DNA from: a virus
Taxonomy: Duplodnaviria > Caudoviricetes
Direction: 5' to 3' (one strand)
IMG/VR virus record: IMGVR_UViG_2835163134_000004
Location: 1,570 to 65,569 of that record
DNA length: 64,000 nucleotides
The notes beneath the pieces are model-generated. The model did not search any database. It was not told where the DNA came from and saw only the letters and a list, made by a program, of their open reading frames with translations. The first letter of the stretch is position 1; every line of letters starts with the position of its first letter. Shown in pieces: positions 1 through 64,000 of this stretch. The translations under genes were made by a program, and so were the position numbers.

Positions 1-1223
1 GCGTGCATCACCCCGCGAACGTCCTTCGCTTCGTTCAGCACAACGGCTTTGGGGAACCTCTTGCGAATCCGTTCCAGATCGAAGCGGAAGCTGTATGCCA
101 CGAGCAACGGCATACCGTTGGCCTCGGCGTGCAGCCCCTCCAAGGCGTCAATTTTGCAATCGTGAATCCAGACGTGGTTGCCGTCCTCCTGGTAGGCCGA
201 GCCGTTGGCGAATTGCAGCAGCTTGTTGGTGAGAACCGCCGCGTTCACCGCGTCAATGTCGTATACGTCGCTGACCAGATTGCGCCGAAAGCGGTGGTAT
301 TCGTCCATCACCTTCGGAGGCAGCCTCACCCTGATTTCGTTCTCCACCAGCTTGGGCAGTTCAGCATAGTCCTTGGGGTTCAGGCTGAACATCACATCGC
401 TGAGGCGCCGCATGATTTCCGCCTCAGCACCGGGTTTCGGCGTCACCTCATAGGTGTAGTTGTTTTGGTTGAACCAGCGGTCCATGAACTGCGTCTTGTT
501 GCGACCCAGCCGTTCACCCTGATCCACGATATAGGACAACCCGTAGAGGTTTTGCAGGCCGTTCGGTGCAGGCGTCCCGGTGAGTTCGATCACGGCGCGG
601 GTCTTTTTCCTGGCCTGCACCAAGACCCCGAACCGGGTTAAGGCACGCTTCGGGGTCCGCATCTTGGCGTTCTTCAGCATGGACGCTTCGTCAATGACGA
701 TGGTGTCATAGGGCCACCGCTTGCCATTACCGAAGTGCGCCCACAGCCAGGGCAGGTTTTCCTTGTTGACGATGTGGATTTCGGTCGCCTCGGCACAGCG
801 CGCAGCGCGGCGCTTGGCGTCGCCCGTGATCACGGAATAGGTCGTTTCGCAGGTATGGCGCCAAGCCTCAATCTCGTCGGGCCATGTGGCTTCTGCAACG
901 AACAGCGGAGCCACGATCAACACGCGCCGAACCACTCCGGCGTCCAGCATGTCGCGCAGCGCGGTCAGCGTCGAGACGGTCTTCCCGCTGCCCATGTCAT
1001 AGGCCAGGATCAGACTCGGCGGGCCGTCTGGCGCCCAGATCGTCTTGATCAGGTCCACCGTGACATTCTGGTAGTGCCGCAGATCGTCGCGGCCCAGCTT
1101 GCGCGGTGCGTCGTCCAATGACGGCCCGCCGTTGTGGCTCAGCATGGCTGCGGGTGCCACGGTGCGGGCCACAAGCGGGAAGCCGAGGCGCGCCAGAAGG
1201 TGATCGAGGGGCGCGGAACTCAT
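1..1223 (-). CDS. SNF2-family helicase, runs off the left edge (partial)
   Basis: Absent from the ORF track; translated by hand from ATG 1223, which overlaps the VRR-NUC stop (ATGA). Contains LRHYQ, AYDMGSGKT (Walker A), IVIDEAS (Walker B) and ELTGTP motifs. Confidence 0.9.
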   Translation of the reverse strand, partial: MSSAPLDHLLARLGFPLVARTVAPAAMLSHNGGPSLDDAPRKLGRDDLRHYQNVTVDLIKTIWAPDGPPSLILAYDMGSGKTVSTLTALRDMLDAGVVRRVLIVAPLFVAEATWPDEIEAWRHTCETTYSVITGDAKRRAARCAEATEIHIVNKENLPWLWAHFGNGKRWPYDTIVIDEASMLKNAKMRTPKRALTRFGVLVQARKKTRAVIELTGTPAPNGLQNLYGLSYIVDQGERLGRNKTQFMDRWFNQNNYTYEVTPKPGAEAEIMRRLSDVMFSLNPKDYAELPKLVENEIRVRLPPKVMDEYHRFRRNLVSDVYDIDAVNAAVLTNKLLQFANGSAYQEDGNHVWIHDCKIDALEGLHAEANGMPLLVAYSFRFDLERIRKRFPKAVVLNEAKDVRGVMH

Positions 1224-1498
1224 CGGAACAGATCGAACGCCGCTTCGATGGAGTCGATCACATGCACCACGGTCCCGGCGCGGCGCAGCTTGGCGATTTC
1301 CCGAACCTGATCCGGCCGCAGCGTCTCGCCGGGCGCCTTGTATTCCACGAGGAACGGCCCGGTATCGTCGCGGCTATAGAACTTATCTGGCGCGCCGCGC
1401 CGCCCGGTCCAAGCCAGCTTGCGGACAATGAAGCCCGCCGATTTGGCCCGCTTGTCGGCCTGCGCTTCGATGTAAGCCTCTTTCACGCCGCTCGACAT
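1220..1498 (-). CDS. VRR-NUC (PD-(D/E)XK) nuclease
   Basis: GRRGAPDKF...FLVEYKAPGETLRPDQVREIAKLR pattern; usual position next to the helicase; ATG at 1498. Confidence 0.85.
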   Translation of the reverse strand: MSSGVKEAYIEAQADKRAKSAGFIVRKLAWTGRRGAPDKFYSRDDTGPFLVEYKAPGETLRPDQVREIAKLRRAGTVVHVIDSIEAAFDLFR

Positions 1499-2262
1499 TC
1501 CGCAGCGCCTCCTTGCAGTAGATCGTTGAAGTGGTGCAGCGGCTTGCCCCATGTGCGGGCCATGGCTGCGGAGATGCCGGGATATGTGGCGCTGCGGGTC
1601 TTCCAGCGTTCATCGCTGGGCGACAGCGCGTTCTGGCCGCTGTCTGTCTGGTTCGCCCAGCGTTCCACGGTCTTGCCGCTGCCTCTGGGCCATTCCACGC
1701 GCCGACCCGCAACCCGCTGATCCGCAAACCGAAGCAGCGGGCGCAGGTTGTGCAGCCAAAGGCATGTCGCCTTACTGGCGTCGTCACCGAAGTCGTAAGG
1801 CTGGATGATCTGATCCGGCTTGCGGATCGCGGTCGAAATCGCGCCAACGGGGTTTTCGATTGCGATGCGGGGCAGGGGCAGGGCCATGATGCGGCGAACC
1901 GTCGCCAAGGCTTCCCGACGCGCGCGCGCGCGGGCCTCTCCGGTCAGCGTGCCGGGCTTGACCCTCTGGTGATACCCAACGCCGGGCCAGCGCGCGAAAT
2001 CAGGCTCATTGAACGCCCAGGCCGCGCTATTGGTCAGATAGGTGCAATCCGGGTGGAACACGCCGAGGTCGAATGTAAGGCCCACAGCGGTAAAGCGCGC
2101 CAAGGTTTCGAACACATCGCCCTGGACGTGCCCCCCTGCGGCGGGCCGGAACACCGACCCATCCACCGCAGGAAGAATGTCGCACGACACGACGAAGTGG
2201 CCCCGCGCTTCGAAGGCCCGGCGCGTCATGCCGCTGGTTTCCATGCCGATGAACACCCTCAT
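1483..2262 (-). CDS. Phage DNA cytosine methyltransferase-like protein
   Basis: N-terminal VFIGMETSG..RRAFEARGH..VSCD, FHPDCTYL (PC-like motif with Cys), IAIENPVG and RSATYPGIS..MA..WG match the short phage DCM-like family. Confidence 0.65.
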   Translation of the reverse strand: MRVFIGMETSGMTRRAFEARGHFVVSCDILPAVDGSVFRPAAGGHVQGDVFETLARFTAVGLTFDLGVFHPDCTYLTNSAAWAFNEPDFARWPGVGYHQRVKPGTLTGEARARARREALATVRRIMALPLPRIAIENPVGAISTAIRKPDQIIQPYDFGDDASKATCLWLHNLRPLLRFADQRVAGRRVEWPRGSGKTVERWANQTDSGQNALSPSDERWKTRSATYPGISAAMARTWGKPLHHFNDLLQGGAAECRAA

Positions 2263-4322
2263 GCCGCAAGGCCCAGCACGGCTTCAGCAATGGCAATCAA
2301 CGGGGCACGATAGACACGCGGCGCCGCCCCAATGTCACGAAGCATGTCATGGGCCGCGACGACATAGCGGTGCCGGTCCAGATCGTCGGGCACCTCCATG
2401 TCGTCGGGCAGCGTCATCATCGGCTGACAACCCTCGGTCTTTGGGACCATGGGGCGGTTGCCGGTCGTCGGGTGGCCCGCCCGCTTCAGGATCGGGTTGC
2501 CTTCCGTGGACCAGTAGTATCGGACCAGTTTGCCCAGATAGCGTTCACCGCCGTAGCCGATCAGCGGTCTGGAACGGATCGTCTTGCCCTTGGCGTCGAT
2601 CCGTTCGTGAGTGCCATAGATCGGTTCGCCCGGACCCCATGTCGCGCCGCCAGTGGCATTGATGATGCAAAGGAACTGCCGCAGATCGGTGCAGCCGAAG
2701 ATCGTGTCTTCCAGCGGAATGCCATTGCGCAGATAGCCCAGCACGGCATCCGCAACGATGGTCATTTGCGGGTTCTTCTTCAGGCCGTCGCGGCTCGGGT
2801 CGTAGTCGGTGTTAGCCTCGCCCCAAGGCAATTCCTTGGACCAGTGATTCGCCAAGGTGCCTTTTCGCTTATATGAACCGTCGGGTTTCAGGGCGATATA
2901 GGCGTTGACGCTTTGGCTGTAGACCGAGGCGTATTCCGCGAACTCAAGGTTGAAAGAGGTAAGCCCTTCCCACCATTCGATAATGTCTTGGATCGGGCTG
3001 GGTTTCAGCCTGTCGGTGGGTTTGCCCTTGTCGTTGAGAACAAATCCGTCCCATTTCGTGCGGGGGCATTTGAAGATCACGCCGTCGGTGTTTGCGCTGA
3101 CCACCGGAATACCGGCGAGGTGCGCAGCCTCGATCAGCATGAGCAGAGACAGTTGGCCGGTCAGGGTGACGGAAATCAGCAGGTGAGGCGCGAACAATAC
3201 TGAGAACGCCGATCCCAATTTGCCGTAGGAACCGTTGATCGCAATTTTCAGACCCTTGTCGGTAGTCTTGTCTTTCGCGCGTTTCGCGGCAAGTCGGCGG
3301 TCAATAATTTGCTTGTAGACCGGCAAGAATTGCGGACCCATGGCCTTGGGATAAAGGCCGAGTTTCATAATGATCGACGGGTATTGCGACGCCACGTCAG
3401 CGTCGATCAGAACCACGTCGGCGTCGCTATGAACCGAGCGGTTCGACTCGGTGGAGTGCAACCCGCCAATGCCAAGGGTGTATTTCAGGCCGTCGAATTG
3501 AATGTCGAAATCTGAGAATGACTTCGGCAGGTCCACCTTGCAGTTCTTGCCGAGGCGAATATCTGTGTTTCGGATCGTTTCCAGAACTTCGCGCATGTAT
3601 GGCGTCTGAAACTTGATCCATTCCGGCACTTCATAACGGAAGGCGTGGCCCTCGGAATACATCGCCTTTTGGATGCGCTGCCCACGGTGTTCCTCGACGC
3701 GGCTTTTCAGGATGCCTTCACCGACCTGCGCGTCGGATTTGGAGCGCAGTTCGAGGCCATAGGTTTTCCCGAGTTCCACGCGCAGATCGAGCGGTTCAGC
3801 GAGGCGGCGAAACAGTTCCTCGGTGCCGTCAAGATCGCCGTATTGGCAATATTCAATAACGTCATCCATTTCCTTCGGGGAAAGGATGCGGTCATGCTCA
3901 TATGGTAGTTCTTGCAGACGCTTCATCTGCATCCGACCAATCAGGGTCTTGAGGCCGTCCCTGACGGACGGATTAGGTTCGAACAGGTCAATGTGATCCA
4001 GGTTCTTCGGGATGACGATTTCAAGTTCCCGCTCGGCCCGCCAATGCGGCACGCGGTTCATAATGATGTGGTTCGCCGCGTCCTTCACATCATCCAATGA
4101 CGCGCCGCTCAGCATTTTGTAGATCACGGGCAAGTCGAAGTTCAGGCTGTTGAAGCCCACGGTCGTATTGCCGCGCAGAATTTTGCGGACCTTTGCGAAA
4201 TCGAAATAGGTCCGTTCCGAAAACTCGAAATGCGCGCGAACCCCATCCTCGACCCGCTTGATGCCGAGGTAGAAGAAATTTCGGTAAATCTCGGTGTCGA
4301 TGATGAGGGTTTTGCCCGGCAT
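2259..4322 (-). CDS. Family B DNA polymerase with N-terminal proofreading exonuclease
   Basis: Exonuclease motifs IIDTE, GFNSLNFD and YCQYGD; polymerase motifs DADVASQYPS, KIAINGSYGK and ANTDG. ATG 4322 overlaps the upstream stop. Confidence 0.85.
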   Translation of the reverse strand: MPGKTLIIDTEIYRNFFYLGIKRVEDGVRAHFEFSERTYFDFAKVRKILRGNTTVGFNSLNFDLPVIYKMLSGASLDDVKDAANHIIMNRVPHWRAERELEIVIPKNLDHIDLFEPNPSVRDGLKTLIGRMQMKRLQELPYEHDRILSPKEMDDVIEYCQYGDLDGTEELFRRLAEPLDLRVELGKTYGLELRSKSDAQVGEGILKSRVEEHRGQRIQKAMYSEGHAFRYEVPEWIKFQTPYMREVLETIRNTDIRLGKNCKVDLPKSFSDFDIQFDGLKYTLGIGGLHSTESNRSVHSDADVVLIDADVASQYPSIIMKLGLYPKAMGPQFLPVYKQIIDRRLAAKRAKDKTTDKGLKIAINGSYGKLGSAFSVLFAPHLLISVTLTGQLSLLMLIEAAHLAGIPVVSANTDGVIFKCPRTKWDGFVLNDKGKPTDRLKPSPIQDIIEWWEGLTSFNLEFAEYASVYSQSVNAYIALKPDGSYKRKGTLANHWSKELPWGEANTDYDPSRDGLKKNPQMTIVADAVLGYLRNGIPLEDTIFGCTDLRQFLCIINATGGATWGPGEPIYGTHERIDAKGKTIRSRPLIGYGGERYLGKLVRYYWSTEGNPILKRAGHPTTGNRPMVPKTEGCQPMMTLPDDMEVPDDLDRHRYVVAAHDMLRDIGAAPRVYRAPLIAIAEAVLGLAA

Positions 4323-4489
4323 CAGCGCGACCCGGCACGGCATTGCGGCGGCTCAGGATCGTTCACATCCCAGGCCAAGTTGCACTTCGCGCACACCATT
4401 TGGTCACTGTATTGCCGAGCAACACATGCGGGCCGGGTGTCGGCGGCTTGCGCCGCAATGAACCGCTCATAGGCTTCCTTGATCCGCAT
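4322..4489 (-). CDS. Small Cys-containing hypothetical protein (55 aa)
   Basis: MRIKEAYERF...CVARQYSDQMVCAKCNLAWD; coupled to the polymerase start (TGATG). Confidence 0.6.
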   Translation of the reverse strand: MRIKEAYERFIAAQAADTRPACVARQYSDQMVCAKCNLAWDVNDPEPPQCRAGSR

Positions 4490-4499
4490 GTCGCGCGCC

Positions 4500-5090
4500 T
4501 CACAAGCCCAAGAGGTCGTCAATATCGTTCGCCGGGGCGGTCGGAGCGGCTTGATCACGCTTCGGATCGCGCAGCATTTGCCAGTAGCGGGAAACCCATG
4601 CGGCTTGGTGCTTGGCGTCATCCAGGGCGTTGTGATGCACGCCGGAGCCAGCGATTTTCGGGGGGCGCATACCGGAGATTTCCGCGATGGTGCGGCAGCA
4701 GCGGATGTTCCAGAATTTCCAGATTGGGTTCAGGTCGAGGGCACGCCAGAAGCCGTATTCCAGAATGGTCATGTCGAAGCCGGGGCCATTGCCCCAGACC
4801 TTGACTTGATCCCAATTGGTATAGAACCCGGACAGGTCAGCCAGTGCGATGCGCAACGGCGTTGTTCCTGCCACTACGGCTTTGCGTGCCGCCTCACTCT
4901 GGGTCAGCCACCATTTCAGCGTTTCGCCGTCAGGAGCGCCGTATTTCAGGGCGTCACTTACGTCGATTGCGCGATAAAACTCTTGGCCCAATGCGCCGGT
5001 TTCAGGGTCGAATTTCACCGCGCCGATGGTCAGGATCGGTGCGTTGGGCCGCGTCCCCATCGTTTCAATGTCGATCATCACATGCAGCAT
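4500..5090 (-). CDS. DEDDh 3'-5' exonuclease
   Basis: MIDIETMG, WGNGPGFD and HHNALDDAKHQA motifs. Confidence 0.85.
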   Translation of the reverse strand: MLHVMIDIETMGTRPNAPILTIGAVKFDPETGALGQEFYRAIDVSDALKYGAPDGETLKWWLTQSEAARKAVVAGTTPLRIALADLSGFYTNWDQVKVWGNGPGFDMTILEYGFWRALDLNPIWKFWNIRCCRTIAEISGMRPPKIAGSGVHHNALDDAKHQAAWVSRYWQMLRDPKRDQAAPTAPANDIDDLLGL

Positions 5091-5118
5091 TTCGTTGCCC
5101 GATCCATAAAAGGTTGAT

Positions 5119-5145
5119 TGGCGCCCCGCGTTTTACGGGGCGCCA
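5119..5145. terminator. Hairpin after the SSB gene (possible terminator or processing site)
   Basis: TGGCGCCCCG-N7-CGGGGCGCCA perfect 10-bp stem; followed on the minus strand by ATCAACCTTTT. Confidence 0.5.
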
Positions 5146-5155
5146 GAATGTTGAA

Positions 5156-5815
5156 TCAGATGCCCAAGTCGTCATCACCGCCGGAAGACGACCCGCTGCC
5201 CAGATCGTCTTCGTCGTCGCCGTAGTCATCGAACTCGGAGTCGTCCATGTCGCCGCCAGCGAACTCCTCGTCACGCTTCCAGAATTGCAGAGCGTCGCAT
5301 GTCACGAAGATGCCGTTGCCGCCCTTGTCCTGCGACTTGATCGGGAACAGGTGGAAATAGGCGATGGCCCAATGGCCTGAGCGGAACAGGTCCAGTAGGA
5401 TTTCTTCATCGTCAATCTCGTTGCCGCGCCGGTCGCGGAACTTGAACTTCCGGTCGTTGGTCAGCTTGAGATAGCGGGTATCGGCATAGCCGCTGCGCAC
5501 ATCACCATCTTCCGTAAGGTATTTGTCGCCGTCGAACAGCGGCCAGCGGCCTTTCGGGCCATCGTCCAGTGCGGTCTTGAATTTCGCCGGTTCCTTGCCG
5601 GGAAATTCCTTGCGCATGAAGTCGATGATCCCTTCGTTGATCACCTTGATCGACGCTGCGCCCTCGGTCGTGTTCTTGTAGAGCAGCCCGTTGGTCCGGT
5701 ATTTCAGCGAACCGTTCTCGAAGCTGCGGGTCTTTTCAAAGCCCTTGAAGAAACTCAGGCGAACCAGGGCTTTGATGCGGCCGGTCTGAGGATTGAAGGT
5801 AGGTTTGAAGGACAT
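5156..5815 (-). CDS. Phage single-stranded DNA-binding protein (DUF2815 / T7 gp2.5-like)
   Basis: VRLSF N-terminus, GNGIFVTCDALQFWKRDEEF and an acidic C-terminal tail; lies between DUF2800 and the polymerase. Confidence 0.8.
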   Translation of the reverse strand: MSFKPTFNPQTGRIKALVRLSFFKGFEKTRSFENGSLKYRTNGLLYKNTTEGAASIKVINEGIIDFMRKEFPGKEPAKFKTALDDGPKGRWPLFDGDKYLTEDGDVRSGYADTRYLKLTNDRKFKFRDRRGNEIDDEEILLDLFRSGHWAIAYFHLFPIKSQDKGGNGIFVTCDALQFWKRDEEFAGGDMDDSEFDDYGDDEDDLGSGSSSGGDDDLGI

Positions 5816-5851
5816 TTGGTTTCCTCGTTGGTTGGTTGGTCGGTTTCAGGG

Positions 5852-7066
5852 TTAAAGCGTGCCCAGATCGTCGCCGTAGTCCTCGAAGTCATCGACAAGC
5901 GGCGCGATTGCGTCTCGCTTGTCCTCGATTGGCGCGATGGTGGGCTTGGGGTCTTCTTGGGTGATAAATCCGCCCGGAAGTTCAGCGCCTTTACCCATTG
6001 CCTTCAGGGCTTGGGTTGGCGTGATCAGCTTTTTGTTGAACGTGGCGTCAAGGCCGAGACGCTGTTTCAGGAACGCCTCGGCCGCGCCTTCGGTGGCCCA
6101 CTTTCGCGGGGGCATTCGACCGTATACCGCCTTCTGACCAGCGGTCGGGCCGTTGTCCAAGAGGTGTTGCAGCGCCGCGCCGCCGATGAAGTTCAGCCAT
6201 TGCTCAATCTCGCGCTTCTTCGTCGCAAGCGCGATGATCCGCTCAGGAGTAAGGCCGTCGATCTGCGGCGGCGCCCACTGTTCCGGCGCGTCGAGGTCGT
6301 CAAACTCAAGGTCAAGCAGATCGAACATATCGGCGTTGTGCGCCGGGCAACCGCCCTTGCGGTTCGGCAGGTTCGCGGCGGGGCACCACGCGCAACCCTT
6401 CTGGGTCGGGATAAGCGGGGCGCTTGGGTCAGTTGTCGCCGCAGCCTTGACCCGCAGTTCCTCACCGAAGGCCAGTAGTTCATCCAGCGTCACTTCCCAA
6501 TAGCCGCCACCGGCCGGATGGCGGGGCTGGTCGATGATGATCAGGAACATGGTCGCGTCGGTGACGTGCCGCGCGAAATTGTCCCAGAAGCCCAGGGCGT
6601 AAATCATCTGCTGGGTGTTCTTCACCGCAGATACCGGGACGCCTCGGCCATACTTCAGATCGGAAATGACGATGAGGTGACGCCCAGCCACACCGGAGTC
6701 GAGCGTTCCGAACTGGCCCGGCATCCAGCGGCTCAGATTGATGCGCTTTTCAACGAACACCTCACCATCGAACTGGCGAATTTCGTCAATTCCGGGCTGT
6801 AGGAAGTCAGCCATTTCGGCGTCGCATTCATAGAGCGCGCCGTTGACCCTGACCTTGGTTCCAATGAAGTCATAAGCATCGAACCCAAGATCAAGGCATT
6901 GTTCCCTGATCCAGTGGGCCGCAGTCCCCTCATCTGCAAATGTGCTGGATTCATTGGGGTAATTCTTGGTGAAGTTCACCGCGCCGGGGCACGACAGCCA
7001 CCGGCTAGAATCCGATGGACCGAGGCGCGCATGGGCGCGACCAGTGTTTCCAAATGGTGCAGACAT
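5852..7066 (-). CDS. DUF2800 Cas4-like PD-(D/E)XK nuclease
   Basis: HARLGPS.S.RWLSCPG, EGTAAH, FGTLDS, ISDLKYGRG.PVSA..N.Q..IYALG and C.WCPA motifs. Confidence 0.85.
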   Translation of the reverse strand: MSAPFGNTGRAHARLGPSDSSRWLSCPGAVNFTKNYPNESSTFADEGTAAHWIREQCLDLGFDAYDFIGTKVRVNGALYECDAEMADFLQPGIDEIRQFDGEVFVEKRINLSRWMPGQFGTLDSGVAGRHLIVISDLKYGRGVPVSAVKNTQQMIYALGFWDNFARHVTDATMFLIIIDQPRHPAGGGYWEVTLDELLAFGEELRVKAAATTDPSAPLIPTQKGCAWCPAANLPNRKGGCPAHNADMFDLLDLEFDDLDAPEQWAPPQIDGLTPERIIALATKKREIEQWLNFIGGAALQHLLDNGPTAGQKAVYGRMPPRKWATEGAAEAFLKQRLGLDATFNKKLITPTQALKAMGKGAELPGGFITQEDPKPTIAPIEDKRDAIAPLVDDFEDYGDDLGTL

Positions 7067-7155
7067 TTCGCTTTCCAAGGCTTTCGCCGCGTGGGCCGCA
7101 AGTTCGGCTCACAGAGGGAAAGCCTTGGCCCGGAGTAGGGCCAAGGCATGTGGAC

Positions 7156-7341
7156 TCACTCGACGGCAAGAAGTTCGTCGGCGTGGAACCAGCGGTCTTC
7201 GGCACGGCCGTCGGCCGAGGTGTATTCCACGAGGTATTGCGGCATGTTGGACCGCAGGTATTCGGCAAAGCCGGTGATCCGGCCCGTTTCGCCGCTGCGT
7301 GCGATTTTGACGTTCTGGCCCATCTCGAAATTGGGGTTCAT
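7156..7341 (-). CDS. Small hypothetical protein (SH3/KOW-like appearance)
   Basis: FEMGQNVKI..SGETGRITG.AEY...QYLVEY...WFHADEL; in operon orientation. Confidence 0.65.
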   Translation of the reverse strand: MNPNFEMGQNVKIARSGETGRITGFAEYLRSNMPQYLVEYTSADGRAEDRWFHADELLAVE

Positions 7342-7431
7342 ATCGTTTGCTCCGTCTGATGGATTTCGCGGGTCGTGGACCGCGCCGCGCGTGCATCAGT
7401 CGGCACGCGCGGCGCAGCGATACTTCCGGGC

Positions 7432-7923
7432 TTAGATGCCCAGATCGCCTTCGTCGGCCCCACCTTCCGGCTCGGGATCGGCGGCAAGACGGCCCACGCC
7501 GAAGCCCTTGTCGGCCTTCTTCGCCTTGTCGTTCAGCCAGCCGTGCAGCTTGGTGATCTTGCCGTCATCGCCGTCCAGATCGGGCAGGGCCTTGGCGCCG
7601 AGTTGCTTCAGCACGTTGCGCAGCGCCTCTTTCCGGGCCGTCACCTCGGGGTGGATGCCATCGGGGTTTTCGGCGTCTTCCTCCTTGGCGAACTCACCCA
7701 GCCAGTCACCGAGGTCGGACTTCAGCGCGGCGAAGGCGGACTTTTCCGGCTCAGCCTTCGGTTTGTCGGCAGCCTTCGGTTTGTCGGCGGCCTTCGGCTT
7801 GTCAGCAGCCTTCGGCTTGTCGCCGGAAGCGGCGGCGGGGGCGGCGGCCAGGACGGCTTCCAGCGCGGCGGTATTGCGGTTCAGGGCTTCGATCAGCGCG
7901 GTTCCGATTGCTTCGATGCTCAT
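7432..7923 (-). CDS. Hypothetical replication-operon protein with KAADKP repeats
   Basis: First gene of the leftward operon; GGAG upstream of ATG 7923; tandem 18-bp KAADKP repeats at about 7750-7820. Confidence 0.75.
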   Translation of the reverse strand: MSIEAIGTALIEALNRNTAALEAVLAAAPAAASGDKPKAADKPKAADKPKAADKPKAEPEKSAFAALKSDLGDWLGEFAKEEDAENPDGIHPEVTARKEALRNVLKQLGAKALPDLDGDDGKITKLHGWLNDKAKKADKGFGVGRLAADPEPEGGADEGDLGI

Positions 7924-7992
7924 TCGCTTTGTCTCCAAGACTCAGGGTTGGGTTCGTCGTGCTGACCGTAGTAATGGCGTTCAATTCTCAGT

Positions 7993-8007
7993 GCAACAAA
8001 AAGTTGA
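7993..8007. promoter_or_regulatory. Operator-like palindrome in the divergent promoter region
   Basis: GCAAC-AAAAA-GTTGA, overlapping TTGACT (-35-like) upstream of the HTH gene. Confidence 0.65.
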
Positions 8008-8065
8008 CTAGGCAACACATGACGGATAGGCAAAGAGACGCAACGAACTTCAAGAGGTGTATCCC

Positions 8066-8416
8066 ATGGCCCAGAGCGACGAAGACTTGCTCGGCATTGC
8101 GGGCGGCAAATATCCCGCGCAACGCAAGGCGACGCGCAATTCCGGCGATCTGGGGCAGTTGCACGCCCTGCTTCGTCGCGGGCTGCCGGATTTTACGCAT
8201 GACGGAATCTTTGAGGCGAAGCGATTCGCCCGCACCATCGGCGTCAGCTACCAGGCGATCTATAAATGGTTCGACCGGGAGCGGATTTCTCCAAATCGCG
8301 TGGCCCGGATCATTGAACTTTCGGAGGAAACGACGGAATGGCCCGAAGGCTTCGTGCCGCTGAAGCGCGATGACTTCTGGCCGTTCATGGGGAACGCCGA
8401 CAGCCGCGCAATCTGA
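8066..8416 (+). CDS. Helix-turn-helix transcriptional regulator (Cro/CI-like DNA-binding domain only)
   Basis: AKRFARTIGVSYQAIYKWFDRERISP HTH signature; GAGGTG SD before ATG 8066; no peptidase S24 domain visible. Confidence 0.75.
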   Translation: MAQSDEDLLGIAGGKYPAQRKATRNSGDLGQLHALLRRGLPDFTHDGIFEAKRFARTIGVSYQAIYKWFDRERISPNRVARIIELSEETTEWPEGFVPLKRDDFWPFMGNADSRAI

Positions 8417-8436
8417 ATCTTGCGCGGTGATCGAGC

Positions 8437-10920
8437 ATGTTGGAACAGGCGGTCGGCCTATCGGAAATCGGCTTTGCGCTGCATTGGCTGCATCAGCGGT
8501 CAAAGCGGCCCATCGGCAAGGATTGGGCGAATAAGCCCGTAAACTCGCCCCAGAAATTGCGGGATACATTCGACCCCAAGTTCAACTTGGGTGTCCGTCT
8601 CGGAAAATGGTCAAACCTCAGCGGGTTTTTCCTTTACATCATCGACGTTGATATTCGTAAGCCCGAACTTGCCCAGGACGCGCTGGACAAGCTGGGCGAC
8701 ATGCTGCCCGAATTGAACACGCATGTCGCGCCCTGCGTCGTGTCGGGTTCGGGGGGCGCAAGCCGTCACTATTACCTGCTTTGCGACAAGCCTTTCCCGT
8801 CACGGAAGTTCGCCCATAGCCCCAGCTTCACGCTGGTATGGGATGACGACAAGGGCCGTGACGTTAAGAAGTGGGATTGGGAACTCCACTTGCTTGGCAC
8901 TGGTTCGCAGGCCGTAATTCCGCCCTCGATCCACCCCGATACCGGCAAGCGGTATAAATGGATCAGGGAGTTTGACAGGTTCGACTTCGAGTTCGGCGCA
9001 ATCGACCCGGTTCCTGCCGAAGCCTTGGAGCGGCTTGTCGGCTATGAAAGCGTTGGGGAGATAAACCCCGAACGCCTTCGGCCCATGGGGCTGAGCCTGA
9101 GCGACATGCGGGATTACCTCGTTGACCTGCCGGTTGAAACGTGGGTCGAGGACCGTGACGGCTGGTATCGCCTCGGCATGGCGATTCACCACGAAACGGC
9201 GGGCAGCGTTGCGGGTTTCGACCTGTGGTGTGAGATTTCGCGCCAGTCGAAGAAGTTCGATGAGCGGGACTCCAAGCGGGTCTGGAAATCGTTCAGGGAC
9301 CGCAGCGACCGCCTGCCGTTCCGCATGGCTTCTATCGTGGCCGTGGTCAACGACATGCGGATGGAAAGCGAGTTCGAGGACTACGGCGAGGATGATCTTG
9401 ACGCCGAGGTGGCGGCGGCCCGCGCCGAGGACGAAGGCACGACGCCGGGCATGTTCGATGACCTGTTGGGCGACGCCAACGGGAAGGTGCCGGGTCGCAA
9501 GCCCTCGAAGTCCCAAGTGGCTCTGGCGCGGCAGCAAGCCGAAGATGCGCTTGGCAAAGAGGTGCCGAAATGGATCAGGCGCATGAACCAGAAGCACGCC
9601 CTTCTTCGCAACGAGGGGCGGACTGTGGTGATGGATTTCAAGGCGAACGGTGACGTTGCGTTCGGCTCTGTGTCCGATCTTCATCAGCTATATGAAAACG
9701 ACCGGCGCCCGAAAGACGATACCACGGTGCCGGTGTCGAAGCTGTGGATGCAGCATAGCGGGCGAAGGACTTACCCCAATGGGGTGGTGTTTCTGCCAGG
9801 CAAAGACCTCGAAGGGACATACAACTATTGGCAGGGCTTTTCCGTTGAGCCTGACGGCACGAAGTCGTGCGCGCTTTTCCTGCGCCACCTCCGCGAAGTC
9901 TATTGCCAGAACGACGAAGACCTTTTCAGTTACCTGATCCGGTATTTCGCCCATCTGGTCCAGCAGCCCGAGGACAAACCGGGGGTCGCGCTGGTGGTTC
10001 GCGGCGGCAAGGGCTGGGGCAAGGACACGCTGTTCGAATACATCGGGCGCCTGTGCATGAACCACTACGTCGGCGTGTCGCACAAGGATCATGTCGTCGG
10101 CAAGTTCAACCACCACGTTATGAAATGCCTCGTCCTCCACATGGAAGAAGCATTTTGGGCCGGTGATAAAGCCGCCGATGGCCAGCTAAAGAGCCTGATC
10201 ACAAGGCCGACGATCCTCATCGAACCCAAGGGGTTGAATCCCTTCACAATGAACAGCGTGCTGCGCCTGTTCATCACATCGAACGAAGATTGGGTTGTGC
10301 CAGCGACGCCGGGCGAACGCCGGTATTGCGTGTTGGACGCCAGTTCGAAACATAAGGGGAACCACGCCTATTTCCGCGCATTGCGGGCCGAGATGGACGG
10401 CGATGGTCCTGCGGCATTGCTGTATCACCTCCTGAATATCGACCTCACCGGCTTCGAAGTAAGGGAAGTGCCGAATACCGCTGCCTTGGGTGAACAGAAA
10501 CTTCAGGGCCTCAAGAACGTGGACCGCTGGTGGTTCGACGTTCTTCAGCAGGGTTACATCGAAGGGTTCGGCCGCGAAGCGGACAATATCGACACGCTGT
10601 CATGGGCCAATGGCGAAGTGAGAGTTGCGAAGGCCGAATTGCGAGAGGTATATGAGCGGTGGCTGAGAACTAGGCGCTATGACGGCGAGGCGCTTTCCCC
10701 GGTCCATTTCACGAAACGCCTGCGCTACCTGCTTCCCGGTATGGTATTGACCAGGTATCGCGGATCAGCGGGACTCGCCCAGGGGTTCGTAATTCCTGAT
10801 TTGCAGCGCGCCAGGACCGAGTTCGAAACCGCCATTGGATCGGTGATCAATTGGGAAGGCGAAGGCGCCGTTGTCGATGAAACGGAAGACGATGATCTGA
10901 GCAATGGCGAGGGGGATTGA
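8437..10920 (+). CDS. Bifunctional primase-polymerase / PriCT-2 / SF3 helicase (DUF5906-type)
   Basis: N-terminal NLGVRLG, IIDVD and GRHYY-like (SRHYY) prim-pol motifs; PriCT-2 RDGWYRLGMAIH...W..SF; Walker A GGKGWGKDT; MEEAF and ITSN motifs. Confidence 0.9.
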   Translation: MLEQAVGLSEIGFALHWLHQRSKRPIGKDWANKPVNSPQKLRDTFDPKFNLGVRLGKWSNLSGFFLYIIDVDIRKPELAQDALDKLGDMLPELNTHVAPCVVSGSGGASRHYYLLCDKPFPSRKFAHSPSFTLVWDDDKGRDVKKWDWELHLLGTGSQAVIPPSIHPDTGKRYKWIREFDRFDFEFGAIDPVPAEALERLVGYESVGEINPERLRPMGLSLSDMRDYLVDLPVETWVEDRDGWYRLGMAIHHETAGSVAGFDLWCEISRQSKKFDERDSKRVWKSFRDRSDRLPFRMASIVAVVNDMRMESEFEDYGEDDLDAEVAAARAEDEGTTPGMFDDLLGDANGKVPGRKPSKSQVALARQQAEDALGKEVPKWIRRMNQKHALLRNEGRTVVMDFKANGDVAFGSVSDLHQLYENDRRPKDDTTVPVSKLWMQHSGRRTYPNGVVFLPGKDLEGTYNYWQGFSVEPDGTKSCALFLRHLREVYCQNDEDLFSYLIRYFAHLVQQPEDKPGVALVVRGGKGWGKDTLFEYIGRLCMNHYVGVSHKDHVVGKFNHHVMKCLVLHMEEAFWAGDKAADGQLKSLITRPTILIEPKGLNPFTMNSVLRLFITSNEDWVVPATPGERRYCVLDASSKHKGNHAYFRALRAEMDGDGPAALLYHLLNIDLTGFEVREVPNTAALGEQKLQGLKNVDRWWFDVLQQGYIEGFGREADNIDTLSWANGEVRVAKAELREVYERWLRTRRYDGEALSPVHFTKRLRYLLPGMVLTRYRGSAGLAQGFVIPDLQRARTEFETAIGSVINWEGEGAVVDETEDDDLSNGEGD

Positions 10921-10928
10921 GGCGCGCC

Positions 10929-11621
10929 ATGCCAGCGTATCGCTCAGACGCCGAGACGCAAATCCGCACCGCCGTTGTTGAAGAACTGCGCCGCGTCATG
11001 CCCTGCGCCCGCATCATCCATGAGGTGAACGCTTTCTCGTTCGGCAACCGGATCGACGTGCTGGCCGTGGCAACGGATCGGATCGTTGCGGTTGAAATCA
11101 AGTCGGAGCGCGACAAGCTGGACCGGCTGGAACGCCAGATCGAGGCGATGCGCGGCATTGCCCATGTCACCATCGCCGCGCTTCACCAGAGGTTCTTGCG
11201 GCGATCCCACCTGGACGGCTTGACTGCGCCCGACGAGGCCCGTGGCGCGCTTGTGTGGGTCTATCCCAGGGCGACGCGCCACGGTCATCCCGAGGTGGGC
11301 CAGAGGTGGCTCATGCCGGGCCAATGGGGTGGTGCCGCGACGCACCGCGATATGCGGCTCAGGGATGGCTCCAAAGCCGTGACGATGCTTTGGCGCGACG
11401 AATTGATTTCGATCTGCCGCAGGGCCGGGATTGAGCGTGTTTCGGCGCTACGCATGGACGAACTGGCCGACTTGATCCGCTGGCGGCTGACCGGGGCAGA
11501 GATAACCCGTGCGGTGTGCCGCGAATTGCGGCAACGCCGCTGTGCCGAGGCCGATCCACCGATTTTTGATGATTGCGGCGCGGAGCCGCCGCGCGATCCA
11601 TTCGAAGGGCTGTTGGGATGA
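10929..11621 (+). CDS. Putative PD-(D/E)XK nuclease (sce7726/NERD-like)
   Basis: IHEV...RIDVLAV...VAVEIKSERDKLDRLERQ pattern. Confidence 0.65.
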   Translation: MPAYRSDAETQIRTAVVEELRRVMPCARIIHEVNAFSFGNRIDVLAVATDRIVAVEIKSERDKLDRLERQIEAMRGIAHVTIAALHQRFLRRSHLDGLTAPDEARGALVWVYPRATRHGHPEVGQRWLMPGQWGGAATHRDMRLRDGSKAVTMLWRDELISICRRAGIERVSALRMDELADLIRWRLTGAEITRAVCRELRQRRCAEADPPIFDDCGAEPPRDPFEGLLG

Positions 11622-11932
11622 GCGTTGTGGCACATTGCGATGAAACGCGGCGCCGCGTCAGGCTCACGCTCTGGGCCTATGCCTACGAGTTTCGCCATGA
11701 CGCCTTGGTGCCTGACGCGGTGTTCGACGCCGAGGCCCGGCGCGTCGATCTGAGCCGCAGCACCAGCCGCCCCGATCTGGACCAGTGGTGGCGCGACAAC
11801 TTCGATCCCAGCACCGGGGTATGGATCAGGCGCCACCCCGAACTGACCGTTGTGGCGCGGCTCTATGTCACGCTGAAGCGCGCCAAGCGGGCCTGGTTGA
11901 TCCGCAGCCTGTTCCGCGATGTTCTGGGGTAG
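11618..11932 (+). CDS. Stand-alone protein resembling the N-terminal subdomain of NAD-dependent ligase (LigA-related phage protein)
   Basis: RRRVRL..WAYAYEF...LVPDA.FD...W..NFDPSTG.WI..HPEL pattern; ATGA-coupled. Confidence 0.55.
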   Translation: MSVVAHCDETRRRVRLTLWAYAYEFRHDALVPDAVFDAEARRVDLSRSTSRPDLDQWWRDNFDPSTGVWIRRHPELTVVARLYVTLKRAKRAWLIRSLFRDVLG

Positions 11933-11994
11933 TGATGCCAAAGGCAAACAGTCGAGCGTAAGCTCTGAGCGGCATCACTACCCCAGCGTATTTC

Positions 11995-12336
11995 CTAGTC
12001 ACTGTCGCGCAGTGCGTCCCTCAGAGCGTCGTCAACCATTTTGTCGAAGGTCAGTTGGTCAGGATCGTCCTTGCCGTAGGGGTAGTTCGGCTCCGCGTCC
12101 AGGATCACACTCCTGATGAAGTCCCCCTTGAGTTCCCCTGCCATCATCTTCCCGAGACGTTTGGCAACGTTGGTTTCAATTTTTGCCCGCTGTCGATCCA
12201 TCTGTTCAACTGCGTCAGTCAACCTGCTGAGTGCGTCGATGAGTAGATCGCTCGGGTGAACGCCATCGCTGTTAAGCGCAAGCTTGGCACTGGAAAGTTG
12301 ACGTCTAATCTCAGCGAAATCATAAGGTTGTGACAT
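11995..12336 (-). CDS. Hypothetical protein, lower-GC insert
   Basis: Opposite strand to its neighbours and visibly more AT-rich; divergent from 12434. Confidence 0.55.
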   Translation of the reverse strand: MSQPYDFAEIRRQLSSAKLALNSDGVHPSDLLIDALSRLTDAVEQMDRQRAKIETNVAKRLGKMMAGELKGDFIRSVILDAEPNYPYGKDDPDQLTFDKMVDDALRDALRDSD

Positions 12337-12433
12337 GACTTTCCCTAACTTTGTTGTTCGGTGTAGCACCTAGCTTGATACTATATGCCTTGCGAGATTA
12401 CACTCAACCGCAATTTGAAAAACGGAGGTGGGA

Positions 12434-13108
12434 ATGAGTTCACCGGAAATTTGGGCGACGGTAGTGTTTCTTGGAGTTTGCTTCCTGAGTTATCTAGTTT
12501 ACGGCCCTGCGCCTTCATCCGAACTGCATGACACAAATTCTGGGGAGGTTGTCAGTTTAATTGACCTTGGATCGCGTGCTCCCAAGGCGGCTGGCATATA
12601 CCATGCTGTTTTGATACGACAATCTGGTAATGTTTATCGCGATCTTGGGCTATTTCCGTCGGCGCAGGCGGCACTGGCCGAGGCGTGTAAATCTTTTCGT
12701 AGGGCGAGCGTTGAGATGGTGCGTATTACACATTGCGACGAGACTTCAATGGCGGTCTATCGCAAAATTTACAATTTTCGGGGGCGAGCGGAAGGCAAAA
12801 AATTAGCAGGCGTCACTATCAGGCTTGTTGAAGCTGCTCCCTCGCGTCCCATTGATCAACTGGAAATTAGTTTCCGGGATGCTGAGAATAAGGGGGGAAC
12901 AAAATGGGTAGTCTACTTCAATTACCGTTGCAAAAAGTGCGGAGGAACAAAAATTGAAACACCGGATGCGAAGAATGAACTTGGCGTGGTATTTTGCGAA
13001 GGGTGTGGGCATAATTTTGGAACTCTTGCGGAGGTATCCGAGTTGTCCAATAGAAAAGCCGAATATGAGGTTCTACGGTTAGAATCAGAGCGGGCCGGAG
13101 GGAGGTGA
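12434..13108 (+). CDS. Membrane-anchored hypothetical protein with C-terminal Zn-finger (moron-like)
   Basis: GGAGG SD; N-terminal hydrophobic helix; CKKCG...CEGCG; low GC. Confidence 0.7.
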   Translation: MSSPEIWATVVFLGVCFLSYLVYGPAPSSELHDTNSGEVVSLIDLGSRAPKAAGIYHAVLIRQSGNVYRDLGLFPSAQAALAEACKSFRRASVEMVRITHCDETSMAVYRKIYNFRGRAEGKKLAGVTIRLVEAAPSRPIDQLEISFRDAENKGGTKWVVYFNYRCKKCGGTKIETPDAKNELGVVFCEGCGHNFGTLAEVSELSNRKAEYEVLRLESERAGGR

Positions 13109-13115
13109 AATAGGA

Positions 13116-13388
13116 ATGAAGAAGTTCCACTGCACCGCGCCACTTATCATCGGGGCGAACCGCTATGCCGCGAAGTGCTTCCGCTGCGGCAGGCGCATCG
13201 AACCGGGCCAAGGCCAGGTCATTGCGCCTAGCGCCGCCATGGACGCGGTGTGGCACGCCAGTGGCACGGGCTGGCATACCGGCTATCCCCAGCGCGTGCT
13301 TGTGACGCAGCACGCGGAGTGCGCCGCGATCTGGGGCGGCTCGACGCATCATCGCATCCATGGGCCTTGCCTCGCCCCGCCGCTGTGA
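13116..13388 (+). CDS. Hypothetical Cys/His-containing protein
   Basis: ORF with CFRCG and HAEC; AGGA before the ATG. Confidence 0.55.
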   Translation: MKKFHCTAPLIIGANRYAAKCFRCGRRIEPGQGQVIAPSAAMDAVWHASGTGWHTGYPQRVLVTQHAECAAIWGGSTHHRIHGPCLAPPL

Positions 13389-13406
13389 AACGCCCGCTCT
13401 GCGGCC

Positions 13407-13697
13407 CTAGAAACGTCCTTCTCTGGCATTGTCGCAGAACTCGTCTAGCCGCTTCGTCCGGTTCAGATGGGTGATGATTTCCCTGGTCCGTGCTTCAACC
13501 ACTTCGGTGGCGGCATCGGTGCTGATCATCATGTGCCGCGCCCCGGTGGCGCGTTCCAGATCGGCTTGGAGCGGAACGGCTTGGCCCGAGACAGGGGTGA
13601 GCGTGGCGCGGACCAGCGCAAAACCTGTGACGCGCCACGGGGCGCATGTTTCACCACGACCGCCATTCTTCTTCGCCATGAGCCACATTCTGCGCAC
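13407..13697 (-). CDS. Hypothetical protein
   Basis: ORF track only; start uncertain. Confidence 0.35.
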   Translation of the reverse strand: MRRMWLMAKKNGGRGETCAPWRVTGFALVRATLTPVSGQAVPLQADLERATGARHMMISTDAATEVVEARTREIITHLNRTKRLDEFCDNAREGRF

Positions 13698-13779
13698 CCC
13701 TTGCCATGGATTCCATCGCCTCGATCCTATTCCGTCGCGGTGCGCCGAAGCGAGGCGTGACGCGGGCCGAATTTGGGCC

Positions 13780-14096
13780 GTTCAGGGTTGTTACCCTGAA
13801 CAGTTCAGGGTAAAAAATCGCCACCCTGAACACCTAAGTCTATGATATTTATGACGAAAAGACTGGTGTTCAGGGTGTGCAGGGTAAAATTGGGGAAAAT
13901 CGCCAGGAATCTGGGAAAAGCGTCTCAAAGTAGTTCAATGATTAAACTATATCAGATTTTCAGGAATCAGGATGAAAAACCACCATGAACACCCTGAACA
14001 CCCTGAACACTACCATATATTCCAAGTAAAATATAATAAATATATATACTTAGGGTGTTCAGGGTAGTGTTCAGGGTAAACCCATATGTTCAGGGT
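13780..14096. repeat. Iteron-like 9-bp repeats around an AT-rich core (candidate replication origin)
   Basis: ACCCTGAAC at 13793, 13823, 13991 and 14000; its complement GTTCAGGGT at 13780, 13803, 13868, 14057, 14069 and 14088; AT-rich tract at about 14010-14050. Confidence 0.75.
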
Positions 14097-14107
14097 AAAC
14101 CTTCCTT

Positions 14108-14337
14108 CGTTCGATCCTATATTATTTCAAGCCTAAATAGTTGCAAATGCAATTGAATAGGATCGAACGAGTGGGGTATTTTGATACCACTGAAAATGGG
14201 GGTAAAAATTTCGGGTCGCCCCGGCTCAAAATCCGTCGATACGTTCCATCCGTCGATAGGATCGAACGGAAAACCGGGCCAGCGATGGAACCTATCCCAT
14301 CCGTCGATACGTTCCATCCGTCGATAGGATCGAACGG
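14108..14337. repeat. 13-bp ATAGGATCGAACG motif (4 copies) and a 39-bp direct repeat
   Basis: Inverted copy at 14108-14120; direct copies at 14157, 14256 and 14324; identical 39-mers at 14231-14269 and 14299-14337. Confidence 0.85.
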
Positions 14338-14544
14338 CGGGCCAGCCGACAGCATCACCCCGGTTCACAGCCGTGGCCCGGTTGTCGGTTGAGCGTCAGT
14401 CTCGAAATCGACGCGGATTGTCAGTAGGTCGTCGGTTTGGAAAGTGGCACGGCCGCAGAACCGCAATGCCGCTGAACCGGAGTGCCGTCAGACGCGGGGA
14501 ATTGGGCGTTTCCACCGAAAAAACTGAAAAAGTGCCGATCAACC

Positions 14545-14590
14545 GAGCCTCGGAGCCTCCCCCCGGCAGGGCCTGGGCCGGGAAGGACCC
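14545..14590 (-). other. Candidate cos site (cosQ-like plus G-rich nick region)
   Basis: Minus strand reads GGGTCCTTCC...CCGGGGGGAGGCTCCG. GGGTCCT equals lambda cosQ and precedes a G-rich run at lambda-like spacing; the terminase is GpA type. Confidence 0.4.
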
Positions 14591-14604
14591 GAAGCCAAGC
14601 CCTG

Positions 14605-14810
14605 CCGGGCCAGCGGATCGACGGGGGAACGGATCGACGGGGGAACGGATCGACGGGGGAACGGATCGACGGGGGAACGGATCGACGGGGGAACGGATCG
14701 ACGGGGGAACGGATCGACGGGCCAGCGGATCGACGGGCCAGCGGATAGACGGGCCAGCGGATCGACGGGCCACGCCGGGCCAGACGGATCGACGGGGGAA
14801 CGGATCGACC
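14605..14810 (+). repeat. 16-bp tandem array GGATCGACGG(GGGAAC/GCCAGC)
   Basis: Six consecutive GGATCGACGGGGGAAC from 14615, four GGATCGACGGGCCAGC-type units from 14711, one more GGGAAC unit at 14786 and a hybrid unit at 14802. Confidence 0.95.
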
Positions 14811-15008
14811 GGCCCGGCGCCTTGGCGTGCTGATCCTCGAGCGGCTGGCGTGCTGATCCTCGAGCGGCTGGCGTGCTGATCCTCGACCGGCCCGGCGCCC
14901 TGATCCTCGACCGGCCCGGCGCCCTGATCCTCGACCGGCTGGCGCCCTGATCCTCGACCGGCTGGCGCCCTGGCGCCCCGATCCTCGACCGGCACGCGGC
15001 GCCCTGGC
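14811..15008 (+). repeat. 23/24-bp modular array A1 (7 units)
   Basis: GATCCTCGA[C/G]CGGC[T|CC]GGCG[CCCT|CCCC|TGCT]; cores at 14832-14980. Confidence 0.95.
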
Positions 15009-15009
15009 G

Positions 15010-15070
15010 TCAAAACTTGTTATTGCCCGATCAACAAAAGGTTGACCGCGTAACGCGGCAATGGCAGATT
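15010..15070 (+). promoter_or_regulatory. Early promoter with operator palindrome (copy 1)
   Basis: TCAAAAC..GTTATTG...TCAACAAAAGGTTGACCGC; TCAAC-N5-GTTGA at 15031-15045; TTGACC-N17-CAGATT. Confidence 0.7.
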
Positions 15071-15100
15071 AAGACGTGACGCGAATCTAGGGGAATTGAA

Positions 15101-15319
15101 ATGATCAAAGATGAATTGACCATTTGGCGCCTGACGTGGAGTCATGCGACCGGCGTTTATTGGCTGGCAATGCGCCTTTGCCAGCGTGACGACTCCGAGG
15201 CTTGGCTGGATATTTTCCGCAAAGATGAGCGCGGCGTTACCTTTGCGGCAAGCCGCAAGAAACCCGCTTTGCCTGACAATGCGCGCCAAATGGCGCGGCA
15301 TGTTGCAATGTTTCGCTGA
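15101..15319 (+). CDS. Hypothetical protein, early cassette 1
   Basis: First ORF after the promoter; GGGGA SD. Confidence 0.7.
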   Translation: MIKDELTIWRLTWSHATGVYWLAMRLCQRDDSEAWLDIFRKDERGVTFAASRKKPALPDNARQMARHVAMFR

Positions 15320-15333
15320 TAGGAGTCGATCCG

Positions 15334-15744
15334 ATGAAAACCAGTGTAACCAACAAAATCACCACGGGGCATTTCAGCCTGCGCGACTCCTTTGATATTC
15401 CCGCAGGCACGCCGGTAATCTTCGGGGCGCCGGATTGTGACGGGAAGCCTTTCCCGCATTGGGTGCTGGCCGAAGAAACCGCCGCGCGGCTTTCCGGCAA
15501 TCCGCACGACGCCGCGCGGCGGTTTATCGTGGTGCATCCCGATCACGTCACCCCGGCGCCGGGTGACGGCTACGCCGCACAACTGGCTCATAGCCGCGCC
15601 AATTTGCCAACGCTGGCCGAAGTCAGGGCCATGGCCCGGCGTGAAAAGCGGGAAATTGTGCAGCGCGTGCTTATGGCGGATGACACAATTGCCTGTATCA
15701 AAGCTGGGCCGCGTGGCGGCCTGAAGATTCTCGGCCGGTTTTAA
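15334..15744 (+). CDS. Hypothetical protein, early cassette 1
   Basis: AGGAG SD; tight operon packing. Confidence 0.7.
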   Translation: MKTSVTNKITTGHFSLRDSFDIPAGTPVIFGAPDCDGKPFPHWVLAEETAARLSGNPHDAARRFIVVHPDHVTPAPGDGYAAQLAHSRANLPTLAEVRAMARREKREIVQRVLMADDTIACIKAGPRGGLKILGRF

Positions 15745-15758
15745 GGGGAGTCCAGACA

Positions 15759-15983
15759 ATGCGCCCCCTGATCACTGGCCCGAAGCTGGCAACCGATGAA
15801 TATATCTATTCGCGCGGCAAGGCGTCGCGCGACGCGGCCGAAGAACGGATTGAGTCGCTGATCTGTGAAGGGGAGATAAGCCCGGCGGAAAAGCCGCGTG
15901 CCGCGCGTTACACGCTGGCCGATGGCGTCACAGCACGCTGGGCCATTGTTTTGACCGATACCGCCCTTTCGCCCTACGTCTGA
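15759..15983 (+). CDS. Hypothetical protein, early cassette 1
   Basis: GGGGAG SD; last ORF before the terminator. Confidence 0.7.
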   Translation: MRPLITGPKLATDEYIYSRGKASRDAAEERIESLICEGEISPAEKPRAARYTLADGVTARWAIVLTDTALSPYV

Positions 15984-15986
15984 TCC

Positions 15987-16026
15987 GCACGCCAGCACGC
16001 CAGCACGCCAGCACGCCAGCACGCCG
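15987..16026 (+). repeat. 8-bp tandem repeat (GCACGCCA)x~5
   Basis: Four perfect copies and one variant; reverse complement of the TGGCGTGC module of the 23/24-bp arrays. Confidence 0.9.
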
Positions 16027-16060
16027 GGCCGCCCTACATAGGGCGGCCATTTGCTTTTCT
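16027..16060 (+). terminator. Rho-independent terminator of cassette 1
   Basis: GGCCGCCCT-ACAT-AGGGCGGCC followed by ATTTGCTTTTCT. Confidence 0.75.
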
Positions 16061-17250
16061 GGCCCGGCGCCCCGATCCTCGACCGGCTGGCGTGCTGATC
16101 CTCGAGCGGCCCGGCGCCCCGATCCTCGACCGGCCCGGCGCCCCGATCCTCGACCGGCCCGGCGCCCCGATCCTCGACCGGCCCGGCGCCCTGATCCTCG
16201 ACCGGCTGGCGCCCTGATCCTCGACCGCCCCGGCGTGCTGATCCTCGACCGGCTGGCGTGCTGATCCTCGACCGGCTGGCGCCCTGATCCTCGACCGCCC
16301 CGGCGCCCTGATCCTCGACCGGCTGGCGCCCTGATCCTCGACCGGCTGGCGCCCTGATCCTCGACCGGCTGGCGTGCTGATCCTCGAGCGGCTGGCGCCC
16401 CGATCCTCGAGCGGCCCGGCGTGCTGGCGTGCTGATCCTCGACCGGCTGGCGCCCTGATCCTCGAGCGGCTGGCGCCCTGATCCTCGAGCGGCTGGCGCC
16501 CCGATCCTCGAGCGGCCCGGCGTGCTGGCGTGCTGATCCTCGACCGGGCTGGCGCCCTGGCGCCCTGATCCTCGACCGGGCTGGCGCCCTGATCCTCGAG
16601 CGGCTGGCGCCCTGATCCTCGAGCGGCTGGCGTGCTGGCGCCCTGATCCTCGACCGGCCCGGCGTGCTGATCCTCGAGCGGCCCGGCGCCCTGATCCTCG
16701 AGCGGCCCGGCGCCCTGATCCTCGACCGGCTGGCGCCCTGATCCTCGACCGCCCCGGCGTGCTGATCCTCGACCGGCCCGGCGTGCTGATCCTCGAGCGG
16801 CTGGCGTGCTGGCGTGCTGATCCTCGAGCGGCTGGCGCCCCGATCCCCGACCGGCCCGGCGCCTGATCCTCGAGCGGCTGGCGCCCCGATCCCCGACCGG
16901 CCCGGCGCCTGATCCTCGAGCGGCTGGCGCCCCGATCCTCGACCGGCCCGGCGCCCTGGCGTGCTGATCCTCGAGCGGCTGGCGCCCCGATCCTCGAGCG
17001 GCCCGGCGCCCTGATCCTCGACCGGCTGGCGCCCCGATCCTCGACCGGCCCGGCGTGCTGATCCTCGAGCGGGCTGGCGCCCTGATCCTCGAGCGGCTGG
17101 CGCCCTGATCCTCGAGCGGCTGGCGCCCCGATCCTCGACCGGCTGGCGTGCTGATCCTCGAGCGGCCCGGCGCCCCGATCCTCGACCGGCCCGGCGCCCC
17201 GATCCTCGAGCGGCTGGCGCCCCGATCCTCGACCGGCTGGCGCCCTGGTG
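16061..17250 (+). repeat. 23/24-bp modular array A2 (48 units)
   Basis: 48 GATCC[T/C]CGA cores counted between 16074 and 17224; period 23-24 bp, or 31-32 bp where an extra 8-mer is present. Confidence 0.98.
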
Positions 17251-17311
17251 TCAAAACCCGTTATTGCGTGGTCAACAAAAGGTTGACCGCATAACCTGAA
17301 ACCGGCAATCT
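17251..17311 (+). promoter_or_regulatory. Early promoter with operator palindrome (copy 2)
   Basis: Near copy of 15010-15050 (TCAAAAC..GTTATTG...TCAACAAAAGGTTGACCGC); operator at 17272-17286; TTGACC-N17-CAATCT. Confidence 0.7.
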
Positions 17312-17348
17312 AAACACACGGCGAATCGCGCCTGAAAGGAACGCAGGA

Positions 17349-17546
17349 ATGGATAACCTTTTGCCTTTTGCGAACCATGCCAGCGGCTTTAACGCCGCGC
17401 GGGCCGGTATCGCTGCGGAATACATTAGGCGCAATTTTGCGTCGCGGAACAATTGCCGCGCCAGCGCGGCCTATAATCGGGCCGCGTTGCGAGATGCTTG
17501 CGCCGCGTTGCGTTGCGGCAAAGCCTTGGGAGTCGTGAAATGCTGA
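17349..17546 (+). CDS. Hypothetical protein, early cassette 2
   Basis: AGGA SD; first ORF after the promoter. Confidence 0.6.
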   Translation: MDNLLPFANHASGFNAARAGIAAEYIRRNFASRNNCRASAAYNRAALRDACAALRCGKALGVVKC

Positions 17547-17749
17547 TCCGCGCCGCCAAGCCGCGCCCCGTCATCATTGCGGCCCGGAAAGCCGCGCGCG
17601 CCGCTGGGGCGATGACCTACGCCGGGAATCCGTGTCACGCCGGGCATGATGGGACTCGCTACACCGCAACGCGGCAATGCGTGGCTTGCGCCAAGGCGGC
17701 CCGGCTGGCCCAGACCGAACGCGAAAAAGCCGAAAGGGGCGCCAAATGA
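17540..17749 (+). CDS. Small Zn-binding hypothetical protein
   Basis: GNPCHAGHDGTRYTATRQCVAC, a C-H-C-C motif often seen in phage proteins. Confidence 0.65.
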   Translation: MLIRAAKPRPVIIAARKAARAAGAMTYAGNPCHAGHDGTRYTATRQCVACAKAARLAQTEREKAERGAK

Positions 17750-17823
17750 GTTTCGCCGCTGGACTGGCCCTTGCCGTGATCTGCGCCGGGCTTTTCGCAA
17801 CTTGGGCCGCGCCGCGCCTTTAG
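17746..17823 (+). CDS. Putative small membrane peptide (25 aa)
   Basis: MSFAAGLALAVICAGLFATWAAPRL; ATGA-coupled; below the ORF-track cutoff. Confidence 0.45.
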   Translation: MSFAAGLALAVICAGLFATWAAPRL

Positions 17824-17862
17824 CGGGCCATTTGATCAACAAAAAGTGGAGCAAGAAACACG

Positions 17863-18861
17863 ATGACGAACAAAACACCATGGCAACGCGCCACGGCCCC
17901 GGATTGCACGCTTTCCGAAGCGTGGCACGCCTCGCCCTATGTCAGCACCGAAGCCGCGCCCCGCAATATCGCTTTGGTCCGGGCTTTCCGGTTTCATCGC
18001 GGCCGCATGGTCGGGCCGCGCGCCTTGCGCATCAGCGCCACGGCCGCCTTGGCTTTCGCGCAGCAGGACGTGGAACAGGGCAAAGCCCGCTGGCCCGGCC
18101 ATGGCACCACCCAAGCCGGGGCGCCGGATGAGCAAGGCTTGCGCTATGTCGAGAACCCGACCGCCATGGGCCTTCGGCTTGTCGGCTATGTCCGGCCCGA
18201 GTTCCGTCATGCCCGCGTCTGGCATGACGGCGATATGGGGTATTACGACAACCCCTATTCCGAGTCGTGCCGCGACGGTTCAGGGCTGATTTATGGCGTG
18301 GTTTATCAACTGCCGGGCCGGAACGGCGAGTCGCGCTTCGTCGCGGGTTACGTCGCGGGCGGGGATTGTGGCGACGGCGCAACCATTGATTTGGGCCGGG
18401 TCTTCACCGATCCGCGCGGCGATTATTACGCAGCGCCGGGCGACCTCGACGCGGCACGCGACGCGGCCCGCGCGGCCGACTCCATCGCGGAACACGCGGC
18501 GGAACAGGCGCGGGAACATGAAACGGCTTGGCGCGCCGGAAGCGAATGGCGTGAAGCCGTGGAACGGATCAAAGACGCGCGCCGGGAATATTACGCCTTG
18601 AACGCTGAGCGGCGGATGATGCGCCGCCGTATTGGCGCGATGCCCGGCGTTGAATTGATCTGCGCCACGATCCGCAAAAATCTTTTGGCCCTGGCCGATG
18701 AAATCGGAGAGGCGCGGGACCGCATGACCGAATTGGCGCGGGACCGCATGACCGAATTGGCGCGGGGCGACTGTTCCACGCTCTGCTTTTACCCCAGCGA
18801 CGTTTTGCGGGCCGCGTTTTGCGACGGCGCCGACTTGCCGCTCGACGCATTCCCGGCCTGA
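17863..18861 (+). CDS. Hypothetical protein (332 aa) with an in-frame 24-bp tandem duplication
   Basis: Long ORF; ARDRMTEL duplicated at 18711-18758. Confidence 0.8.
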   Translation: MTNKTPWQRATAPDCTLSEAWHASPYVSTEAAPRNIALVRAFRFHRGRMVGPRALRISATAALAFAQQDVEQGKARWPGHGTTQAGAPDEQGLRYVENPTAMGLRLVGYVRPEFRHARVWHDGDMGYYDNPYSESCRDGSGLIYGVVYQLPGRNGESRFVAGYVAGGDCGDGATIDLGRVFTDPRGDYYAAPGDLDAARDAARAADSIAEHAAEQAREHETAWRAGSEWREAVERIKDARREYYALNAERRMMRRRIGAMPGVELICATIRKNLLALADEIGEARDRMTELARDRMTELARGDCSTLCFYPSDVLRAAFCDGADLPLDAFPA

Positions 18862-18898
18862 AACCCGCAACACAGCCTGAAGCAAGGAAACCCGAACG

Positions 18899-19666
18899 AT
18901 GACTTTCACGCTTGACGACGCCAAAGCCATGGCCCCGGAAAATGCTTTTGACGTGACGGCGGAAAACTACGTCGCCCGCTGGAAGACTCCGAATGAATAT
19001 CACCGCGAAGGCTATGTGACTGGCGCGCGTTTCGCGGCTTTCGCCTTGGCCCGCGACATTTTGACCGAATTGCAGCCCGAGTTGACGGGCTGGACCGTCG
19101 CCACCTATGACAACGAACCCGCCACGCTCAACTCCGACCGGGTTTCGCTGCGGAAAGGCCCGGCCCGTATTTGGCTGACGTGCCAATCTTGGGGCGCGGC
19201 CGGGTTTCAGCGTGTGAAATTCCAAGCCTATTGCGTGTCGGAAGACAATCGCAGCGGCCCGAGTGTTGAAGCCAGTGCGGCGCTTGACCGTGGCGCGGCC
19301 GCCATCGCCAAGGAAATCAAGCGCCGCATCCTGCCCCGGCTGGAAGATTTGACCAAGGCGCAAAACACCAAAGACAAGGCGGCCCGTGAAACGGCCGCGC
19401 GTTTTGCCGCCAAGCTGGAAAAGTTGATCCGCAAATACCCCGATCTGCGGATCAAGGCGGAACAGCCCGAAAAGGCCGATTACATCAGCGTAAGCACGAA
19501 ATACGGCGCCGCCATTTCCGCCGATCTGCGGATCTATGAAACGTCGGCTCGGCCCGACGGTGAATTGGTTTGGCGCGCAATGCCGCGCAGCGGCTACGGG
19601 GTTTCGATTGACGACATTGACTCCAAGGCGGGCCGCGAATTTTTCGCCCTGCTTAATCGTGCGTGA
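18899..19666 (+). CDS. Hypothetical protein (255 aa)
   Basis: AAGGA SD; long ORF in operon orientation. Confidence 0.8.
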   Translation: MTFTLDDAKAMAPENAFDVTAENYVARWKTPNEYHREGYVTGARFAAFALARDILTELQPELTGWTVATYDNEPATLNSDRVSLRKGPARIWLTCQSWGAAGFQRVKFQAYCVSEDNRSGPSVEASAALDRGAAAIAKEIKRRILPRLEDLTKAQNTKDKAARETAARFAAKLEKLIRKYPDLRIKAEQPEKADYISVSTKYGAAISADLRIYETSARPDGELVWRAMPRSGYGVSIDDIDSKAGREFFALLNRA

Positions 19667-19670
19667 CACG

Positions 19671-19793
19671 ATGAACAGCCCCGCAATGCAATGGCTTGGC
19701 GATGCAATCGGCGCCCTGACTCTGGTTATCGGCTTCCCGTTCGGGGCGCCCTACGCCGTGGCGCTGATCCGCGCCGCCTTGTCCTATCTTTGA
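19671..19793 (+). CDS. Putative small membrane peptide (40 aa)
   Basis: MNSPAMQWLGDAIGALTLVIGFPFGAPYAVALIRAALSYL. Confidence 0.5.
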   Translation: MNSPAMQWLGDAIGALTLVIGFPFGAPYAVALIRAALSYL

Positions 19794-19815
19794 AACTCCA
19801 ATAGGGGAATCCGCA

Positions 19816-20307
19816 ATGCCGAAATTTGTGATGGATGGCCGCGACGAAGCGGCGCGCCGGGAAAGCCAATTCGTTTTCGGTTTCATCGAAGCAATGTTTT
19901 TCACGGAAACCGAACCCGGAACCTGTATCGCGGAATGGCATGACGCCGAAGCCGTGGCGATGCGGGAATCCGGTCAATGGGCCGCGCTTCCCGGTGATGC
20001 GGGTTATACCGATCTGCACCCCGACACGCTGGCCCGGATTCGCGCGGATTGCGAAGCCTGGCAAAACGCCCATGTCGATCTTTTGGCGCTGGCCTATGAC
20101 CGGCCCGGATATGATGAGGCGCAAGCCGGGCGGGACTATTGGTTTACCCGCAACGGCCACGGAGTCGGCTTTTGGGACCGCAAGGAATTGCGGGCCGATG
20201 ATCTGGGCGAAAAACTTTCGCAGGCGTGCCGCTACAGCGAATTGAACCCGTTTTTCGGCAACCATGTGAGCCATGGTGACGCGCCATTCGTTCACCTCGA
20301 CATTTAA
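19816..20307 (+). CDS. Conserved-looking phage hypothetical protein
   Basis: AGRDYWFTRNGHGVGFWDR motif typical of a widespread uncharacterised phage early protein; GGGGA SD. Confidence 0.75.
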   Translation: MPKFVMDGRDEAARRESQFVFGFIEAMFFTETEPGTCIAEWHDAEAVAMRESGQWAALPGDAGYTDLHPDTLARIRADCEAWQNAHVDLLALAYDRPGYDEAQAGRDYWFTRNGHGVGFWDRKELRADDLGEKLSQACRYSELNPFFGNHVSHGDAPFVHLDI

Positions 20308-20324
20308 CGCAAGGAATAACCGCG

Positions 20325-20468
20325 ATGTTGCACCCCGACGACGACCTTAGCCCAAAGCAACGCCGCGCCGTGGCGCGCCATTGGCACCGCCTGCAAGTCA
20401 CCCTGCCCGGCATGGGCGCGGGGCGGCGCATCTCGACCCGCAACCCGATCAAGGAGTCGGCCAAATGA
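20325..20468 (+). CDS. Small hypothetical protein (47 aa)
   Basis: AAGGA SD; stop overlaps the next start. Confidence 0.5.
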   Translation: MLHPDDDLSPKQRRAVARHWHRLQVTLPGMGAGRRISTRNPIKESAK

Positions 20469-20788
20469 TGGCACCCCGCCAAATGCCGCGCCGCTATCTC
20501 GACGGCGCCCCGCCAATTGTCGCGGCGCAAGTTCTGGACCTGTTCCGCATCACCCCGGCCGCGCCGCTGGATTTTGACCTGATCCTGAAGCCCGATCCGG
20601 CCGACTCCGAAGTGCTTGGCCTGGACTTCGGCGCCTATGGCACGCGGGGCACGCATTTTTTCCTGACCCGCCATGAGGCGCGCGCCTATCGTGCCAGGAA
20701 CAGCCGCCGCCGCGTGGCATGGGCCGATCTGCCGACCGCCACGCAACGCGCGATTGTGGCATATCTGGAATGGGACCCCGCCGAATGA
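20465..20788 (+). CDS. Hypothetical protein
   Basis: AAGGAG SD; ATGA coupling on both sides. Confidence 0.65.
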   Translation: MMAPRQMPRRYLDGAPPIVAAQVLDLFRITPAAPLDFDLILKPDPADSEVLGLDFGAYGTRGTHFFLTRHEARAYRARNSRRRVAWADLPTATQRAIVAYLEWDPAE

Positions 20789-21030
20789 CTCTTTCCGTCA
20801 AGCTGATCATCGGGGCGAATGCCTATGCTTGCGTCACGCATGACGCGGGCCAGACAGACATTCGCCTTTCGCCGGGTAAATCCGCCGTCGCTTCGCTTCG
20901 GGAATACGCCACGGAATGCGAAGCGCGCGCCGCGCGGGAAAAGGACAAGGCGGAACTGGCACGCCGGGCCGCCGATCATTTGGAACGTGACGCCGGGCCG
21001 GGACTGGCGCGACGCGGCGCCCCGGTCTAG
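20785..21030 (+). CDS. Hypothetical protein
   Basis: ATGA-coupled ORF, MTLSVKLIIG... Confidence 0.6.
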   Translation: MTLSVKLIIGANAYACVTHDAGQTDIRLSPGKSAVASLREYATECEARAAREKDKAELARRAADHLERDAGPGLARRGAPV

Positions 21031-21040
21031 GCTTTTCCGC

Positions 21041-22279
21041 ATGACGACCGCACCGCAAGCCATTGCTCTGGGCCGAGGCGGCCGCAACGCCCCCGGAATC
21101 CCGCTGCACCTCCTGACGCGGCACGCCCTTGTTACGGGCCAGACCGGCACGGGCAAAACCGTAACGCTATTGAGCGTTGCGGAACAGCTTTCGCGGGCCG
21201 GGGTGCCCTTGCTTCTGCCCGACGTGAAAGGCGATCTAAGCGCCATTGCGCGAAGCGTTCCCGGCGTCACGCGGCTGGACGTGATGAGCGGCGCGGCCCA
21301 GATACCGCTTTGGGACTTCGGCGCCGATCTTCTGGGCCGCGCGATGGAACTAAGCGAACCCCAAGCCGCTACCCTGGAAATTGTTTTTGCCTGGGCCGAT
21401 GACACGGGCGCCCCGCTCGACACGCTGGCCGATCTTCGGGCCGCGCTGGCCCGCGTGCTGGGCCAGCGCGACGCGGTTTCGCGGCATTACGGCTATGTTT
21501 CGCAAGTCAGCCTTGGAGTCGTTCAACGCGGCGTGCTGCGACTGGAACGCGCCGGGGCGGCCCCGATCTTCGGCCCGGCCCGGCTTGACATTGCGGCGCT
21601 GGTGGATCAACCGGGCCGCGTGACCCTGCTAGACGCGACGCGGCTCTTTCAATCGCCCCGGCTTTACGGCGCGGTAATGCTACGGCTGTTGCGGGAATTG
21701 TGGCGCCGTTTCCCGGAACGGGGCGACGCGGCCCGGCCCCGGTTCGCTCTGGCAATAGATGAGGCGCACGCCCTTTTTGCTGAAGCTGGCCCGGCGTTGC
21801 TGCGCCAGACGGAACAGACGGCCCGGCTTATCCGTTCCAAAGGCGTCGCCCTGATCCTCGCCAGTCAGATGGAGTCTGACGTTCCTGCCATCGTGGCGGA
21901 ACAATGCGCCAGCCGTATCAGGCACGATAGGGCGCTAGGCATCGGTCGGGCCGAACTTGTGACGCTGGACCGCGCCTCGGGCCGGGCCACGGCGCCGGAA
22001 ATTGTATGTCCCGTCATGCCGGATTGCGGCACGGCGCCTTGCGACGCCGTGCCCGCGATGACGCTGGCACCAGCGTCGCGCCCCGCTGATCCGGCCGCGC
22101 CGATTAGCGCCGAACCGTGGCGCGACGCCGGGGCGGTATTGGCCGCGCTGCTTTTCGTCGCCGCGCCTATCGTCGCCGTGGCCCTGATCGTCTGGGGCGG
22201 CGGTGGAGCCTTCCTTTTCGGTGTTTTGCTGGCCCTTGGCCTAGTATTCCTGTTCAACCCGCCCCGGCCCGGCGGTTGA
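21041..22279 (+). CDS. HerA/FtsK-family ATPase (DUF853/YjgR-like), shortened, with C-terminal transmembrane hairpin
   Basis: RHALVTGQTGTGKTVTL..AEQLSRAGVP....DVKGDLS (YjgR-like Walker A region), AIDEAH Walker B, RLIRSKGV and two hydrophobic helices at the C-terminus. Confidence 0.8.
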   Translation: MTTAPQAIALGRGGRNAPGIPLHLLTRHALVTGQTGTGKTVTLLSVAEQLSRAGVPLLLPDVKGDLSAIARSVPGVTRLDVMSGAAQIPLWDFGADLLGRAMELSEPQAATLEIVFAWADDTGAPLDTLADLRAALARVLGQRDAVSRHYGYVSQVSLGVVQRGVLRLERAGAAPIFGPARLDIAALVDQPGRVTLLDATRLFQSPRLYGAVMLRLLRELWRRFPERGDAARPRFALAIDEAHALFAEAGPALLRQTEQTARLIRSKGVALILASQMESDVPAIVAEQCASRIRHDRALGIGRAELVTLDRASGRATAPEIVCPVMPDCGTAPCDAVPAMTLAPASRPADPAAPISAEPWRDAGAVLAALLFVAAPIVAVALIVWGGGGAFLFGVLLALGLVFLFNPPRPGG

Positions 22280-22325
22280 AATACGACGGGCCGCCGCACC
22301 AATCCGCCCCAGGTTCTAACCATGG

Positions 22326-22358
22326 CCCGCGCCACGCAAGGCGCGGGTTTTCGCTGTT
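22326..22358 (+). terminator. Rho-independent terminator of cassette 2
   Basis: CCCGCGCC-ACGCAA-GGCGCGGG followed by TTTTCGCTGTT. Confidence 0.75.
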
Positions 22359-23180
22359 CCGGCTGGCGCCCTGGCGCCCTGATCCTCGAGCGGCCCGGCG
22401 CCCTGGCGTGCTGATCCTCGACCGGCCCGGCGCCTGATCCTCGAGCGGCCCGGCGCCCCGATCCTCGAGCGGCCCGGCGCCCCGATCCTCGAGCGGCCCG
22501 GCGCCCTGATCCTCGACCGGCCCGGCGTGCTGGCGTGCTGATCCTCGACCGGCTGGCGTGCTGATCCTCGACCGGCTGGCGCCCCGATCCTCGAGCGGCC
22601 CGGCGCCCCGATCCTCGACCGGCCCGGCGTGCTGATCCTCGACCGGCTGGCGTGCTGATCCTCGACCGGCTGGCGCCCCGATCCTCGAGCGGCCCGGCGC
22701 CCCGATCCTCGACCGGCCCGGCGTGCTGGCGCCCCGATCCTCGAGCGGCCCGGCGCCCCGATCCTCGACCGGCCCGGCGTACTGGCGCCCCGATCCTCGA
22801 GCGGCCCGGCGCCCTGATCCTCGAGCGGCTGGCGCCCTGATCCTCGAGCGGCCCGGCGCCCCGATCCCCGACCGGCTGGCGCCCCGATCCTCGACCGGCC
22901 CGGCGCCCCGATCCTCGAGCGGTCCGGCGCCCTGATCCTCGAGCGGCCCGGCGCCCCGATCCCCGACCGGCTGGCGCCCCGATCCCCGACCGGCTGGCGC
23001 CCCGATCCTCGACCGGCCCGGCGCCCCGATCCTCGAGCGGCCCGGCGCCCTGGCGCCCCGATCCTCGAGCGGCCCGGCGCCCTGGCGGCCCGATCCCCGA
23101 CCGGCTGGCGCCCCGATCCCCGACCGGCTGGCGCCCCGATCCCCGACCGGCTGGCGCCCCGATCCCCGACCGGCTGGCGG
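22359..23180 (+). repeat. 23/24-bp modular array A3 (32 units)
   Basis: 32 cores counted between 22381 and 23161; same grammar and orientation as A1 and A2. Confidence 0.98.
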
Positions 23181-23705
23181 TCAATCTACCAGAAGCCCGG
23201 CGCGCCGGGCTTCTTGCATGAGCCATTCGTGGTTGTCCAAGCCGTCAACCTTGGCGTCACTTGGGTCAATTCGCCTTGGGGGATACCCCGTCGCCGTCAC
23301 GGAGTCGCATGTGAAATCGCCCCTGATAACCGCGCCGTGTAGGTTCTGGGCGTCAAACTCGACAACCCATTGCCAGTTGATCGGGTTCGGCGGGTTGGCT
23401 TTCCATTCTTCCCGCCGCTGATCCCATTGGCGCGTTTCGTGGCCCATTGCGCCCGGCCTTGGGGCGAAGCCAGCCATGTATTCCTCTGGCGTCATAGCGA
23501 ATTGGTATAGCTTGGCATCGCGGCGCTTGTATGTCGCAGGCGATATTATCCTATCTAGGAACGCGGTTTCACAACTCGCAAGCCACGCGGTTCCGCTGCG
23601 ATTTTCGTATTCCCGGTATCCGAAATATAGCATGGCGCCAAAACCGATTGCCACACCTACGCCTATTAGATTCACACGCTTCAGCGCCACGTCATCCCGC
23701 TCCAA
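23181..23705 (-). CDS. Membrane-anchored hypothetical protein (moron-like, antisense to the early operon)
   Basis: N-terminal helix LIGVGVAIGFGAMLYFGY; stop codon abuts the last unit of array A3. Confidence 0.75.
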   Translation of the reverse strand: MERDDVALKRVNLIGVGVAIGFGAMLYFGYREYENRSGTAWLASCETAFLDRIISPATYKRRDAKLYQFAMTPEEYMAGFAPRPGAMGHETRQWDQRREEWKANPPNPINWQWVVEFDAQNLHGAVIRGDFTCDSVTATGYPPRRIDPSDAKVDGLDNHEWLMQEARRAGLLVD

Positions 23706-23942
23706 ATTCTCGTTTCGATTCCGCCAATGCCCTCGCGTGACATGTCAATTTGGCATAATTGTGACGTGACGCACACCGGCAATCCGGTGCTGACACAGTG
23801 CGGGCCGAGGCGTAAGCCCCTTGGATGGATCGCACCCCGCCTGGCCCGGCCCGCGCCAAACTTTTCCGCCAAATCTTTCGACGTTTCAAAACTGGAAGAA
23901 CGCAAAGCCAACCAAAGTTTTGGTATTGCGGCGCCCCTCAGT

Positions 23943-23957
23943 TCAACATAATGTTGA
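23943..23957. promoter_or_regulatory. Operator palindrome
   Basis: TCAAC-ATAAT-GTTGA upstream of the operon starting at 23996. Confidence 0.7.
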
Positions 23958-23995
23958 GCAATCTAGAATCAGGTGGGGCAGAGGGGTCATCCGAA

Positions 23996-24580
23996 ATGAC
24001 GCATGACGGCGAAACATCGGACTGCGACGATCACAACTGGATCGAGCATATCACCCTTGGCGCGCCGACCGTCTTGGTCTGCACGAAATGCGGCCTGCGA
24101 CGCGCCATCGTTGCTGGCAATCAACCCGGCCACGACTGTCAGCAACCGAATCTGGTGATAGTGCCCAAAGTCCTGCTGATAGCATCGGATCGTGGCGTTT
24201 GCGTCGGTGGTCGCTGGGACGGGTGGATGATGGTGAAGCACCCCAACGGGCAATGGGTTTCGCATCACAAATTGGATGCGGTCAGCCCGATTACGGAAAT
24301 GTCCGACTTGTTGCGCGCCATCGGGACGGGCGGTGGCCCATTGATCCCACTTTCGCCGATGGGCGACAAACCGATAATCGCGCGAGATGCGGAGAGGGCG
24401 CCAGAGATTTCTGCGCTAATCGAGGGCTGGGGCAAGCTGATCTGCGAAGCGGAAATGCAAATGTCGGACGATGCTGATTGCGGCGAACGAATTGATCTGC
24501 GGGACTATGGCGTCTGTGTTGATGTTGATACCGCGAAGGCCACACTCACCGCACTCCGTGCTATCAGGGGTGACGCATGA
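23996..24580 (+). CDS. Hypothetical protein
   Basis: GAGGGG SD; Cys-rich N-terminus; coupled to the next gene. Confidence 0.6.
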   Translation: MTHDGETSDCDDHNWIEHITLGAPTVLVCTKCGLRRAIVAGNQPGHDCQQPNLVIVPKVLLIASDRGVCVGGRWDGWMMVKHPNGQWVSHHKLDAVSPITEMSDLLRAIGTGGGPLIPLSPMGDKPIIARDAERAPEISALIEGWGKLICEAEMQMSDDADCGERIDLRDYGVCVDVDTAKATLTALRAIRGDA

Positions 24581-24792
24581 CCGCCCGACCCGACTTCGAC
24601 CACAACCTTTCGACGGATTGCCCCGTCCCGATCAAAGCCAAGATCACGGCATACATGCGCGCCGTGGAACAGTGGGCCTTCAAAGGCGCGCAACACCCCG
24701 AGGATCACGCAGCCATTGAAATGAATCTGAAGGCGGCGCGTTACAATTTGGAGCAGACCATCCAGAGCGCGTTGAAGCGGGCGGCTAAGTGA
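24577..24792 (+). CDS. Hypothetical protein
   Basis: ATGA-coupled ORF. Confidence 0.65.
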   Translation: MTARPDFDHNLSTDCPVPIKAKITAYMRAVEQWAFKGAQHPEDHAAIEMNLKAARYNLEQTIQSALKRAAK

Positions 24793-24932
24793 TGGCGGCG
24801 TTCGCCGGGTTCGTCGCAGGCGTTCTTTTCACTGGCGCGGTTCAACAACAAAGCGATGGCCTTGCTGCAATGAGCATTGCATCGGCCATTTTCGCAATCA
24901 TTTTCACATTCGAGGCCAACCGAAATGACTGA
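24792..24932 (+). CDS. Putative small two-helix membrane protein (46 aa)
   Basis: TGATG coupling; MAAFAGFVAGVLFTGAV...MSIASAIFAIIFTF. Confidence 0.55.
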   Translation: MAAFAGFVAGVLFTGAVQQQSDGLAAMSIASAIFAIIFTFEANRND

Positions 24933-25344
24933 TCGAAATTGGCGCGAAGCCAAACTTCCGACTTGGGTGAAAGACTCGATCATATCCGAACTCAACGCGG
25001 TTGCCATCCGCGCAGCACTGTCGTGGCCCAACGAAGGGCGGCCCGTGCCTGTGCCATTCCGATGGGGCGACTACGACAACCTGGTTGGAACGCCGGAAGA
25101 AGGCGTGTTCTGGACCACTGAGTTCAATGCTGTCGGTAGCGTCAGAGTTGCGCGCAATGACGGCATTGCCGCGCCGGTTCACAAGACTTGGCGCTTCTCC
25201 TGCGATGGCGGCAATTGGTCCACCACGGTGGTTCGCGGCCCGCTGTTCCGAACCGAGCGAGAAGCGCGTCTCGCACTTCTCTGGCAGCACTGTGATAGGT
25301 TCGCCGTGGAACTCGCGGCCCTGCGCAAACCGCTGTGCATGTGA
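24925..25344 (+). CDS. Hypothetical protein
   Basis: MTDRNWREAKLP...; overlaps both neighbours. Confidence 0.65.
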   Translation: MTDRNWREAKLPTWVKDSIISELNAVAIRAALSWPNEGRPVPVPFRWGDYDNLVGTPEEGVFWTTEFNAVGSVRVARNDGIAAPVHKTWRFSCDGGNWSTTVVRGPLFRTEREARLALLWQHCDRFAVELAALRKPLCM

Positions 25345-25919
25345 TGATCGACGGACTGACCTTCTCCGAGGTTTCCAAAATTTTCGGATCGACCGATGCG
25401 CCAAAGGAAGACGATGGCCCGGACCTCCTGTTGCGGCGGATTCGCAGCTTCGACGCCAGGGGCCTCGTCGTGGCTCAGAGGGGAGATAGCGGGGTTCGGG
25501 AAGGCTATCTCGATCTGGAACAGGCGTGCCGCTGCATCGTGTTCCACGAATTGATGGAACTCGGCTTCGACGGCGAGGTGCTGCGGTCGCTGCGGCGCGC
25601 CCTTATCCAGCGCGACGACCCAACCGGCCCAACGGCAATGGGGCTTGTAATTGCCGCAATCCGGCGCGGCGTTGAACCTGCCCAAGTTCAACTCGTGATC
25701 CACCGGCTCAAACGAAAAACCCCAAAGGGATATGGGCATGTGTTCCGCTTCACCGGGATTGGCGATGGCATGGAAAGCCGCGTCTCGCCAGAGAATACGG
25801 GGCACGCCTGTGTCACGCTCGATCTTGGCGCCCTGCTTTCACGTTTCACGGCCGGGTTCGACACAGCAATGGCGAAACTGCGACACAAGGCAGCCAAATC
25901 GAACAGGATCAACCGTTAA
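25344..25919 (+). CDS. Putative DNA-binding protein (MerR-like wHTH N-terminus)
   Basis: LTFSEVSKIFG...LLRRIRSFDARGLV...YLDLEQACRCIVFHELMELGF pattern. Confidence 0.5.
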   Translation: MIDGLTFSEVSKIFGSTDAPKEDDGPDLLLRRIRSFDARGLVVAQRGDSGVREGYLDLEQACRCIVFHELMELGFDGEVLRSLRRALIQRDDPTGPTAMGLVIAAIRRGVEPAQVQLVIHRLKRKTPKGYGHVFRFTGIGDGMESRVSPENTGHACVTLDLGALLSRFTAGFDTAMAKLRHKAAKSNRINR

Positions 25920-25986
25920 TCCGCCTTGCTTAAAACGCCGATCTATGCGCTAATTATAGCACCCTGAAATTGAACCGGAACCAAGC

Positions 25987-26301
25987 ATGATTGACCTCAG
26001 CGCAATGACCCTCAGCGAATTGCGGGTCTTGGAACGCCATGTCGCAAAAGCAATTGGCGATTACGAGAACCGCAAGAAGCGGGAGGCGCTGGCCGAAATG
26101 AAGGCCCTTGCGGCGCAACACGGCTTCACCTTCAACGACCTCGGGCTTGAAGATGCTGCACCGAATACCCGTGCCCCGGCCAAGCCGAAATACGCCAATC
26201 CCGCCGATCCGACCCAGACTTGGAGCGGGCGGGGCCGAAAGCCGGGATGGGCCATTGATGCGCTGGCCCAAGGCAAGACGCTGGACGATCTGGCGATCTG
26301 A
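25987..26301 (+). CDS. hns: H-NS-family nucleoid protein (HvrA/Spb-like)
   Basis: DLSAMTLSEL N-terminus and PKYANP...TWSGRGRKPGW DNA-binding signature. Confidence 0.92.
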   Translation: MIDLSAMTLSELRVLERHVAKAIGDYENRKKREALAEMKALAAQHGFTFNDLGLEDAAPNTRAPAKPKYANPADPTQTWSGRGRKPGWAIDALAQGKTLDDLAI

Positions 26302-26370
26302 GGCGCGGGAGACGGCTTCGAAACGTGGCGCGATCCAGAGATGGGTGGCGCCTTTTTCCTTGACTAAAGA

Positions 26371-26385
26371 TCAACAAAATGTTGA
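26371..26385. promoter_or_regulatory. Operator palindrome
   Basis: TCAAC-AAAAT-GTTGA in the intergenic gap after the H-NS gene. Confidence 0.7.
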
Positions 26386-26483
26386 ACAAATTGGGGACGG
26401 TTGAACAGTGTCGGCTTTGCGGCTCACACGCGCGTGGTTCAACTGGCTCCAACCGACTTCCAACCAACGGAGTGAACAACGCA

Positions 26484-26759
26484 ATGCGTATCCTGAATCT
26501 TTTGAGCGGGGCCTTGGCGGCTTTTGCGAGTGGCGGCGCTGCGGCTCAGGCCGTCCCGCTCAACGCTGCCCAGCGGCTCACCATGGGCTTCTTCAGCGAC
26601 GATCCCCAAGGCCGCGCCGTGGACTACAAGGCGCCTCACGCCCCGCGTGGCACCCCGGCCCGCCCGCGTCACCCCAGGGCGCGGCGTTTCCGCCTGGACA
26701 TGGGCAACGGCAAGGCCATCGTGTTCCGGCCCCGCCTGTTCCGGGGGCATCGCGCATGA
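26484..26759 (+). CDS. Hypothetical protein
   Basis: GGAG SD; ATGA-coupled to the next gene. Confidence 0.6.
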   Translation: MRILNLLSGALAAFASGGAAAQAVPLNAAQRLTMGFFSDDPQGRAVDYKAPHAPRGTPARPRHPRARRFRLDMGNGKAIVFRPRLFRGHRA

Positions 26760-27118
26760 ACCTCGACAAGCTGCGGGCCGCGATCCGCAACCACAAGGGC
26801 CACGTCTCGGTCTATGTCACGCTGGCGCCGGGGAAATCCTATTGGCTACCGCTGCAAAAGACGCCGTTGCTCGACGCCTTGGTCGAAGCATTTGCCGATG
26901 ATCCGCGCGGCAAGACCGTGCCAACCGGCATTCACTTCGATCCGAACAGCGCCAGGCTCAGCCTGAACGCCGCCCCGGCCGTGGATCAGGATCAGGCTGA
27001 AGCTGAAGCCGCAGACCTCGATCTGGACCTCGGTTTGGGCCACGAGCCGAATGGCGGGTCGGACCTCGGCCTTGATGACGGCCTTGGGTTCGACGCCGAT
27101 CCCGACCTTTCGATCTGA
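26756..27118 (+). CDS. Hypothetical protein with acidic DL/DLGL-rich tail
   Basis: MNLDKLRAAIRNHKG...; ends DADPDLSI. Confidence 0.7.
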   Translation: MNLDKLRAAIRNHKGHVSVYVTLAPGKSYWLPLQKTPLLDALVEAFADDPRGKTVPTGIHFDPNSARLSLNAAPAVDQDQAEAEAADLDLDLGLGHEPNGGSDLGLDDGLGFDADPDLSI

Positions 27119-27134
27119 CGCCGAAACGGCACCG

Positions 27135-27187
27135 GGACCACGGCAGAAAACCGTCTTGCCGTGGTCCAAAATTCAACGTAGTGTTGA
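27135..27187. promoter_or_regulatory. Hairpin followed by operator palindrome
   Basis: GGACCACGGCA-N11-TGCCGTGGTCC (27135-27167); TCAAC-GTAGT-GTTGA (27173-27187). Confidence 0.65.
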
Positions 27188-27210
27188 ATAGTCAACAGGG
27201 AATCACCAAA

Positions 27211-27840
27211 ATGACGATGCACACCGAAACCACGTTGCGCCACATGTTCAACGCGGGTCGCCTGTATTCCGCCGATGCTATCAACGCGCTTGTCGCTGAA
27301 ATCCACGCCGACAACGTGGCTGCGGGCTGGTGGACTGACCTCAAAACGGGCGAGTCGTTGATCGGGAAGCGCAACGTGCCCGAAATGCTGTGCCTGATCC
27401 ACAGCGAGATTTCTGAAGCCTTCGACGGGATGAGCCAGCGGCTTCCCGATGACAAACTGACCCACAGGATGATGTTCGAAGTCGAACTGGCCGATGCGGT
27501 GATCCGCATCTTCGACCTTGCCGGTGGCACTCAGGTCAATCTCGGGTGGGCCATCACCGAGGCGCACCACAACGCCCCGGCGTCGATCTATGGTCCTGAT
27601 GCCATGGCGCGCTTGATGGCGGTTCACAGCCGCCTCAGCGCCGCGATGGAGGCATACCGCAAGGCCAACAAGGCACGCTTCGATGAAGCCTTGGGCGAAG
27701 CGGCTTGGGTGATCTGCGCCATCGCCGTGGCCCACGGCCTCGACCTCAGCGGGGCAATCCAGGAAAAGCGGGCCTACAACCGGCACCGTGCGGACCACAA
27801 GCGCGAGAACCGGCTTGCCCATGGCGGCAAGGCGTTCTGA
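27211..27840 (+). CDS. MazG-like NTP pyrophosphohydrolase, apparently tandem-domain
   Basis: PEMLCLIHSEISEAFDG...EVELADAVIRIFDLAG, then a degenerate second copy MAVHSRLSAAMEAYRK...EALGEAAWVICAIA..GLDL..AI.EK..YN. Confidence 0.8.
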   Translation: MTMHTETTLRHMFNAGRLYSADAINALVAEIHADNVAAGWWTDLKTGESLIGKRNVPEMLCLIHSEISEAFDGMSQRLPDDKLTHRMMFEVELADAVIRIFDLAGGTQVNLGWAITEAHHNAPASIYGPDAMARLMAVHSRLSAAMEAYRKANKARFDEALGEAAWVICAIAVAHGLDLSGAIQEKRAYNRHRADHKRENRLAHGGKAF

Positions 27841-27864
27841 GACGGCGGAATGGGCGCAACAGCC

Positions 27865-27957
27865 ATGTCTTACGAACTGCTCCTGATCTGGTCATACGGC
27901 GCTGCGGCACTGTGTGGCGGCGTGTTCCTCGGCTTCCTGATCTGGGGCCTGAAATAG
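27865..27957 (+). CDS. Putative small membrane peptide (30 aa)
   Basis: MSYELLLIWSYGAAALCGGVFLGFLIWGLK. Confidence 0.45.
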   Translation: MSYELLLIWSYGAAALCGGVFLGFLIWGLK

Positions 27958-28020
27958 CACACCGGCAGGCCACGGCTGGGCTTGCTACATAGTTCAACAA
28001 ATTGATGACGGATAAATCCA

Positions 28021-28188
28021 ATGTGGATCATCACGTTTTCCGACGCCTGGATCATCATGTGCCTGCTTATCTGTGTCGCGCTGGTTTTCATGCCGCCGTG
28101 CAGCGGCGGGAACACGGCAGGGCGGCGGCGCAAGCCCGGATCGAGGGGCCACACCACCAATCCCAACCAAGGGGGCGACGAGAAATGA
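28021..28188 (+). CDS. Putative small membrane protein (55 aa)
   Basis: MWIITFSDAWIIMCLLICVALVFMPPC...; follows a degenerate operator (27994-28008); ATGA-coupled to 28185. Confidence 0.5.
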   Translation: MWIITFSDAWIIMCLLICVALVFMPPCSGGNTAGRRRKPGSRGHTTNPNQGGDEK

Positions 28189-28934
28189 CTCAGCAACAGA
28201 ACCACGAAACTGAAACGCGGCTCACCGCTGTCAGCCTCGCCGTGCTTCAGGAACGGCACCGCAGCACGGCCGAAGCCCTGGCCCGGCGCGAGGCTCAGCG
28301 CCGTGACTTGATGACGAAGCTGGTTTCCACGGATTACCAGATCGTCAAACTCACCAATGACTGTTCCGACTTCGCCACGGCCATGGCCCGGCTTCAGGGC
28401 TTGGGCAACAAGTTCATGCCGATCACGGGCGTCACGGTGGAACGCGATGATCCGTATTTCCCCAATCCGCTGAACCCGGAAGCGGCCGCCGTTGACGCGG
28501 CGCGTATCGCGCCGATGCCGGATCGGGATTGGCGGGCCGTGGAGGCTGCGATCCAGATCAGCCGCGCCGTCCCGGTTGACGGTGATGCCACGATCTATTG
28601 CGTCACGCGGCTCGGCCTCTTGGACCTGCTTCGCGCCTCGGGGATGCAGCGAACCGGCGCTGTGCCCGGCCATCGCGTTGAAACGCATGTGGATGACCGC
28701 GACTGCTGGCTCAGGATCGGCAGGGCTATTCACCGCAAAATGGCTGGCACAGTCGGGGGGTTTGAACTGTGGCGTGAAATCTCGCGCCAGTCGGAGAAGT
28801 TCGATGAGCAGCAAGCCCTACTGGTCTGGAAGTCGTTCGGCGCTGTCCCGGCCGAGGATTTGCTTGTGCTTCGGTCCTTCGCTGACGCGGAACTCATGCG
28901 GGACAAAACCGCGAAACGCGAGGCCCAGCAATGA
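28185..28934 (+). CDS. Coiled-coil protein with C-terminal PriCT-2 domain
   Basis: DDRDCWLRIGRAIH...GGFELWREISRQSEKFDE....VWKSF aligns by eye with the PriCT-2 of the primase at about 9150-9295. Confidence 0.75.
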   Translation: MTQQQNHETETRLTAVSLAVLQERHRSTAEALARREAQRRDLMTKLVSTDYQIVKLTNDCSDFATAMARLQGLGNKFMPITGVTVERDDPYFPNPLNPEAAAVDAARIAPMPDRDWRAVEAAIQISRAVPVDGDATIYCVTRLGLLDLLRASGMQRTGAVPGHRVETHVDDRDCWLRIGRAIHRKMAGTVGGFELWREISRQSEKFDEQQALLVWKSFGAVPAEDLLVLRSFADAELMRDKTAKREAQQ

Positions 28935-29506
28935 ACGCCGCGAACCTGAAAGCCGTCGAAACGGAAGTGGCTGCGCCGCAGCGGTTCGGCGCATGGATGC
29001 AGACCTTCAGCGGTGTTGCGTTCTGGCCCCTCGATCCCAGAGCCGATGAAATCCACCTCATTGATGTGGCGCACGCCTTGGCGCACCAGTGCCGCTATGC
29101 TGGGCACGTCTCGAAGTTCTACAGCGTTGCCGAGCATTGCGTTCTGATGGCGGCGGCCATGCCGACCCCCGAACTGGCGCGCTACGCCCTGCTTCACGAT
29201 GCGACGGAAGCCTATCTCGTGGATGTGCCCCGGCCCGTGAAACGCTTCATGCCGGAATACCGGGTCTGGGAAGATCGGCTGTGGCACTGTGTCGCGGCGC
29301 GGTTCGGCCTTAATCCAGACATTCCGGCCGAAGTGGGCCTGGCCGACAACGCCGTCCTGCTGGATGAGGCGCGGGCCTTGATGATGCCGCACCCCCTGCC
29401 GTGGAACGTGCCGGGGCCTGCGCTTGGCGTTGAAATCCAATGCTGGGAACCGGCACGGGCCAAGTCGCAATTCCTGATCATGGCGCAAGCCCTCGGGGTG
29501 GAGTGA
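28931..29506 (+). CDS. HD-domain phosphohydrolase (YfbR-like 5'-deoxynucleotidase)
   Basis: DVAHALAHQCRYAGH...YSVAEHCV...ALLHDATEAYLVDVPRPVK. Confidence 0.88.
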   Translation: MNAANLKAVETEVAAPQRFGAWMQTFSGVAFWPLDPRADEIHLIDVAHALAHQCRYAGHVSKFYSVAEHCVLMAAAMPTPELARYALLHDATEAYLVDVPRPVKRFMPEYRVWEDRLWHCVAARFGLNPDIPAEVGLADNAVLLDEARALMMPHPLPWNVPGPALGVEIQCWEPARAKSQFLIMAQALGVE

Positions 29507-29509
29507 GAC

Positions 29510-29779
29510 GTGACTTCGATCCCGAGCAAGGCGCCTCGCGTCACCGAGTTCTGGCACAAGGACGCCAAGGGCTTTCATTCGCCGCACCACCTCGTCGGCA
29601 AAACCTTTCTGCACGTCAAAACCGCAACTCTCTACGTCGTGGTTGACGTGGTGTTCAACGCTTCAACTGACCAATGGGCGCTGCGTTATGAGGCGCATAA
29701 CACCGGCCGTCGCGCGCCGTTCCGGTTCACCCGCGACGCGACCGAGTTCATGGACGGCCGCTTCTTGGAAGTGAAATAG
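29510..29779 (+). CDS. DUF1653-like hypothetical protein
   Basis: FLHVKT...YVVV...VFNAST....LRYE...FTRD..EFMDGRF pattern; GTG start. Confidence 0.55.
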   Translation: MTSIPSKAPRVTEFWHKDAKGFHSPHHLVGKTFLHVKTATLYVVVDVVFNASTDQWALRYEAHNTGRRAPFRFTRDATEFMDGRFLEVK

Positions 29780-29789
29780 GGTAGGGGAA

Positions 29790-30101
29790 ATGGCGAAGTG
29801 CAAACTTAGCAATTGCCGGGAAGAAGCTGTCACTTTTGCCGCAAAGCGATACTGCCCCGCCCACCTCGCGGAATACAAACGGAAGCAGCGGGAATTTCTC
29901 GCCGTCCGAGCCACGCTGCGGTGCTGTGAAACCTGCGGGGAAAAGTTGACGAAAACCGGAAACGACAATGGTGATACCCTTTGTCGTTCCTGCCAAACCG
30001 AGGCGCGGACCAAGCGCCTTGCGGAACTGAAACAACGGCAATTCGACAGTGCTGAAACAGTCGAAGCCCTGAAAGACTGGATGAGGGAATACCTTCTATG
30101 A
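29790..30101 (+). CDS. Zn-finger hypothetical protein
   Basis: CKLSNC...YCPAH and CETCG...LCRSC. Confidence 0.7.
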   Translation: MAKCKLSNCREEAVTFAAKRYCPAHLAEYKRKQREFLAVRATLRCCETCGEKLTKTGNDNGDTLCRSCQTEARTKRLAELKQRQFDSAETVEALKDWMREYLL

Positions 30102-31042
30102 CCATCACCGCCAAAGTGATCCAGCGCAGCCGCCAAGCCTCGGGCGATTATCCCGACCTGATCACGCTGCAATTGCGGTATCCCCGCTTTATCCATGCCG
30201 AGGCCAAGACCCATCGCCTGATCCGCATTGATGATGCGGAATATGAGTTCCTACAGGAAATCTCGCTGATGGATGACGAGAACCTGAGCCGGAATGCCAG
30301 CAGCAGCCGCGCCGTCCCCGTTGAGCGCATGATCCAGGATGTGCTGGATGATCCCGCAATGCCGGTGGCGTGGGGCAGCAACAAGCCGGGGATGCAGGCC
30401 GGGGCCGAACTAGCCCACTGGCCCTTGGCCCGCGACTGCTGGCTTGACGCCCGCGACGCTGCCGTGGCCCGCGCGAAAGAAATGCTCAACCTCGGCGCAC
30501 ACAAGCAGATCGTGAACCGACTGCTGGAACCCTTCGGGCATATCAGCGTCGTCGTCACCGCGACGGAATGGGATAACTTCTTCGCCCTGCGCTGCCACGC
30601 CGATGCCGATCCTACGATGCGGGCCTTGGCCGAGGCAATGCGGGCCGCGATTGCGGAATCGGAGCCGACAGAAGCCGTTGGCCTCGAAACCCAACGGTGG
30701 CACTTGCCCTATACCATGGTGCGGGATTGGGACTATGCCTTCAGCCTCATCGGCGGCCCGAACGGTGGCCCGCACCCCTTCAGGACGCTTGCCATGATCA
30801 GCGCGGCGCGCTGTGCCCGCGTGTCCTACCTGAACCACGATGGGACCGCGCCCGATGTTGCGAAAGACCTCGCTTTGGCCCGCAGGCTGCTTGAATCCCG
30901 GCACATGTCCCCCTTCGAACACCAAGGCCAGGCGCCCGATCCGAACGACATGGACACGTCCCGCTGGGGCAATTTCACGGGCTGGGATCAGTTTCGCAAG
31001 ATTGCTGAAATCGCAACTACTTCTGTCGAGGCTGCGCAATGA
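30098..31042 (+). CDS. thyX: Phage-type FAD-dependent thymidylate synthase (ThyX/Thy1-like)
   Basis: YPRFIHAE..THR...SRNASSSRAVP, HKQIVNRLLEPF, SAARCARVSY and HMSPFEHQ. Confidence 0.85.
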   Translation: MTITAKVIQRSRQASGDYPDLITLQLRYPRFIHAEAKTHRLIRIDDAEYEFLQEISLMDDENLSRNASSSRAVPVERMIQDVLDDPAMPVAWGSNKPGMQAGAELAHWPLARDCWLDARDAAVARAKEMLNLGAHKQIVNRLLEPFGHISVVVTATEWDNFFALRCHADADPTMRALAEAMRAAIAESEPTEAVGLETQRWHLPYTMVRDWDYAFSLIGGPNGGPHPFRTLAMISAARCARVSYLNHDGTAPDVAKDLALARRLLESRHMSPFEHQGQAPDPNDMDTSRWGNFTGWDQFRKIAEIATTSVEAAQ

Positions 31043-31599
31043 CCACCGTTATCCTGATCAACGGCAAGCCGCGCGCCGGGAAAGACACGTTCGTGGATGC
31101 CATGACCCAGGGCTTGCAGCACCTCGGCGTGCCGGTGGCGCGCTTCAGCAGCATCGAGCCGATCCGCGATATGCTGGGCCATGCGGGTTTCGATTTGGCG
31201 CAAAAGACCGAGGCGGATCGAAAACTCTTGTCCACCGTGGGCGACGCGGTGGGGGATCACTCCGAGTTCCGATCCGCGCGGTGCGCCGATGAGGTTCAGC
31301 AACACCGTCGAACAGCGGGGCGGCGCGGCGTTGTGTTCCTGTTCATCCGCGAACCCGCGATCTGGGAACGGGTGAAGGCCCGGCTCAACACCGGCCTGGT
31401 GGCGCAATACCAGCCCTATACCTTCCTGTCTGTATTCATCGAAAATCCTGACGTGCCGGAGGTAGTCAGCAATCCCAGCGACGCCGGGGTTTACGCCATG
31501 AACTATGACGCTGTGATCCACAACGACGGGTCGTTGGACGAGTTCATGGATCAGGCGATGTATTACGCCGGAATTGTCGCGGGCCGCCTGCCGATTTAG
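31039..31599 (+). CDS. P-loop deoxynucleoside monophosphate kinase-like protein
   Basis: ILINGKPRAGKDTF Walker A and YDAVIHNDGSLDEF C-terminus; coupled to thyX. Confidence 0.7.
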   Translation: MTTVILINGKPRAGKDTFVDAMTQGLQHLGVPVARFSSIEPIRDMLGHAGFDLAQKTEADRKLLSTVGDAVGDHSEFRSARCADEVQQHRRTAGRRGVVFLFIREPAIWERVKARLNTGLVAQYQPYTFLSVFIENPDVPEVVSNPSDAGVYAMNYDAVIHNDGSLDEFMDQAMYYAGIVAGRLPI

Positions 31600-31638
31600 C
31601 CGGAACGACAAAATTTCGGCTTGCGAAATACTCAATAA

Positions 31639-31653
31639 TCAACAATATGTTGA
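31639..31653. promoter_or_regulatory. Operator palindrome
   Basis: TCAAC-AATAT-GTTGA immediately upstream of the GapR-like gene. Confidence 0.7.
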
Positions 31654-31678
31654 TCAAGCAACACAAGGATGAATCGCA

Positions 31679-32047
31679 ATGGCGCCCTCCGATCTTGACT
31701 TGGATGAAACCAGCGCAACGCCGGGCGTGGGGCATAACAGCGGCAAGACGCCGGGCAACAAGAAGCGCAAGGCCAAGGCCGACGATGGCGCCGAGCCGTA
31801 TGACATGGTGTCCGACGAACTCCGTCAGTTCTGCGAACGCTACGAGCAACTGGAAGTCGAAAAGCGGGAAACCGCTGATCAGCAGAAAGAACTTCTGGCT
31901 GAACTGAAGGGCCGGGGTTTTGACCCGAAAATCTTCAAGAAGATCATCGCGGAACGGAAGCGCGACGCCGATGATCTGGCCGAAGAAGCTGCGGTTCTGG
32001 AAATCTATCGCCAGGCCCTCGGCATGGAAATCCTGAAGAACATCTGA
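31679..32047 (+). CDS. gapR: GapR-like (DUF2312) DNA-binding protein with N-terminal extension
   Basis: ELRQFCERYEQLE.EK......KE..AELKGRGFDPKI.KKIIA.RK.......EE.A.L..Y..ALGM. Confidence 0.88.
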   Translation: MAPSDLDLDETSATPGVGHNSGKTPGNKKRKAKADDGAEPYDMVSDELRQFCERYEQLEVEKRETADQQKELLAELKGRGFDPKIFKKIIAERKRDADDLAEEAAVLEIYRQALGMEILKNI

Positions 32048-32069
32048 GGCCGGAGCGGAGCGTTTCGCC

Positions 32070-32324
32070 ATGTCTCTGAACCGTGACTCCGGCTCCGATG
32101 AAATAGGGGCGAGGCTTATCGGAGCCGGAATTGATCGCATCACGTTGGCGCGGCGCGGCGCGTCCCACTGGCAAGTCGAGGCCCGCAACGGGGCTTGGTG
32201 GGCCATGGGTGAAATCTGCGAAACGCCAGAACATGCGATCCGTTCGGCCTGCGCCGCGTTCGACGCGGAACGGGCCAAAGTCAAAGCCCTGAAACCTGAT
32301 CCATTCGAAGGACTATTGGGATGA
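32070..32324 (+). CDS. Hypothetical protein ending DPFEGLLG
   Basis: ORF in operon; ATGA-coupled. Confidence 0.65.
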   Translation: MSLNRDSGSDEIGARLIGAGIDRITLARRGASHWQVEARNGAWWAMGEICETPEHAIRSACAAFDAERAKVKALKPDPFEGLLG

Positions 32325-32758
32325 GCAAGAAAGCCAAGACCACCGCGACCGAAAGCGAAACCGACCTCGATCCGCAGGACGAGCCGCAGACCGAATCCGA
32401 TCTGGACTTCGGCCTCGGTGAATCCGCGACCGATGACACGGGCCTCGGGCTGGACGAAACTGATGCCCAAGGCGAGGCGGATGTTCCGCCGACCGAAGTG
32501 ACGCACCGCGTCCATGCCGCGACCGGCGTTTCGCTGCGCCGGGGCATCCCCATGCCGGAAGTCGTCTCGGGTCGCCGTGCGAAATACCCGTGGGACGACA
32601 TGGAAGTGGGCGAGTCGTTCTTCATCGGCGGGGTCAGCGAAAGCACCATCTCGTCGTCGCGGCTCACGGCTCAGAAGCGCCTCGAAGGCCGGAAGTTCGC
32701 GGTGCGCAGCGTGACGGAGAACGGCGTCGAGGGCGTTTGCGCCTGGCGCGTCGAATGA
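32321..32758 (+). CDS. Hypothetical protein, acidic N-terminus with a probable small DNA-binding C-terminal domain
   Basis: RRAKYPWDDMEVGESFFI...KFAVRSV...GV..WRVE pattern common in phages. Confidence 0.7.
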   Translation: MSKKAKTTATESETDLDPQDEPQTESDLDFGLGESATDDTGLGLDETDAQGEADVPPTEVTHRVHAATGVSLRRGIPMPEVVSGRRAKYPWDDMEVGESFFIGGVSESTISSSRLTAQKRLEGRKFAVRSVTENGVEGVCAWRVE

Positions 32759-33054
32759 TGGAACGGGCCGAGCCGCGTGCCCTGATTTACGAGTGCCGGG
32801 ACAGCGATGTTCCGGCACATCGTCGCTTCATCGCTCAGTTCACGATCCACAGCCTGAACCGCTACATCGTTGTGCATGGCGCGACTCCGGCGCTGGCCCG
32901 CGCCAAGCTGGAATTGATGCGGGAATACATGGGCCTTGATGCGCTGGCCCGGAGCAAGTTTGACCTGAATGGCAAGCTGGCCGTGCTGAATGGCGGCGAA
33001 GACGTGGCCCGGCCCACGGCCCTGCTTTCGACGTTCGAGGACTTGCTGGGATGA
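32755..33054 (+). CDS. Hypothetical protein ending TFEDLLG
   Basis: ATGA-coupled on both sides. Confidence 0.65.
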   Translation: MMERAEPRALIYECRDSDVPAHRRFIAQFTIHSLNRYIVVHGATPALARAKLELMREYMGLDALARSKFDLNGKLAVLNGGEDVARPTALLSTFEDLLG

Positions 33055-33335
33055 TTGACGAGGCATTGCGTAACGCCGCCAAGTGGGGCGATCTGAACTA
33101 TGTCAGCCTCGCGTTTTGCGTCGCGGACGGGCTGTTCGAGGCAAGTTATCGCGGAACGCGGGACAAGGACTTTCGGGTCGTGCGGCACGCCGATCCAGCC
33201 ACGGCCCTCGCAATGGCGCTGACCGCGAAGCGCGCCGCCACGGTTGCGGCACCAACGAAACCCGCGCCGCCGCTGGCCCGGCCAGCCGTGACGACACGGG
33301 CCAGCGGCGGCGCGTTTGACGATCTTCTGGGGTGA
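33051..33335 (+). CDS. Hypothetical protein ending AFDDLLG
   Basis: ATGA-coupled. Confidence 0.65.
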   Translation: MIDEALRNAAKWGDLNYVSLAFCVADGLFEASYRGTRDKDFRVVRHADPATALAMALTAKRAATVAAPTKPAPPLARPAVTTRASGGAFDDLLG

Positions 33336-33342
33336 TCCTGAG

Positions 33343-34599
33343 ATGACTTCCGTTAGCCTGCACCAAGGCGATAACCGCGCCACGTTGCGCCGCCTGATCG
33401 ACCAAGGCATTCGGGTTCACTCCGTCGTGACTGATCCGCCGTATGGCCTCGTGTCGATCCAGAAGCGGTTCGGCAAAGCCGGTGCCAAGGCGGCCCGCAC
33501 CGATGGTAATGACGGCAGCTTCGGCCGTCTGTCAGGCGGGTTCATGGGCAAGGCGTGGGACGCGACCGAGATTGAGCGCGACCCAGAGTTCTGGCGCTTG
33601 GTCTGGGAAATCCTGCTGCCCGGTGGCTTCTGTTTCGCGTTCAGCGGCAGCAGGACGGGCCATTGGCAGGCTTGCGCCATGGAACTGGCGGGCTTTGTCA
33701 TGCACCCCATGCACGGCTGGGTATTCGGGACCGGCTTCCCGAAAGGCCACAATCCGAAGGTTCCCGGCTTCGAAGGCTGGGTCCACGGGACGCAGAGCCA
33801 AAAGCCTGCACTGGAACCGATCTATCTGGCCCAGAAACCGTTCAGTGAGACGACCGGCGCGGCGAACCTGCTGCGCCACGGTGTCGGGGCGGTGAATATC
33901 GACGGGTGCCGGGTGGAATATGCCGGGGCTGCGGATCAAGCCGGTGCCGTGCCCCAGGGCCGGGCCACGGCCAAAGTGGGGGCGCTGGCAGGCAAAACGC
34001 AGAACGATGCGGAGCGCACCGAATTTGTGCCGGATAACAGCAAGGGCCGCTATCCCGCCAACCTGATCCTCGACGGTTCGCCGGAAGTGGTGGCGCTGTT
34101 TCCGAACACCACGGCAGCAAAAGCCGGAAAGCGCAATGCTGCCAAGGCAGGCGGAGTTTATGGCGACTATGCTGGCGATGACGCGCCCCGCATGGGTCAT
34201 TCCGACAACGGCGGATCGGCCGCCCGCTTCTTCCACCACTTCCCGCCCGACGCCGATCCGGTGATCTATCACGGCAAAGCCGGGAAAGCCGACCGGGCCG
34301 GATCGAAGCACCCCACGGTGAAGCCCGTGGCCCTCATGCAATACCTGATCCGGCACATCACCCCTCCGGGCGGCACGGTCCTTGATCCCTTTGCGGGCAG
34401 CGGCACTACGGCCGAAGCGGCGCGGCGCGAAGGCTTTGACTGCATCCTCATGGAAGCCGAAGCCGAGTATTGCGACTTCCTGCGCCAGCGGTTCGGTCTG
34501 TCGCGCCCCGGCGCCGCGTTCGACTTTTCCGATCTTCTGGGCCGCGATCCTGACGTGCCCCGGTCCAGTGAAACCATGTTCAAGGAGATTTTGGGATGA
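33343..34599 (+). CDS. Orphan N6-adenine/N4-cytosine DNA methyltransferase (beta class)
   Basis: Catalytic VTDPPYG precedes HPTVKP and SAM-binding VLDPFAGSGTT; no cognate nuclease adjacent. Confidence 0.92.
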   Translation: MTSVSLHQGDNRATLRRLIDQGIRVHSVVTDPPYGLVSIQKRFGKAGAKAARTDGNDGSFGRLSGGFMGKAWDATEIERDPEFWRLVWEILLPGGFCFAFSGSRTGHWQACAMELAGFVMHPMHGWVFGTGFPKGHNPKVPGFEGWVHGTQSQKPALEPIYLAQKPFSETTGAANLLRHGVGAVNIDGCRVEYAGAADQAGAVPQGRATAKVGALAGKTQNDAERTEFVPDNSKGRYPANLILDGSPEVVALFPNTTAAKAGKRNAAKAGGVYGDYAGDDAPRMGHSDNGGSAARFFHHFPPDADPVIYHGKAGKADRAGSKHPTVKPVALMQYLIRHITPPGGTVLDPFAGSGTTAEAARREGFDCILMEAEAEYCDFLRQRFGLSRPGAAFDFSDLLGRDPDVPRSSETMFKEILG

Positions 34600-34820
34600 G
34601 CGTTGAGAGGTATTCAGATACCGTCGCTCTGGTGTGCGACGCTTGCGGTGTCACAACGCCGCGCCGCGATGCCGACGAGTTTCAGGACTTGGTGGACGAA
34701 GCAAAGGCCGATGGCTGGCGTGTCACGCGCCGCGATGGGGTATGGCAACACCACTGTGACGCCTGCGACGAAGAAACCAGTGCCTTGGATCAAGCCCGGC
34801 GCAAATTCGGGCTTAGGTGA
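34596..34820 (+). CDS. Small Zn-binding protein
   Basis: CDACG...HHCDAC; last gene of the rightward region. Confidence 0.7.
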   Translation: MSVERYSDTVALVCDACGVTTPRRDADEFQDLVDEAKADGWRVTRRDGVWQHHCDACDEETSALDQARRKFGLR

Positions 34821-34894
34821 GAGTAGGGCCGGATTCGAACCGGCGACCTCTCGATTTCCAATCAAGCACGCTAACCAGACTGCGCTACCCACTG
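34820..34894 (-). tRNA. tRNA-like element, Pro-type body with GGA anticodon (pseudo or undetermined)
   Basis: Minus strand CAGTGGG TA GCGC AGTCTGGTTA GCGT G CTTGA TTGGAAA TCGAG AGGTC GCCGG TTCGAAT CCGGC CCTACTC T folds as a cloverleaf; C1:C72 mismatch; no encoded CCA. Confidence 0.8.
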
Positions 34895-34966
34895 ATAGTT
34901 TCCGAAGAAACCAGAGCGAAGTGTATGTGCCGTAACACAACGCTTCAGTCAAGCGGCTTCCCGCTG

Positions 34967-35173
34967 CTACCTCACACCTTGATCCACCTCGACCGGGGCG
35001 AAATACGGGCCAACGCCCCAAACGGCCCGCACCGTGGCTGACACGCAACCGCTCGGCATGTGCAAGCCCACCACGATGATGAGGGACGCGACGACCCAGG
35101 TTCGGGCTTCACCTTCGAGCCATGTGCGGATCGGCCGGTCGGCATAGTCCGTTCTGCGGATCATCATGGTCAT
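34967..35173 (-). CDS. Small membrane protein of the lysis cassette
   Basis: Hydrophobic segment; coupled to the upstream holin-like gene. Confidence 0.55.
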   Translation of the reverse strand: MTMMIRRTDYADRPIRTWLEGEARTWVVASLIIVVGLHMPSGCVSATVRAVWGVGPYFAPVEVDQGVR

Positions 35174-35538
35174 CCCTCCTTGCGGTCCACGCGGCGCAAG
35201 GTGGCGTTGAACACGGCCAAGACGAATTTGCCGCTGGACATGCCGAGGATGCCGACCGCGAAATACGCCGAGCCTTCCAACCCGGCCGAGTCGATGGGGT
35301 AAAACGGGTTCTGTTCCATGAAGCGGATCGCGGCCGGGCCGAAATAGGTGGCGCAGATCGAGCCGGTCAGCACGGCCAGCAGGCCCCGGACGAGGTGGAA
35401 CTTTTCGTCCATCAGGTGCCGGATCAGGCCGCCCGCCGCGCCCGCCGTCATGGCCCGGCCCGTCTCACCGAACAGCCATCCCGCCAAGGCGCTGCCGCTG
35501 ATCAACAGCGTGTCGAAAATGGAGTTCCCGTTATCCAA
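35170..35538 (-). CDS. Putative holin
   Basis: About three hydrophobic helices and a basic C-terminus; TTG start inferred; downstream of the endolysin. Confidence 0.6.
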   Translation of the reverse strand: MDNGNSIFDTLLISGSALAGWLFGETGRAMTAGAAGGLIRHLMDEKFHLVRGLLAVLTGSICATYFGPAAIRFMEQNPFYPIDSAGLEGSAYFAVGILGMSSGKFVLAVFNATLRRVDRKEG

Positions 35539-35566
35539 TGCGCCGGTCCTTCGTCTGCCGCGTGTC

Positions 35567-35890
35567 TCAGAACTTCGACTGCACCAGGGTCCGCAGCACG
35601 GCATCGGTCGGCCCGAGGCGGCCCAGAGCATCCGGCACCGAAGCCTTGGCGTGCTTCAGCGCCATAGCGATGGCCGTGTCGCCCGTAAGCCCGGCCCGCA
35701 GCGCGGCCCGCAGCCCGGTTTCCAACGCGCTGTGCAGCACGTCCTTGTCCTTCTGTTCCAGCTTGACGTTCAGCCAGCGGTCCAGCAGCCGTTCCACGGC
35801 CATACCGGCTTTGACCAGCACGCCGAGCGTGACAGCGACGAGAACTTCGGTGATGTGCGGCGCGGTGGCTTGAAGGAATGTTTCCAGCAT
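35567..35890 (-). CDS. Putative holin or lysis accessory protein (one TM helix)
   Basis: EVLVAVTLGVLVKAG helix; directly after the endolysin. Confidence 0.55.
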   Translation of the reverse strand: MLETFLQATAPHITEVLVAVTLGVLVKAGMAVERLLDRWLNVKLEQKDKDVLHSALETGLRAALRAGLTGDTAIAMALKHAKASVPDALGRLGPTDAVLRTLVQSKF

Positions 35891-35894
35891 CGGT

Positions 35895-36569
35895 TCAGAC
35901 CTCGTTGGTGGTGATGCCAGCCGCGCCCGCCGTCATGCGGGGCAGGGGCGTTCTCGGCGTGGCGGGGGTGGCCGTCGCGGGCCAGCGGGACGCCAGCAGC
36001 CGGGACTTGGCGATCCGGCTCACGTTGACCGCGTTGTTCTGGTTGCCGCCGAGGCAGAAGAAATAGGCGTCGTCCTGGCCCACGGCGAAGGCGACATGGC
36101 CCCCGCCGCCGCTGCGTTCAAAGACCAGCACGCAGCCATAGCAAGGTTCGCAGGCCGTGCCGAACAGCGCCCAATTGCGCGCCCAATAGGGGTTGGCGCC
36201 CAGCGCGCCGCTGAACGGCTCGGCGGGCAGGCTGTTCTTGATCGCCGTCTCGGTGAAATCGCCACACCACGGCAGGGCCTTGGGGTCGCCCAGCGTCTTG
36301 CCGTCGCTTCTGAGCCACGCCTTCAGCGCGGCGTTGTCCCGCGTTTCGTGAAGCCCCAGCACGGTCTTGGCCTCCGTGATCCACGGCGGGTCGAGAAGGT
36401 CTTTTGCGGCCCAGCCGGTTTGCGGCACAGCCGCGCCGCCGTTGCGCCTCAGGGCGTCAATCGCGCCCAAGGTCTTCGGCCCCCAGATGCCGTCTTCACC
36501 GCCAGGGTCATAGCCTTCGAGCGACAAGCCCTGCTGGATCAGTCCAATGCCTTCGCGTCTCGACGCCAT
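35895..36569 (-). CDS. Endolysin: peptidoglycan-binding domain plus NlpC/P60-CHAP-like (TIGR02594-type) peptidase
   Basis: QQGL...GYDPG..DGIWGPKT; PWCGDF (catalytic Cys), GHVAF (His) and LGGNQNNAV. Confidence 0.88.
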   Translation of the reverse strand: MASRREGIGLIQQGLSLEGYDPGGEDGIWGPKTLGAIDALRRNGGAAVPQTGWAAKDLLDPPWITEAKTVLGLHETRDNAALKAWLRSDGKTLGDPKALPWCGDFTETAIKNSLPAEPFSGALGANPYWARNWALFGTACEPCYGCVLVFERSGGGGHVAFAVGQDDAYFFCLGGNQNNAVNVSRIAKSRLLASRWPATATPATPRTPLPRMTAGAAGITTNEV

Positions 36570-36659
36570 AGTGACCACCTCTTGATCATCCGTTTGGTGT
36601 TCATACCACATAAGGTTGATCTTGCGCCACAGCGAAGTGGCCGTGGCGCGCAGCGGGGG

Positions 36660-37163
36660 TCAGAACCCCGTATTGAACCAGTTGTAATCCGACGTTGACC
36701 AAGAGCCTCGCGGAGTCTCCGTTCCGCCGAACCACGTTACTGCGTCGTCCGACCAAATGAACCGAAAGGTTTCCGGCATGTAGAGCGTAAAGGACTGCGG
36801 CATAAGGCCCATCGCCGCGACTGTCACTTCACTGGCGAATGTGCCCCATATTTTCACCCTAGCAGTTGACGGAAGTGAGGTAGACAACCACTGTGCGTAT
36901 GTCGTGGAGTTGGTGTAGAGGTCCGTAAGGCTGTTGTTTGACGGACCAATATCAGAGTGGATATTGTTGGCAGATGCGAGGTTTTGCGTATGGACCCCAG
37001 AAACAAAATTCCACTGTATCGACCGCATCCTAAGCGTCTCAGGGGCACCGTCAGACCCTGAAAGGAGTTCGACTCCCCAATGCTTCCATGTCGTCTTGAC
37101 GGGCGGTGCCCCCGCCAGCTTACGAGACGATGCCACGCATCCATAGATCGCGGAAAATGTCAT
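36660..37163 (-). CDS. Low-GC tail-associated protein (possible receptor-binding or fibre-tip partner)
   Basis: ATGA-coupled to the tail fibre; visibly lower GC; beta-rich sequence. Confidence 0.65.
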   Translation of the reverse strand: MTFSAIYGCVASSRKLAGAPPVKTTWKHWGVELLSGSDGAPETLRMRSIQWNFVSGVHTQNLASANNIHSDIGPSNNSLTDLYTNSTTYAQWLSTSLPSTARVKIWGTFASEVTVAAMGLMPQSFTLYMPETFRFIWSDDAVTWFGGTETPRGSWSTSDYNWFNTGF

Positions 37164-38659
37164 ACCGACGCCTCCAAATCACCGAAGATAACCCAGAGGT
37201 CGGACCAGATTTTCACCAGCGTGACAACCGAACCCACGGCACGAGTCGCGGCGTTGAAATCGGCCGGGACTTGCAACGTGGCACCACTCCCTGCGACGAA
37301 CGTAACTCCCCCGGTGCTGTGCTGACGCACCATCACGCTGAACCCGGTCGGCAGGTTTTCCGTGGCATCGGCTGGCACAGTAATCGTGGTGGATGTGCTC
37401 GTGTTATAGTGCATTAGTTGCCCGAGGTCCGATGCGGTGATGGTGTGCGCCGTGGCGGTGCTCATGGCGGTGGCAATCAGTGCGGCGCTGGTAGGCGGAT
37501 CGACCCAGACCAGCCCATCGCCAGCGCCGTTCACAGCGAGACGCTTCGCGGCATCCGGTGCGCCATATGTCGGCAGAGCCTCGGGCGGATCGACCCATTC
37601 CACCGCATCCTCGGTCGCATTGACCGCAAGGTGTTTCCCGGTGTTCCCAACGAACGAAGGTAGCGAAGTGCCGCCCCCGGTTTCATCGGTGGCCCATTCC
37701 ACCCCGTCTTCGGTCGCGTTGACCTTCAGGACTTTGCCGGTGTTCCCGGCATAGCCCGGCAGCGTCGTGCCCCCGCCGCCCGTTTCATCGGTGGCCCATT
37801 CCGTCGCGTCGCCCGTGGCGTTGACCTTCAGCACATTCCCGGCCTGGGCGGCGGAATAGGAAGGCAGGGTGTCACCCGTGCCGTCAACACCCCACTCCGT
37901 CGCATCGCCAGTGCCATTGACCTTCAGCACGCGGCCCGCCTCCGACACGGAATAGGAAGGCAGGGTGTCGCCCGTGCCGTCAACGCCCCATTCCACGCCG
38001 TCACCCGTGGCGTTGACCTTCAGCACTTGCCCCGCCTCCGGCACGCCGTATGACGGCAGTTCGGCTTCGAGGGTGAACCATTCCGTCGCGTCGCCCGTCG
38101 CGTTGACCCGCAGCACTTGCCCGATCTGGGGCGCGCCGTAGGACGGCAGGCCGGTGAGGCTGGCCCATGCCAGTTCGGTGCCGTCGCCCGTGACGCTGAG
38201 GAACTGGCCGAGTTGGCCCGCGCCATAGGCCGGAATCTCGGGGTTCGCGGGCACCCATTCCAGCGCGTCGCCGGTCTCGGTGATCCGCAGCACCATCCCG
38301 GCTTGCGGCTCACCGAAGGCAGGAAGATCGGTGGCCTGGACGGACCACGCCGCACCTGAGAACCGCCACAATGTGTTGGTCGGCGTCTCCCAGGCCGTAA
38401 TGCCGGGCGGCGCACTGAGTTTCACCCAGACCCCGTTGTCTCTCGCCCAAACCTTCATGGCGTCGGCGCCATCCAGCACGATGTAGATCATACCGTCGGT
38501 CGGCGCGCCCGGCAGTTCGGCTTCGTCCACCACGCCGTTGACGCTGAGGGCCGACAGGATGGACACGGTTCGAAGGTTGGCGTTCATAGCGTCGCCCCAA
38601 CCATCTTCAGATTCAAGCCACGCGCCGGTCAGGCCCAGCCCAGGGAATTGTCTTGCCAT
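37160..38659 (-). CDS. Tail fibre (DUF2793-like N-terminus, nine internal repeats)
   Basis: N-terminal GLGLTGAW...GWGDAMNANLR; nine LP.Y....G.VL.VNATGD..EW repeats. Confidence 0.82.
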   Translation of the reverse strand: MARQFPGLGLTGAWLESEDGWGDAMNANLRTVSILSALSVNGVVDEAELPGAPTDGMIYIVLDGADAMKVWARDNGVWVKLSAPPGITAWETPTNTLWRFSGAAWSVQATDLPAFGEPQAGMVLRITETGDALEWVPANPEIPAYGAGQLGQFLSVTGDGTELAWASLTGLPSYGAPQIGQVLRVNATGDATEWFTLEAELPSYGVPEAGQVLKVNATGDGVEWGVDGTGDTLPSYSVSEAGRVLKVNGTGDATEWGVDGTGDTLPSYSAAQAGNVLKVNATGDATEWATDETGGGGTTLPGYAGNTGKVLKVNATEDGVEWATDETGGGTSLPSFVGNTGKHLAVNATEDAVEWVDPPEALPTYGAPDAAKRLAVNGAGDGLVWVDPPTSAALIATAMSTATAHTITASDLGQLMHYNTSTSTTITVPADATENLPTGFSVMVRQHSTGGVTFVAGSGATLQVPADFNAATRAVGSVVTLVKIWSDLWVIFGDLEASV

Positions 38660-38695
38660 GGTATTTCATGCTCCAAGTTTCGGTTCGGGCTTGGA

Positions 38696-41638
38696 TCAGC
38701 CCCAATTATTGCCCCAATCCAGGCCCCAACCCGCAGCAAGGCCGATGCGGACATAGCGCCGGGCATTCTGGATCGACTCGTAACCGTCATGCACCGCCAC
38801 GAACTCGACCCAGCCTTTCCGGGCCGAGCCGAAGTCGGCGGCGGGGAAGGTGTGGCTCGTCCCGGTGAGGCCGGGGTATTCAGTCAGCAGACTGCCCCCG
38901 AGGTCATAGATGCGGATCGTGGTGGTCTGGCCCGCTTCGATGCCGGTGGACGGCGCGTCCCAACGCGGCTGAAGCGCGTCCTCGTCAAGCCTGTTCCGGT
39001 TCGACCACGACACGGTTATGTTGGTGGGATACGGCTCGGTTTCAAACAGGGCTTGCGCAAACCCGAAGCCCGTTCCGCCGTTCATCACTTGGCAGTTTGC
39101 GGGCCGGATCGGGGCGTGAAGCCGGGGCAGAACCTCGCCGTAAAACACGGTGTCGGCTTCGCTGAGATGAAGGCGCTGGCCCGCTACGCGCGGCAGGAAG
39201 CGCAGATCGAGGCCGTCAAGTCCGGGGATGAGCAGCGTGTCAATCGCGTCACTCGCGCTTGATGGCAGGCGCCACAGCAGCGTCCCGGCATCCCATTGCC
39301 GTGGGATGGTGTCGAACATGCCGCGTGTCACGTCCCATTCTTGGGCCGATATGTTGAAGGAATCGAGCCGGATGATTTCGGACCCCAGATCGCCTTGGCC
39401 CAGCATGAGGAAGTCGCCGGGAAAGATGAAGCCGTGGCCCATTTCGTCAATCAGTTCGCGGGGCAATACAGATTCAACTTCTTGCGCCATAGCGAATGGC
39501 AGTTCGCGCGCTTCGCACTCACCGACCCGACCCGAGTTCCGCCAGTAGGGGAAGCCCGACACAAGTTCAGTGTCGGTGTGAATCCACACCTCAATATCAT
39601 TGGGGTTCATGTCGGGGTGCGACGCCATGGGAACAACGATCTGCCCCGGTGCGTTCTGCTCGATCTGTTCCGGCGTTGCGCCACCGAGGATCGCCATGGG
39701 GTAGGGCAGGGCAATGGCGGTCTGGTGGATCATCGGCACGGGGCGTTGCGGCGCCTCCGGCAAAAGCCGGTCCTGCGGCGTGCGATACACGGTATGGCTG
39801 ACGCTGAAAATGTCCTCCACCACGGTCACAACGAGATTGCGGTCCTGCGGCGTGCCGGGCTGCACCGTCATCACGCGGATCACCATGTCCTCAATTTCCT
39901 CGTCGGGGTAATTGAGGCGGAACACCGCGCCGGGCCGAACGGCCCAGAACTTGCGGCTCAGGCGCAGCGTTCCGCTCCACAGCGGATAGCCGACCTCAGC
40001 CACGTCGCGGTCGGCGAGGGCCTGGGCCAGATTGGCGTTGCGCACCATGTAGTAATTCCGGCTATCGCTGGAAATCCCGCTCTGGATCGCCAACGCAGCG
40101 TTATTGTGAGCCGTGACCGTGGCGCTTTCCTCGGTGGTCGGGTCGGTATAGGTCACAACGATTTCGTTGGTGACTTCACTCCAAAGGCGCCTGCGGCCCT
40201 CGGTGATTTCGCATTCCGACGGCCCGATGATCGTAAGGCCGCCAATATCATAATCGTTGCGCAGCAACTTGATGTTCCAACGCGCGTCAACCGGGTCTTG
40301 GAACATCAGGGCCTTGATGTGGTCAATCACTTCCTTGGCGATTGTCTCACCATCGGCTTGTTCCATCCATTTGAAGCTGATGCCAAAGCGTTCGTTGAAC
40401 AGGGTTTGCGACGCGGCTTGAAAACTGACCTCATTCATCTGGGACACATCTTCACCGAGGCCCCAATCCTTGTTGATGAACAATTCCCAAAGGAAGTTCG
40501 CCGGATTGGCGTCTGGCAGCATTCCGCCTTCCGCAATTGCGCAATGCGTGTATTCCAGCCCAGACCAGTTGACCTTTACGGTTTTCTCTGGCGTGGAGAC
40601 GTATGAACTGCCGGGCCACGGGCGGTATCCATAGTATTGCCGGATGAACCTCGTTCCGGGCGGAATTGGCCAGTTGCGATCAATAGTGTTTTTGCCACCG
40701 CTGTTGCGCCCAACTGTGGCATAAAATTTCGGATAAGTGCTTATCAATTCGCCGGGTTCAAACGCGCCAGTTTCCGGGTTTGTTTCACCGCCGTAAAACC
40801 AGACATAGTATTGCGTAACGCCGAGGCCATCGACCCTTCCGCTGTTGCTCTGGAACTCGGAAACCAGGAACACGTCGAGGTGCGCAAGGCCAGCGTCAAT
40901 TTCTTCAATCGACGGTCTTTTGTCGTTCGTGACGGAAAGCGGCTCGGCGGTATCCCCGTCGGCCGGAACTTTGGTCCTGTAATACTCGCCTTGGATGAAG
41001 CCGGGGTTTTCGAACTCCACGCCGCAATACACGTTTTCATAGGTGGAAATGCGGCTGAACGATCCGATTGGTTCGGCAGGCCCGATCCCCGGAATGGTGA
41101 TCCCGTTCGACAGGATCACCGGCATTTCGTAGGTATTTCCGTCAGGAACCAGTGGGATATTCCATCCGTTCGTCATGTCTGGTTCCGGCTCACCGAGCGG
41201 CCAGATAGCGGCGTAATCGTCATTCAGTTCGCGGAACAGCTTCGTAACCGAAACGTCGAGCGACGGCACATAGGGGTTATTCGTCACCCATTTGAAACCG
41301 GCTTCGAACATGCCGCGAAAAAACAGAGACGCAATCCCGCGATAGCCCGGCGCCGTTGCCGGGGTCAGCCCCATGCGCTTGGCGAGGGGTTCGGATGCCA
41401 CCTGATCGAAGGTGCCGGGATAGCATTCGACAATGCCGCGAACCCCGCCTTCTTTCCCGTCACCGCCAAATACTTCCGGCAGATCAATGCACACATCGCG
41501 GCGTTCCGTGACGGCGCCGCACCAAACCCGCTTGTCCTTGATGCGGACCTGGTTGATCGAATCAATCGGCCCGTGGCAGATCGCATAGTGGACGCTAAGC
41601 TGGTAGTCGTAGACCTTGACGCTGTTCTTACCGCCCAT
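38696..41638 (-). CDS. Tail tip / central baseplate-hub protein (GTA/Chi-like putative tail protein)
   Basis: HYAICHGPID...CYPGTFDQ...PGYRG, DANPANFL and LKLLRNDY; position after the DUF2163-like gene. Confidence 0.82.
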   Translation of the reverse strand: MGGKNSVKVYDYQLSVHYAICHGPIDSINQVRIKDKRVWCGAVTERRDVCIDLPEVFGGDGKEGGVRGIVECYPGTFDQVASEPLAKRMGLTPATAPGYRGIASLFFRGMFEAGFKWVTNNPYVPSLDVSVTKLFRELNDDYAAIWPLGEPEPDMTNGWNIPLVPDGNTYEMPVILSNGITIPGIGPAEPIGSFSRISTYENVYCGVEFENPGFIQGEYYRTKVPADGDTAEPLSVTNDKRPSIEEIDAGLAHLDVFLVSEFQSNSGRVDGLGVTQYYVWFYGGETNPETGAFEPGELISTYPKFYATVGRNSGGKNTIDRNWPIPPGTRFIRQYYGYRPWPGSSYVSTPEKTVKVNWSGLEYTHCAIAEGGMLPDANPANFLWELFINKDWGLGEDVSQMNEVSFQAASQTLFNERFGISFKWMEQADGETIAKEVIDHIKALMFQDPVDARWNIKLLRNDYDIGGLTIIGPSECEITEGRRRLWSEVTNEIVVTYTDPTTEESATVTAHNNAALAIQSGISSDSRNYYMVRNANLAQALADRDVAEVGYPLWSGTLRLSRKFWAVRPGAVFRLNYPDEEIEDMVIRVMTVQPGTPQDRNLVVTVVEDIFSVSHTVYRTPQDRLLPEAPQRPVPMIHQTAIALPYPMAILGGATPEQIEQNAPGQIVVPMASHPDMNPNDIEVWIHTDTELVSGFPYWRNSGRVGECEARELPFAMAQEVESVLPRELIDEMGHGFIFPGDFLMLGQGDLGSEIIRLDSFNISAQEWDVTRGMFDTIPRQWDAGTLLWRLPSSASDAIDTLLIPGLDGLDLRFLPRVAGQRLHLSEADTVFYGEVLPRLHAPIRPANCQVMNGGTGFGFAQALFETEPYPTNITVSWSNRNRLDEDALQPRWDAPSTGIEAGQTTTIRIYDLGGSLLTEYPGLTGTSHTFPAADFGSARKGWVEFVAVHDGYESIQNARRYVRIGLAAGWGLDWGNNWG

Positions 41639-41846
41639 TTGCTTGTGCCGCCTCTTTTTTAGCCGTCTCGATCATCATTTTAAGACCGGCATCTTCGATA
41701 TGCTCCAATTCGGACGCCGGGATACCTTCCTGCACGAATCGTTTGAAGTCTATCCCAAGTTCTCTTGCCTTTCTTCGCAGCCCGCGAAAGCAGAAATCGT
41801 ATTCCGCCGTTCGGCTGTGGCGCGGATGAACCCGAACCTCCGTCAT
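41628..41846 (-). CDS. Small tail assembly protein
   Basis: FC.RG.R......GIDF..FV.EGI pattern seen in Chi-like tail modules; ATGA-coupled. Confidence 0.65.
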   Translation of the reverse strand: MTEVRVHPRHSRTAEYDFCFRGLRRKARELGIDFKRFVQEGIPASELEHIEDAGLKMMIETAKKEAAQANGR

Positions 41847-42088
41847 TTCTTCGACCCGGTGTCCGCTTTGCGGTGAACCGACAGCTTGTCCCAATGGCCG
41901 AGGTTGTTCAGCCCGGAAATTCTCACGCTGCCGACCACCACTGGAATAGGCCGACCGGCTTCCGCAGTAGGGTCTTCGAGGTCTTCCGTCGCGGGTGGCT
42001 TTTCCTGCTTCACGCCGGGTTGAAGCAGGAACCCCACGAAGGACCAGGCAAAGCCGATGATCAGGTTGGTGAGAAATGGAAGGGGCAT
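41843..42088 (-). CDS. Small tail protein
   Basis: PTAEAGRPIPVVVGSVRISGLN pattern. Confidence 0.7.
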   Translation of the reverse strand: MPLPFLTNLIIGFAWSFVGFLLQPGVKQEKPPATEDLEDPTAEAGRPIPVVVGSVRISGLNNLGHWDKLSVHRKADTGSKK

Positions 42089-42097
42089 TTCATGGCC

Positions 42098-42961
42098 TCA
42101 GTCGTATATGTTTTTGCCGATGGGGTTTTCAATCGGAATGAAGGGTTGGCCGCCATAGTTCTGCACGTTGTCATGCAATTCGGAACACGCCGAAAAGCTG
42201 TGCGGGCAACCCAAATAAATCGACACGGTATTGCCAGCGGTCAAATAACGGGTCGGCCCCATAAGGGTGACGGTGTTTTCCGATGCGGCGAGTATCGCGC
42301 GGTATTCCGTGCCGCTGTCCCCATTCCATTCCACGACGCCGCCGATATAGTCCGAAGGCGTCACGCCGGGCTTCATCCAGCCCGGATCGAGGCTCAGCGT
42401 TGTGCCCGCAATGCCTGCCACCGCGCCCGTGGTCATTGCGGCGCCTTTGTCAGCCAGGCATCGCGGGCCATAGAGGACATGGGGGCACGAAAGCTGGTAG
42501 TTCCGCCGAAGTCCGGGCCGCTTCAGCGAGTTGCCGAGCGGGCTGCACGACAGTTTGCGCATCTCGCCGTCCAGCGAACCTTCGTTGACCTTGCCGATGA
42601 AGGCCACGGGGAAATTCTCCCCGGTTTGCCACGATGATGGGGTGGCAGGATCAGCGACATTGCCTTTGAACACGGTCAGCCGAACCATGAAACTTGGCGG
42701 AAAGTATGCGAACAGCCGCCCTATATCCGTGGATTTCGGCAAGCGGACTTCGATTTCGGCGCTGCTTGAATCGAGTGCGCCACTGATCTTCTGGCTGTCC
42801 CGATCAATCGGGATGGGCTGGTATTCCACGTCGTTGAACGTGATCGGTGCCAGCGCATTGGTATAGGCGCGGAACGCTTCGGCGGCCTCACCGTATCGAA
42901 ACAGGAACAGTTCGACCGGGTTTGCCCCGACCCGCGATGCTTCGTAATCGTTATACGACAC
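42098..42961 (-). CDS. Tail protein with Fe-S-type Cys motif (DUF2163/BR0599-like, lambda gpL analogue)
   Basis: RRNYQLSCPHVLYGPRC and GCPHSFSACSELHDN..NYGG.PFIP. Confidence 0.85.
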   Translation of the reverse strand: MSYNDYEASRVGANPVELFLFRYGEAAEAFRAYTNALAPITFNDVEYQPIPIDRDSQKISGALDSSSAEIEVRLPKSTDIGRLFAYFPPSFMVRLTVFKGNVADPATPSSWQTGENFPVAFIGKVNEGSLDGEMRKLSCSPLGNSLKRPGLRRNYQLSCPHVLYGPRCLADKGAAMTTGAVAGIAGTTLSLDPGWMKPGVTPSDYIGGVVEWNGDSGTEYRAILAASENTVTLMGPTRYLTAGNTVSIYLGCPHSFSACSELHDNVQNYGGQPFIPIENPIGKNIYD

Positions 42962-42964
42962 GGC

Positions 42965-44167
42965 TCAAGCCCCTGAAGTCGGCAGCACGCTCATGGGTAG
43001 AACCACCGAGGCGTTGCTGTCTGTGATGAAGGAAAAGGTGATGCTGTCCGATGCCAGCCGCCGCCGGTTCAGCCAGCGGACCTTGGTGTTGGCATTGAAC
43101 TTGGCCCCGAGGCTTGGCGTAACGCCGAACCTGGATTGACCCTCCGGCGCGGCAGGAAACTCGCCGGTAAGGCTGTGGATCGCATAGCTGCCGTCATCGA
43201 AGAACGCGATGATGCGGTTGTGGGTAATGGATCCGGCGAAAGTGGCTTCGAACCAATCCCCAGCAACGCCAAGCACCGATGTTCCCGGCACAGCCTCGAT
43301 CAGTTCGAAATCGTTCTCTGGCGATGGCGCCCAGAATGAATTGCGCCGACCCAGGCGACGCGCAACAAACTGGAAAAGTTCGTCAACCTCGTCGTAACCC
43401 AAGCCGTAAAACGTAGCTGAAACGGTATCAGCCACGAAACCGAACCTATCGACGGTCTGCGTCACGCCAATATCGAAGTCGATGACTTCTGCCAGAGCCG
43501 TTGCGGTGTGGCTGATCGCTTCACCCCAATTGGGGCGCTTCAGGAACAGGTCGCGCCCCGAGTATTGCGGAAAGACGTGGCCCGTGCCTGGCATGGAGAA
43601 CCGGCCCGGAACGATTGCGGTGTTGATCGACAGGGTGAAAGTTTCGTCGGTGCGGTTCTCCATCGCCGGGTCTTGGGTGAAGCGCACGGGATAGGCGCGA
43701 TGCACCTTCGCCCCGGCCGCGAAGCCAAACACCAACGGGGCGTCCAGCGTCACGACTGCGCCAGCCACGGATGACACGGCGCGGGCCTCGGTCGCGGCCC
43801 CATCGCTCAGGATCAGCGAGGCGCCGGGCACGATCCAATGCGGAACGGCGTCCAGTTCGATTGTTACCGACCCAGCCATGGCAGCGGCCGTCAAGGCGCG
43901 GTATGGGCCGGGGAATGCCATGGACCATTCGTCGTTGCGGCCCCGGATCATGTCGGCCCGAAACTGCCGTGCCAGCGCCCTGGTGGCCCGAGCCTGCCCG
44001 CGAAGGAATGCCCGAGGCACGGCCCGGAGGCAGTCCCGTTCTTCGCTGCCGTCGCGGAACTGCCGGATTTCCGTCTTGTAGTCCAGTTGCAGTTCGACGC
44101 CGTTCCGCCAGTTGAACGCAAGCGGAACGATGTTGGCGTTTCGGGCTTTGGCCGTTCCGATTGTCAT
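42965..44167 (-). CDS. Distal tail / virion structural protein
   Basis: Directly after the tape measure; YKTEI....DGSEER..LRAVPR pattern. Confidence 0.7.
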   Translation of the reverse strand: MTIGTAKARNANIVPLAFNWRNGVELQLDYKTEIRQFRDGSEERDCLRAVPRAFLRGQARATRALARQFRADMIRGRNDEWSMAFPGPYRALTAAAMAGSVTIELDAVPHWIVPGASLILSDGAATEARAVSSVAGAVVTLDAPLVFGFAAGAKVHRAYPVRFTQDPAMENRTDETFTLSINTAIVPGRFSMPGTGHVFPQYSGRDLFLKRPNWGEAISHTATALAEVIDFDIGVTQTVDRFGFVADTVSATFYGLGYDEVDELFQFVARRLGRRNSFWAPSPENDFELIEAVPGTSVLGVAGDWFEATFAGSITHNRIIAFFDDGSYAIHSLTGEFPAAPEGQSRFGVTPSLGAKFNANTKVRWLNRRRLASDSITFSFITDSNASVVLPMSVLPTSGA

Positions 44168-47100
44168 ACCAGTGCCTTTTTGATTTGCGGCGCCAGCATT
44201 CTGATCTTGTTGACGAACAGCTTGTCGGCCGATGGCGCCGACAGAATGGCTTGCGCCGCGCTGTCCGTGTCGAACACGTTCAGGATGCTCATGTTGGATT
44301 GGGCCGCGCCGACGTTGGCGATGTGGCGCGGGTTGTCCTCCGTCAGAATTTCCTCGCCGCGCTTCAGCTTGGCGGGGATTTCACCGGGCTTGAACCCTGC
44401 GATGCCACCCTCGTGGTAGACGAACGCCTTGCCAGACCATGCCGGTGCCGCACTCGTGGCCTTGCCGCCGAGCGCACTGGCCGCCGTTCCGATGGGGCCG
44501 CTGATCCCGGCCAGCGCGTTCAGGATCGCTTGCTTGATGATCATCTGCCCGATCTGGATCAGGAAGTCCGAAGCGAATTTCAGGAACGCCGTGCCCAGGG
44601 CCTTGAAGCCCTTTTCACCGTTCGCCAGCGATTCCGCAAAACTCATAAAGGCGCCGGTCAGCCCGTCCGCGAAGCTGGAAACCGCACCTTCGAACTGCTG
44701 CGCGTTCAGGCCGAAGGCTATGATCTTGTCATTGCCAGCCGACAGGCTCATGCGCTGGGTTTCCAGCTTGGCGATGGCCGCGTCAGCTTCCGGGCCGCCA
44801 ATCGCGGTCCACATCGCAATGGCGTTGGTGATCGCTTCCCGAAGCTGCTGGTTCACGCCTTGAAGCGTCTCGCCAAGCCGCGCCGCGCCGGTCATGTCCC
44901 CCTGTTCCCGCATCATCTGCTGCTGCTCCAGGAGGCTTTGCCGCAGGTCGTAAAGCTGGTTTACCCGTTCTTCGGCGTCCTGGCGGCCCTTCGATGCGTT
45001 CTGCGCGTCCCATAGCGCGGCAGCCTGCGCCCGGACTTGTTCAAGTTCCTTGGCGCCGATCTTCGGGTTCTCGGCCTTCGCGTCGCGGATCGCGGCTTGG
45101 ATTGCGGCTTCCCGCTCCTTGCCAGCGTTGATGCGGCCCTGCTGATCCAGTTCGAAGGCGCCATCGGCCAGCCGCTTTGCCGTGGCTTCGGCTTGGTCCT
45201 TCGCCAGTTTCGCGGCTTCCACGGCCTTTTCGTGCAGAGCCTCGCCCTCGGTCGCGGCATAGGCGTAGACCCGTTGCAGCGCCTCGGCGCGGTCGATGTG
45301 GCCCTTGAACAGATCGCCCTTCACAGCGTCCGTCACGTTGTCCACCACGCCACCAGCGGCCTTGTCGCTGGCATCGACCTTGCGGGCATCCCCGGCCAGC
45401 ACAGCGGCGTAGATTTGGGGCAGGGCGTCGCCCGGCTTGACGCCATGGTCGATGAGATACTTGCCCACGGCCGCGACTTGCGCCCCGACACTCATGCCTT
45501 CCGTCACGCCGTATTGCGCGCGCTGCGGCTCACCCCATTGGATCAGGCCGATATGTTGCCCCCACTTGGTCGTAGGCCCGGATTTCCATTTGTCGAGCGT
45601 GCCGCCCGTCTCGAACGACATGACGGCCAGGAGGTCGCGGGCCGATACGCCGAGTTGCTTCGCCACGGTGTTGGTGGCCTGAACGAGTTCACCGAGTTCT
45701 TGCCCCGTCGCGCTTCCACGCCCCGCCACATATTCGGCTTCCATCCGCGCCGTTGCCATCGGATCGGGGATTGTGGCGAAGCCTTGGCCCCAAAGGCCGA
45801 ACACCTCCTTGATCTTGCTCCAATCCCCGGACTTTGCTGCTGCGACCAACGCTGTAAGCGCAGCAGCGTTCAGTTCAGTGACCCGCTTCAGGCGTTCCAT
45901 TTCGTCGGTCAGGCCAGGGATTTTCTCCTTCAGCGCGTTGATCGCGTCGGTGTAGTTCGTGGCTTTCTTCGTGTCCTCAAGCGCGGCGTTGGCTTCATCC
46001 GTCGCGGTCTTGAAGCCCAAGAGTTCCTTCACCGTGTCGCTGATCGTGCCGCCAAGGGCGATAACGATGCCACCGGCTTCTTCCATGCGCGTGCGGATTT
46101 CAGCCATGGATTGCCCCGCTTCGCCGCCACCGTCGGCAATAGACAGGAGATTGGTGATCAATTTTTTCAGGAAATCGTTGTCCGTCCTGCTGTAAACTTG
46201 GTTCAGCGTCTCGGTGAATTTTTCCAGCGAAACACCGCCGCCGGTAAAGGCCGCTGTGATTTCCCGAACCGCCTTGGCATCAGCCTTCAAGCGGGCCTTG
46301 TCGCTGTTGCCAATCAACGTGCCTACGTTGAAGTTAGAAATGGCGTCGTCCAGCACATAGAGGGCGCCCCTCATGCGCTTCATCGCAGCCTCCCAGGCTG
46401 CGCTTTGCGTGTCGAGGTTTTCCAGTGCGCGGGGCAGGGAGATGGATTGCGCGACTTTCCGAAGGCCCTCGGCCTCGGTCTTGGCCGAGTTGTAGGCTTC
46501 CTGCGTTTCGGTCAGCAGGTTGTTGTGCATCTCGATTGCCGCACTGGCGTCGTCAACGCTGGTGATCCACGCCCCCACGGCCGTGATGATGCCCGTGATC
46601 ACGAGGCCGGGCAGGCCGCCAATCGCGGCCCAGAGCGCCCGCATTGCGCCTGCCGTGATGACGGCCGCGCCGCGCAGCAGGGTCAACCCGCCTACAAGGG
46701 CGCGCGTCCCAAGTGCCATGCCACGGCTGGTCGCGGCGGTGGCGGCCAATCTAGCCCGTAGAGCGTCGAGCCTGCCAATGGTATTGTTGACCGCGAAGAA
46801 CAAGATGCGCTGCGCCCGGCTCATGTGACCAACAGCCGCGACGCCTGCCACCATCTGCGCCGTGAACCCGCCAAGGGCGGCAATACCGCCTTGCACGCGC
46901 GCCGTGATTGCGAGGAAGAACTTGCCAAGGCCGACGGCGAACAAACCGGCCGCTGCTTGGGCAATCAGGTCGATATGCTGGACGGCAATCACGAGTGCAT
47001 TGGCGAACGCGCCAACGGCCTCGCCCACACCCCGGAACAAATCCTTGCCGTCAGCACTGGACGCGAAGGCGTTGAAGTTTTGAAGGGCTTCGCGCAGCGC

Positions 47101-49167
47101 CGGGATGAAGCCTTTCGCCATTTCGATGCGGGCGTTGTAGACGCTGTTTTCGAAGCGCCCAATGTCGGTGGTAAGTGAGTTGAGCGAAGCCGCGAGTTGC
47201 GGCCCGAAGCGGTTCGCCATTTCACGAGTGAACTTGAGCATGTTGCCTTCGGTGGCGAACAACTCGCCTTCTCGCATCATCTTGTCGAGTTCGCCCGTGG
47301 TCTTGCCGATGGCGTTCGCCAGGATCGAGAACGCACCGGGAAGCCGGTTGCCCAACTGGCGCCGAACTTCTTCGGCAGAGAACTTACCCTTGGAGACAAT
47401 CTGTTCCAGTGCGGTGAAGGTGCCGCCGAGTTGTTCGACGGACAGCTTGTTCACCCGCCCCGCCTCTGCCACGGAGATGAACATTTCGCGCACGCTTTCT
47501 TGCGCGAAACCGGCCTGTTGGGTTGCGATGGCGAACTTGCCGTATTGCTCGGCCAGAGTGGGGAAGGCGATGCCGAGGCGTTCGGCTTCGTTCCGCAGCC
47601 ACAGCACTTCTTGCGCCACGCGCGCCGTGTCTTGCGCAAACACCGCGCCGAGGCGGGACTGAACGCTTTCGAGACTGCGGAAGGCGGTCACAGATTCCTT
47701 GACTTGCCCTATTGCGCTGTTGAAGCTGAGATAGCCCGTCACCAGCCCGGAGATTTCAGCGGACAAGCGCGACGCAGCGCCCGCCGCCTCGCGCTTGGCC
47801 TGCGTCGCCCGGTTGATGGAATCCGTGTATTGGTTCGTCGCCCCGGCCGCATCGCGGGCCGATGAGGTGGACCGCAGACGGGCCGCGTTCAGCGCACCTT
47901 CCGCCGCCGCGCCGTTCCGGGCCGCCGTGGTGCTGGCATTGCCGCTTGCCGCCAGGTTGGCGGCGCTTCTTGCCGCTGCTGCGGCGGCGCGGTCTGCGGC
48001 GGCCTGCTGTTCAACGTAATTCTTCTTCGCTTCGCGGGCCGCAGCGATGATGCCCTTGAAGGCATTCACCTGCTCCGTGGCGTTGCCGCTCAGGGTCTTG
48101 AGCGCATTACCGAGCCTAGCGGCTTCCGACTCCAGCAGCTTCCATTCCTGCTTCGCGGCCTGCGCGGTGCGCTGCTGTTCTGCCACGGCTTCGGCGGTCT
48201 TCCGCATCGCCTCCGCGACTTTGGGTTGGGCGAAGCCGCCAGAGCCATTGCTGTATTTCCCCAGCGCCGCGACAACGCCTTGGTTGCGCTGAAGTTCGGC
48301 CGTGGCCTTTGCCGTGTCCCGCGCAAGGTCGATCTGCTTCCCGCTCAGGGTGGCGGCACCAGCGCCAGCGGCCCGCAAATCGTTTTGCAGCGCGGCAAGG
48401 GCCGTGTTCTCCGCGCGAATGTCGGTTCGCAGCGACAGGGTGGCATTGCCGACTTTCGCAACCTCCGTTTCAAGACCTTGGTGGGCCTTCGCCGCAGCGT
48501 TCACCCGCTGGGTGACGGTCGTGATGGCGGTGTTGAGCGACTTCACTTCGGCCGTCAGGGCTTTGGACTCGTTCGCAACGCCTGCGGAATAGCCCGACTT
48601 GTCGGCCACGGCCTGCTTGTGAGCCGAACGCAGGAAAACCCCGGCCGAAGTTGCGGCCGGGCCGGAGTTCGGCGTCTTTGCCAGTGCGGCGTTATAGGAA
48701 TCCACCGCAGCCTTTGCCGCTGCCACCTCGTCTTTGTGCCGCTTCGTCTCGGTGCGGATTTCGGCTTGCCGGGACTTCGCAGCAGCGAGACGCTGGTTCA
48801 GCGCGTCTTGGGCGTCCCGCATTTCCTTCAACGCGGCGGCCGACTTTGCGGCCTCGTCGCGTAGCCTGTTGAACGACGTTTGGTTGTTCGACAGTTTGGC
48901 GGATAGCTTTTCCACGGCATCACCGGACGCCTTGATGTGGGTCGCAGCCTCGTTGAAAATCTTCAATTTGGCGGCATCGGTTTCCAGCTTGCGAATATCA
49001 GCCGAAATCCGGCCGATATTCTTGTCCGTATTACCGATTGCCCGGAAGCCGTCGGCTGCCTTCTTGGCGTCAATCTCGATCTGTTTCAGGGCGTCAGAAA
49101 TGGCCCGCGCCTGCTTCGACGCATCATCCTTGGCCCTGATCTTGATTTCAACGTCTCTGCGCGCCAT
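44164..49167 (-). CDS. Tape measure protein with an embedded lytic transglycosylase-like domain
   Basis: 1667 aa, Ala-rich; tape-measure motif LEQIVSKGKFSAEEVRRQLG.RLPG; LLAVMSFETGG...GLIQW segment. Confidence 0.92.
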   Translation of the reverse strand: MARRDVEIKIRAKDDASKQARAISDALKQIEIDAKKAADGFRAIGNTDKNIGRISADIRKLETDAAKLKIFNEAATHIKASGDAVEKLSAKLSNNQTSFNRLRDEAAKSAAALKEMRDAQDALNQRLAAAKSRQAEIRTETKRHKDEVAAAKAAVDSYNAALAKTPNSGPAATSAGVFLRSAHKQAVADKSGYSAGVANESKALTAEVKSLNTAITTVTQRVNAAAKAHQGLETEVAKVGNATLSLRTDIRAENTALAALQNDLRAAGAGAATLSGKQIDLARDTAKATAELQRNQGVVAALGKYSNGSGGFAQPKVAEAMRKTAEAVAEQQRTAQAAKQEWKLLESEAARLGNALKTLSGNATEQVNAFKGIIAAAREAKKNYVEQQAAADRAAAAAARSAANLAASGNASTTAARNGAAAEGALNAARLRSTSSARDAAGATNQYTDSINRATQAKREAAGAASRLSAEISGLVTGYLSFNSAIGQVKESVTAFRSLESVQSRLGAVFAQDTARVAQEVLWLRNEAERLGIAFPTLAEQYGKFAIATQQAGFAQESVREMFISVAEAGRVNKLSVEQLGGTFTALEQIVSKGKFSAEEVRRQLGNRLPGAFSILANAIGKTTGELDKMMREGELFATEGNMLKFTREMANRFGPQLAASLNSLTTDIGRFENSVYNARIEMAKGFIPALREALQNFNAFASSADGKDLFRGVGEAVGAFANALVIAVQHIDLIAQAAAGLFAVGLGKFFLAITARVQGGIAALGGFTAQMVAGVAAVGHMSRAQRILFFAVNNTIGRLDALRARLAATAATSRGMALGTRALVGGLTLLRGAAVITAGAMRALWAAIGGLPGLVITGIITAVGAWITSVDDASAAIEMHNNLLTETQEAYNSAKTEAEGLRKVAQSISLPRALENLDTQSAAWEAAMKRMRGALYVLDDAISNFNVGTLIGNSDKARLKADAKAVREITAAFTGGGVSLEKFTETLNQVYSRTDNDFLKKLITNLLSIADGGGEAGQSMAEIRTRMEEAGGIVIALGGTISDTVKELLGFKTATDEANAALEDTKKATNYTDAINALKEKIPGLTDEMERLKRVTELNAAALTALVAAAKSGDWSKIKEVFGLWGQGFATIPDPMATARMEAEYVAGRGSATGQELGELVQATNTVAKQLGVSARDLLAVMSFETGGTLDKWKSGPTTKWGQHIGLIQWGEPQRAQYGVTEGMSVGAQVAAVGKYLIDHGVKPGDALPQIYAAVLAGDARKVDASDKAAGGVVDNVTDAVKGDLFKGHIDRAEALQRVYAYAATEGEALHEKAVEAAKLAKDQAEATAKRLADGAFELDQQGRINAGKEREAAIQAAIRDAKAENPKIGAKELEQVRAQAAALWDAQNASKGRQDAEERVNQLYDLRQSLLEQQQMMREQGDMTGAARLGETLQGVNQQLREAITNAIAMWTAIGGPEADAAIAKLETQRMSLSAGNDKIIAFGLNAQQFEGAVSSFADGLTGAFMSFAESLANGEKGFKALGTAFLKFASDFLIQIGQMIIKQAILNALAGISGPIGTAASALGGKATSAAPAWSGKAFVYHEGGIAGFKPGEIPAKLKRGEEILTEDNPRHIANVGAAQSNMSILNVFDTDSAAQAILSAPSADKLFVNKIRMLAPQIKKALV

Positions 49168-49555
49168 GACGGCCCTTCTCCTTCCGAACCAGATCGCCCA
49201 TGTCGATCTTCGAAGACCCAGGGTCGTCTTCGCCGCTCAACTGTTTGACGAGTGACGAGAAATGCTTGACCGCAGCTTTCCCGCCGTCTTTCCCGAAGGC
49301 CGCGACGGCTGTGGTTATCGCGGCCTGCATCAGTATCGCGTCGCTGGCCCGGTCACGATCCAGCCGCTCGACGCAAATCCCGGCTTCCTCGTAGACCATG
49401 GACACGGGGTAATCCGGGGCTGCGGCATGGCCTTGGCTGACCAAGAGGCTGACGTTACGCCGCAAGTCCCAAATCCAATGGGCCAGCGTCTCGGGGCGCT
49501 TCAGCCCTGGCCCACGCCCTTCATTACGCTGAGGGCCAGAGCGATCAGCTTTTTT
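49148..49555 (-). CDS. -1 frameshift extension of the tail assembly chaperone (gpGT-like)
   Basis: A AAA AAG at 49555-49549 in the chaperone frame; the -1 frame stays open into ORF 49465-49148. Confidence 0.75.
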   Translation of the reverse strand, partial: KKADRSGPQRNEGRGPGLKRPETLAHWIWDLRRNVSLLVSQGHAAAPDYPVSMVYEEAGICVERLDRDRASDAILMQAAITTAVAAFGKDGGKAAVKHFSSLVKQLSGEDDPGSSKIDMGDLVRKEKGRHGAQRR

Positions 49556-49941
49556 GGGTCGAACCCCGCGTTGAACGTGAGTTCACCGATCTTTTCGAGG
49601 CAGGCCATTTGCGTGCCGGTCGGCATCGCCATGATCACATCCATCGGCGTTGGGCGCCCCTCGGCTTCCTCGTATTCCGAATAGGCGTCGGTCGCGGTGG
49701 CGATGATCTGGGCAACGATGACCGGGGCACTTTTCAGCAGGCTGACCCCGATACCGCTCACCTCGATTTCGCTGATCGAATCCGGTTCGCGGCCCCGGAA
49801 CTGCTCGAACAGCAGGTCCATTGCCTCGGCGTTGATCTGCATCAGATCGGTCATGTCGTTCAGCGAGAGGCCGCGAACGGTGGCAACAACGTCGCCACCG
49901 TCAATGACCTCGGCGCGCTTCAGGGTGTATTTCAGCGCCAT
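49501..49941 (-). CDS. Tail assembly chaperone (gpG-like)
   Basis: Between the major tail protein and tape measure; VRGLSLND N-terminus. Confidence 0.8.
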   Translation of the reverse strand: MALKYTLKRAEVIDGGDVVATVRGLSLNDMTDLMQINAEAMDLLFEQFRGREPDSISEIEVSGIGVSLLKSAPVIVAQIIATATDAYSEYEEAEGRPTPMDVIMAMPTGTQMACLEKIGELTFNAGFDPKKLIALALSVMKGVGQG

Positions 49942-49956
49942 GTCATTTCCCCCGCG

Positions 49957-50769
49957 TTACGCCGTGACGGCCCGGCCGTCGGCGTAGAGGGCTTCACCGC
50001 TATCCGGCTTCAGCACCTCGACGGTGAACGGGATTTGCTGCCATTCGTCGGACTTCAGGGCGTAATCGCCATTGGGCGACAGGGAGACGGACGGCAGGAA
50101 GTAGTCGATATTGTCGCCTGTGGGGTTGAATGCGACGAAACGCAGGGCGCCTTCGATGGGCGAGGAACCCGAGATGATCCGCGTGCGGGTCGATGCCGCC
50201 ACGGTGAACGTCACTTCGATGGAGTCGCCCGCAGCCAGTGCGCCGCCTTCCAGGATTTCGATGCGGCCCAGAGCGGTATTCAGAACGTAATCCGTGCCAG
50301 CGGCGAGGGCGATGTTGCTGGGCAGCGCCACCTTCTCGACAACGAAGGTGGTGTCGGGCGGGCCTGCGACGCCAGGATAGATGACTTCCCGCGCGCCCGA
50401 GGGGTTCAGGGCGGTCATGCCAAGCTGGTAGAACATGCCCGGCTCCACCCCGTCGAACGTCTCGGTGGTGGTGGCCTGCGCCACGGTGAGCGCGTCGGTC
50501 GAACCGAAAAAGAACAGCGCGACGTTCTGGGGTTCCACGTTGTCGGTCACGAGCGAACCCGAACGGGTGATCTGAAGGATCACGCTGCGGTCCTTTTCGC
50601 GGATGCCACGGTCGGACGAGAAATGCTCCAAGTTCTCCGACTCGAACGTCAGGTTGAACTCGGGGGTATTGCCCAGATAGCGTTCGCCGCCCAGGGCCTT
50701 GGTGACGGGATCGCGTCGGGCGAAGTAAATCTCGCCACGGCCGAGGGTATAGTTGTTCGTGATCGGCAT
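49957..50769 (-). CDS. Major tail tube protein
   Basis: YTLGRGEIYF...YLGNTPEFNL...EHFSSD.G..EKD...PNGD.ALK.DEWQQIPF pattern. Confidence 0.85.
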   Translation of the reverse strand: MPITNNYTLGRGEIYFARRDPVTKALGGERYLGNTPEFNLTFESENLEHFSSDRGIREKDRSVILQITRSGSLVTDNVEPQNVALFFFGSTDALTVAQATTTETFDGVEPGMFYQLGMTALNPSGAREVIYPGVAGPPDTTFVVEKVALPSNIALAAGTDYVLNTALGRIEILEGGALAAGDSIEVTFTVAASTRTRIISGSSPIEGALRFVAFNPTGDNIDYFLPSVSLSPNGDYALKSDEWQQIPFTVEVLKPDSGEALYADGRAVTA

Positions 50770-50790
50770 TTTACGGTTCCTTCCGCGTGA

Positions 50791-50868
50791 TCAACAAAAG
50801 GGTGAACATTGGTGCAAGCCAATGCTGGGCCTAGCGGCCTACGCATTTCCTAATCCACATTTAGTTGA
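50791..50868. promoter_or_regulatory. Two degenerate operator palindromes upstream of the major tail gene
   Basis: TCAAC-AAAAG-GGTGA (50791-50805) and TCCAC-ATTTA-GTTGA (50854-50868). Confidence 0.55.
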
Positions 50869-50876
50869 TTGGCAAT

Positions 50877-51416
50877 TTAACCGAAAGGATTTGCCATGTC
50901 CTCAACTATTTTAATGTCGAGGATCAGATAAAAGACGCCATAGTTCGATACTTCCTCGGTCGGCCTGACGACCGGCGCACCGATTCGCATTTCCAAGAGC
51001 CGCCCGCCCATGCCAAGAATATCCGGCGCGCCCGGCCTGCGGGTCTGCGTTTTTGCCAATTCGAGGGCCAAGGCACGTTGCACATCGGCGGCGAGAACAT
51101 AGGCCCAATCGCACGGCTCATTGTCACGATCATTCTTGGCCCAACCTTGGATCAATACTTCCCATTGCGAATCCCGGTTGTGGTTGTCCGGGGCGCGGCG
51201 TTTCCCATTGTCGTGGGCCACTGGCGGTTCAACCAACGACACCAATGTGCCCGGATCATCGTCGCCAATGAACAGGCGGCCGCGCACAACGCGCTTGGTT
51301 CCATCGGCTTCGGTGGACAGGTCCATCTGATAGCCGTTTGCCGGGGTGATGGTTTTCAAAACCTCAGTCAAAGCCGTGAGGATTTTGAGTCTGAACGGGG
51401 GATTTATTGCGGGCAT
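50877..51416 (-). CDS. Tail terminator-like protein
   Basis: Position and size; ITPANGY..DL...VVRGR pattern. Confidence 0.65.
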   Translation of the reverse strand: MPAINPPFRLKILTALTEVLKTITPANGYQMDLSTEADGTKRVVRGRLFIGDDDPGTLVSLVEPPVAHDNGKRRAPDNHNRDSQWEVLIQGWAKNDRDNEPCDWAYVLAADVQRALALELAKTQTRRPGAPDILGMGGRLLEMRIGAPVVRPTEEVSNYGVFYLILDIKIVEDMANPFG

Positions 51417-51417
51417 T

Positions 51418-52041
51418 TCAAATCTCCATTTGTCGCCAGAACTCGGCTTCCAACATTGCGGCTACGCGCGGGCTAATATCTGTCGCAACGCCGCCTGCGT
51501 TTTTTTCGGAGTGCAGGACTTGGGCGACCGACGGCCCGTAAAGCAACCATAGATTATTGCCCAACCGCGTTGGTTTATAGCCCGGAGGCGCCTTTCCGTT
51601 CTTCGTTCTTACGGCAAGGCCAAGGTTTGATTTCGCGTCCAGGTCGGCGTTACCGGCCCGTAGCCTGATCAGAAACGCGCCCTTCATAAGCCGCACTGAT
51701 CCGGGGGCCACTTCGACATGAACCCCGGCCTTCTTGCGGCCAGCGGTATAGCTTTCCTTGGCAAAACGGGACAACGAGGTGTTGCGCGACCTCGCGCTAA
51801 TCGTCGCTTCGAGATTGCTTCGGGTGGCATAGCGGCTGATTTCCAGGCGGCCATTGCGGGGCGCGACGTAATCCTTCGGGAAATTCACGCTGCGCAGAAC
51901 TTCGTCGGCCGCCAGTTTCCGGCCGCGCCGGGTCGCGTCGTTCACCGCGCGGCGCGCCGACTCCGCGATCTTGGCAGGAAGTTCGTCAATGGACTGGATC
52001 GCTTCCAGTCCTTCGACAACGAGAATGAAGTTCTCGGCCAT
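51418..52041 (-). CDS. Neck / minor tail protein (lambda gpZ-like)
   Basis: Basic; ARRAVNDAT...LYGPSVAQV pattern. Confidence 0.7.
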   Translation of the reverse strand: MAENFILVVEGLEAIQSIDELPAKIAESARRAVNDATRRGRKLAADEVLRSVNFPKDYVAPRNGRLEISRYATRSNLEATISARSRNTSLSRFAKESYTAGRKKAGVHVEVAPGSVRLMKGAFLIRLRAGNADLDAKSNLGLAVRTKNGKAPPGYKPTRLGNNLWLLYGPSVAQVLHSEKNAGGVATDISPRVAAMLEAEFWRQMEI

Positions 52042-52053
52042 GGCGCCCCCGGA

Positions 52054-52446
52054 TCACAGGACAGCGGGCACCGGCAGGCCCGCGCTGTATTCCTGATCCA
52101 GCGGCGTCACGGCCCAGGTTTGGGTCAGGTCGTCGCGCGGCTCGGAATTGTCGAGTTCATAGGCTTCACCGGCTTCCACCGAGACGATGCCGCCACGGCG
52201 CAACACCACGGCCAGCGCCTCAAGTTCTTCGATGAGGAACACCAGGCGCGGGATGGGAACGCGACGCTCGACCATGCTTCCGCTTTTCGTGGGGGTGTCC
52301 ATGCCGGTGGGGTCAATAGTCTGGTGGATGCGAACCGTCAGAGCCACCGGCACCGCGTTGGGGTTCGCCAAATAGAGCGCCGCGACCTTGGCACGCTCGT
52401 GCAGGTCGCGGCGGGCTTTCCGCTGAATTTGGCGGATCGAGCGCAT
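52054..52446 (-). CDS. Head-tail joining protein
   Basis: Position; RKARRDLHER.KVAALY pattern. Confidence 0.65.
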   Translation of the reverse strand: MRSIRQIQRKARRDLHERAKVAALYLANPNAVPVALTVRIHQTIDPTGMDTPTKSGSMVERRVPIPRLVFLIEELEALAVVLRRGGIVSVEAGEAYELDNSEPRDDLTQTWAVTPLDQEYSAGLPVPAVL

Positions 52447-52673
52447 CAGGTGTCTTTTACCTTCGTCGCCGGGGCCGCTGCCACGCTTTCTACCTTCGGC
52501 GCCGGGGCAGCCGCCGCAAGTTCATCGGCGCGCGGTTGGCGGGCCGCGCCCAAGGCGTCGAACTGGCGCGCTTCAGCGGGCTTGCATTCGAAGCAGGTGC
52601 CGGGCGCAATCTGAACTTCTTTGCCATCGGTGCCGCGCGTCAGGATGGTGGTGATCGCAATCATCTTCGCCAT
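52446..52673 (-). CDS. Small capsid-associated protein (paralogue-like of the next gene)
   Basis: IAPGTCFE......FDALGAARQ and an Ala/Pro/Lys tail. Confidence 0.6.
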   Translation of the reverse strand: MAKMIAITTILTRGTDGKEVQIAPGTCFECKPAEARQFDALGAARQPRADELAAAAPAPKVESVAAAPATKVKDT

Positions 52674-52683
52674 TGGGTTCACC

Positions 52684-53067
52684 TCAGATCGTCAGATCGC
52701 CGTCGCCCTTCGCCGGGGTAGCGGCGGGCGCTTTGGCTTGGGTCGCGGCTTTCGCTTGCACCGGAGCGGCAGCGGCGGGCGCTTTGGCCTGCGGCACAGG
52801 TTTCGCTTGCGCCGGGGCGGGTTCAGCCAATTCCGGGTCCGACTCGGGTTCGGCCCGGCCGAAGTATTTGCCGCGAAGCTGGGCAATCTTGGCTTCTTCG
52901 TCGGTCGCTTCGCGCACCGCGCCGAGCGAGATGGCGCGCTTCACGTCGATGTGGTCCGGGGCTGCGAATACCGCGCCGGGTTCAACGGTGGACGGCGAAT
53001 GCTTGCGGCCGAGCGCAACAGCCGTCAGGGCGATGAGGTTCATGGTCAGGTTCCCTTTTTGCAACAT
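52684..53067 (-). CDS. Capsid-associated hypothetical protein with Ala/Pro/Lys tail
   Basis: VEPGAVFA......AISLGAVRE; follows the major capsid gene; start uncertain (53043 or 53067). Confidence 0.65.
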   Translation of the reverse strand: MLQKGNLTMNLIALTAVALGRKHSPSTVEPGAVFAAPDHIDVKRAISLGAVREATDEEAKIAQLRGKYFGRAEPESDPELAEPAPAQAKPVPQAKAPAAAAPVQAKAATQAKAPAATPAKGDGDLTI

Positions 53068-53099
53068 TTTGTTGAACGGCGGCCCGTGAACCGCCGTTC
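53061..53099. promoter_or_regulatory. Operator palindrome plus hairpin after the capsid gene
   Basis: GCAAC-ATTTT-GTTGA (53061-53075); GAACGGCGG-N8-CCGCCGTTC (53074-53099). Confidence 0.55.
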
Positions 53100-53113
53100 A
53101 GAAAGGCCGTGGA

Positions 53114-54208
53114 TCAGGCCAGCACGCGGGCCTTGAACTGCCGGTTCGGCTTGGTGTTGATCGGCAGGAAGCTGGCCTGCGCCATCAGGTGCCGTTCACC
53201 GGGGTCTTCGGTTTCCCACATCTTGACGAAGACTTCCTCGGCCACCATCCCGGCCTCGATTGCCTTGGTGTCATAGATCGGCCCGGTCGCAACGATGCCC
53301 TGCGAACCCGGCGCGACAAGGAGGATGTCCTTCTCGTTGAACAAGTCCACGCGGGCCTTGCCGCCGCCGACGGTCGGAATGTCCACCGTGTCCTTGTAGG
53401 TCCAGACCTTCAGGCCAGAGTCCAGTTGGCCGATGTATTGCATCGGCTGGTGGATGCGCTGGATGCCACGGTTGATCGACACATCTTCACCGCCGCGATA
53501 GCGGGTGTCGAGCATGTCCTTCACCTGGTTGTTCTTGCGGAACAGCGGCGCGACCTTGGCGCCGACGATCAGGTCAGAACCCGAACCGCCGCCATCCGCC
53601 AGATACATGATGTTCAGCCATTCTTCCAGGTCATCCAGGATCGGCGTCGCCGGGTCATCCCAGAAGTCGGCCAGCAGCGTGACGTTCTGGTTCGCGGCAC
53701 GGCCGAAGTTCAGCAGGACGCTGGGGTTGGCCGCGCCCTGATCCCGCTCGTAGTCGATCTGCACCGAGGCGTCGATGAAGGCCCGTGCCGCCATCCAGGC
53801 TTTCCGCATGTGGATCATGCGGCGGAACCGACGGTCCAGTTCAGCGACACGCGCGTCAAAGCGTTCTTGCAGCGAGGGCGGTTCGCCACCGTTGCGGAAG
53901 ATTTCGGACGGCTTCAGGTTGCGCGCGTCCTCGGGCCGCACCACGCCTTTCGGCTTGATGTAGGGCAGGCGGAACGCTTCGACGCTTTCCGCTTCGCTGT
54001 AGCTGATCGGGCGGCCCTGTTCATAGGGCAGCACGAACGGCGCCAAGAAGCGGTCGGCTTCTTCCAGATCACCGAAGCGGATTTCGCCGTCCTCGGCATA
54101 CGGCCCGGCGGTGAAATAGGTGTCGAGGAAGTGCGACGGCACGTCGTCCATGCGGTCATCGCGCCGGAGTTCGTAAAGGTCGTTGGGGGTCCAGAGTTCA
54201 ATCGGCAT
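53114..54208 (-). CDS. Major capsid protein (lambda gpE family)
   Basis: 364 aa after the decorator; LAPFV.P..QGR, PYIKPK.VVRP and E.M...A pattern. Confidence 0.9.
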   Translation of the reverse strand: MPIELWTPNDLYELRRDDRMDDVPSHFLDTYFTAGPYAEDGEIRFGDLEEADRFLAPFVLPYEQGRPISYSEAESVEAFRLPYIKPKGVVRPEDARNLKPSEIFRNGGEPPSLQERFDARVAELDRRFRRMIHMRKAWMAARAFIDASVQIDYERDQGAANPSVLLNFGRAANQNVTLLADFWDDPATPILDDLEEWLNIMYLADGGGSGSDLIVGAKVAPLFRKNNQVKDMLDTRYRGGEDVSINRGIQRIHQPMQYIGQLDSGLKVWTYKDTVDIPTVGGGKARVDLFNEKDILLVAPGSQGIVATGPIYDTKAIEAGMVAEEVFVKMWETEDPGERHLMAQASFLPINTKPNRQFKARVLA

Positions 54209-54238
54209 TGGGGAGTTCCTTGCGCTGGGTCGATACGC

Positions 54239-54691
54239 TTACGGGTTAGCGACGGTTGCGCCGCGATACCGCACGCGGACCACGATGTTGGTGGGGGTCG
54301 GGGCGCCGTTGAACGCGGCCAGCTTCTTGGCATCCGTGTCGAACGACGCGGGCCAGTTGAGCATGTCCAGCGCGACGGACGCCGCGATGAGGACCGGCCC
54401 GCCCAGAAGCGGCGTAGCGCCAACGGTGATCGGGGCCAAGGTGATGCCGATGGCCTGAATGTCATCCGCCGGATCGACGGAGCCGGTCAGGGCGGGAACC
54501 AGATTGCCCGAGGCATCTTCACCCACCGGGGTGTAGGCTGCGATGGTCTGACTGGCCGCGAACTGCCGGTCCACGGTCACGACGTGGGGCGTATCCCCGG
54601 CAATCAGACCTTCCGGCGTCGGGCTGATGGTGTCGCTCCACTGGCCGGGCACACCGGCTTGATGGGCGAGATGGGGGGCGGTGATGGGCAT
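54239..54691 (-). CDS. Head decoration protein (lambda gpD-like)
   Basis: Between protease and capsid; AIGIT...A....D.LNWPAS pattern. Confidence 0.8.
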   Translation of the reverse strand: MPITAPHLAHQAGVPGQWSDTISPTPEGLIAGDTPHVVTVDRQFAASQTIAAYTPVGEDASGNLVPALTGSVDPADDIQAIGITLAPITVGATPLLGGPVLIAASVALDMLNWPASFDTDAKKLAAFNGAPTPTNIVVRVRYRGATVANP

Positions 54692-54724
54692 GTTCTGCGC
54701 CTTTCCTTTGCTGGTGTGGGGGCC

Positions 54725-56065
54725 TTAGTTGGCTTTGGCGCCGTGGCCGATCATCGACAGGGCGCGCTGAGCGCGCTGCTGGGCCTTCGGCGTCTCGCGG
54801 CCGCCGTCGGCGCCGACATTCGGGTGTTCCGCCGAGTTCATGGCGCCCCGGAAGTCATTCGCCGCGCCTTCTTTGCCCTTGGGCGTCTTGTCGTCGGAGG
54901 CGGATGAGGCGCCCTGTTCCTTCGGCATCTCGGCCAGCATCTCGGCAATGGTGTCGGCGTCCAGCGCGGCGAACTTCTCGTTCGTCGCCATCTTCAGCGC
55001 CATGGCGGGCCGGGCCTTGCCTTCATCGCTGCCGAGGATGGTGGTGATGCGAGTGCGTTCCGCCTTGGCGCCCTCGGCCATACCGGCGGCGTGGCCCTCG
55101 GTCTTGCCTGCGGCGTGGCCCTCGGTGCGCGCGGTTTCGATGGCGGCTTGATCGACTGCCGCCGTGTCCTTCGTGGTCATTTGGTCGTCCTCCGTTTTGG
55201 ACAGGTCAGCCGCGAAAGCGGCAATGGCGTCGTCAAGCGTGCCGATCTGATCGGCCAGCCCATTCGACACAGCTTCGGCAGCACTGAAGGTCAGGGCGTC
55301 GGTGTCCCGAACCGCCTTCTCCTTGAGGCTGCGATTTCGCGCCACGGTGGCAACGAAAATGGAATAGAGGTCATCGACGCGCGCTTGGATGCGGGCCTTC
55401 ACATCATCGGGCAGCGCCTCGTAGGGGTTGCCATCGACCTTGTGTTTCCCCGCGTAAATCAGGGTGATCTTGTAACCCCACTTCTCCATGGCGGCAGATG
55501 CATCGACATGGGATGTAACCACGCCAATGGAGCCAACGCCCCCGGTGCGCGCGACATAGACCCGGCCCGGATCGGCGGCGGAAATCAGGCTGTAGCCCGC
55601 AGAATAGGAGTGTTCCATGGCGAAGCCCGCGATGGGCTTTTCGCCTCGGGCACCATAGATGTGATCCACCAGGTCGAAATTGCCCGCGACCATGCCGCCC
55701 GGCGTGTCAAACACCAAGGCAATGCCCTTGACCTCGGGGTCGGCCATGCCTCGGTCGAACGCGGCCCGGATGTATTCGTAGCCCGTGGCATAGCCGAAGA
55801 ACTGATAGGGGAAATCCTTCAGCAGCACGCCCTTCACGGGGATATGCAGCACGCCGTTTTTCACGGCGTAGGGCCGGATCAACTTGGTGCGGTATTCACC
55901 AAGTTCGGTCCAGAAATCGCCGTTGGATGCAAACTCGGTGGACATGACCACGGGGGCGAGTTCATGCGAGGCGATGCCGTTCAGCAGCGCCGAAAACCGG
56001 CCCTGGGCCTCCGGGTTCACCAATGCGGGTTCGCAGTCGAAGCGTGCGAGAAACGGGTTACTCAT
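54725..56065 (-). CDS. Prohead protease S49 with scaffold C-terminus (lambda gpC/Nu3-like)
   Basis: DTPGG, SAGYSL, GVGSIGV and KHKVDGNPYE motifs; ERTRITTIL scaffold region. Confidence 0.92.
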   Translation of the reverse strand: MSNPFLARFDCEPALVNPEAQGRFSALLNGIASHELAPVVMSTEFASNGDFWTELGEYRTKLIRPYAVKNGVLHIPVKGVLLKDFPYQFFGYATGYEYIRAAFDRGMADPEVKGIALVFDTPGGMVAGNFDLVDHIYGARGEKPIAGFAMEHSYSAGYSLISAADPGRVYVARTGGVGSIGVVTSHVDASAAMEKWGYKITLIYAGKHKVDGNPYEALPDDVKARIQARVDDLYSIFVATVARNRSLKEKAVRDTDALTFSAAEAVSNGLADQIGTLDDAIAAFAADLSKTEDDQMTTKDTAAVDQAAIETARTEGHAAGKTEGHAAGMAEGAKAERTRITTILGSDEGKARPAMALKMATNEKFAALDADTIAEMLAEMPKEQGASSASDDKTPKGKEGAANDFRGAMNSAEHPNVGADGGRETPKAQQRAQRALSMIGHGAKAN

Positions 56066-57785
56066 CGCCCACCTCCTTCTCGTTCTTGTTGCCGCTCAGC
56101 GCGTTCAACGTGTCTTGGTTCTTTTCGCCCTGAAGCACCTGGTAGGCGTCTTTCCATTCCTGTTCCCGCTTCAACTGGCGAAGCTGTTTGCGCCAGTCTT
56201 GGCCCAGGCGGGCGTTCTCGATTTCCAGCGTGGAAATGCCGTTGTTCAGCCGCAGGATTGCGGCCTGAGTTTCCTTGAGTTCGTCAATCTGGCCGCGTGA
56301 AGCCCCGACCCAATCGCAGGCGGAATACCACTCCTTGTTCCGGCCCTCATACCAGCTTGGCATCCGGCGCCGGATCGACGTGATTGCGCCGTCATTCAGC
56401 ATTTCTTCCATCCAGAGACGATAGATTTCGCTGGCGAAGCGGTCTGCGACGGCGCGCTTGATCGAGAGCATCCCCTTGTAGGTTTCGCTCATCGCGGCGC
56501 GGGCCGACGAATAGTTGGTATTGCTGTAATCCCGGCTGAATTGCTCGTAGGACAAGCCCAAGGCTGCGGCCATAACGCGGTTCAGCGCGATTTCGAAACT
56601 CGTGCCAAGCGGGCCACCTTTGCCTGCGCCGTTCAGGTTCAGTTTCGTGCCGGGCGGCAGATGCGGGATGCGAACCCCGTCGATATTCAGGTTCTTTGAC
56701 CCGCCCATGAGTTCGCCCATGGTCTGATAGTGACCGGCCATGTAGCCCGTCAGCAGGCGTTGCACGGCTTCCGGCGTGGCGTCGCTACCGCCAAGCATCT
56801 GGAACACGGTGCTGGGGTCCAGCGTGTCACTTTCAATCGTCGCGGCGAACGTCGAGTTGAAAATGGCGTTCTGAAGCACGATCTGGCGGAACTGCTTCGA
56901 CATTTTCATTTCGGGGATCGCGGCAACCATTGCCCCGAGGCCACGGCTTTGGGCGGCGCGACGCTGTTCGAAAATGTGCAGCATCTTCCGGCGCCCATGC
57001 TTGTGGCGCGCCTCGACATAGGTGAATTTCTGCGCTTCCGGCTTGCGGAACTCGCTGGGGTGGGCCTTGCGGATGAAATAGCCGATGGGCGCGCCGCGTT
57101 CGTTCAGCTTCACACCGAGGGAAACGCTGGCGTCCCCCAGCATGTTCGGCGGCGTGCTGAGCCGGTCGCTGTCGATCATCTGGATCGCCGTGGCAAACGG
57201 GCGCCCCGGTTCAGGCAACCACTCCACGGCGGCGAGGATTTCACCGTGAATCGTATGCTGCTCCACGGCCAGGCGAACCATGGCGGTCAGGGTATTCCGG
57301 CCCGAGGCGTCCATATAGGCTTCGAAGGACTCGGCATCGGCCGCGAACAGTTCTTCGACTTCCTCTTGGAACTCATCTTCCCAGGTCGTGTCTTCTTTCC
57401 CGAAAAGCCGCGCAGAGTTTGGCTTCGCGTTCAGCATGAAATAGCTGCCCACGATATTGTCTTTGCGGGAGTCGATACCGCCTTGCAGGAACGCATCGTT
57501 GCGGCCCAGATCGCGGGACCGCACGTCGGCCATGCGCTTCGCCGGGGCAATGTCCTGATCCGCAGAGCGCATCGCCGGGACGTAGTTCGCCAGTTCGCGG
57601 GAAAAGCGCGACGCGCCGCTAAATGAATCGCCCGCGATGGCGAGTTCGTTGCCCGCGCCGTCTGGCACCCTGAAACCTTCAGGCGCGGGTCCGTGGAACT
57701 CGCCCACGGACTCGGCGGCAGGGGAGAGGCCACCGCCTAGCAATTCGAGACTTTCGGGATCGAGGCGCCAGCCCATCAGAACCAA
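56058..57785 (-). CDS. Portal protein (lambda gpB family)
   Basis: RSRDL.RND, IQMIDSDRL, QSRG, NYSSARA and IDELKE motifs. Confidence 0.93.
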   Translation of the reverse strand: MVLMGWRLDPESLELLGGGLSPAAESVGEFHGPAPEGFRVPDGAGNELAIAGDSFSGASRFSRELANYVPAMRSADQDIAPAKRMADVRSRDLGRNDAFLQGGIDSRKDNIVGSYFMLNAKPNSARLFGKEDTTWEDEFQEEVEELFAADAESFEAYMDASGRNTLTAMVRLAVEQHTIHGEILAAVEWLPEPGRPFATAIQMIDSDRLSTPPNMLGDASVSLGVKLNERGAPIGYFIRKAHPSEFRKPEAQKFTYVEARHKHGRRKMLHIFEQRRAAQSRGLGAMVAAIPEMKMSKQFRQIVLQNAIFNSTFAATIESDTLDPSTVFQMLGGSDATPEAVQRLLTGYMAGHYQTMGELMGGSKNLNIDGVRIPHLPPGTKLNLNGAGKGGPLGTSFEIALNRVMAAALGLSYEQFSRDYSNTNYSSARAAMSETYKGMLSIKRAVADRFASEIYRLWMEEMLNDGAITSIRRRMPSWYEGRNKEWYSACDWVGASRGQIDELKETQAAILRLNNGISTLEIENARLGQDWRKQLRQLKREQEWKDAYQVLQGEKNQDTLNALSGNKNEKEVGDE

Positions 57786-57991
57786 ACCCTCATCGGGGCA
57801 CGGGCCGCGACGGGGGTGAGGCCGAGCGCGTCTTCCAAGGATTTGATATAGGCCGCCAGCTTGTTGGCGTTGGCTTGGGCGTAGCGAACCAGTTCGCCGT
57901 TCTGATCCCTGAACTCAGCCACGGCGTCACCCGTCACGAGGCGGTGATACGCCTCGCGCGCCTCGGTCAGCATTTGCATCGTGACAGCCAT
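57776..57991 (-). CDS. Head-tail adaptor (lambda gpW family)
   Basis: AREAYHRL.TG..V.EF.DQNGE.V.Y.......L.AYI..LE..L. Confidence 0.88.
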   Translation of the reverse strand: MAVTMQMLTEAREAYHRLVTGDAVAEFRDQNGELVRYAQANANKLAAYIKSLEDALGLTPVAARAPMRVWF

Positions 57992-58047
57992 TGGCCCGGT
58001 CCATGATCAGAGCAATGCCCCGATATAGCCCGAGTTCTGTTGACTGC

Positions 58048-58091
58048 GCAACAAATAGTTGATTATACAGAATTGGTCAACTAAATGTTGA
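58048..58091. promoter_or_regulatory. Tandem operator palindromes between terL and gpW
   Basis: GCAAC-AAATA-GTTGA (58048-58062) and TCAAC-TAAAT-GTTGA (58077-58091). Confidence 0.68.
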
Positions 58092-58093
58092 AT

Positions 58094-60205
58094 TTAGAGG
58101 AAGCCGTCAGCGATGCGCCGCAGATTGATGGGCGGCCCACCGTCAACCCTGATCGGGCCGGGTTCCTCGGGGGCGAACACGAAGATGTTCTCATCCCACG
58201 GCTTCGCCCATGCCGGTTCACCGTCGTTCCAGGTGATCCGCTCAAGGTTAATGTCGGGGTGAAGACACAGGCCCAAGGCGTAATACGACAAGTCCCAATC
58301 CTCGTTGCGACGGTTGGACGGGTTCACCCAGCCCTTCGGCCCGCGATCCTCGGCGGTGAGTTGCTTGAAAACCCAGATCGGGGTCCAAGCCGGAAAGCGC
58401 ATCATGCCGCCACCGGGTTCAGCCCGGCCCAGCAGGGCGTTCAACTGGTCTTTCAGCAGGTTCGAATTGAACAGTTGCACCGGCACATCGCCACGGGCAC
58501 CAGCGTTGCGATCCCGGCGGTTCGAGTCCGGGTAGCTGGTCTTGCGGCGCGGCGCGTCGCGGGTCGTCGTGCCTTTGACGAGATGGAAACGGCGGTGATA
58601 ACCACGGCCTTCCGAGTCGTCGCGCAGCTTGCGCCAGAAGGTATAGGCGTTCGTCGTCACGCCGTCCTTGCCGCCGGAGTCGCATCCCGTGGCCTTGATT
58701 GCCATGCGGCGCCCCGAGCCATCGGCCAGAGGGTAAGACGATTCGATCACCTGCTCCACGATCAAGTCCCAATCCTCGGGGTATGACGCCGGGTCCAGCT
58801 TCGCGTATTGCGTGCCGCGCAAATCGTGCGGATCGAGACGGTTCGATTTGCGGATTTTGAACGTGTCGATCAGCGTCATGTCGTTGCCGGGGCCGAAGCC
58901 TGTGATCCGCACCACGAAAGCATCGGCCTGCACGTCGATTGTTGCGATGAGGAAGCGCACCCACGGCGGCACCATGGGTTCCCGGTCTTCGTAACGGTGG
59001 CCGCCGCCCCAATCCTCCACCCTGGTGCGAAGTTCCTCGGGAAGCCTTGCGTGTTTGTTCTTCGGCGGCTCGTAGGGTTGCCCCAAGTCGGTGTTAAGGC
59101 ACTTCTTCAGTGCGCCGGTATCGCCGGAATTGTCCCATGCCTCCATGGCCTGAAGGTAGGACGTGACCAGACCGGCCCAGGACTGGAACCCTGCGGCCGC
59201 GCCGTTGAGCCAGAACGAAGCAATGTCGGACTTGCGGGCCGTGCCGCTGATAGAGCCGTCCGGGTTCCACTTCTGGCCTTCCTTCAGCCAGCGCCCGTTC
59301 CGGTTCAGATCATATTTCTGATCCGGCGTAATGATGCCACCGCAGCACGGCGCGACCATGACGGCGCCATTGGCCCGGTCGATTATGTCACCGCTGCCGG
59401 GATAGCTGAGCAATGCAAAGGTCGGTTCGAAGGCCGTGTCGCAGGCCGGGCAACGCCAATACCAGCGGCGCCGGTCGCCGCGATTATAGAGTTCAAGAAT
59501 GCCTTTCGTCGGCGGCGCTTCATGCGGCGTTGCCGCGATCCAGTTCTGATCCACGACCTCGAAGCCGGGCGACGCCTCGGCCACGGTCATGCCGAACCGC
59601 TTGTATGTCGTGGTGCGCTTTCGGGCCAGATCGAACGGATTGCCCTGCTTTTCCACGTCCTGTTCCATGCGGTCGTAATCCGCCAACCAGACATGGGGCA
59701 CGGTCTTGCCAGACAATTCGGTGATCGAAGGCCAGCGGACCATGAGTTGCATACCGGACTTGAACCACTTATCGAAGATGTTGTTCTTGCCGGGGCGCAG
59801 CATGGCTTGGAATATGCTCTGCTTTTCGCCGGGTTTCTTGGCGCGAATCACCTTCATAAGATCGCGCTGTGACCACTCGCTTGCGACGCTTTGCGTCATT
59901 GCGTAATACAACATGTCTGACGGGTCACAGGCCGCGCTATATCCCAGCCAGTTGAACGCAATGTCCGATTTGCCGGTTCTCGCTGGCCCGGCGAAAATCA
60001 TCGCGGTGAAATCGAGCGAGGTCAGTTCGTCCATGGGTTCGCGCATGTAAGGCGTTTTGTCGTGGTCCCAAAGACCGACATACGAACCTGTGTTGTTCAG
60101 GTAGCGATACTTTTCCGCCCATTCAGAAACGGTAAGTTTTTCAGCGGGCCTTACCGCCGTGATCGTGCTGCGGATCAGCGATTGAATTGTATGGCGCAAT
60201 CTCAT
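58094..60205 (-). CDS. Terminase large subunit (lambda GpA family)
   Basis: TPYMREPMD, GPARTGKS (Walker A), C-terminal TIDVQ, DSGG and RNEDWDL nuclease motifs. Confidence 0.95.
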   Translation of the reverse strand: MRLRHTIQSLIRSTITAVRPAEKLTVSEWAEKYRYLNNTGSYVGLWDHDKTPYMREPMDELTSLDFTAMIFAGPARTGKSDIAFNWLGYSAACDPSDMLYYAMTQSVASEWSQRDLMKVIRAKKPGEKQSIFQAMLRPGKNNIFDKWFKSGMQLMVRWPSITELSGKTVPHVWLADYDRMEQDVEKQGNPFDLARKRTTTYKRFGMTVAEASPGFEVVDQNWIAATPHEAPPTKGILELYNRGDRRRWYWRCPACDTAFEPTFALLSYPGSGDIIDRANGAVMVAPCCGGIITPDQKYDLNRNGRWLKEGQKWNPDGSISGTARKSDIASFWLNGAAAGFQSWAGLVTSYLQAMEAWDNSGDTGALKKCLNTDLGQPYEPPKNKHARLPEELRTRVEDWGGGHRYEDREPMVPPWVRFLIATIDVQADAFVVRITGFGPGNDMTLIDTFKIRKSNRLDPHDLRGTQYAKLDPASYPEDWDLIVEQVIESSYPLADGSGRRMAIKATGCDSGGKDGVTTNAYTFWRKLRDDSEGRGYHRRFHLVKGTTTRDAPRRKTSYPDSNRRDRNAGARGDVPVQLFNSNLLKDQLNALLGRAEPGGGMMRFPAWTPIWVFKQLTAEDRGPKGWVNPSNRRNEDWDLSYYALGLCLHPDINLERITWNDGEPAWAKPWDENIFVFAPEEPGPIRVDGGPPINLRRIADGFL

Positions 60206-60855
60206 TGTTCACCCCCATCTTCCAATTCGGATTCTTGGCTCGGAAATTGTGCCGATCCGGTGCAATAGCTGTCGATTGAGTCCCCGACACGGGCCAAGAG
60301 GTCACGGGACAATTCGTCAAGGATGGCGCGCTGTTCGTCGGTGATGCCCGAACTTTCTTCCACGGTGTCGGTCCACAGAAGCACGGTATCCTTGATCAGT
60401 TTCAGCACGTCACCGAACGCGGCTTGAACATCTTCGGATCGCCACAATTCGCGCGCAATGAGGCGGGCCTTTTGCTCTTTTAGCCGCGCACTCCAAAACT
60501 CGGATCGCAGGCGTTCCGGCAAGTCCTTCGGTTCGAGGTTCTTGATGTAGTCTTTGACGCTGACACGCGGCGGCACCATGAATGCGGCCGCAACCCGGAA
60601 GTCGTAAATCTTCGAACTGTTCGGCCCCATCCGCAGAATGGGGCAGCGCGCCAGCAGCTTTTCCACATCCTTCCGGGGCTTGAGGAAGGCTTGAGCCAGC
60701 CAGTTGATCGTCACGCCACGGTCGAGTTCGTGGACATGGCTGGGCTTGAGCGTGCGGAAGTCCTTACCGCTTGGCGCGGGCGGCGCGTATTCCGTGCCGG
60801 GGTCGAAGTCGTCCTCCGGCTCTGCGCCCAGCAGATCAGCGAAAGCGTTCGTCAT
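60202..60855 (-). CDS. Terminase small subunit (DUF1441 / Nu1-like)
   Basis: TINWLAQAF HTH-like region and EFWSARLK...LW; ATGA-coupled to terL. Confidence 0.8.
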   Translation of the reverse strand: MTNAFADLLGAEPEDDFDPGTEYAPPAPSGKDFRTLKPSHVHELDRGVTINWLAQAFLKPRKDVEKLLARCPILRMGPNSSKIYDFRVAAAFMVPPRVSVKDYIKNLEPKDLPERLRSEFWSARLKEQKARLIARELWRSEDVQAAFGDVLKLIKDTVLLWTDTVEESSGITDEQRAILDELSRDLLARVGDSIDSYCTGSAQFPSQESELEDGGEQ

Positions 60856-61034
60856 GCCTGGGCCTCATCCATCCATCGCTGCACCAGGTCGTCACGCCAG
60901 ACGGAGTTGTGCCCGATCTTGATCTGTGCCGGGAAGGAGCCGCTGGAAATCATGCGGTAAATCGTGGCCCGGCTGAGCGAGGTCAGCGCCTCAATCTCCT
61001 TGATGCGCATGAATCGGTAGCTCGGTTCGGCCAT
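60852..61034 (-). CDS. AlpA-family regulator / recombination directionality factor
   Basis: RIKEIEALTSLSRATIYRMI..GSFPAQIKIG..SVWR. Confidence 0.9.
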   Translation of the reverse strand: MAEPSYRFMRIKEIEALTSLSRATIYRMISSGSFPAQIKIGHNSVWRDDLVQRWMDEAQA

Positions 61035-61074
61035 GTGTCTCACCCTGTCGCAAGCTGCATCATTTGGTGCGTAT

Positions 61075-61129
61075 TCAATACAAAGTGGAACAGATGTGTG
61101 TCAAGGCTGACTGTTCAATAAATGGTTGA
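61075..61129. promoter_or_regulatory. Two degenerate operator palindromes upstream of alpA-terS
   Basis: TCAAT-ACAAA-GTGGA (61075-61089) and TCAAT-AAATG-GTTGA (61115-61129). Confidence 0.55.
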
Positions 61130-61327
61130 TCAGTTGTGCAGCGAGATGGTATGCAGATTTCGTGAGGCGGCAACGTGGACCCCAATGCGACGGCCAGTGT
61201 CGGGCTAAGGGTCGGAACCTCGGAGGGGCTTCCCGCATCACGACATGCTGTGTCCATGCAGGCGCAGGTTGGCGTGGTTCTCACTACCGGCGAGGTTTGA
61301 GTTCTGTTTTGCGCAGAAGAATAGTTT

Positions 61328-62569
61328 CTATTCGGATTCGCCGGACTTCAGTGCTTGCGCTAATTGGCGCGTGCCCTTACGGCCAACGTCAATTCTTGCA
61401 CCATCTGGACCGAAAGAAGCTGATCCTGCGAAGCCCAATAATGCACCAAGGGCTTGCGTCCCCTCATCGGCCGAATTGCTCGGTTGAGCGCGCTCGAATA
61501 ACCCATGCGTTACACCCTCGATCCATTCGCTGGGGATTGCGCCTTTGCCTTCATGTTGGACTTCTAGCACGGTTTCAATGATCCAACTCGCCCGACTCAA
61601 ATCGTAGTGAAACCGCTGCATGTCGCGCGCCGCCTTGGCATCAGCCTCGTAGAACGACTTGAGCCATCCAGTGGCGTAGGCGGCGGCGGCAATGGCAACT
61701 ATGCTGCCTATGATGCCACGGGCAAGTAGAAACCAGTCAATTGCAGTATGGGCTTCTTTCGAACTCAGAGCGGCAAAACTCTGGAAAGATAAAACACCAG
61801 CGGCGATGGACACAACTAGCGAGGCCGCAAAAACACCCCAACGCATGGCGATGGTTGCGTTGGGCAGTTTATTGGTAGAAGCCTGATCTTTTGCGCTTTG
61901 AGTCAATGCTTCCATTAATCGTCTTCGCTCTGCCATGTGGGACTGCAGGGAAAGTTTCTTTCGCTCCAAATCAATTAATTCTAACGCTTTGCGATGTTCT
62001 TCCAGACGCGCATTCTCGCGTTCAAGGGCCTCGCTGTCGGCCGCAGCCCTTCGTTCATCGGTCAACTTAATCTGATCATTTAGCGAATCCAGCATTTGAC
62101 GATGAGTTGCGGAAAAGTCATCAAGGAGAATTTTGAATGCACTTGCGCTGGATGTTTCATCGCTGTAGTTAACGTCAGGGACCGAACCTCCAACTATATC
62201 CGAGACGAGTTGAACATCTTTTTTGCGACGCGCCCATCTCCCTGAGTTTTCTCCGAAATGGATGACGAACTCGTCATATCTGGCGGATGGCATGAGAGGG
62301 CTGTGTGGTGCAGATAGGATTTGGCGGCGAAATTCAACTCTTAAATTTACGCCAGCCTCTATTGACATTGTTAGGTCGGCGGAATTAATGCCGTATTTTC
62401 CCTTCAATTTTCTTTTATCTAAATCTTCTGTGGAAAACTCAATATTCTGGAAGTATTTGTAAGTTATGTTGGCATCAATTGATGGGAACACCTTCCTTAT
62501 GCGTTCCATTGTTTCAATGAGTGTCGCATCGTCAATTCTATTGACGCGTCGAACGATTTCGTTACTCAT
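61328..62569 (-). CDS. Low-GC moron: coiled-coil protein with two TM helices
   Basis: Visibly AT-rich; coiled-coil DERRAAADSEALERENARLEE; helices WGVFAASLVVSIAAGVLSF and FLLARGIIGSIVAIAAAAY. Confidence 0.8.
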   Translation of the reverse strand: MSNEIVRRVNRIDDATLIETMERIRKVFPSIDANITYKYFQNIEFSTEDLDKRKLKGKYGINSADLTMSIEAGVNLRVEFRRQILSAPHSPLMPSARYDEFVIHFGENSGRWARRKKDVQLVSDIVGGSVPDVNYSDETSSASAFKILLDDFSATHRQMLDSLNDQIKLTDERRAAADSEALERENARLEEHRKALELIDLERKKLSLQSHMAERRRLMEALTQSAKDQASTNKLPNATIAMRWGVFAASLVVSIAAGVLSFQSFAALSSKEAHTAIDWFLLARGIIGSIVAIAAAAYATGWLKSFYEADAKAARDMQRFHYDLSRASWIIETVLEVQHEGKGAIPSEWIEGVTHGLFERAQPSNSADEGTQALGALLGFAGSASFGPDGARIDVGRKGTRQLAQALKSGESE

Positions 62570-62761
62570 TTCATCACCTAATGTTTGGCCCTGTATGATA
62601 GTATTTTTGTTTGGAGTGGAATAGTGTCAGCATTGCCATTGTTGCGCGGGATGCGTGGCGCATCGCTCGCAACAATCCTCGCTCGCATCTAACAGGTGCA
62701 AACACAGATTTTCAATAGGATCAATTATCTTCTCGTGCTTGTATGTCATCCCTTGAGCCTC

Positions 62762-64000
62762 TTATCCCAACAAGTCGCGGAACATCTCGATCTTGTCATG
62801 CGGGGCCACGGCTTCCTCGGCCTGCGATTCCCGCTGGTCCAGAAAGTCGGCCCAGACCTGCATCATGCCGCGCCGCTGCCGCAGATATTGCGCCGAGTTG
62901 TAGACCCCACGAACCCCACCATCGACATGAGCTAACTGCATCTCGATCCAGTCCCGGTTGAACTCGGCTTCGTTGAGCCATGTCGAGGCGGTATGCCGAA
63001 AGCCGTGAACCGTGGCCCGGCCGCTCAGCCCCATGGCGTATAGTTCGCCCAGCATTGCATTTTTTGCCAGTGGCCTGCCAAGGTCCATCTCGTGCAACGG
63101 AAAGACGAATGGGCCGCGCCCCGAAATGGATCGCATTTCATTCAGCACGGCCACGGCCTGCCGGGACAGTGGGACAAGGTGTTCCCGGCGCATCTTCATC
63201 CGCTCAGCCGGAATGCGCCACAGCGGCTCATCCCCGTCCAGCGCGTCAAACTCGTCCCAAGTAGCAAAGCGCGTTTCTGCGGTGCGAACGAAGGTCAGCA
63301 TCGTAAAACGCAGGGCGCATTTGAGTGAGATGTTCACCGTTTCCCGCGCAAGAACATCCGCGTAAATCGTCCGAAGTTCAGGCGCCGCCAAGGAACTGCG
63401 GCGCCCTTTGCCGGGCCGCTTGGCGAGGGCTGGCGTTACGATTGAAGCGGGGTTGACCTGCACCAGTTCTTCCGACGCGGCAAAGACAAAGACGCCTGAA
63501 ATCATCTGCACCACGCGGCGAGCCATATCTATGGCACCCCGGTCCTCGACGCTGCGGGCCACGGCGATGATTTGCTTCGCCGTAACACCGTCGATTGCAA
63601 TGTGCCCGATTGCTGGGAATACATCTCCGGTAAGGCGGGCAACGATCCGCTTGGTGTATTCCGGCACCCAAGCAGTTTCATTGTTCTCAATCCAGCGTTC
63701 CGCAACGCTACGGAACGTCACTACGGCCTCGGGCGCCGGGGCAGGGGCTTTGCGCTGGCGCGGATCGCGGCCCGCCGCAATATCGTCCTTCACCGCATCA
63801 CGCGCCTCGCGTGCTTCCCGCAGCGACATGGCGGGGTATCGCCCCAAGGCCATGCTACTGCGTCGCGCGCCGAATCTGTAATCCATCCGCCAAGATCGCG
63901 TCCCGCTCGGGGTGACTTCCAGATATAGCCCTTCGCCGTCGAAGACCCTGAATGCCTCGGCTTCGGGCTTCAACTTTCGAATTTTCAAATCGCTCAACAT
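62762..64000 (-). CDS. int: Tyrosine integrase, P4-like (arm-binding N-terminal domain)
   Basis: DGEGLYLEV...G.RSWR.DYR arm domain; catalytic R (FVRTAE), K (MKMRREH), HGFR, AH and Y (GVYN) all present. Confidence 0.95.
   Translation of the reverse strand: MLSDLKIRKLKPEAEAFRVFDGEGLYLEVTPSGTRSWRMDYRFGARRSSMALGRYPAMSLREAREARDAVKDDIAAGRDPRQRKAPAPAPEAVVTFRSVAERWIENNETAWVPEYTKRIVARLTGDVFPAIGHIAIDGVTAKQIIAVARSVEDRGAIDMARRVVQMISGVFVFAASEELVQVNPASIVTPALAKRPGKGRRSSLAAPELRTIYADVLARETVNISLKCALRFTMLTFVRTAETRFATWDEFDALDGDEPLWRIPAERMKMRREHLVPLSRQAVAVLNEMRSISGRGPFVFPLHEMDLGRPLAKNAMLGELYAMGLSGRATVHGFRHTASTWLNEAEFNRDWIEMQLAHVDGGVRGVYNSAQYLRQRRGMMQVWADFLDQRESQAEEAVAPHDKIEMFRDLLG

Follow-up and report, generated by a model that had tools for sequence, protein, structure and literature searches.

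A chi-like (Casjensviridae) prophage integrated in a Gemmobacter chromosome contains three large tandem arrays of one repeat unit, and these arrays border its early operons. In related phages, the position of such repeat blocks is conserved and their sequence is not. Because relatives keep unrelated repeat blocks at equivalent places, the arrays are tentatively read as phage-specific multi-site platforms for a putative binding protein at early-operon boundaries.

Three arrays of a single repeat unit

The window, the whole stretch of 64,000 nucleotides analysed here, contains 87 units with the core GATCC[T/C]CGA[C/G]CG in three blocks of 7, 48 and 32 (arrays A1, A2 and A3; Table 1). The three arrays of the first-pass annotation and its ~2.2 kb of repeat DNA (~2.18 kb as measured over A1, A2 and A3) are confirmed by TRF, with periods of 23/24 bp, and by the core count. 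The 12-nt core GATCCYCGASCG occurs 87 times in the window against 0.11 occurrences expected from shuffles (shuffle maximum, 2). All copies lie on the plus strand and none is found outside the three blocks, all of which fall, as annotated, within the early region adjoining the cos-like end. The single orientation described earlier holds for whole units. It does not hold for five 8-bp tail modules at 15987–16033, which are inverted, lie just 5′ of the terminator preceding A2 and display 24 nt of perfect complementarity to A2 units.

Core-to-core spacings are restricted to 22–24 or 31–32 bp, and therefore no degenerate cores are present; the longer spacings result from a single additional 8-bp GGCG(YSC)Y module. 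The ten fixed core positions show no rare variants in 87 of 87 cores, and 12 internal units (~7 distinct variants) deviate in their tails. A few unit variants are recombined combinatorially, with the same variants in arrays 5 kb apart, and the order of the ~30 variants is distinct and non-periodic in each array. The arrays have a GC content of ~70%, compared to 61% for the window, and a GC skew of −0.10 to −0.12, the sense strand being C-rich. Because 23-, 24-, 31- and 32-bp periods are mixed, the arrays keep no reading frame, and the absence of stops in long minus-strand ORFs across them is a composition effect only. The evidence thus supports the earlier assignment of the arrays as non-coding DNA. 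Dyad symmetry was not found in the unit, its single-strand folding is not unusual (z = +0.2 to +0.75), and an Rfam scan of the arrays returned zero matches. Inserting CT into the core of the neighbouring 16-bp array and appending a GC-rich tail gives the 23-bp unit; at 14802, the two repeat families are bridged by a hybrid unit.

Table 1. Repeat arrays and neighbouring features of the early region (window coordinates)
Feature	Position	Strand	Evidence
Origin-like region: ~10 9-bp iterons GTTCAGGGT / ACCCTGAAC, both orientations, around AT-rich core	13760–14110		sequence
~39-bp repeat, 2 copies, with CCGTCGAT (minus strand = ATCGACGG), left of cos-like site	14226–14345		
cos-like site; inferred virion DNA end near 14566	14540–14600		alignment to joined DSS3-P1 ends
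16-bp array × 12.6, CGGATCGACGGGGGAA / ...GGCCAG	14614–14809	+	TRF, sequence
Array A1, 7 units of 23/24-bp repeat	14811–15009 (TRF from 14823)	+	TRF, core count, spacing
Post-array segment PE1: GTCAAAAC..GTTATTGC..TCAACAAAAGGTTGACCGC, dyad overlapping TTGACC −35-like hexamer	15009–15100	+	41-nt pattern
Early cassette 1: three small genes (72, 136 and 74 aa)	15101–15983	+	ORFs, profile scans
Inverted mini-array (5 × 8-bp tail module, minus strand) running into intrinsic terminator 16027–16048	15987–16048		
Array A2, 48 units	16061–17247	+	TRF, core count, spacing
Post-array segment PE2, dyad and TTGACC as in PE1	17250–17348	+	41-nt pattern
Early cassette 2: ~10 tightly packed genes	17349–22279	+	ORFs, profile scans
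GC-rich hairpin then T-run, terminator-like end of cassette 2	22325–22355	+	sequence
Array A3, 32 units, GATCCCCGACC variant enriched at 3′ end	22368–23180 (TRF to 23174)	+	TRF, core count, spacing
Palindromic hairpin AAGCCCGGCGCGCCGGGCTT, terminator of convergent minus-strand gene 23181–23705	23193–23212		sequence

Prophage context and inferred genome end

The element is an integrated prophage and not a free phage genome. It sits within a 300-kb chromosomal contig (C45), contains a tyrosine integrase gene (62762–64000) and an AlpA excisionase gene, and is flanked by a host kinase gene to the left of the CI-like repressor. The origin-like region lies downstream of the prim-pol/helicase gene (8437–10920; primase assigned by profile search), in a layout also found in Ruegeria phage DSS3-P1 with different iterons. 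Minus-strand GTATCGACGG occurs at 14233 and 14301 within the copies of the ~39-bp repeat. The candidate genome end of the first-pass annotation was supported by alignment of the cos-like site to DSS3-P1 after its two physical ends, right and left, had been joined; the virion ends of relatives have 12-nt 5′ overhangs (PMC8601537). Repeat DNA begins ~45 bp from the cos-like site with the 16-bp array, which is the best candidate for cosB (terminase binding) and whose GATCGACGG motif also adjoins the DSS3-P1 left end. A1 begins ~250 bp from the cos-like site, and A2 and A3 are located 1.5 and 7.8 kb from cos, respectively.

Order of terminators, arrays and promoters

Around two early operons, the layout runs from terminator to array to promoter. 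The terminator at 16027–16048 precedes A2, and a hairpin precedes A3. A conserved 41-nt promoter-like pattern is found solely after A1, upstream of the first early gene, and after A2. The TCAAC-N5-GTTGA dyad in PE1 and PE2 is probably a repressor operator; this putative operator is unlike the array unit. Genes of a Gemmobacter caeni prophage match the cassette 1 genes E1 and E2 at 86% and 82% identity, and the product of the last cassette 2 gene is a P-loop ATPase (HerA_C/DUF853) with a pair of transmembrane helices at its C terminus. Profile scans of the early-region products found no recognisable DNA-binding domain, and no array-like sites are present near the CI or Cro promoters or elsewhere in the prophage.

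Unrelated repeats at equivalent positions in related phages

The Rhodobacter capsulatus RcD-cluster, DSS3-P1 and vB_RpoS-V16 phages have the family and genome architecture of the window prophage in common. Their repeat blocks adjoin the cos end and separate short early operons; their orientation is uniform, and a promoter follows each block. These blocks comprise 2–13 copies (0.1–0.5 kb) of several module types, whereas the window prophage has one unit family at 48 and 32 copies (2.2 kb) of unrelated sequence. The near-identical phages DSS3-P1 and V16 both have modular arrays at the end of the genome and 5′ of their homologue of window gene 19816–20307; V16 has one cassette and one array more. 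In the Rhodobacter RcD phages, a ~70-bp module occupies three cassette boundaries and is also found in tandem at the end, and the end of Rhizobium phage RHph_X2_30 has a 24-bp × 4.8 array that precedes the early genes. In all relatives examined, a repeat block occupies a sub-terminal position on the side of cos that faces the early genes.

In the G. caeni prophage, a 20-bp × 46.6 array (932 bp) separates the terminator of a HerA-like gene from a TTGACA promoter, and another array follows the next cassette; of these arrays, the largest lies at the greater distance from the origin/cos-like region. Thus, arrays in two independent phages are alike in size (48 and 46.6 units). The G. caeni unit forms a 6+6 dyad (GATCGG-N4-CCGATC; fold z = −4.6) at 20-bp spacing, which is the classic shape of a dimer operator. 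The two Gemmobacter prophages are only 35% identical in the CI-like, Cro-like and AlpA proteins and 29% in TerS. The E1-E2 module retains 80% nucleotide identity between phages that are otherwise 30–50% identical at the amino acid level, and its homology breakpoints lie at gene boundaries, not inside arrays. Cassette order and orientation vary among the window, G. caeni and DSS3-P1 phages, and array length differs (206 versus 225 bp) between 99.8%-identical prophages.

The RcD authors noted the end repeats without explanation and connected them to gene diversity (PMC8601537). The element was earlier not recognised as a described one and its occurrence in relatives was left to be established; analogous blocks do exist at equivalent places in relatives, and the unit sequence itself does not recur there. 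What is new is the array size and the occupation of equivalent positions by unrelated units.

Assembly and distribution of the unit

The unit counts are those assembled in a 76-contig draft, apparently from short reads, and exact copy numbers may differ. An orphan contig (C57, 435 bp) joins 110 bp of otherwise unassembled unique sequence to 13 further units, and therefore at least one more array junction exists. This unresolved junction, the draft state and the contigs of related assemblies, which end exactly at arrays of this type, are what could suggest an assembly artefact or a copy number grossly inflated by the assembler. Such an origin is the least probable of the alternatives considered, given that the variant orders are distinct and non-periodic, that unique sequence lies on both sides of each array in one 300-kb contig, that in the independent G. 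caeni genome the equivalent place holds a 932-bp array which the assembly spans and that smaller versions are present in isolated phages with determined ends.

A 14-nt unit pattern has 95 matches in the host assembly: 80 in the arrays, 12 on C57 and three single copies, each on a different other contig. The looser 12-nt core gives 17 single copies spread over ten other contigs. An interspersed host repeat family (REP/BIME-like) is ruled out by this distribution, in which only scattered single copies lie outside the arrays and C57. Tandem units are absent from IMG/VR and from ~185,000 species genomes, where merely two chance matches within genes were observed. The comparison with phage, prophage and host genomes proposed earlier thus yielded neither a host repeat family nor tandem copies besides C57.

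Excluded identities

A CRISPR array was rejected, in agreement with the first-pass annotation, which had noted no unique spacers and no neighbouring cas or RT gene. The units abut without spacers, Pfam, PHROGs and NCBIfam scans detected neither a Cas domain nor an RT among the neighbouring genes, and Rfam held no matching CRISPR repeat family. Replication-origin iterons were also rejected, as their role is filled by the 9-bp family of the origin-like region and the GC-rich 23-bp arrays lack an AT-rich element. Tandem-repeat centromeres and iteron control arrays are exemplified by F sopC (12 × 43 bp), R1 parC and P1 incA. As in these elements, the window arrays are tandem direct repeats forming a multi-site platform, and by analogy many head-to-tail, short, asymmetric sites of element-private specificity would load a cooperative filament. 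However, the origin iterons of the window form a separate 9-bp family, and the prophage contains neither ParA/ParB nor ParM/ParR. ParB_N and ParA (AAA_31) matches occur only on contigs other than C45. The partition role suggested earlier is contradicted because the prophage has no ParA/ParB and the phage integrates (tyrosine integrase, AlpA, flanking host genes) and needs no partition, not being extrachromosomal.

Alternative explanations

Recombination substrates, one of several roles listed in the first-pass annotation, emerge as the main rival and not as a side option, although they are somewhat unlikely to be the explanation. The arrays would be recombination-prone minisatellites, non-adaptive or useful only evolutionarily. 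The 23-bp unit would have arisen from the cos-proximal 16-bp GGATCGACGG family, as the derivable core and the hybrid unit at 14802 suggest; gain, loss and inversion of cassettes near the genome end would have left copies at junctions, and slippage and unequal crossing-over would have expanded them. The variants common to distant arrays, the inverted sub-array, which resembles an inversion scar, the variable cassette order, the extra cassette and array of V16, the unequal lengths in nearly identical prophages and the connection to gene diversity drawn for RcD phages (PMC8601537) are consistent with this history. At most, the arrays would be recombination hot spots at which early cassettes are shuffled, as demonstrated for the repeats of the promoter-early stem-loops (PeSLs) of T4-type phages. 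PeSLs are mobile terminator and promoter cassettes on either side of short, non-essential early ORFs of a hyperplastic region; their direct repeats could excise or shuffle cassettes, and recombination products and mini-circles have been demonstrated (Arbiol et al. 2010, PMC2839356). Small early ORFs of the window are likewise flanked by a repeated terminator and promoter, with PE1 and PE2 as the repeated promoter segment following terminators. However, a PeSL is a single ~70-bp unit and not a tandem array of dozens, and the one exchanged module, E1-E2, breaks at gene edges outside the arrays. Moreover, the units are unrelated from phage to phage, so that exchange among those phages cannot be driven by them. 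The genomes of bacteria and phages are biased towards deletion, and spare DNA is limited by cos packaging; nevertheless, ~1-kb arrays persist in two separate lineages, and no core is damaged among 87.

It is unlikely that the arrays are accessory TerS recognition repeats, in which additional cosB-like sites would attract or store terminase or determine the direction and processivity of packaging. The sub-terminal repeats of all relatives examined, the contiguity of A1 with the 16-bp array close to the cos-like site, the GATCGACGG motif common to the DSS3-P1 end and the strong TerS divergence between phages with different units agree with such a role, but A2 and A3 are remote from cos, the largest G. 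caeni array is the more distant one there, and the 2-bp insertion in the core should abolish recognition by a protein that reads GATCGACGG. Across phages, array placement is fixed relative to terminators and promoters, not to cos. Even less probable is a decoy or sponge that would capture a DNA-sensing defence protein of the host, such as a nuclease or restriction enzyme; neither this role nor the ejection track proposed earlier has direct support. Outside the arrays, the prophage lacks most 6-bp palindromes (CTCGAG, 0 observed versus 10.3 expected), and CTCGAG is avoided by the host (O/E 0.25), yet the arrays contain 37 CTCGAG sites in uniformly oriented whole units, which some orientation-dependent enzymes are unable to cut. 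Cleavable sites in the phage's own DNA would, however, be lethal rather than protective, and CTCGAG depends on one C/G switch position, is missing from half of the units and has no shared counterpart in the units of relatives. A search of this genome, run without a positive control, found no XhoI-family endonuclease. A function as RNA, in which C-rich untranslated spacer transcripts serve as Rho-loading fail-safe terminators separating operons or as another structured RNA, is highly improbable. The arrays follow intrinsic terminators, and C is enriched on the sense strand of the window arrays and, judged by eye, of most arrays in relatives; against this, G still accounts for ~30%, the folding does not exceed composition, no Rfam family matches and A1 has no upstream operon that needs insulation.

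Proposed function

Among the roles listed in the first-pass annotation, a multi-site binding platform is the most defensible, and the binding of a protein to the arrays and its effect are inferred. The arrays would be cis-acting docking sites for a putative DNA-binding protein encoded by phage or host, with each unit acting as one asymmetric site around the invariant core GATCC-CGA-CG. With dozens of sites ~23.5 bp apart, a long protein filament could be loaded immediately 5′ of the two early promoters and also 3′ of the last early operon, where it may insulate, silence or boost the early operons or keep a protein pool in place. Conserved position with changing sequence is typical of private protein/site pairs, and the strong divergence of regulators and TerS between the two Gemmobacter prophages makes a co-diverged binder plausible. 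The fact that the unit belongs to no host repeat family and is nowhere in tandem in the viral and species-genome collections supports the platform as well, as do the dimer-operator shape of the G. caeni unit and the similar array sizes in two independent phages, although array length does change between nearly identical prophages. The intact cores and variable tails fit a stronger constraint on the core; after allowing for shared descent (0 versus ~7 events), this contrast is weak. Against the platform, the unit lacks a dyad, the early products lack DNA-binding domains, the PE operator differs, and the combinatorial shuffle of few variants is also expected from neutral minisatellite dynamics. 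To our knowledge, 48 sites far exceed the needs of any promoter-proximal regulator. The nucleoprotein complex of phi29 p6 also has a 24-bp binding periodicity, forms close to genome ends and early promoters and is proposed to help control the latter; p6 reads bendability, not repeated sequence. The window arrays are likewise ~24-bp periodic and adjoin the genome end and early promoters, but phi29 is not known to have a tandem array, and the window prophage yielded no p6 homologue.

There is a small chance, to be divided between two versions, that the arrays constitute a device for titration or loading that has so far not been described in phages. In the titration version, a decoy reservoir would buffer a regulator, or else a defence or replication protein of the host, and the lysis-lysogeny or early-expression switch would become ultrasensitive. 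In the loading version, the arrays would be oriented tracks that load the membrane-anchored ATPase (HerA/FtsK-like) whose gene immediately precedes A3; this ATPase would draw phage DNA in or keep it out, with T5-like stepwise entry and sequence-defined stops.

Prophage organization and early region

The first-pass annotation treated the DNA as a phage genome. It occupies G000:C45:221419-285418 of a Gemmobacter genome (G000; 4.66 Mb, 76 contigs). A CI-like HTH repressor gene lies directly to the left of the window, and beyond it is a host kinase gene; accordingly, the element is not a free phage genome but an integrated prophage of ~65 kb. Its gene content and order agree with those of the chi-like Casjensviridae phage Ruegeria DSS3-P1.

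Features of the prophage and its early region, in window coordinates
Feature	Position	Remarks
SNF2 helicase		left edge of window
DNA polymerase	2259-4343
Prim-pol/helicase	8437-10920
Low-GC island (about 54%)	11950-13110	between replication genes and origin; minus-strand 124-aa gene and 226-aa Zn-ribbon-like gene; looks like an acquired moron
Origin-like block	13760-14110	9-bp iterons around an AT-rich core
Two ~39-bp repeats		between origin-like block and cos-like site
Cos-like site	near 14566	aligns with DSS3-P1 ends when joined
16-bp x 12.6 array		between cos-like site and A1; GATCGACGG motif also adjoins DSS3-P1 end
Array A1	14811-15009	7 units
PE1	15009-15100	conserved 41-nt promoter-like segment
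Three small genes (early cassette 1)	15101-15983	first two, E1 and E2
Inverted mini-array and intrinsic terminator		between three small genes and A2
Array A2	16061-17247	48 units
PE2	17250-17348	same promoter-like segment as PE1
About ten genes		3' of PE2; last encodes the ATPase
Membrane-anchored HerA_C/DUF853 ATPase	20819-22279	last early gene
Hairpin		after ATPase gene, before A3
Array A3	22368-23180	32 units; followed by terminator of convergent gene
H-NS C-terminal-domain protein (104 aa)	25987-26301	phage-encoded
Nucleotide-metabolism cluster	30098-31599	ThyX-like, dNMP kinase-like and YfbR-like genes; may be linked to DNA modification
Structural genes	37-60 kb
Terminase	58094-60855
AlpA excisionase	60852-61043
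Integrase	62762-64000

The left-to-right layout of terminators, arrays and promoter-like segments places the arrays at the boundaries of early transcription units. The P-loop ATPase encoded by the last early gene contains the Walker A motif GQTGTGKT and two predicted C-terminal transmembrane helices, and is weakly similar to the Ced/VirB4 DNA-translocating ATPases. The early operon of the related G. caeni prophage (genome G403) likewise ends in a homologous ATPase gene, and DUF853/AAA-ATPase genes are found, by annotation alone, at the equivalent position in Rhizobium phage RHph_X2_30 and the Rhodobacter RcD phages.

PE1 and PE2 both contain the dyad TCAAC-N5-GTTGA in a perfect form, TCAACAAAAGGTTGA. 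With up to three mismatches, 22 sites (0.84 expected) span window positions 4109-61129 (e.g. 15031, 17272, 17836, 26371, 27994, 31639, 50791, 53061 and 58077). Nearly all are intergenic, and many lie on or just 5' of start codons. The dyad could be a dispersed, 'stoperator'-like repressor operator or a start-associated sequence.

Structure and distribution of the repeat unit

TRF and a core-motif scan bear out the three arrays of 7, 48 and 32 units described earlier (~2.18 kb in total), with copy numbers that are provisional because they are taken from the 76-contig assembly. The 87 cores (0.11 expected by chance) all lie on the + strand. The single orientation claimed in the first-pass annotation holds for these cores but not for five inverted 8-bp tail modules at 15987-16033, which had been overlooked. 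The units follow the grammar GATCC[T/C]CGA[C/G]CG-GC-[T|CC]-GGCG-[CCC|TGC][C/T] and may contain an additional 8-bp GGCG(YSC)Y module. The fit is exact for 73 of the 87 units, and the deviations are located in the tail, with none in the core. The order of the roughly 30 unit variants shows no periodicity, and most of the common ones are present in both A2 and A3. Minus-strand ORFs over A2 and A3 lack a constant period because units of 23, 24, 31 and 32 bp are mixed, and a coding repeat protein was rejected. A 435-bp orphan contig (C57), in which 110 bp found nowhere else in the assembly are fused to 13 further units, represents either another, fourth array junction or a variant outside the placed arrays.

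Across the whole genome, 95 sites match the 14-nt unit pattern: 80 are within the three arrays and 12 on C57, and three other contigs have one copy each; a looser 12-nt core adds a few single copies. No match to a two-unit pattern exists in IMG/VR, and the only two among ~185,000 species genomes lie within genes and were attributed to chance. Comparison of the unit with phage and host genomes, as proposed in the first-pass annotation, thus excludes a host repeat family. Relatives sought in IMG/VR and 400 family genomes through the primase, a 332-aa early protein and the small terminase subunit were few, and the unit was found in none of them.

Repeat blocks in related phages

The G. caeni prophage is distantly related, with 44–47% identity in the large terminase subunit. 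A 20-bp x 46.6 array is flanked there by the terminator of the HerA-like gene and a TTGACA promoter, and a second array follows the next cassette and adjoins an AT-rich origin-like region. These units are unrelated in sequence to those of the window. In an IMG/VR copy of this prophage (99.8% identical), the sequence breaks at the large array, and the small array measures 225 bp versus 206 bp in the G. caeni prophage. The contig of a metagenomic relative breaks inside an array at one end, and its opposite end starts in repeat-rich sequence. Further relatives have comparable but smaller blocks. In DSS3-P1, modular arrays occupy the left end and also lie upstream of the homologue of window gene 19816-20307, and the near-identical Ruegeria phage V16 has one additional cassette and one additional array. 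In the RcD phages, one module occurs at three cassette boundaries and also in tandem near the end; the authors reported these repeats and tied them to gene diversity (PMC8601537), the only remark on tandem repeats in Casjensviridae that a literature search turned up. RHph_X2_30 has a terminal 24-bp x 4.8 array. Repeat blocks in all of these phages therefore represent a family trait, of which the Gemmobacter prophages are extreme cases. The window arrays had not been recognized as a described element. They are real and unusually large, and represent an extreme form of a feature that occurs across the family, has been little studied and was noted by the RcD authors.

Outside these relatives, the terminal repeat of the phiCbK-like Caulobacter phage CcrSwift contains a 24-bp x 5.7 array (L042:876-1012) directly upstream of its first gene, and a homologue of window gene 19816-20307 is located about 4 kb from the genome end. 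The E1-E2 pair (window 15107-15761; G403 C8:201263-201913) shares 80% nucleotide and 82–86% amino-acid identity with its G. caeni counterpart, and the two prophages are otherwise 30–50% identical in protein, which indicates that this early module was exchanged recently. Many small metagenomic proteins contain a match to the C-terminal half of E2. The G. caeni early region also contains CCCCGCGTGGGCGGGGAAC and CCCCGCGTGAGCGGGGAAC around one ~37-bp spacer (L031:12690-12800; G403 C8:202690-202800). The two are copies of one sequence that resembles a type I-E CRISPR repeat, and the locus may be a phage-borne mini-CRISPR array.

Candidate roles of the arrays

We tentatively read the arrays as a putative protein-binding platform, a possibility that falls somewhat short of an even chance. 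Position and grammar are kept while the sequences are private, which points to putative co-evolution of a protein and its sites. The G. caeni unit has dyad symmetry at a 20-bp spacing, the window cores are uniformly intact, the DNA-binding proteins of the two Gemmobacter prophages are only 29–35% identical, and similar-sized arrays occur in two lineages; all four observations were counted in favor of a platform. Against it, no array-binding protein was found among the early-region products, the likely repressor dyad of PE1/PE2 differs from the array unit, and the window unit lacks symmetry. A CI operator array was rejected, as the CI-like and Cro-like promoters have no unit-like site and the PE1/PE2 dyad is different. 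Mimicry of KOPS or Chi is unsupported: the host's most strand-skewed octamer, GGGCAGGG (630 vs 71), and its neighbors are missing from the unit. As to a possible DnaA-box titration, the unit differs from textbook DnaA boxes by two to four mismatches, and a search for a strict DnaA-box cluster that would define the host's own box found none.

The main rival, a minisatellite driven by recombination, is somewhat less probable. The 23-bp core differs from the 16-bp core by an added CT, and the two families are linked by a hybrid unit; variants are shuffled combinatorially, the inverted sub-array resembles an inversion scar, and relatives differ in cassette order and orientation. Cassette shuffling via repeats has a precedent in PeSL elements (PMC2839356). 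However, the breakpoints of E1-E2, the sole clearly exchanged module, are at gene edges and not at arrays. An assembly artefact and a terminase-related role are less likely, as is a role at the RNA level; a search for a known RNA family or unusual folding of the unit found neither. A decoy role is also less likely. Outside the arrays, most 6-bp palindromes are absent from the prophage, including GCCGGC (69 expected), CCGCGG (64.5), CCCGGG (46.7), CGATCG (38.7), GTCGAC and ATCGAT, and the same palindromes are scarce in the host (O/E 0.15–0.34). CTCGAG has 37 copies, all confined to the arrays, and a search of this genome, run without a positive control, found no XhoI-type restriction gene. The CTCGAG copies are read as tolerance in the present host combined with fast array turnover, and not as decoy evidence.

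Implications

If a protein binds the arrays, chi-like phages of Alphaproteobacteria would hold a conserved and so far ignored regulatory layer: each early-operon boundary, and the DNA end as well, would carry a private repeat platform, and platform specificities would turn over as rapidly as immunity specificities. Such a layer would account for the hitherto unexplained 'end repeats' of the RcD phages and provide a handle on early-cassette insulation, silencing in lysogens, or exchange. If the arrays are neutral minisatellites, they would show clearly that a cos-packaged genome can tolerate repeat expansion on a kilobase scale in nature, and they could be used to trace the recombination by which the hyperplastic early region is assembled. 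Under either reading, the arrays cause breaks when such prophages are assembled from short reads and thus matter for prophage annotation.
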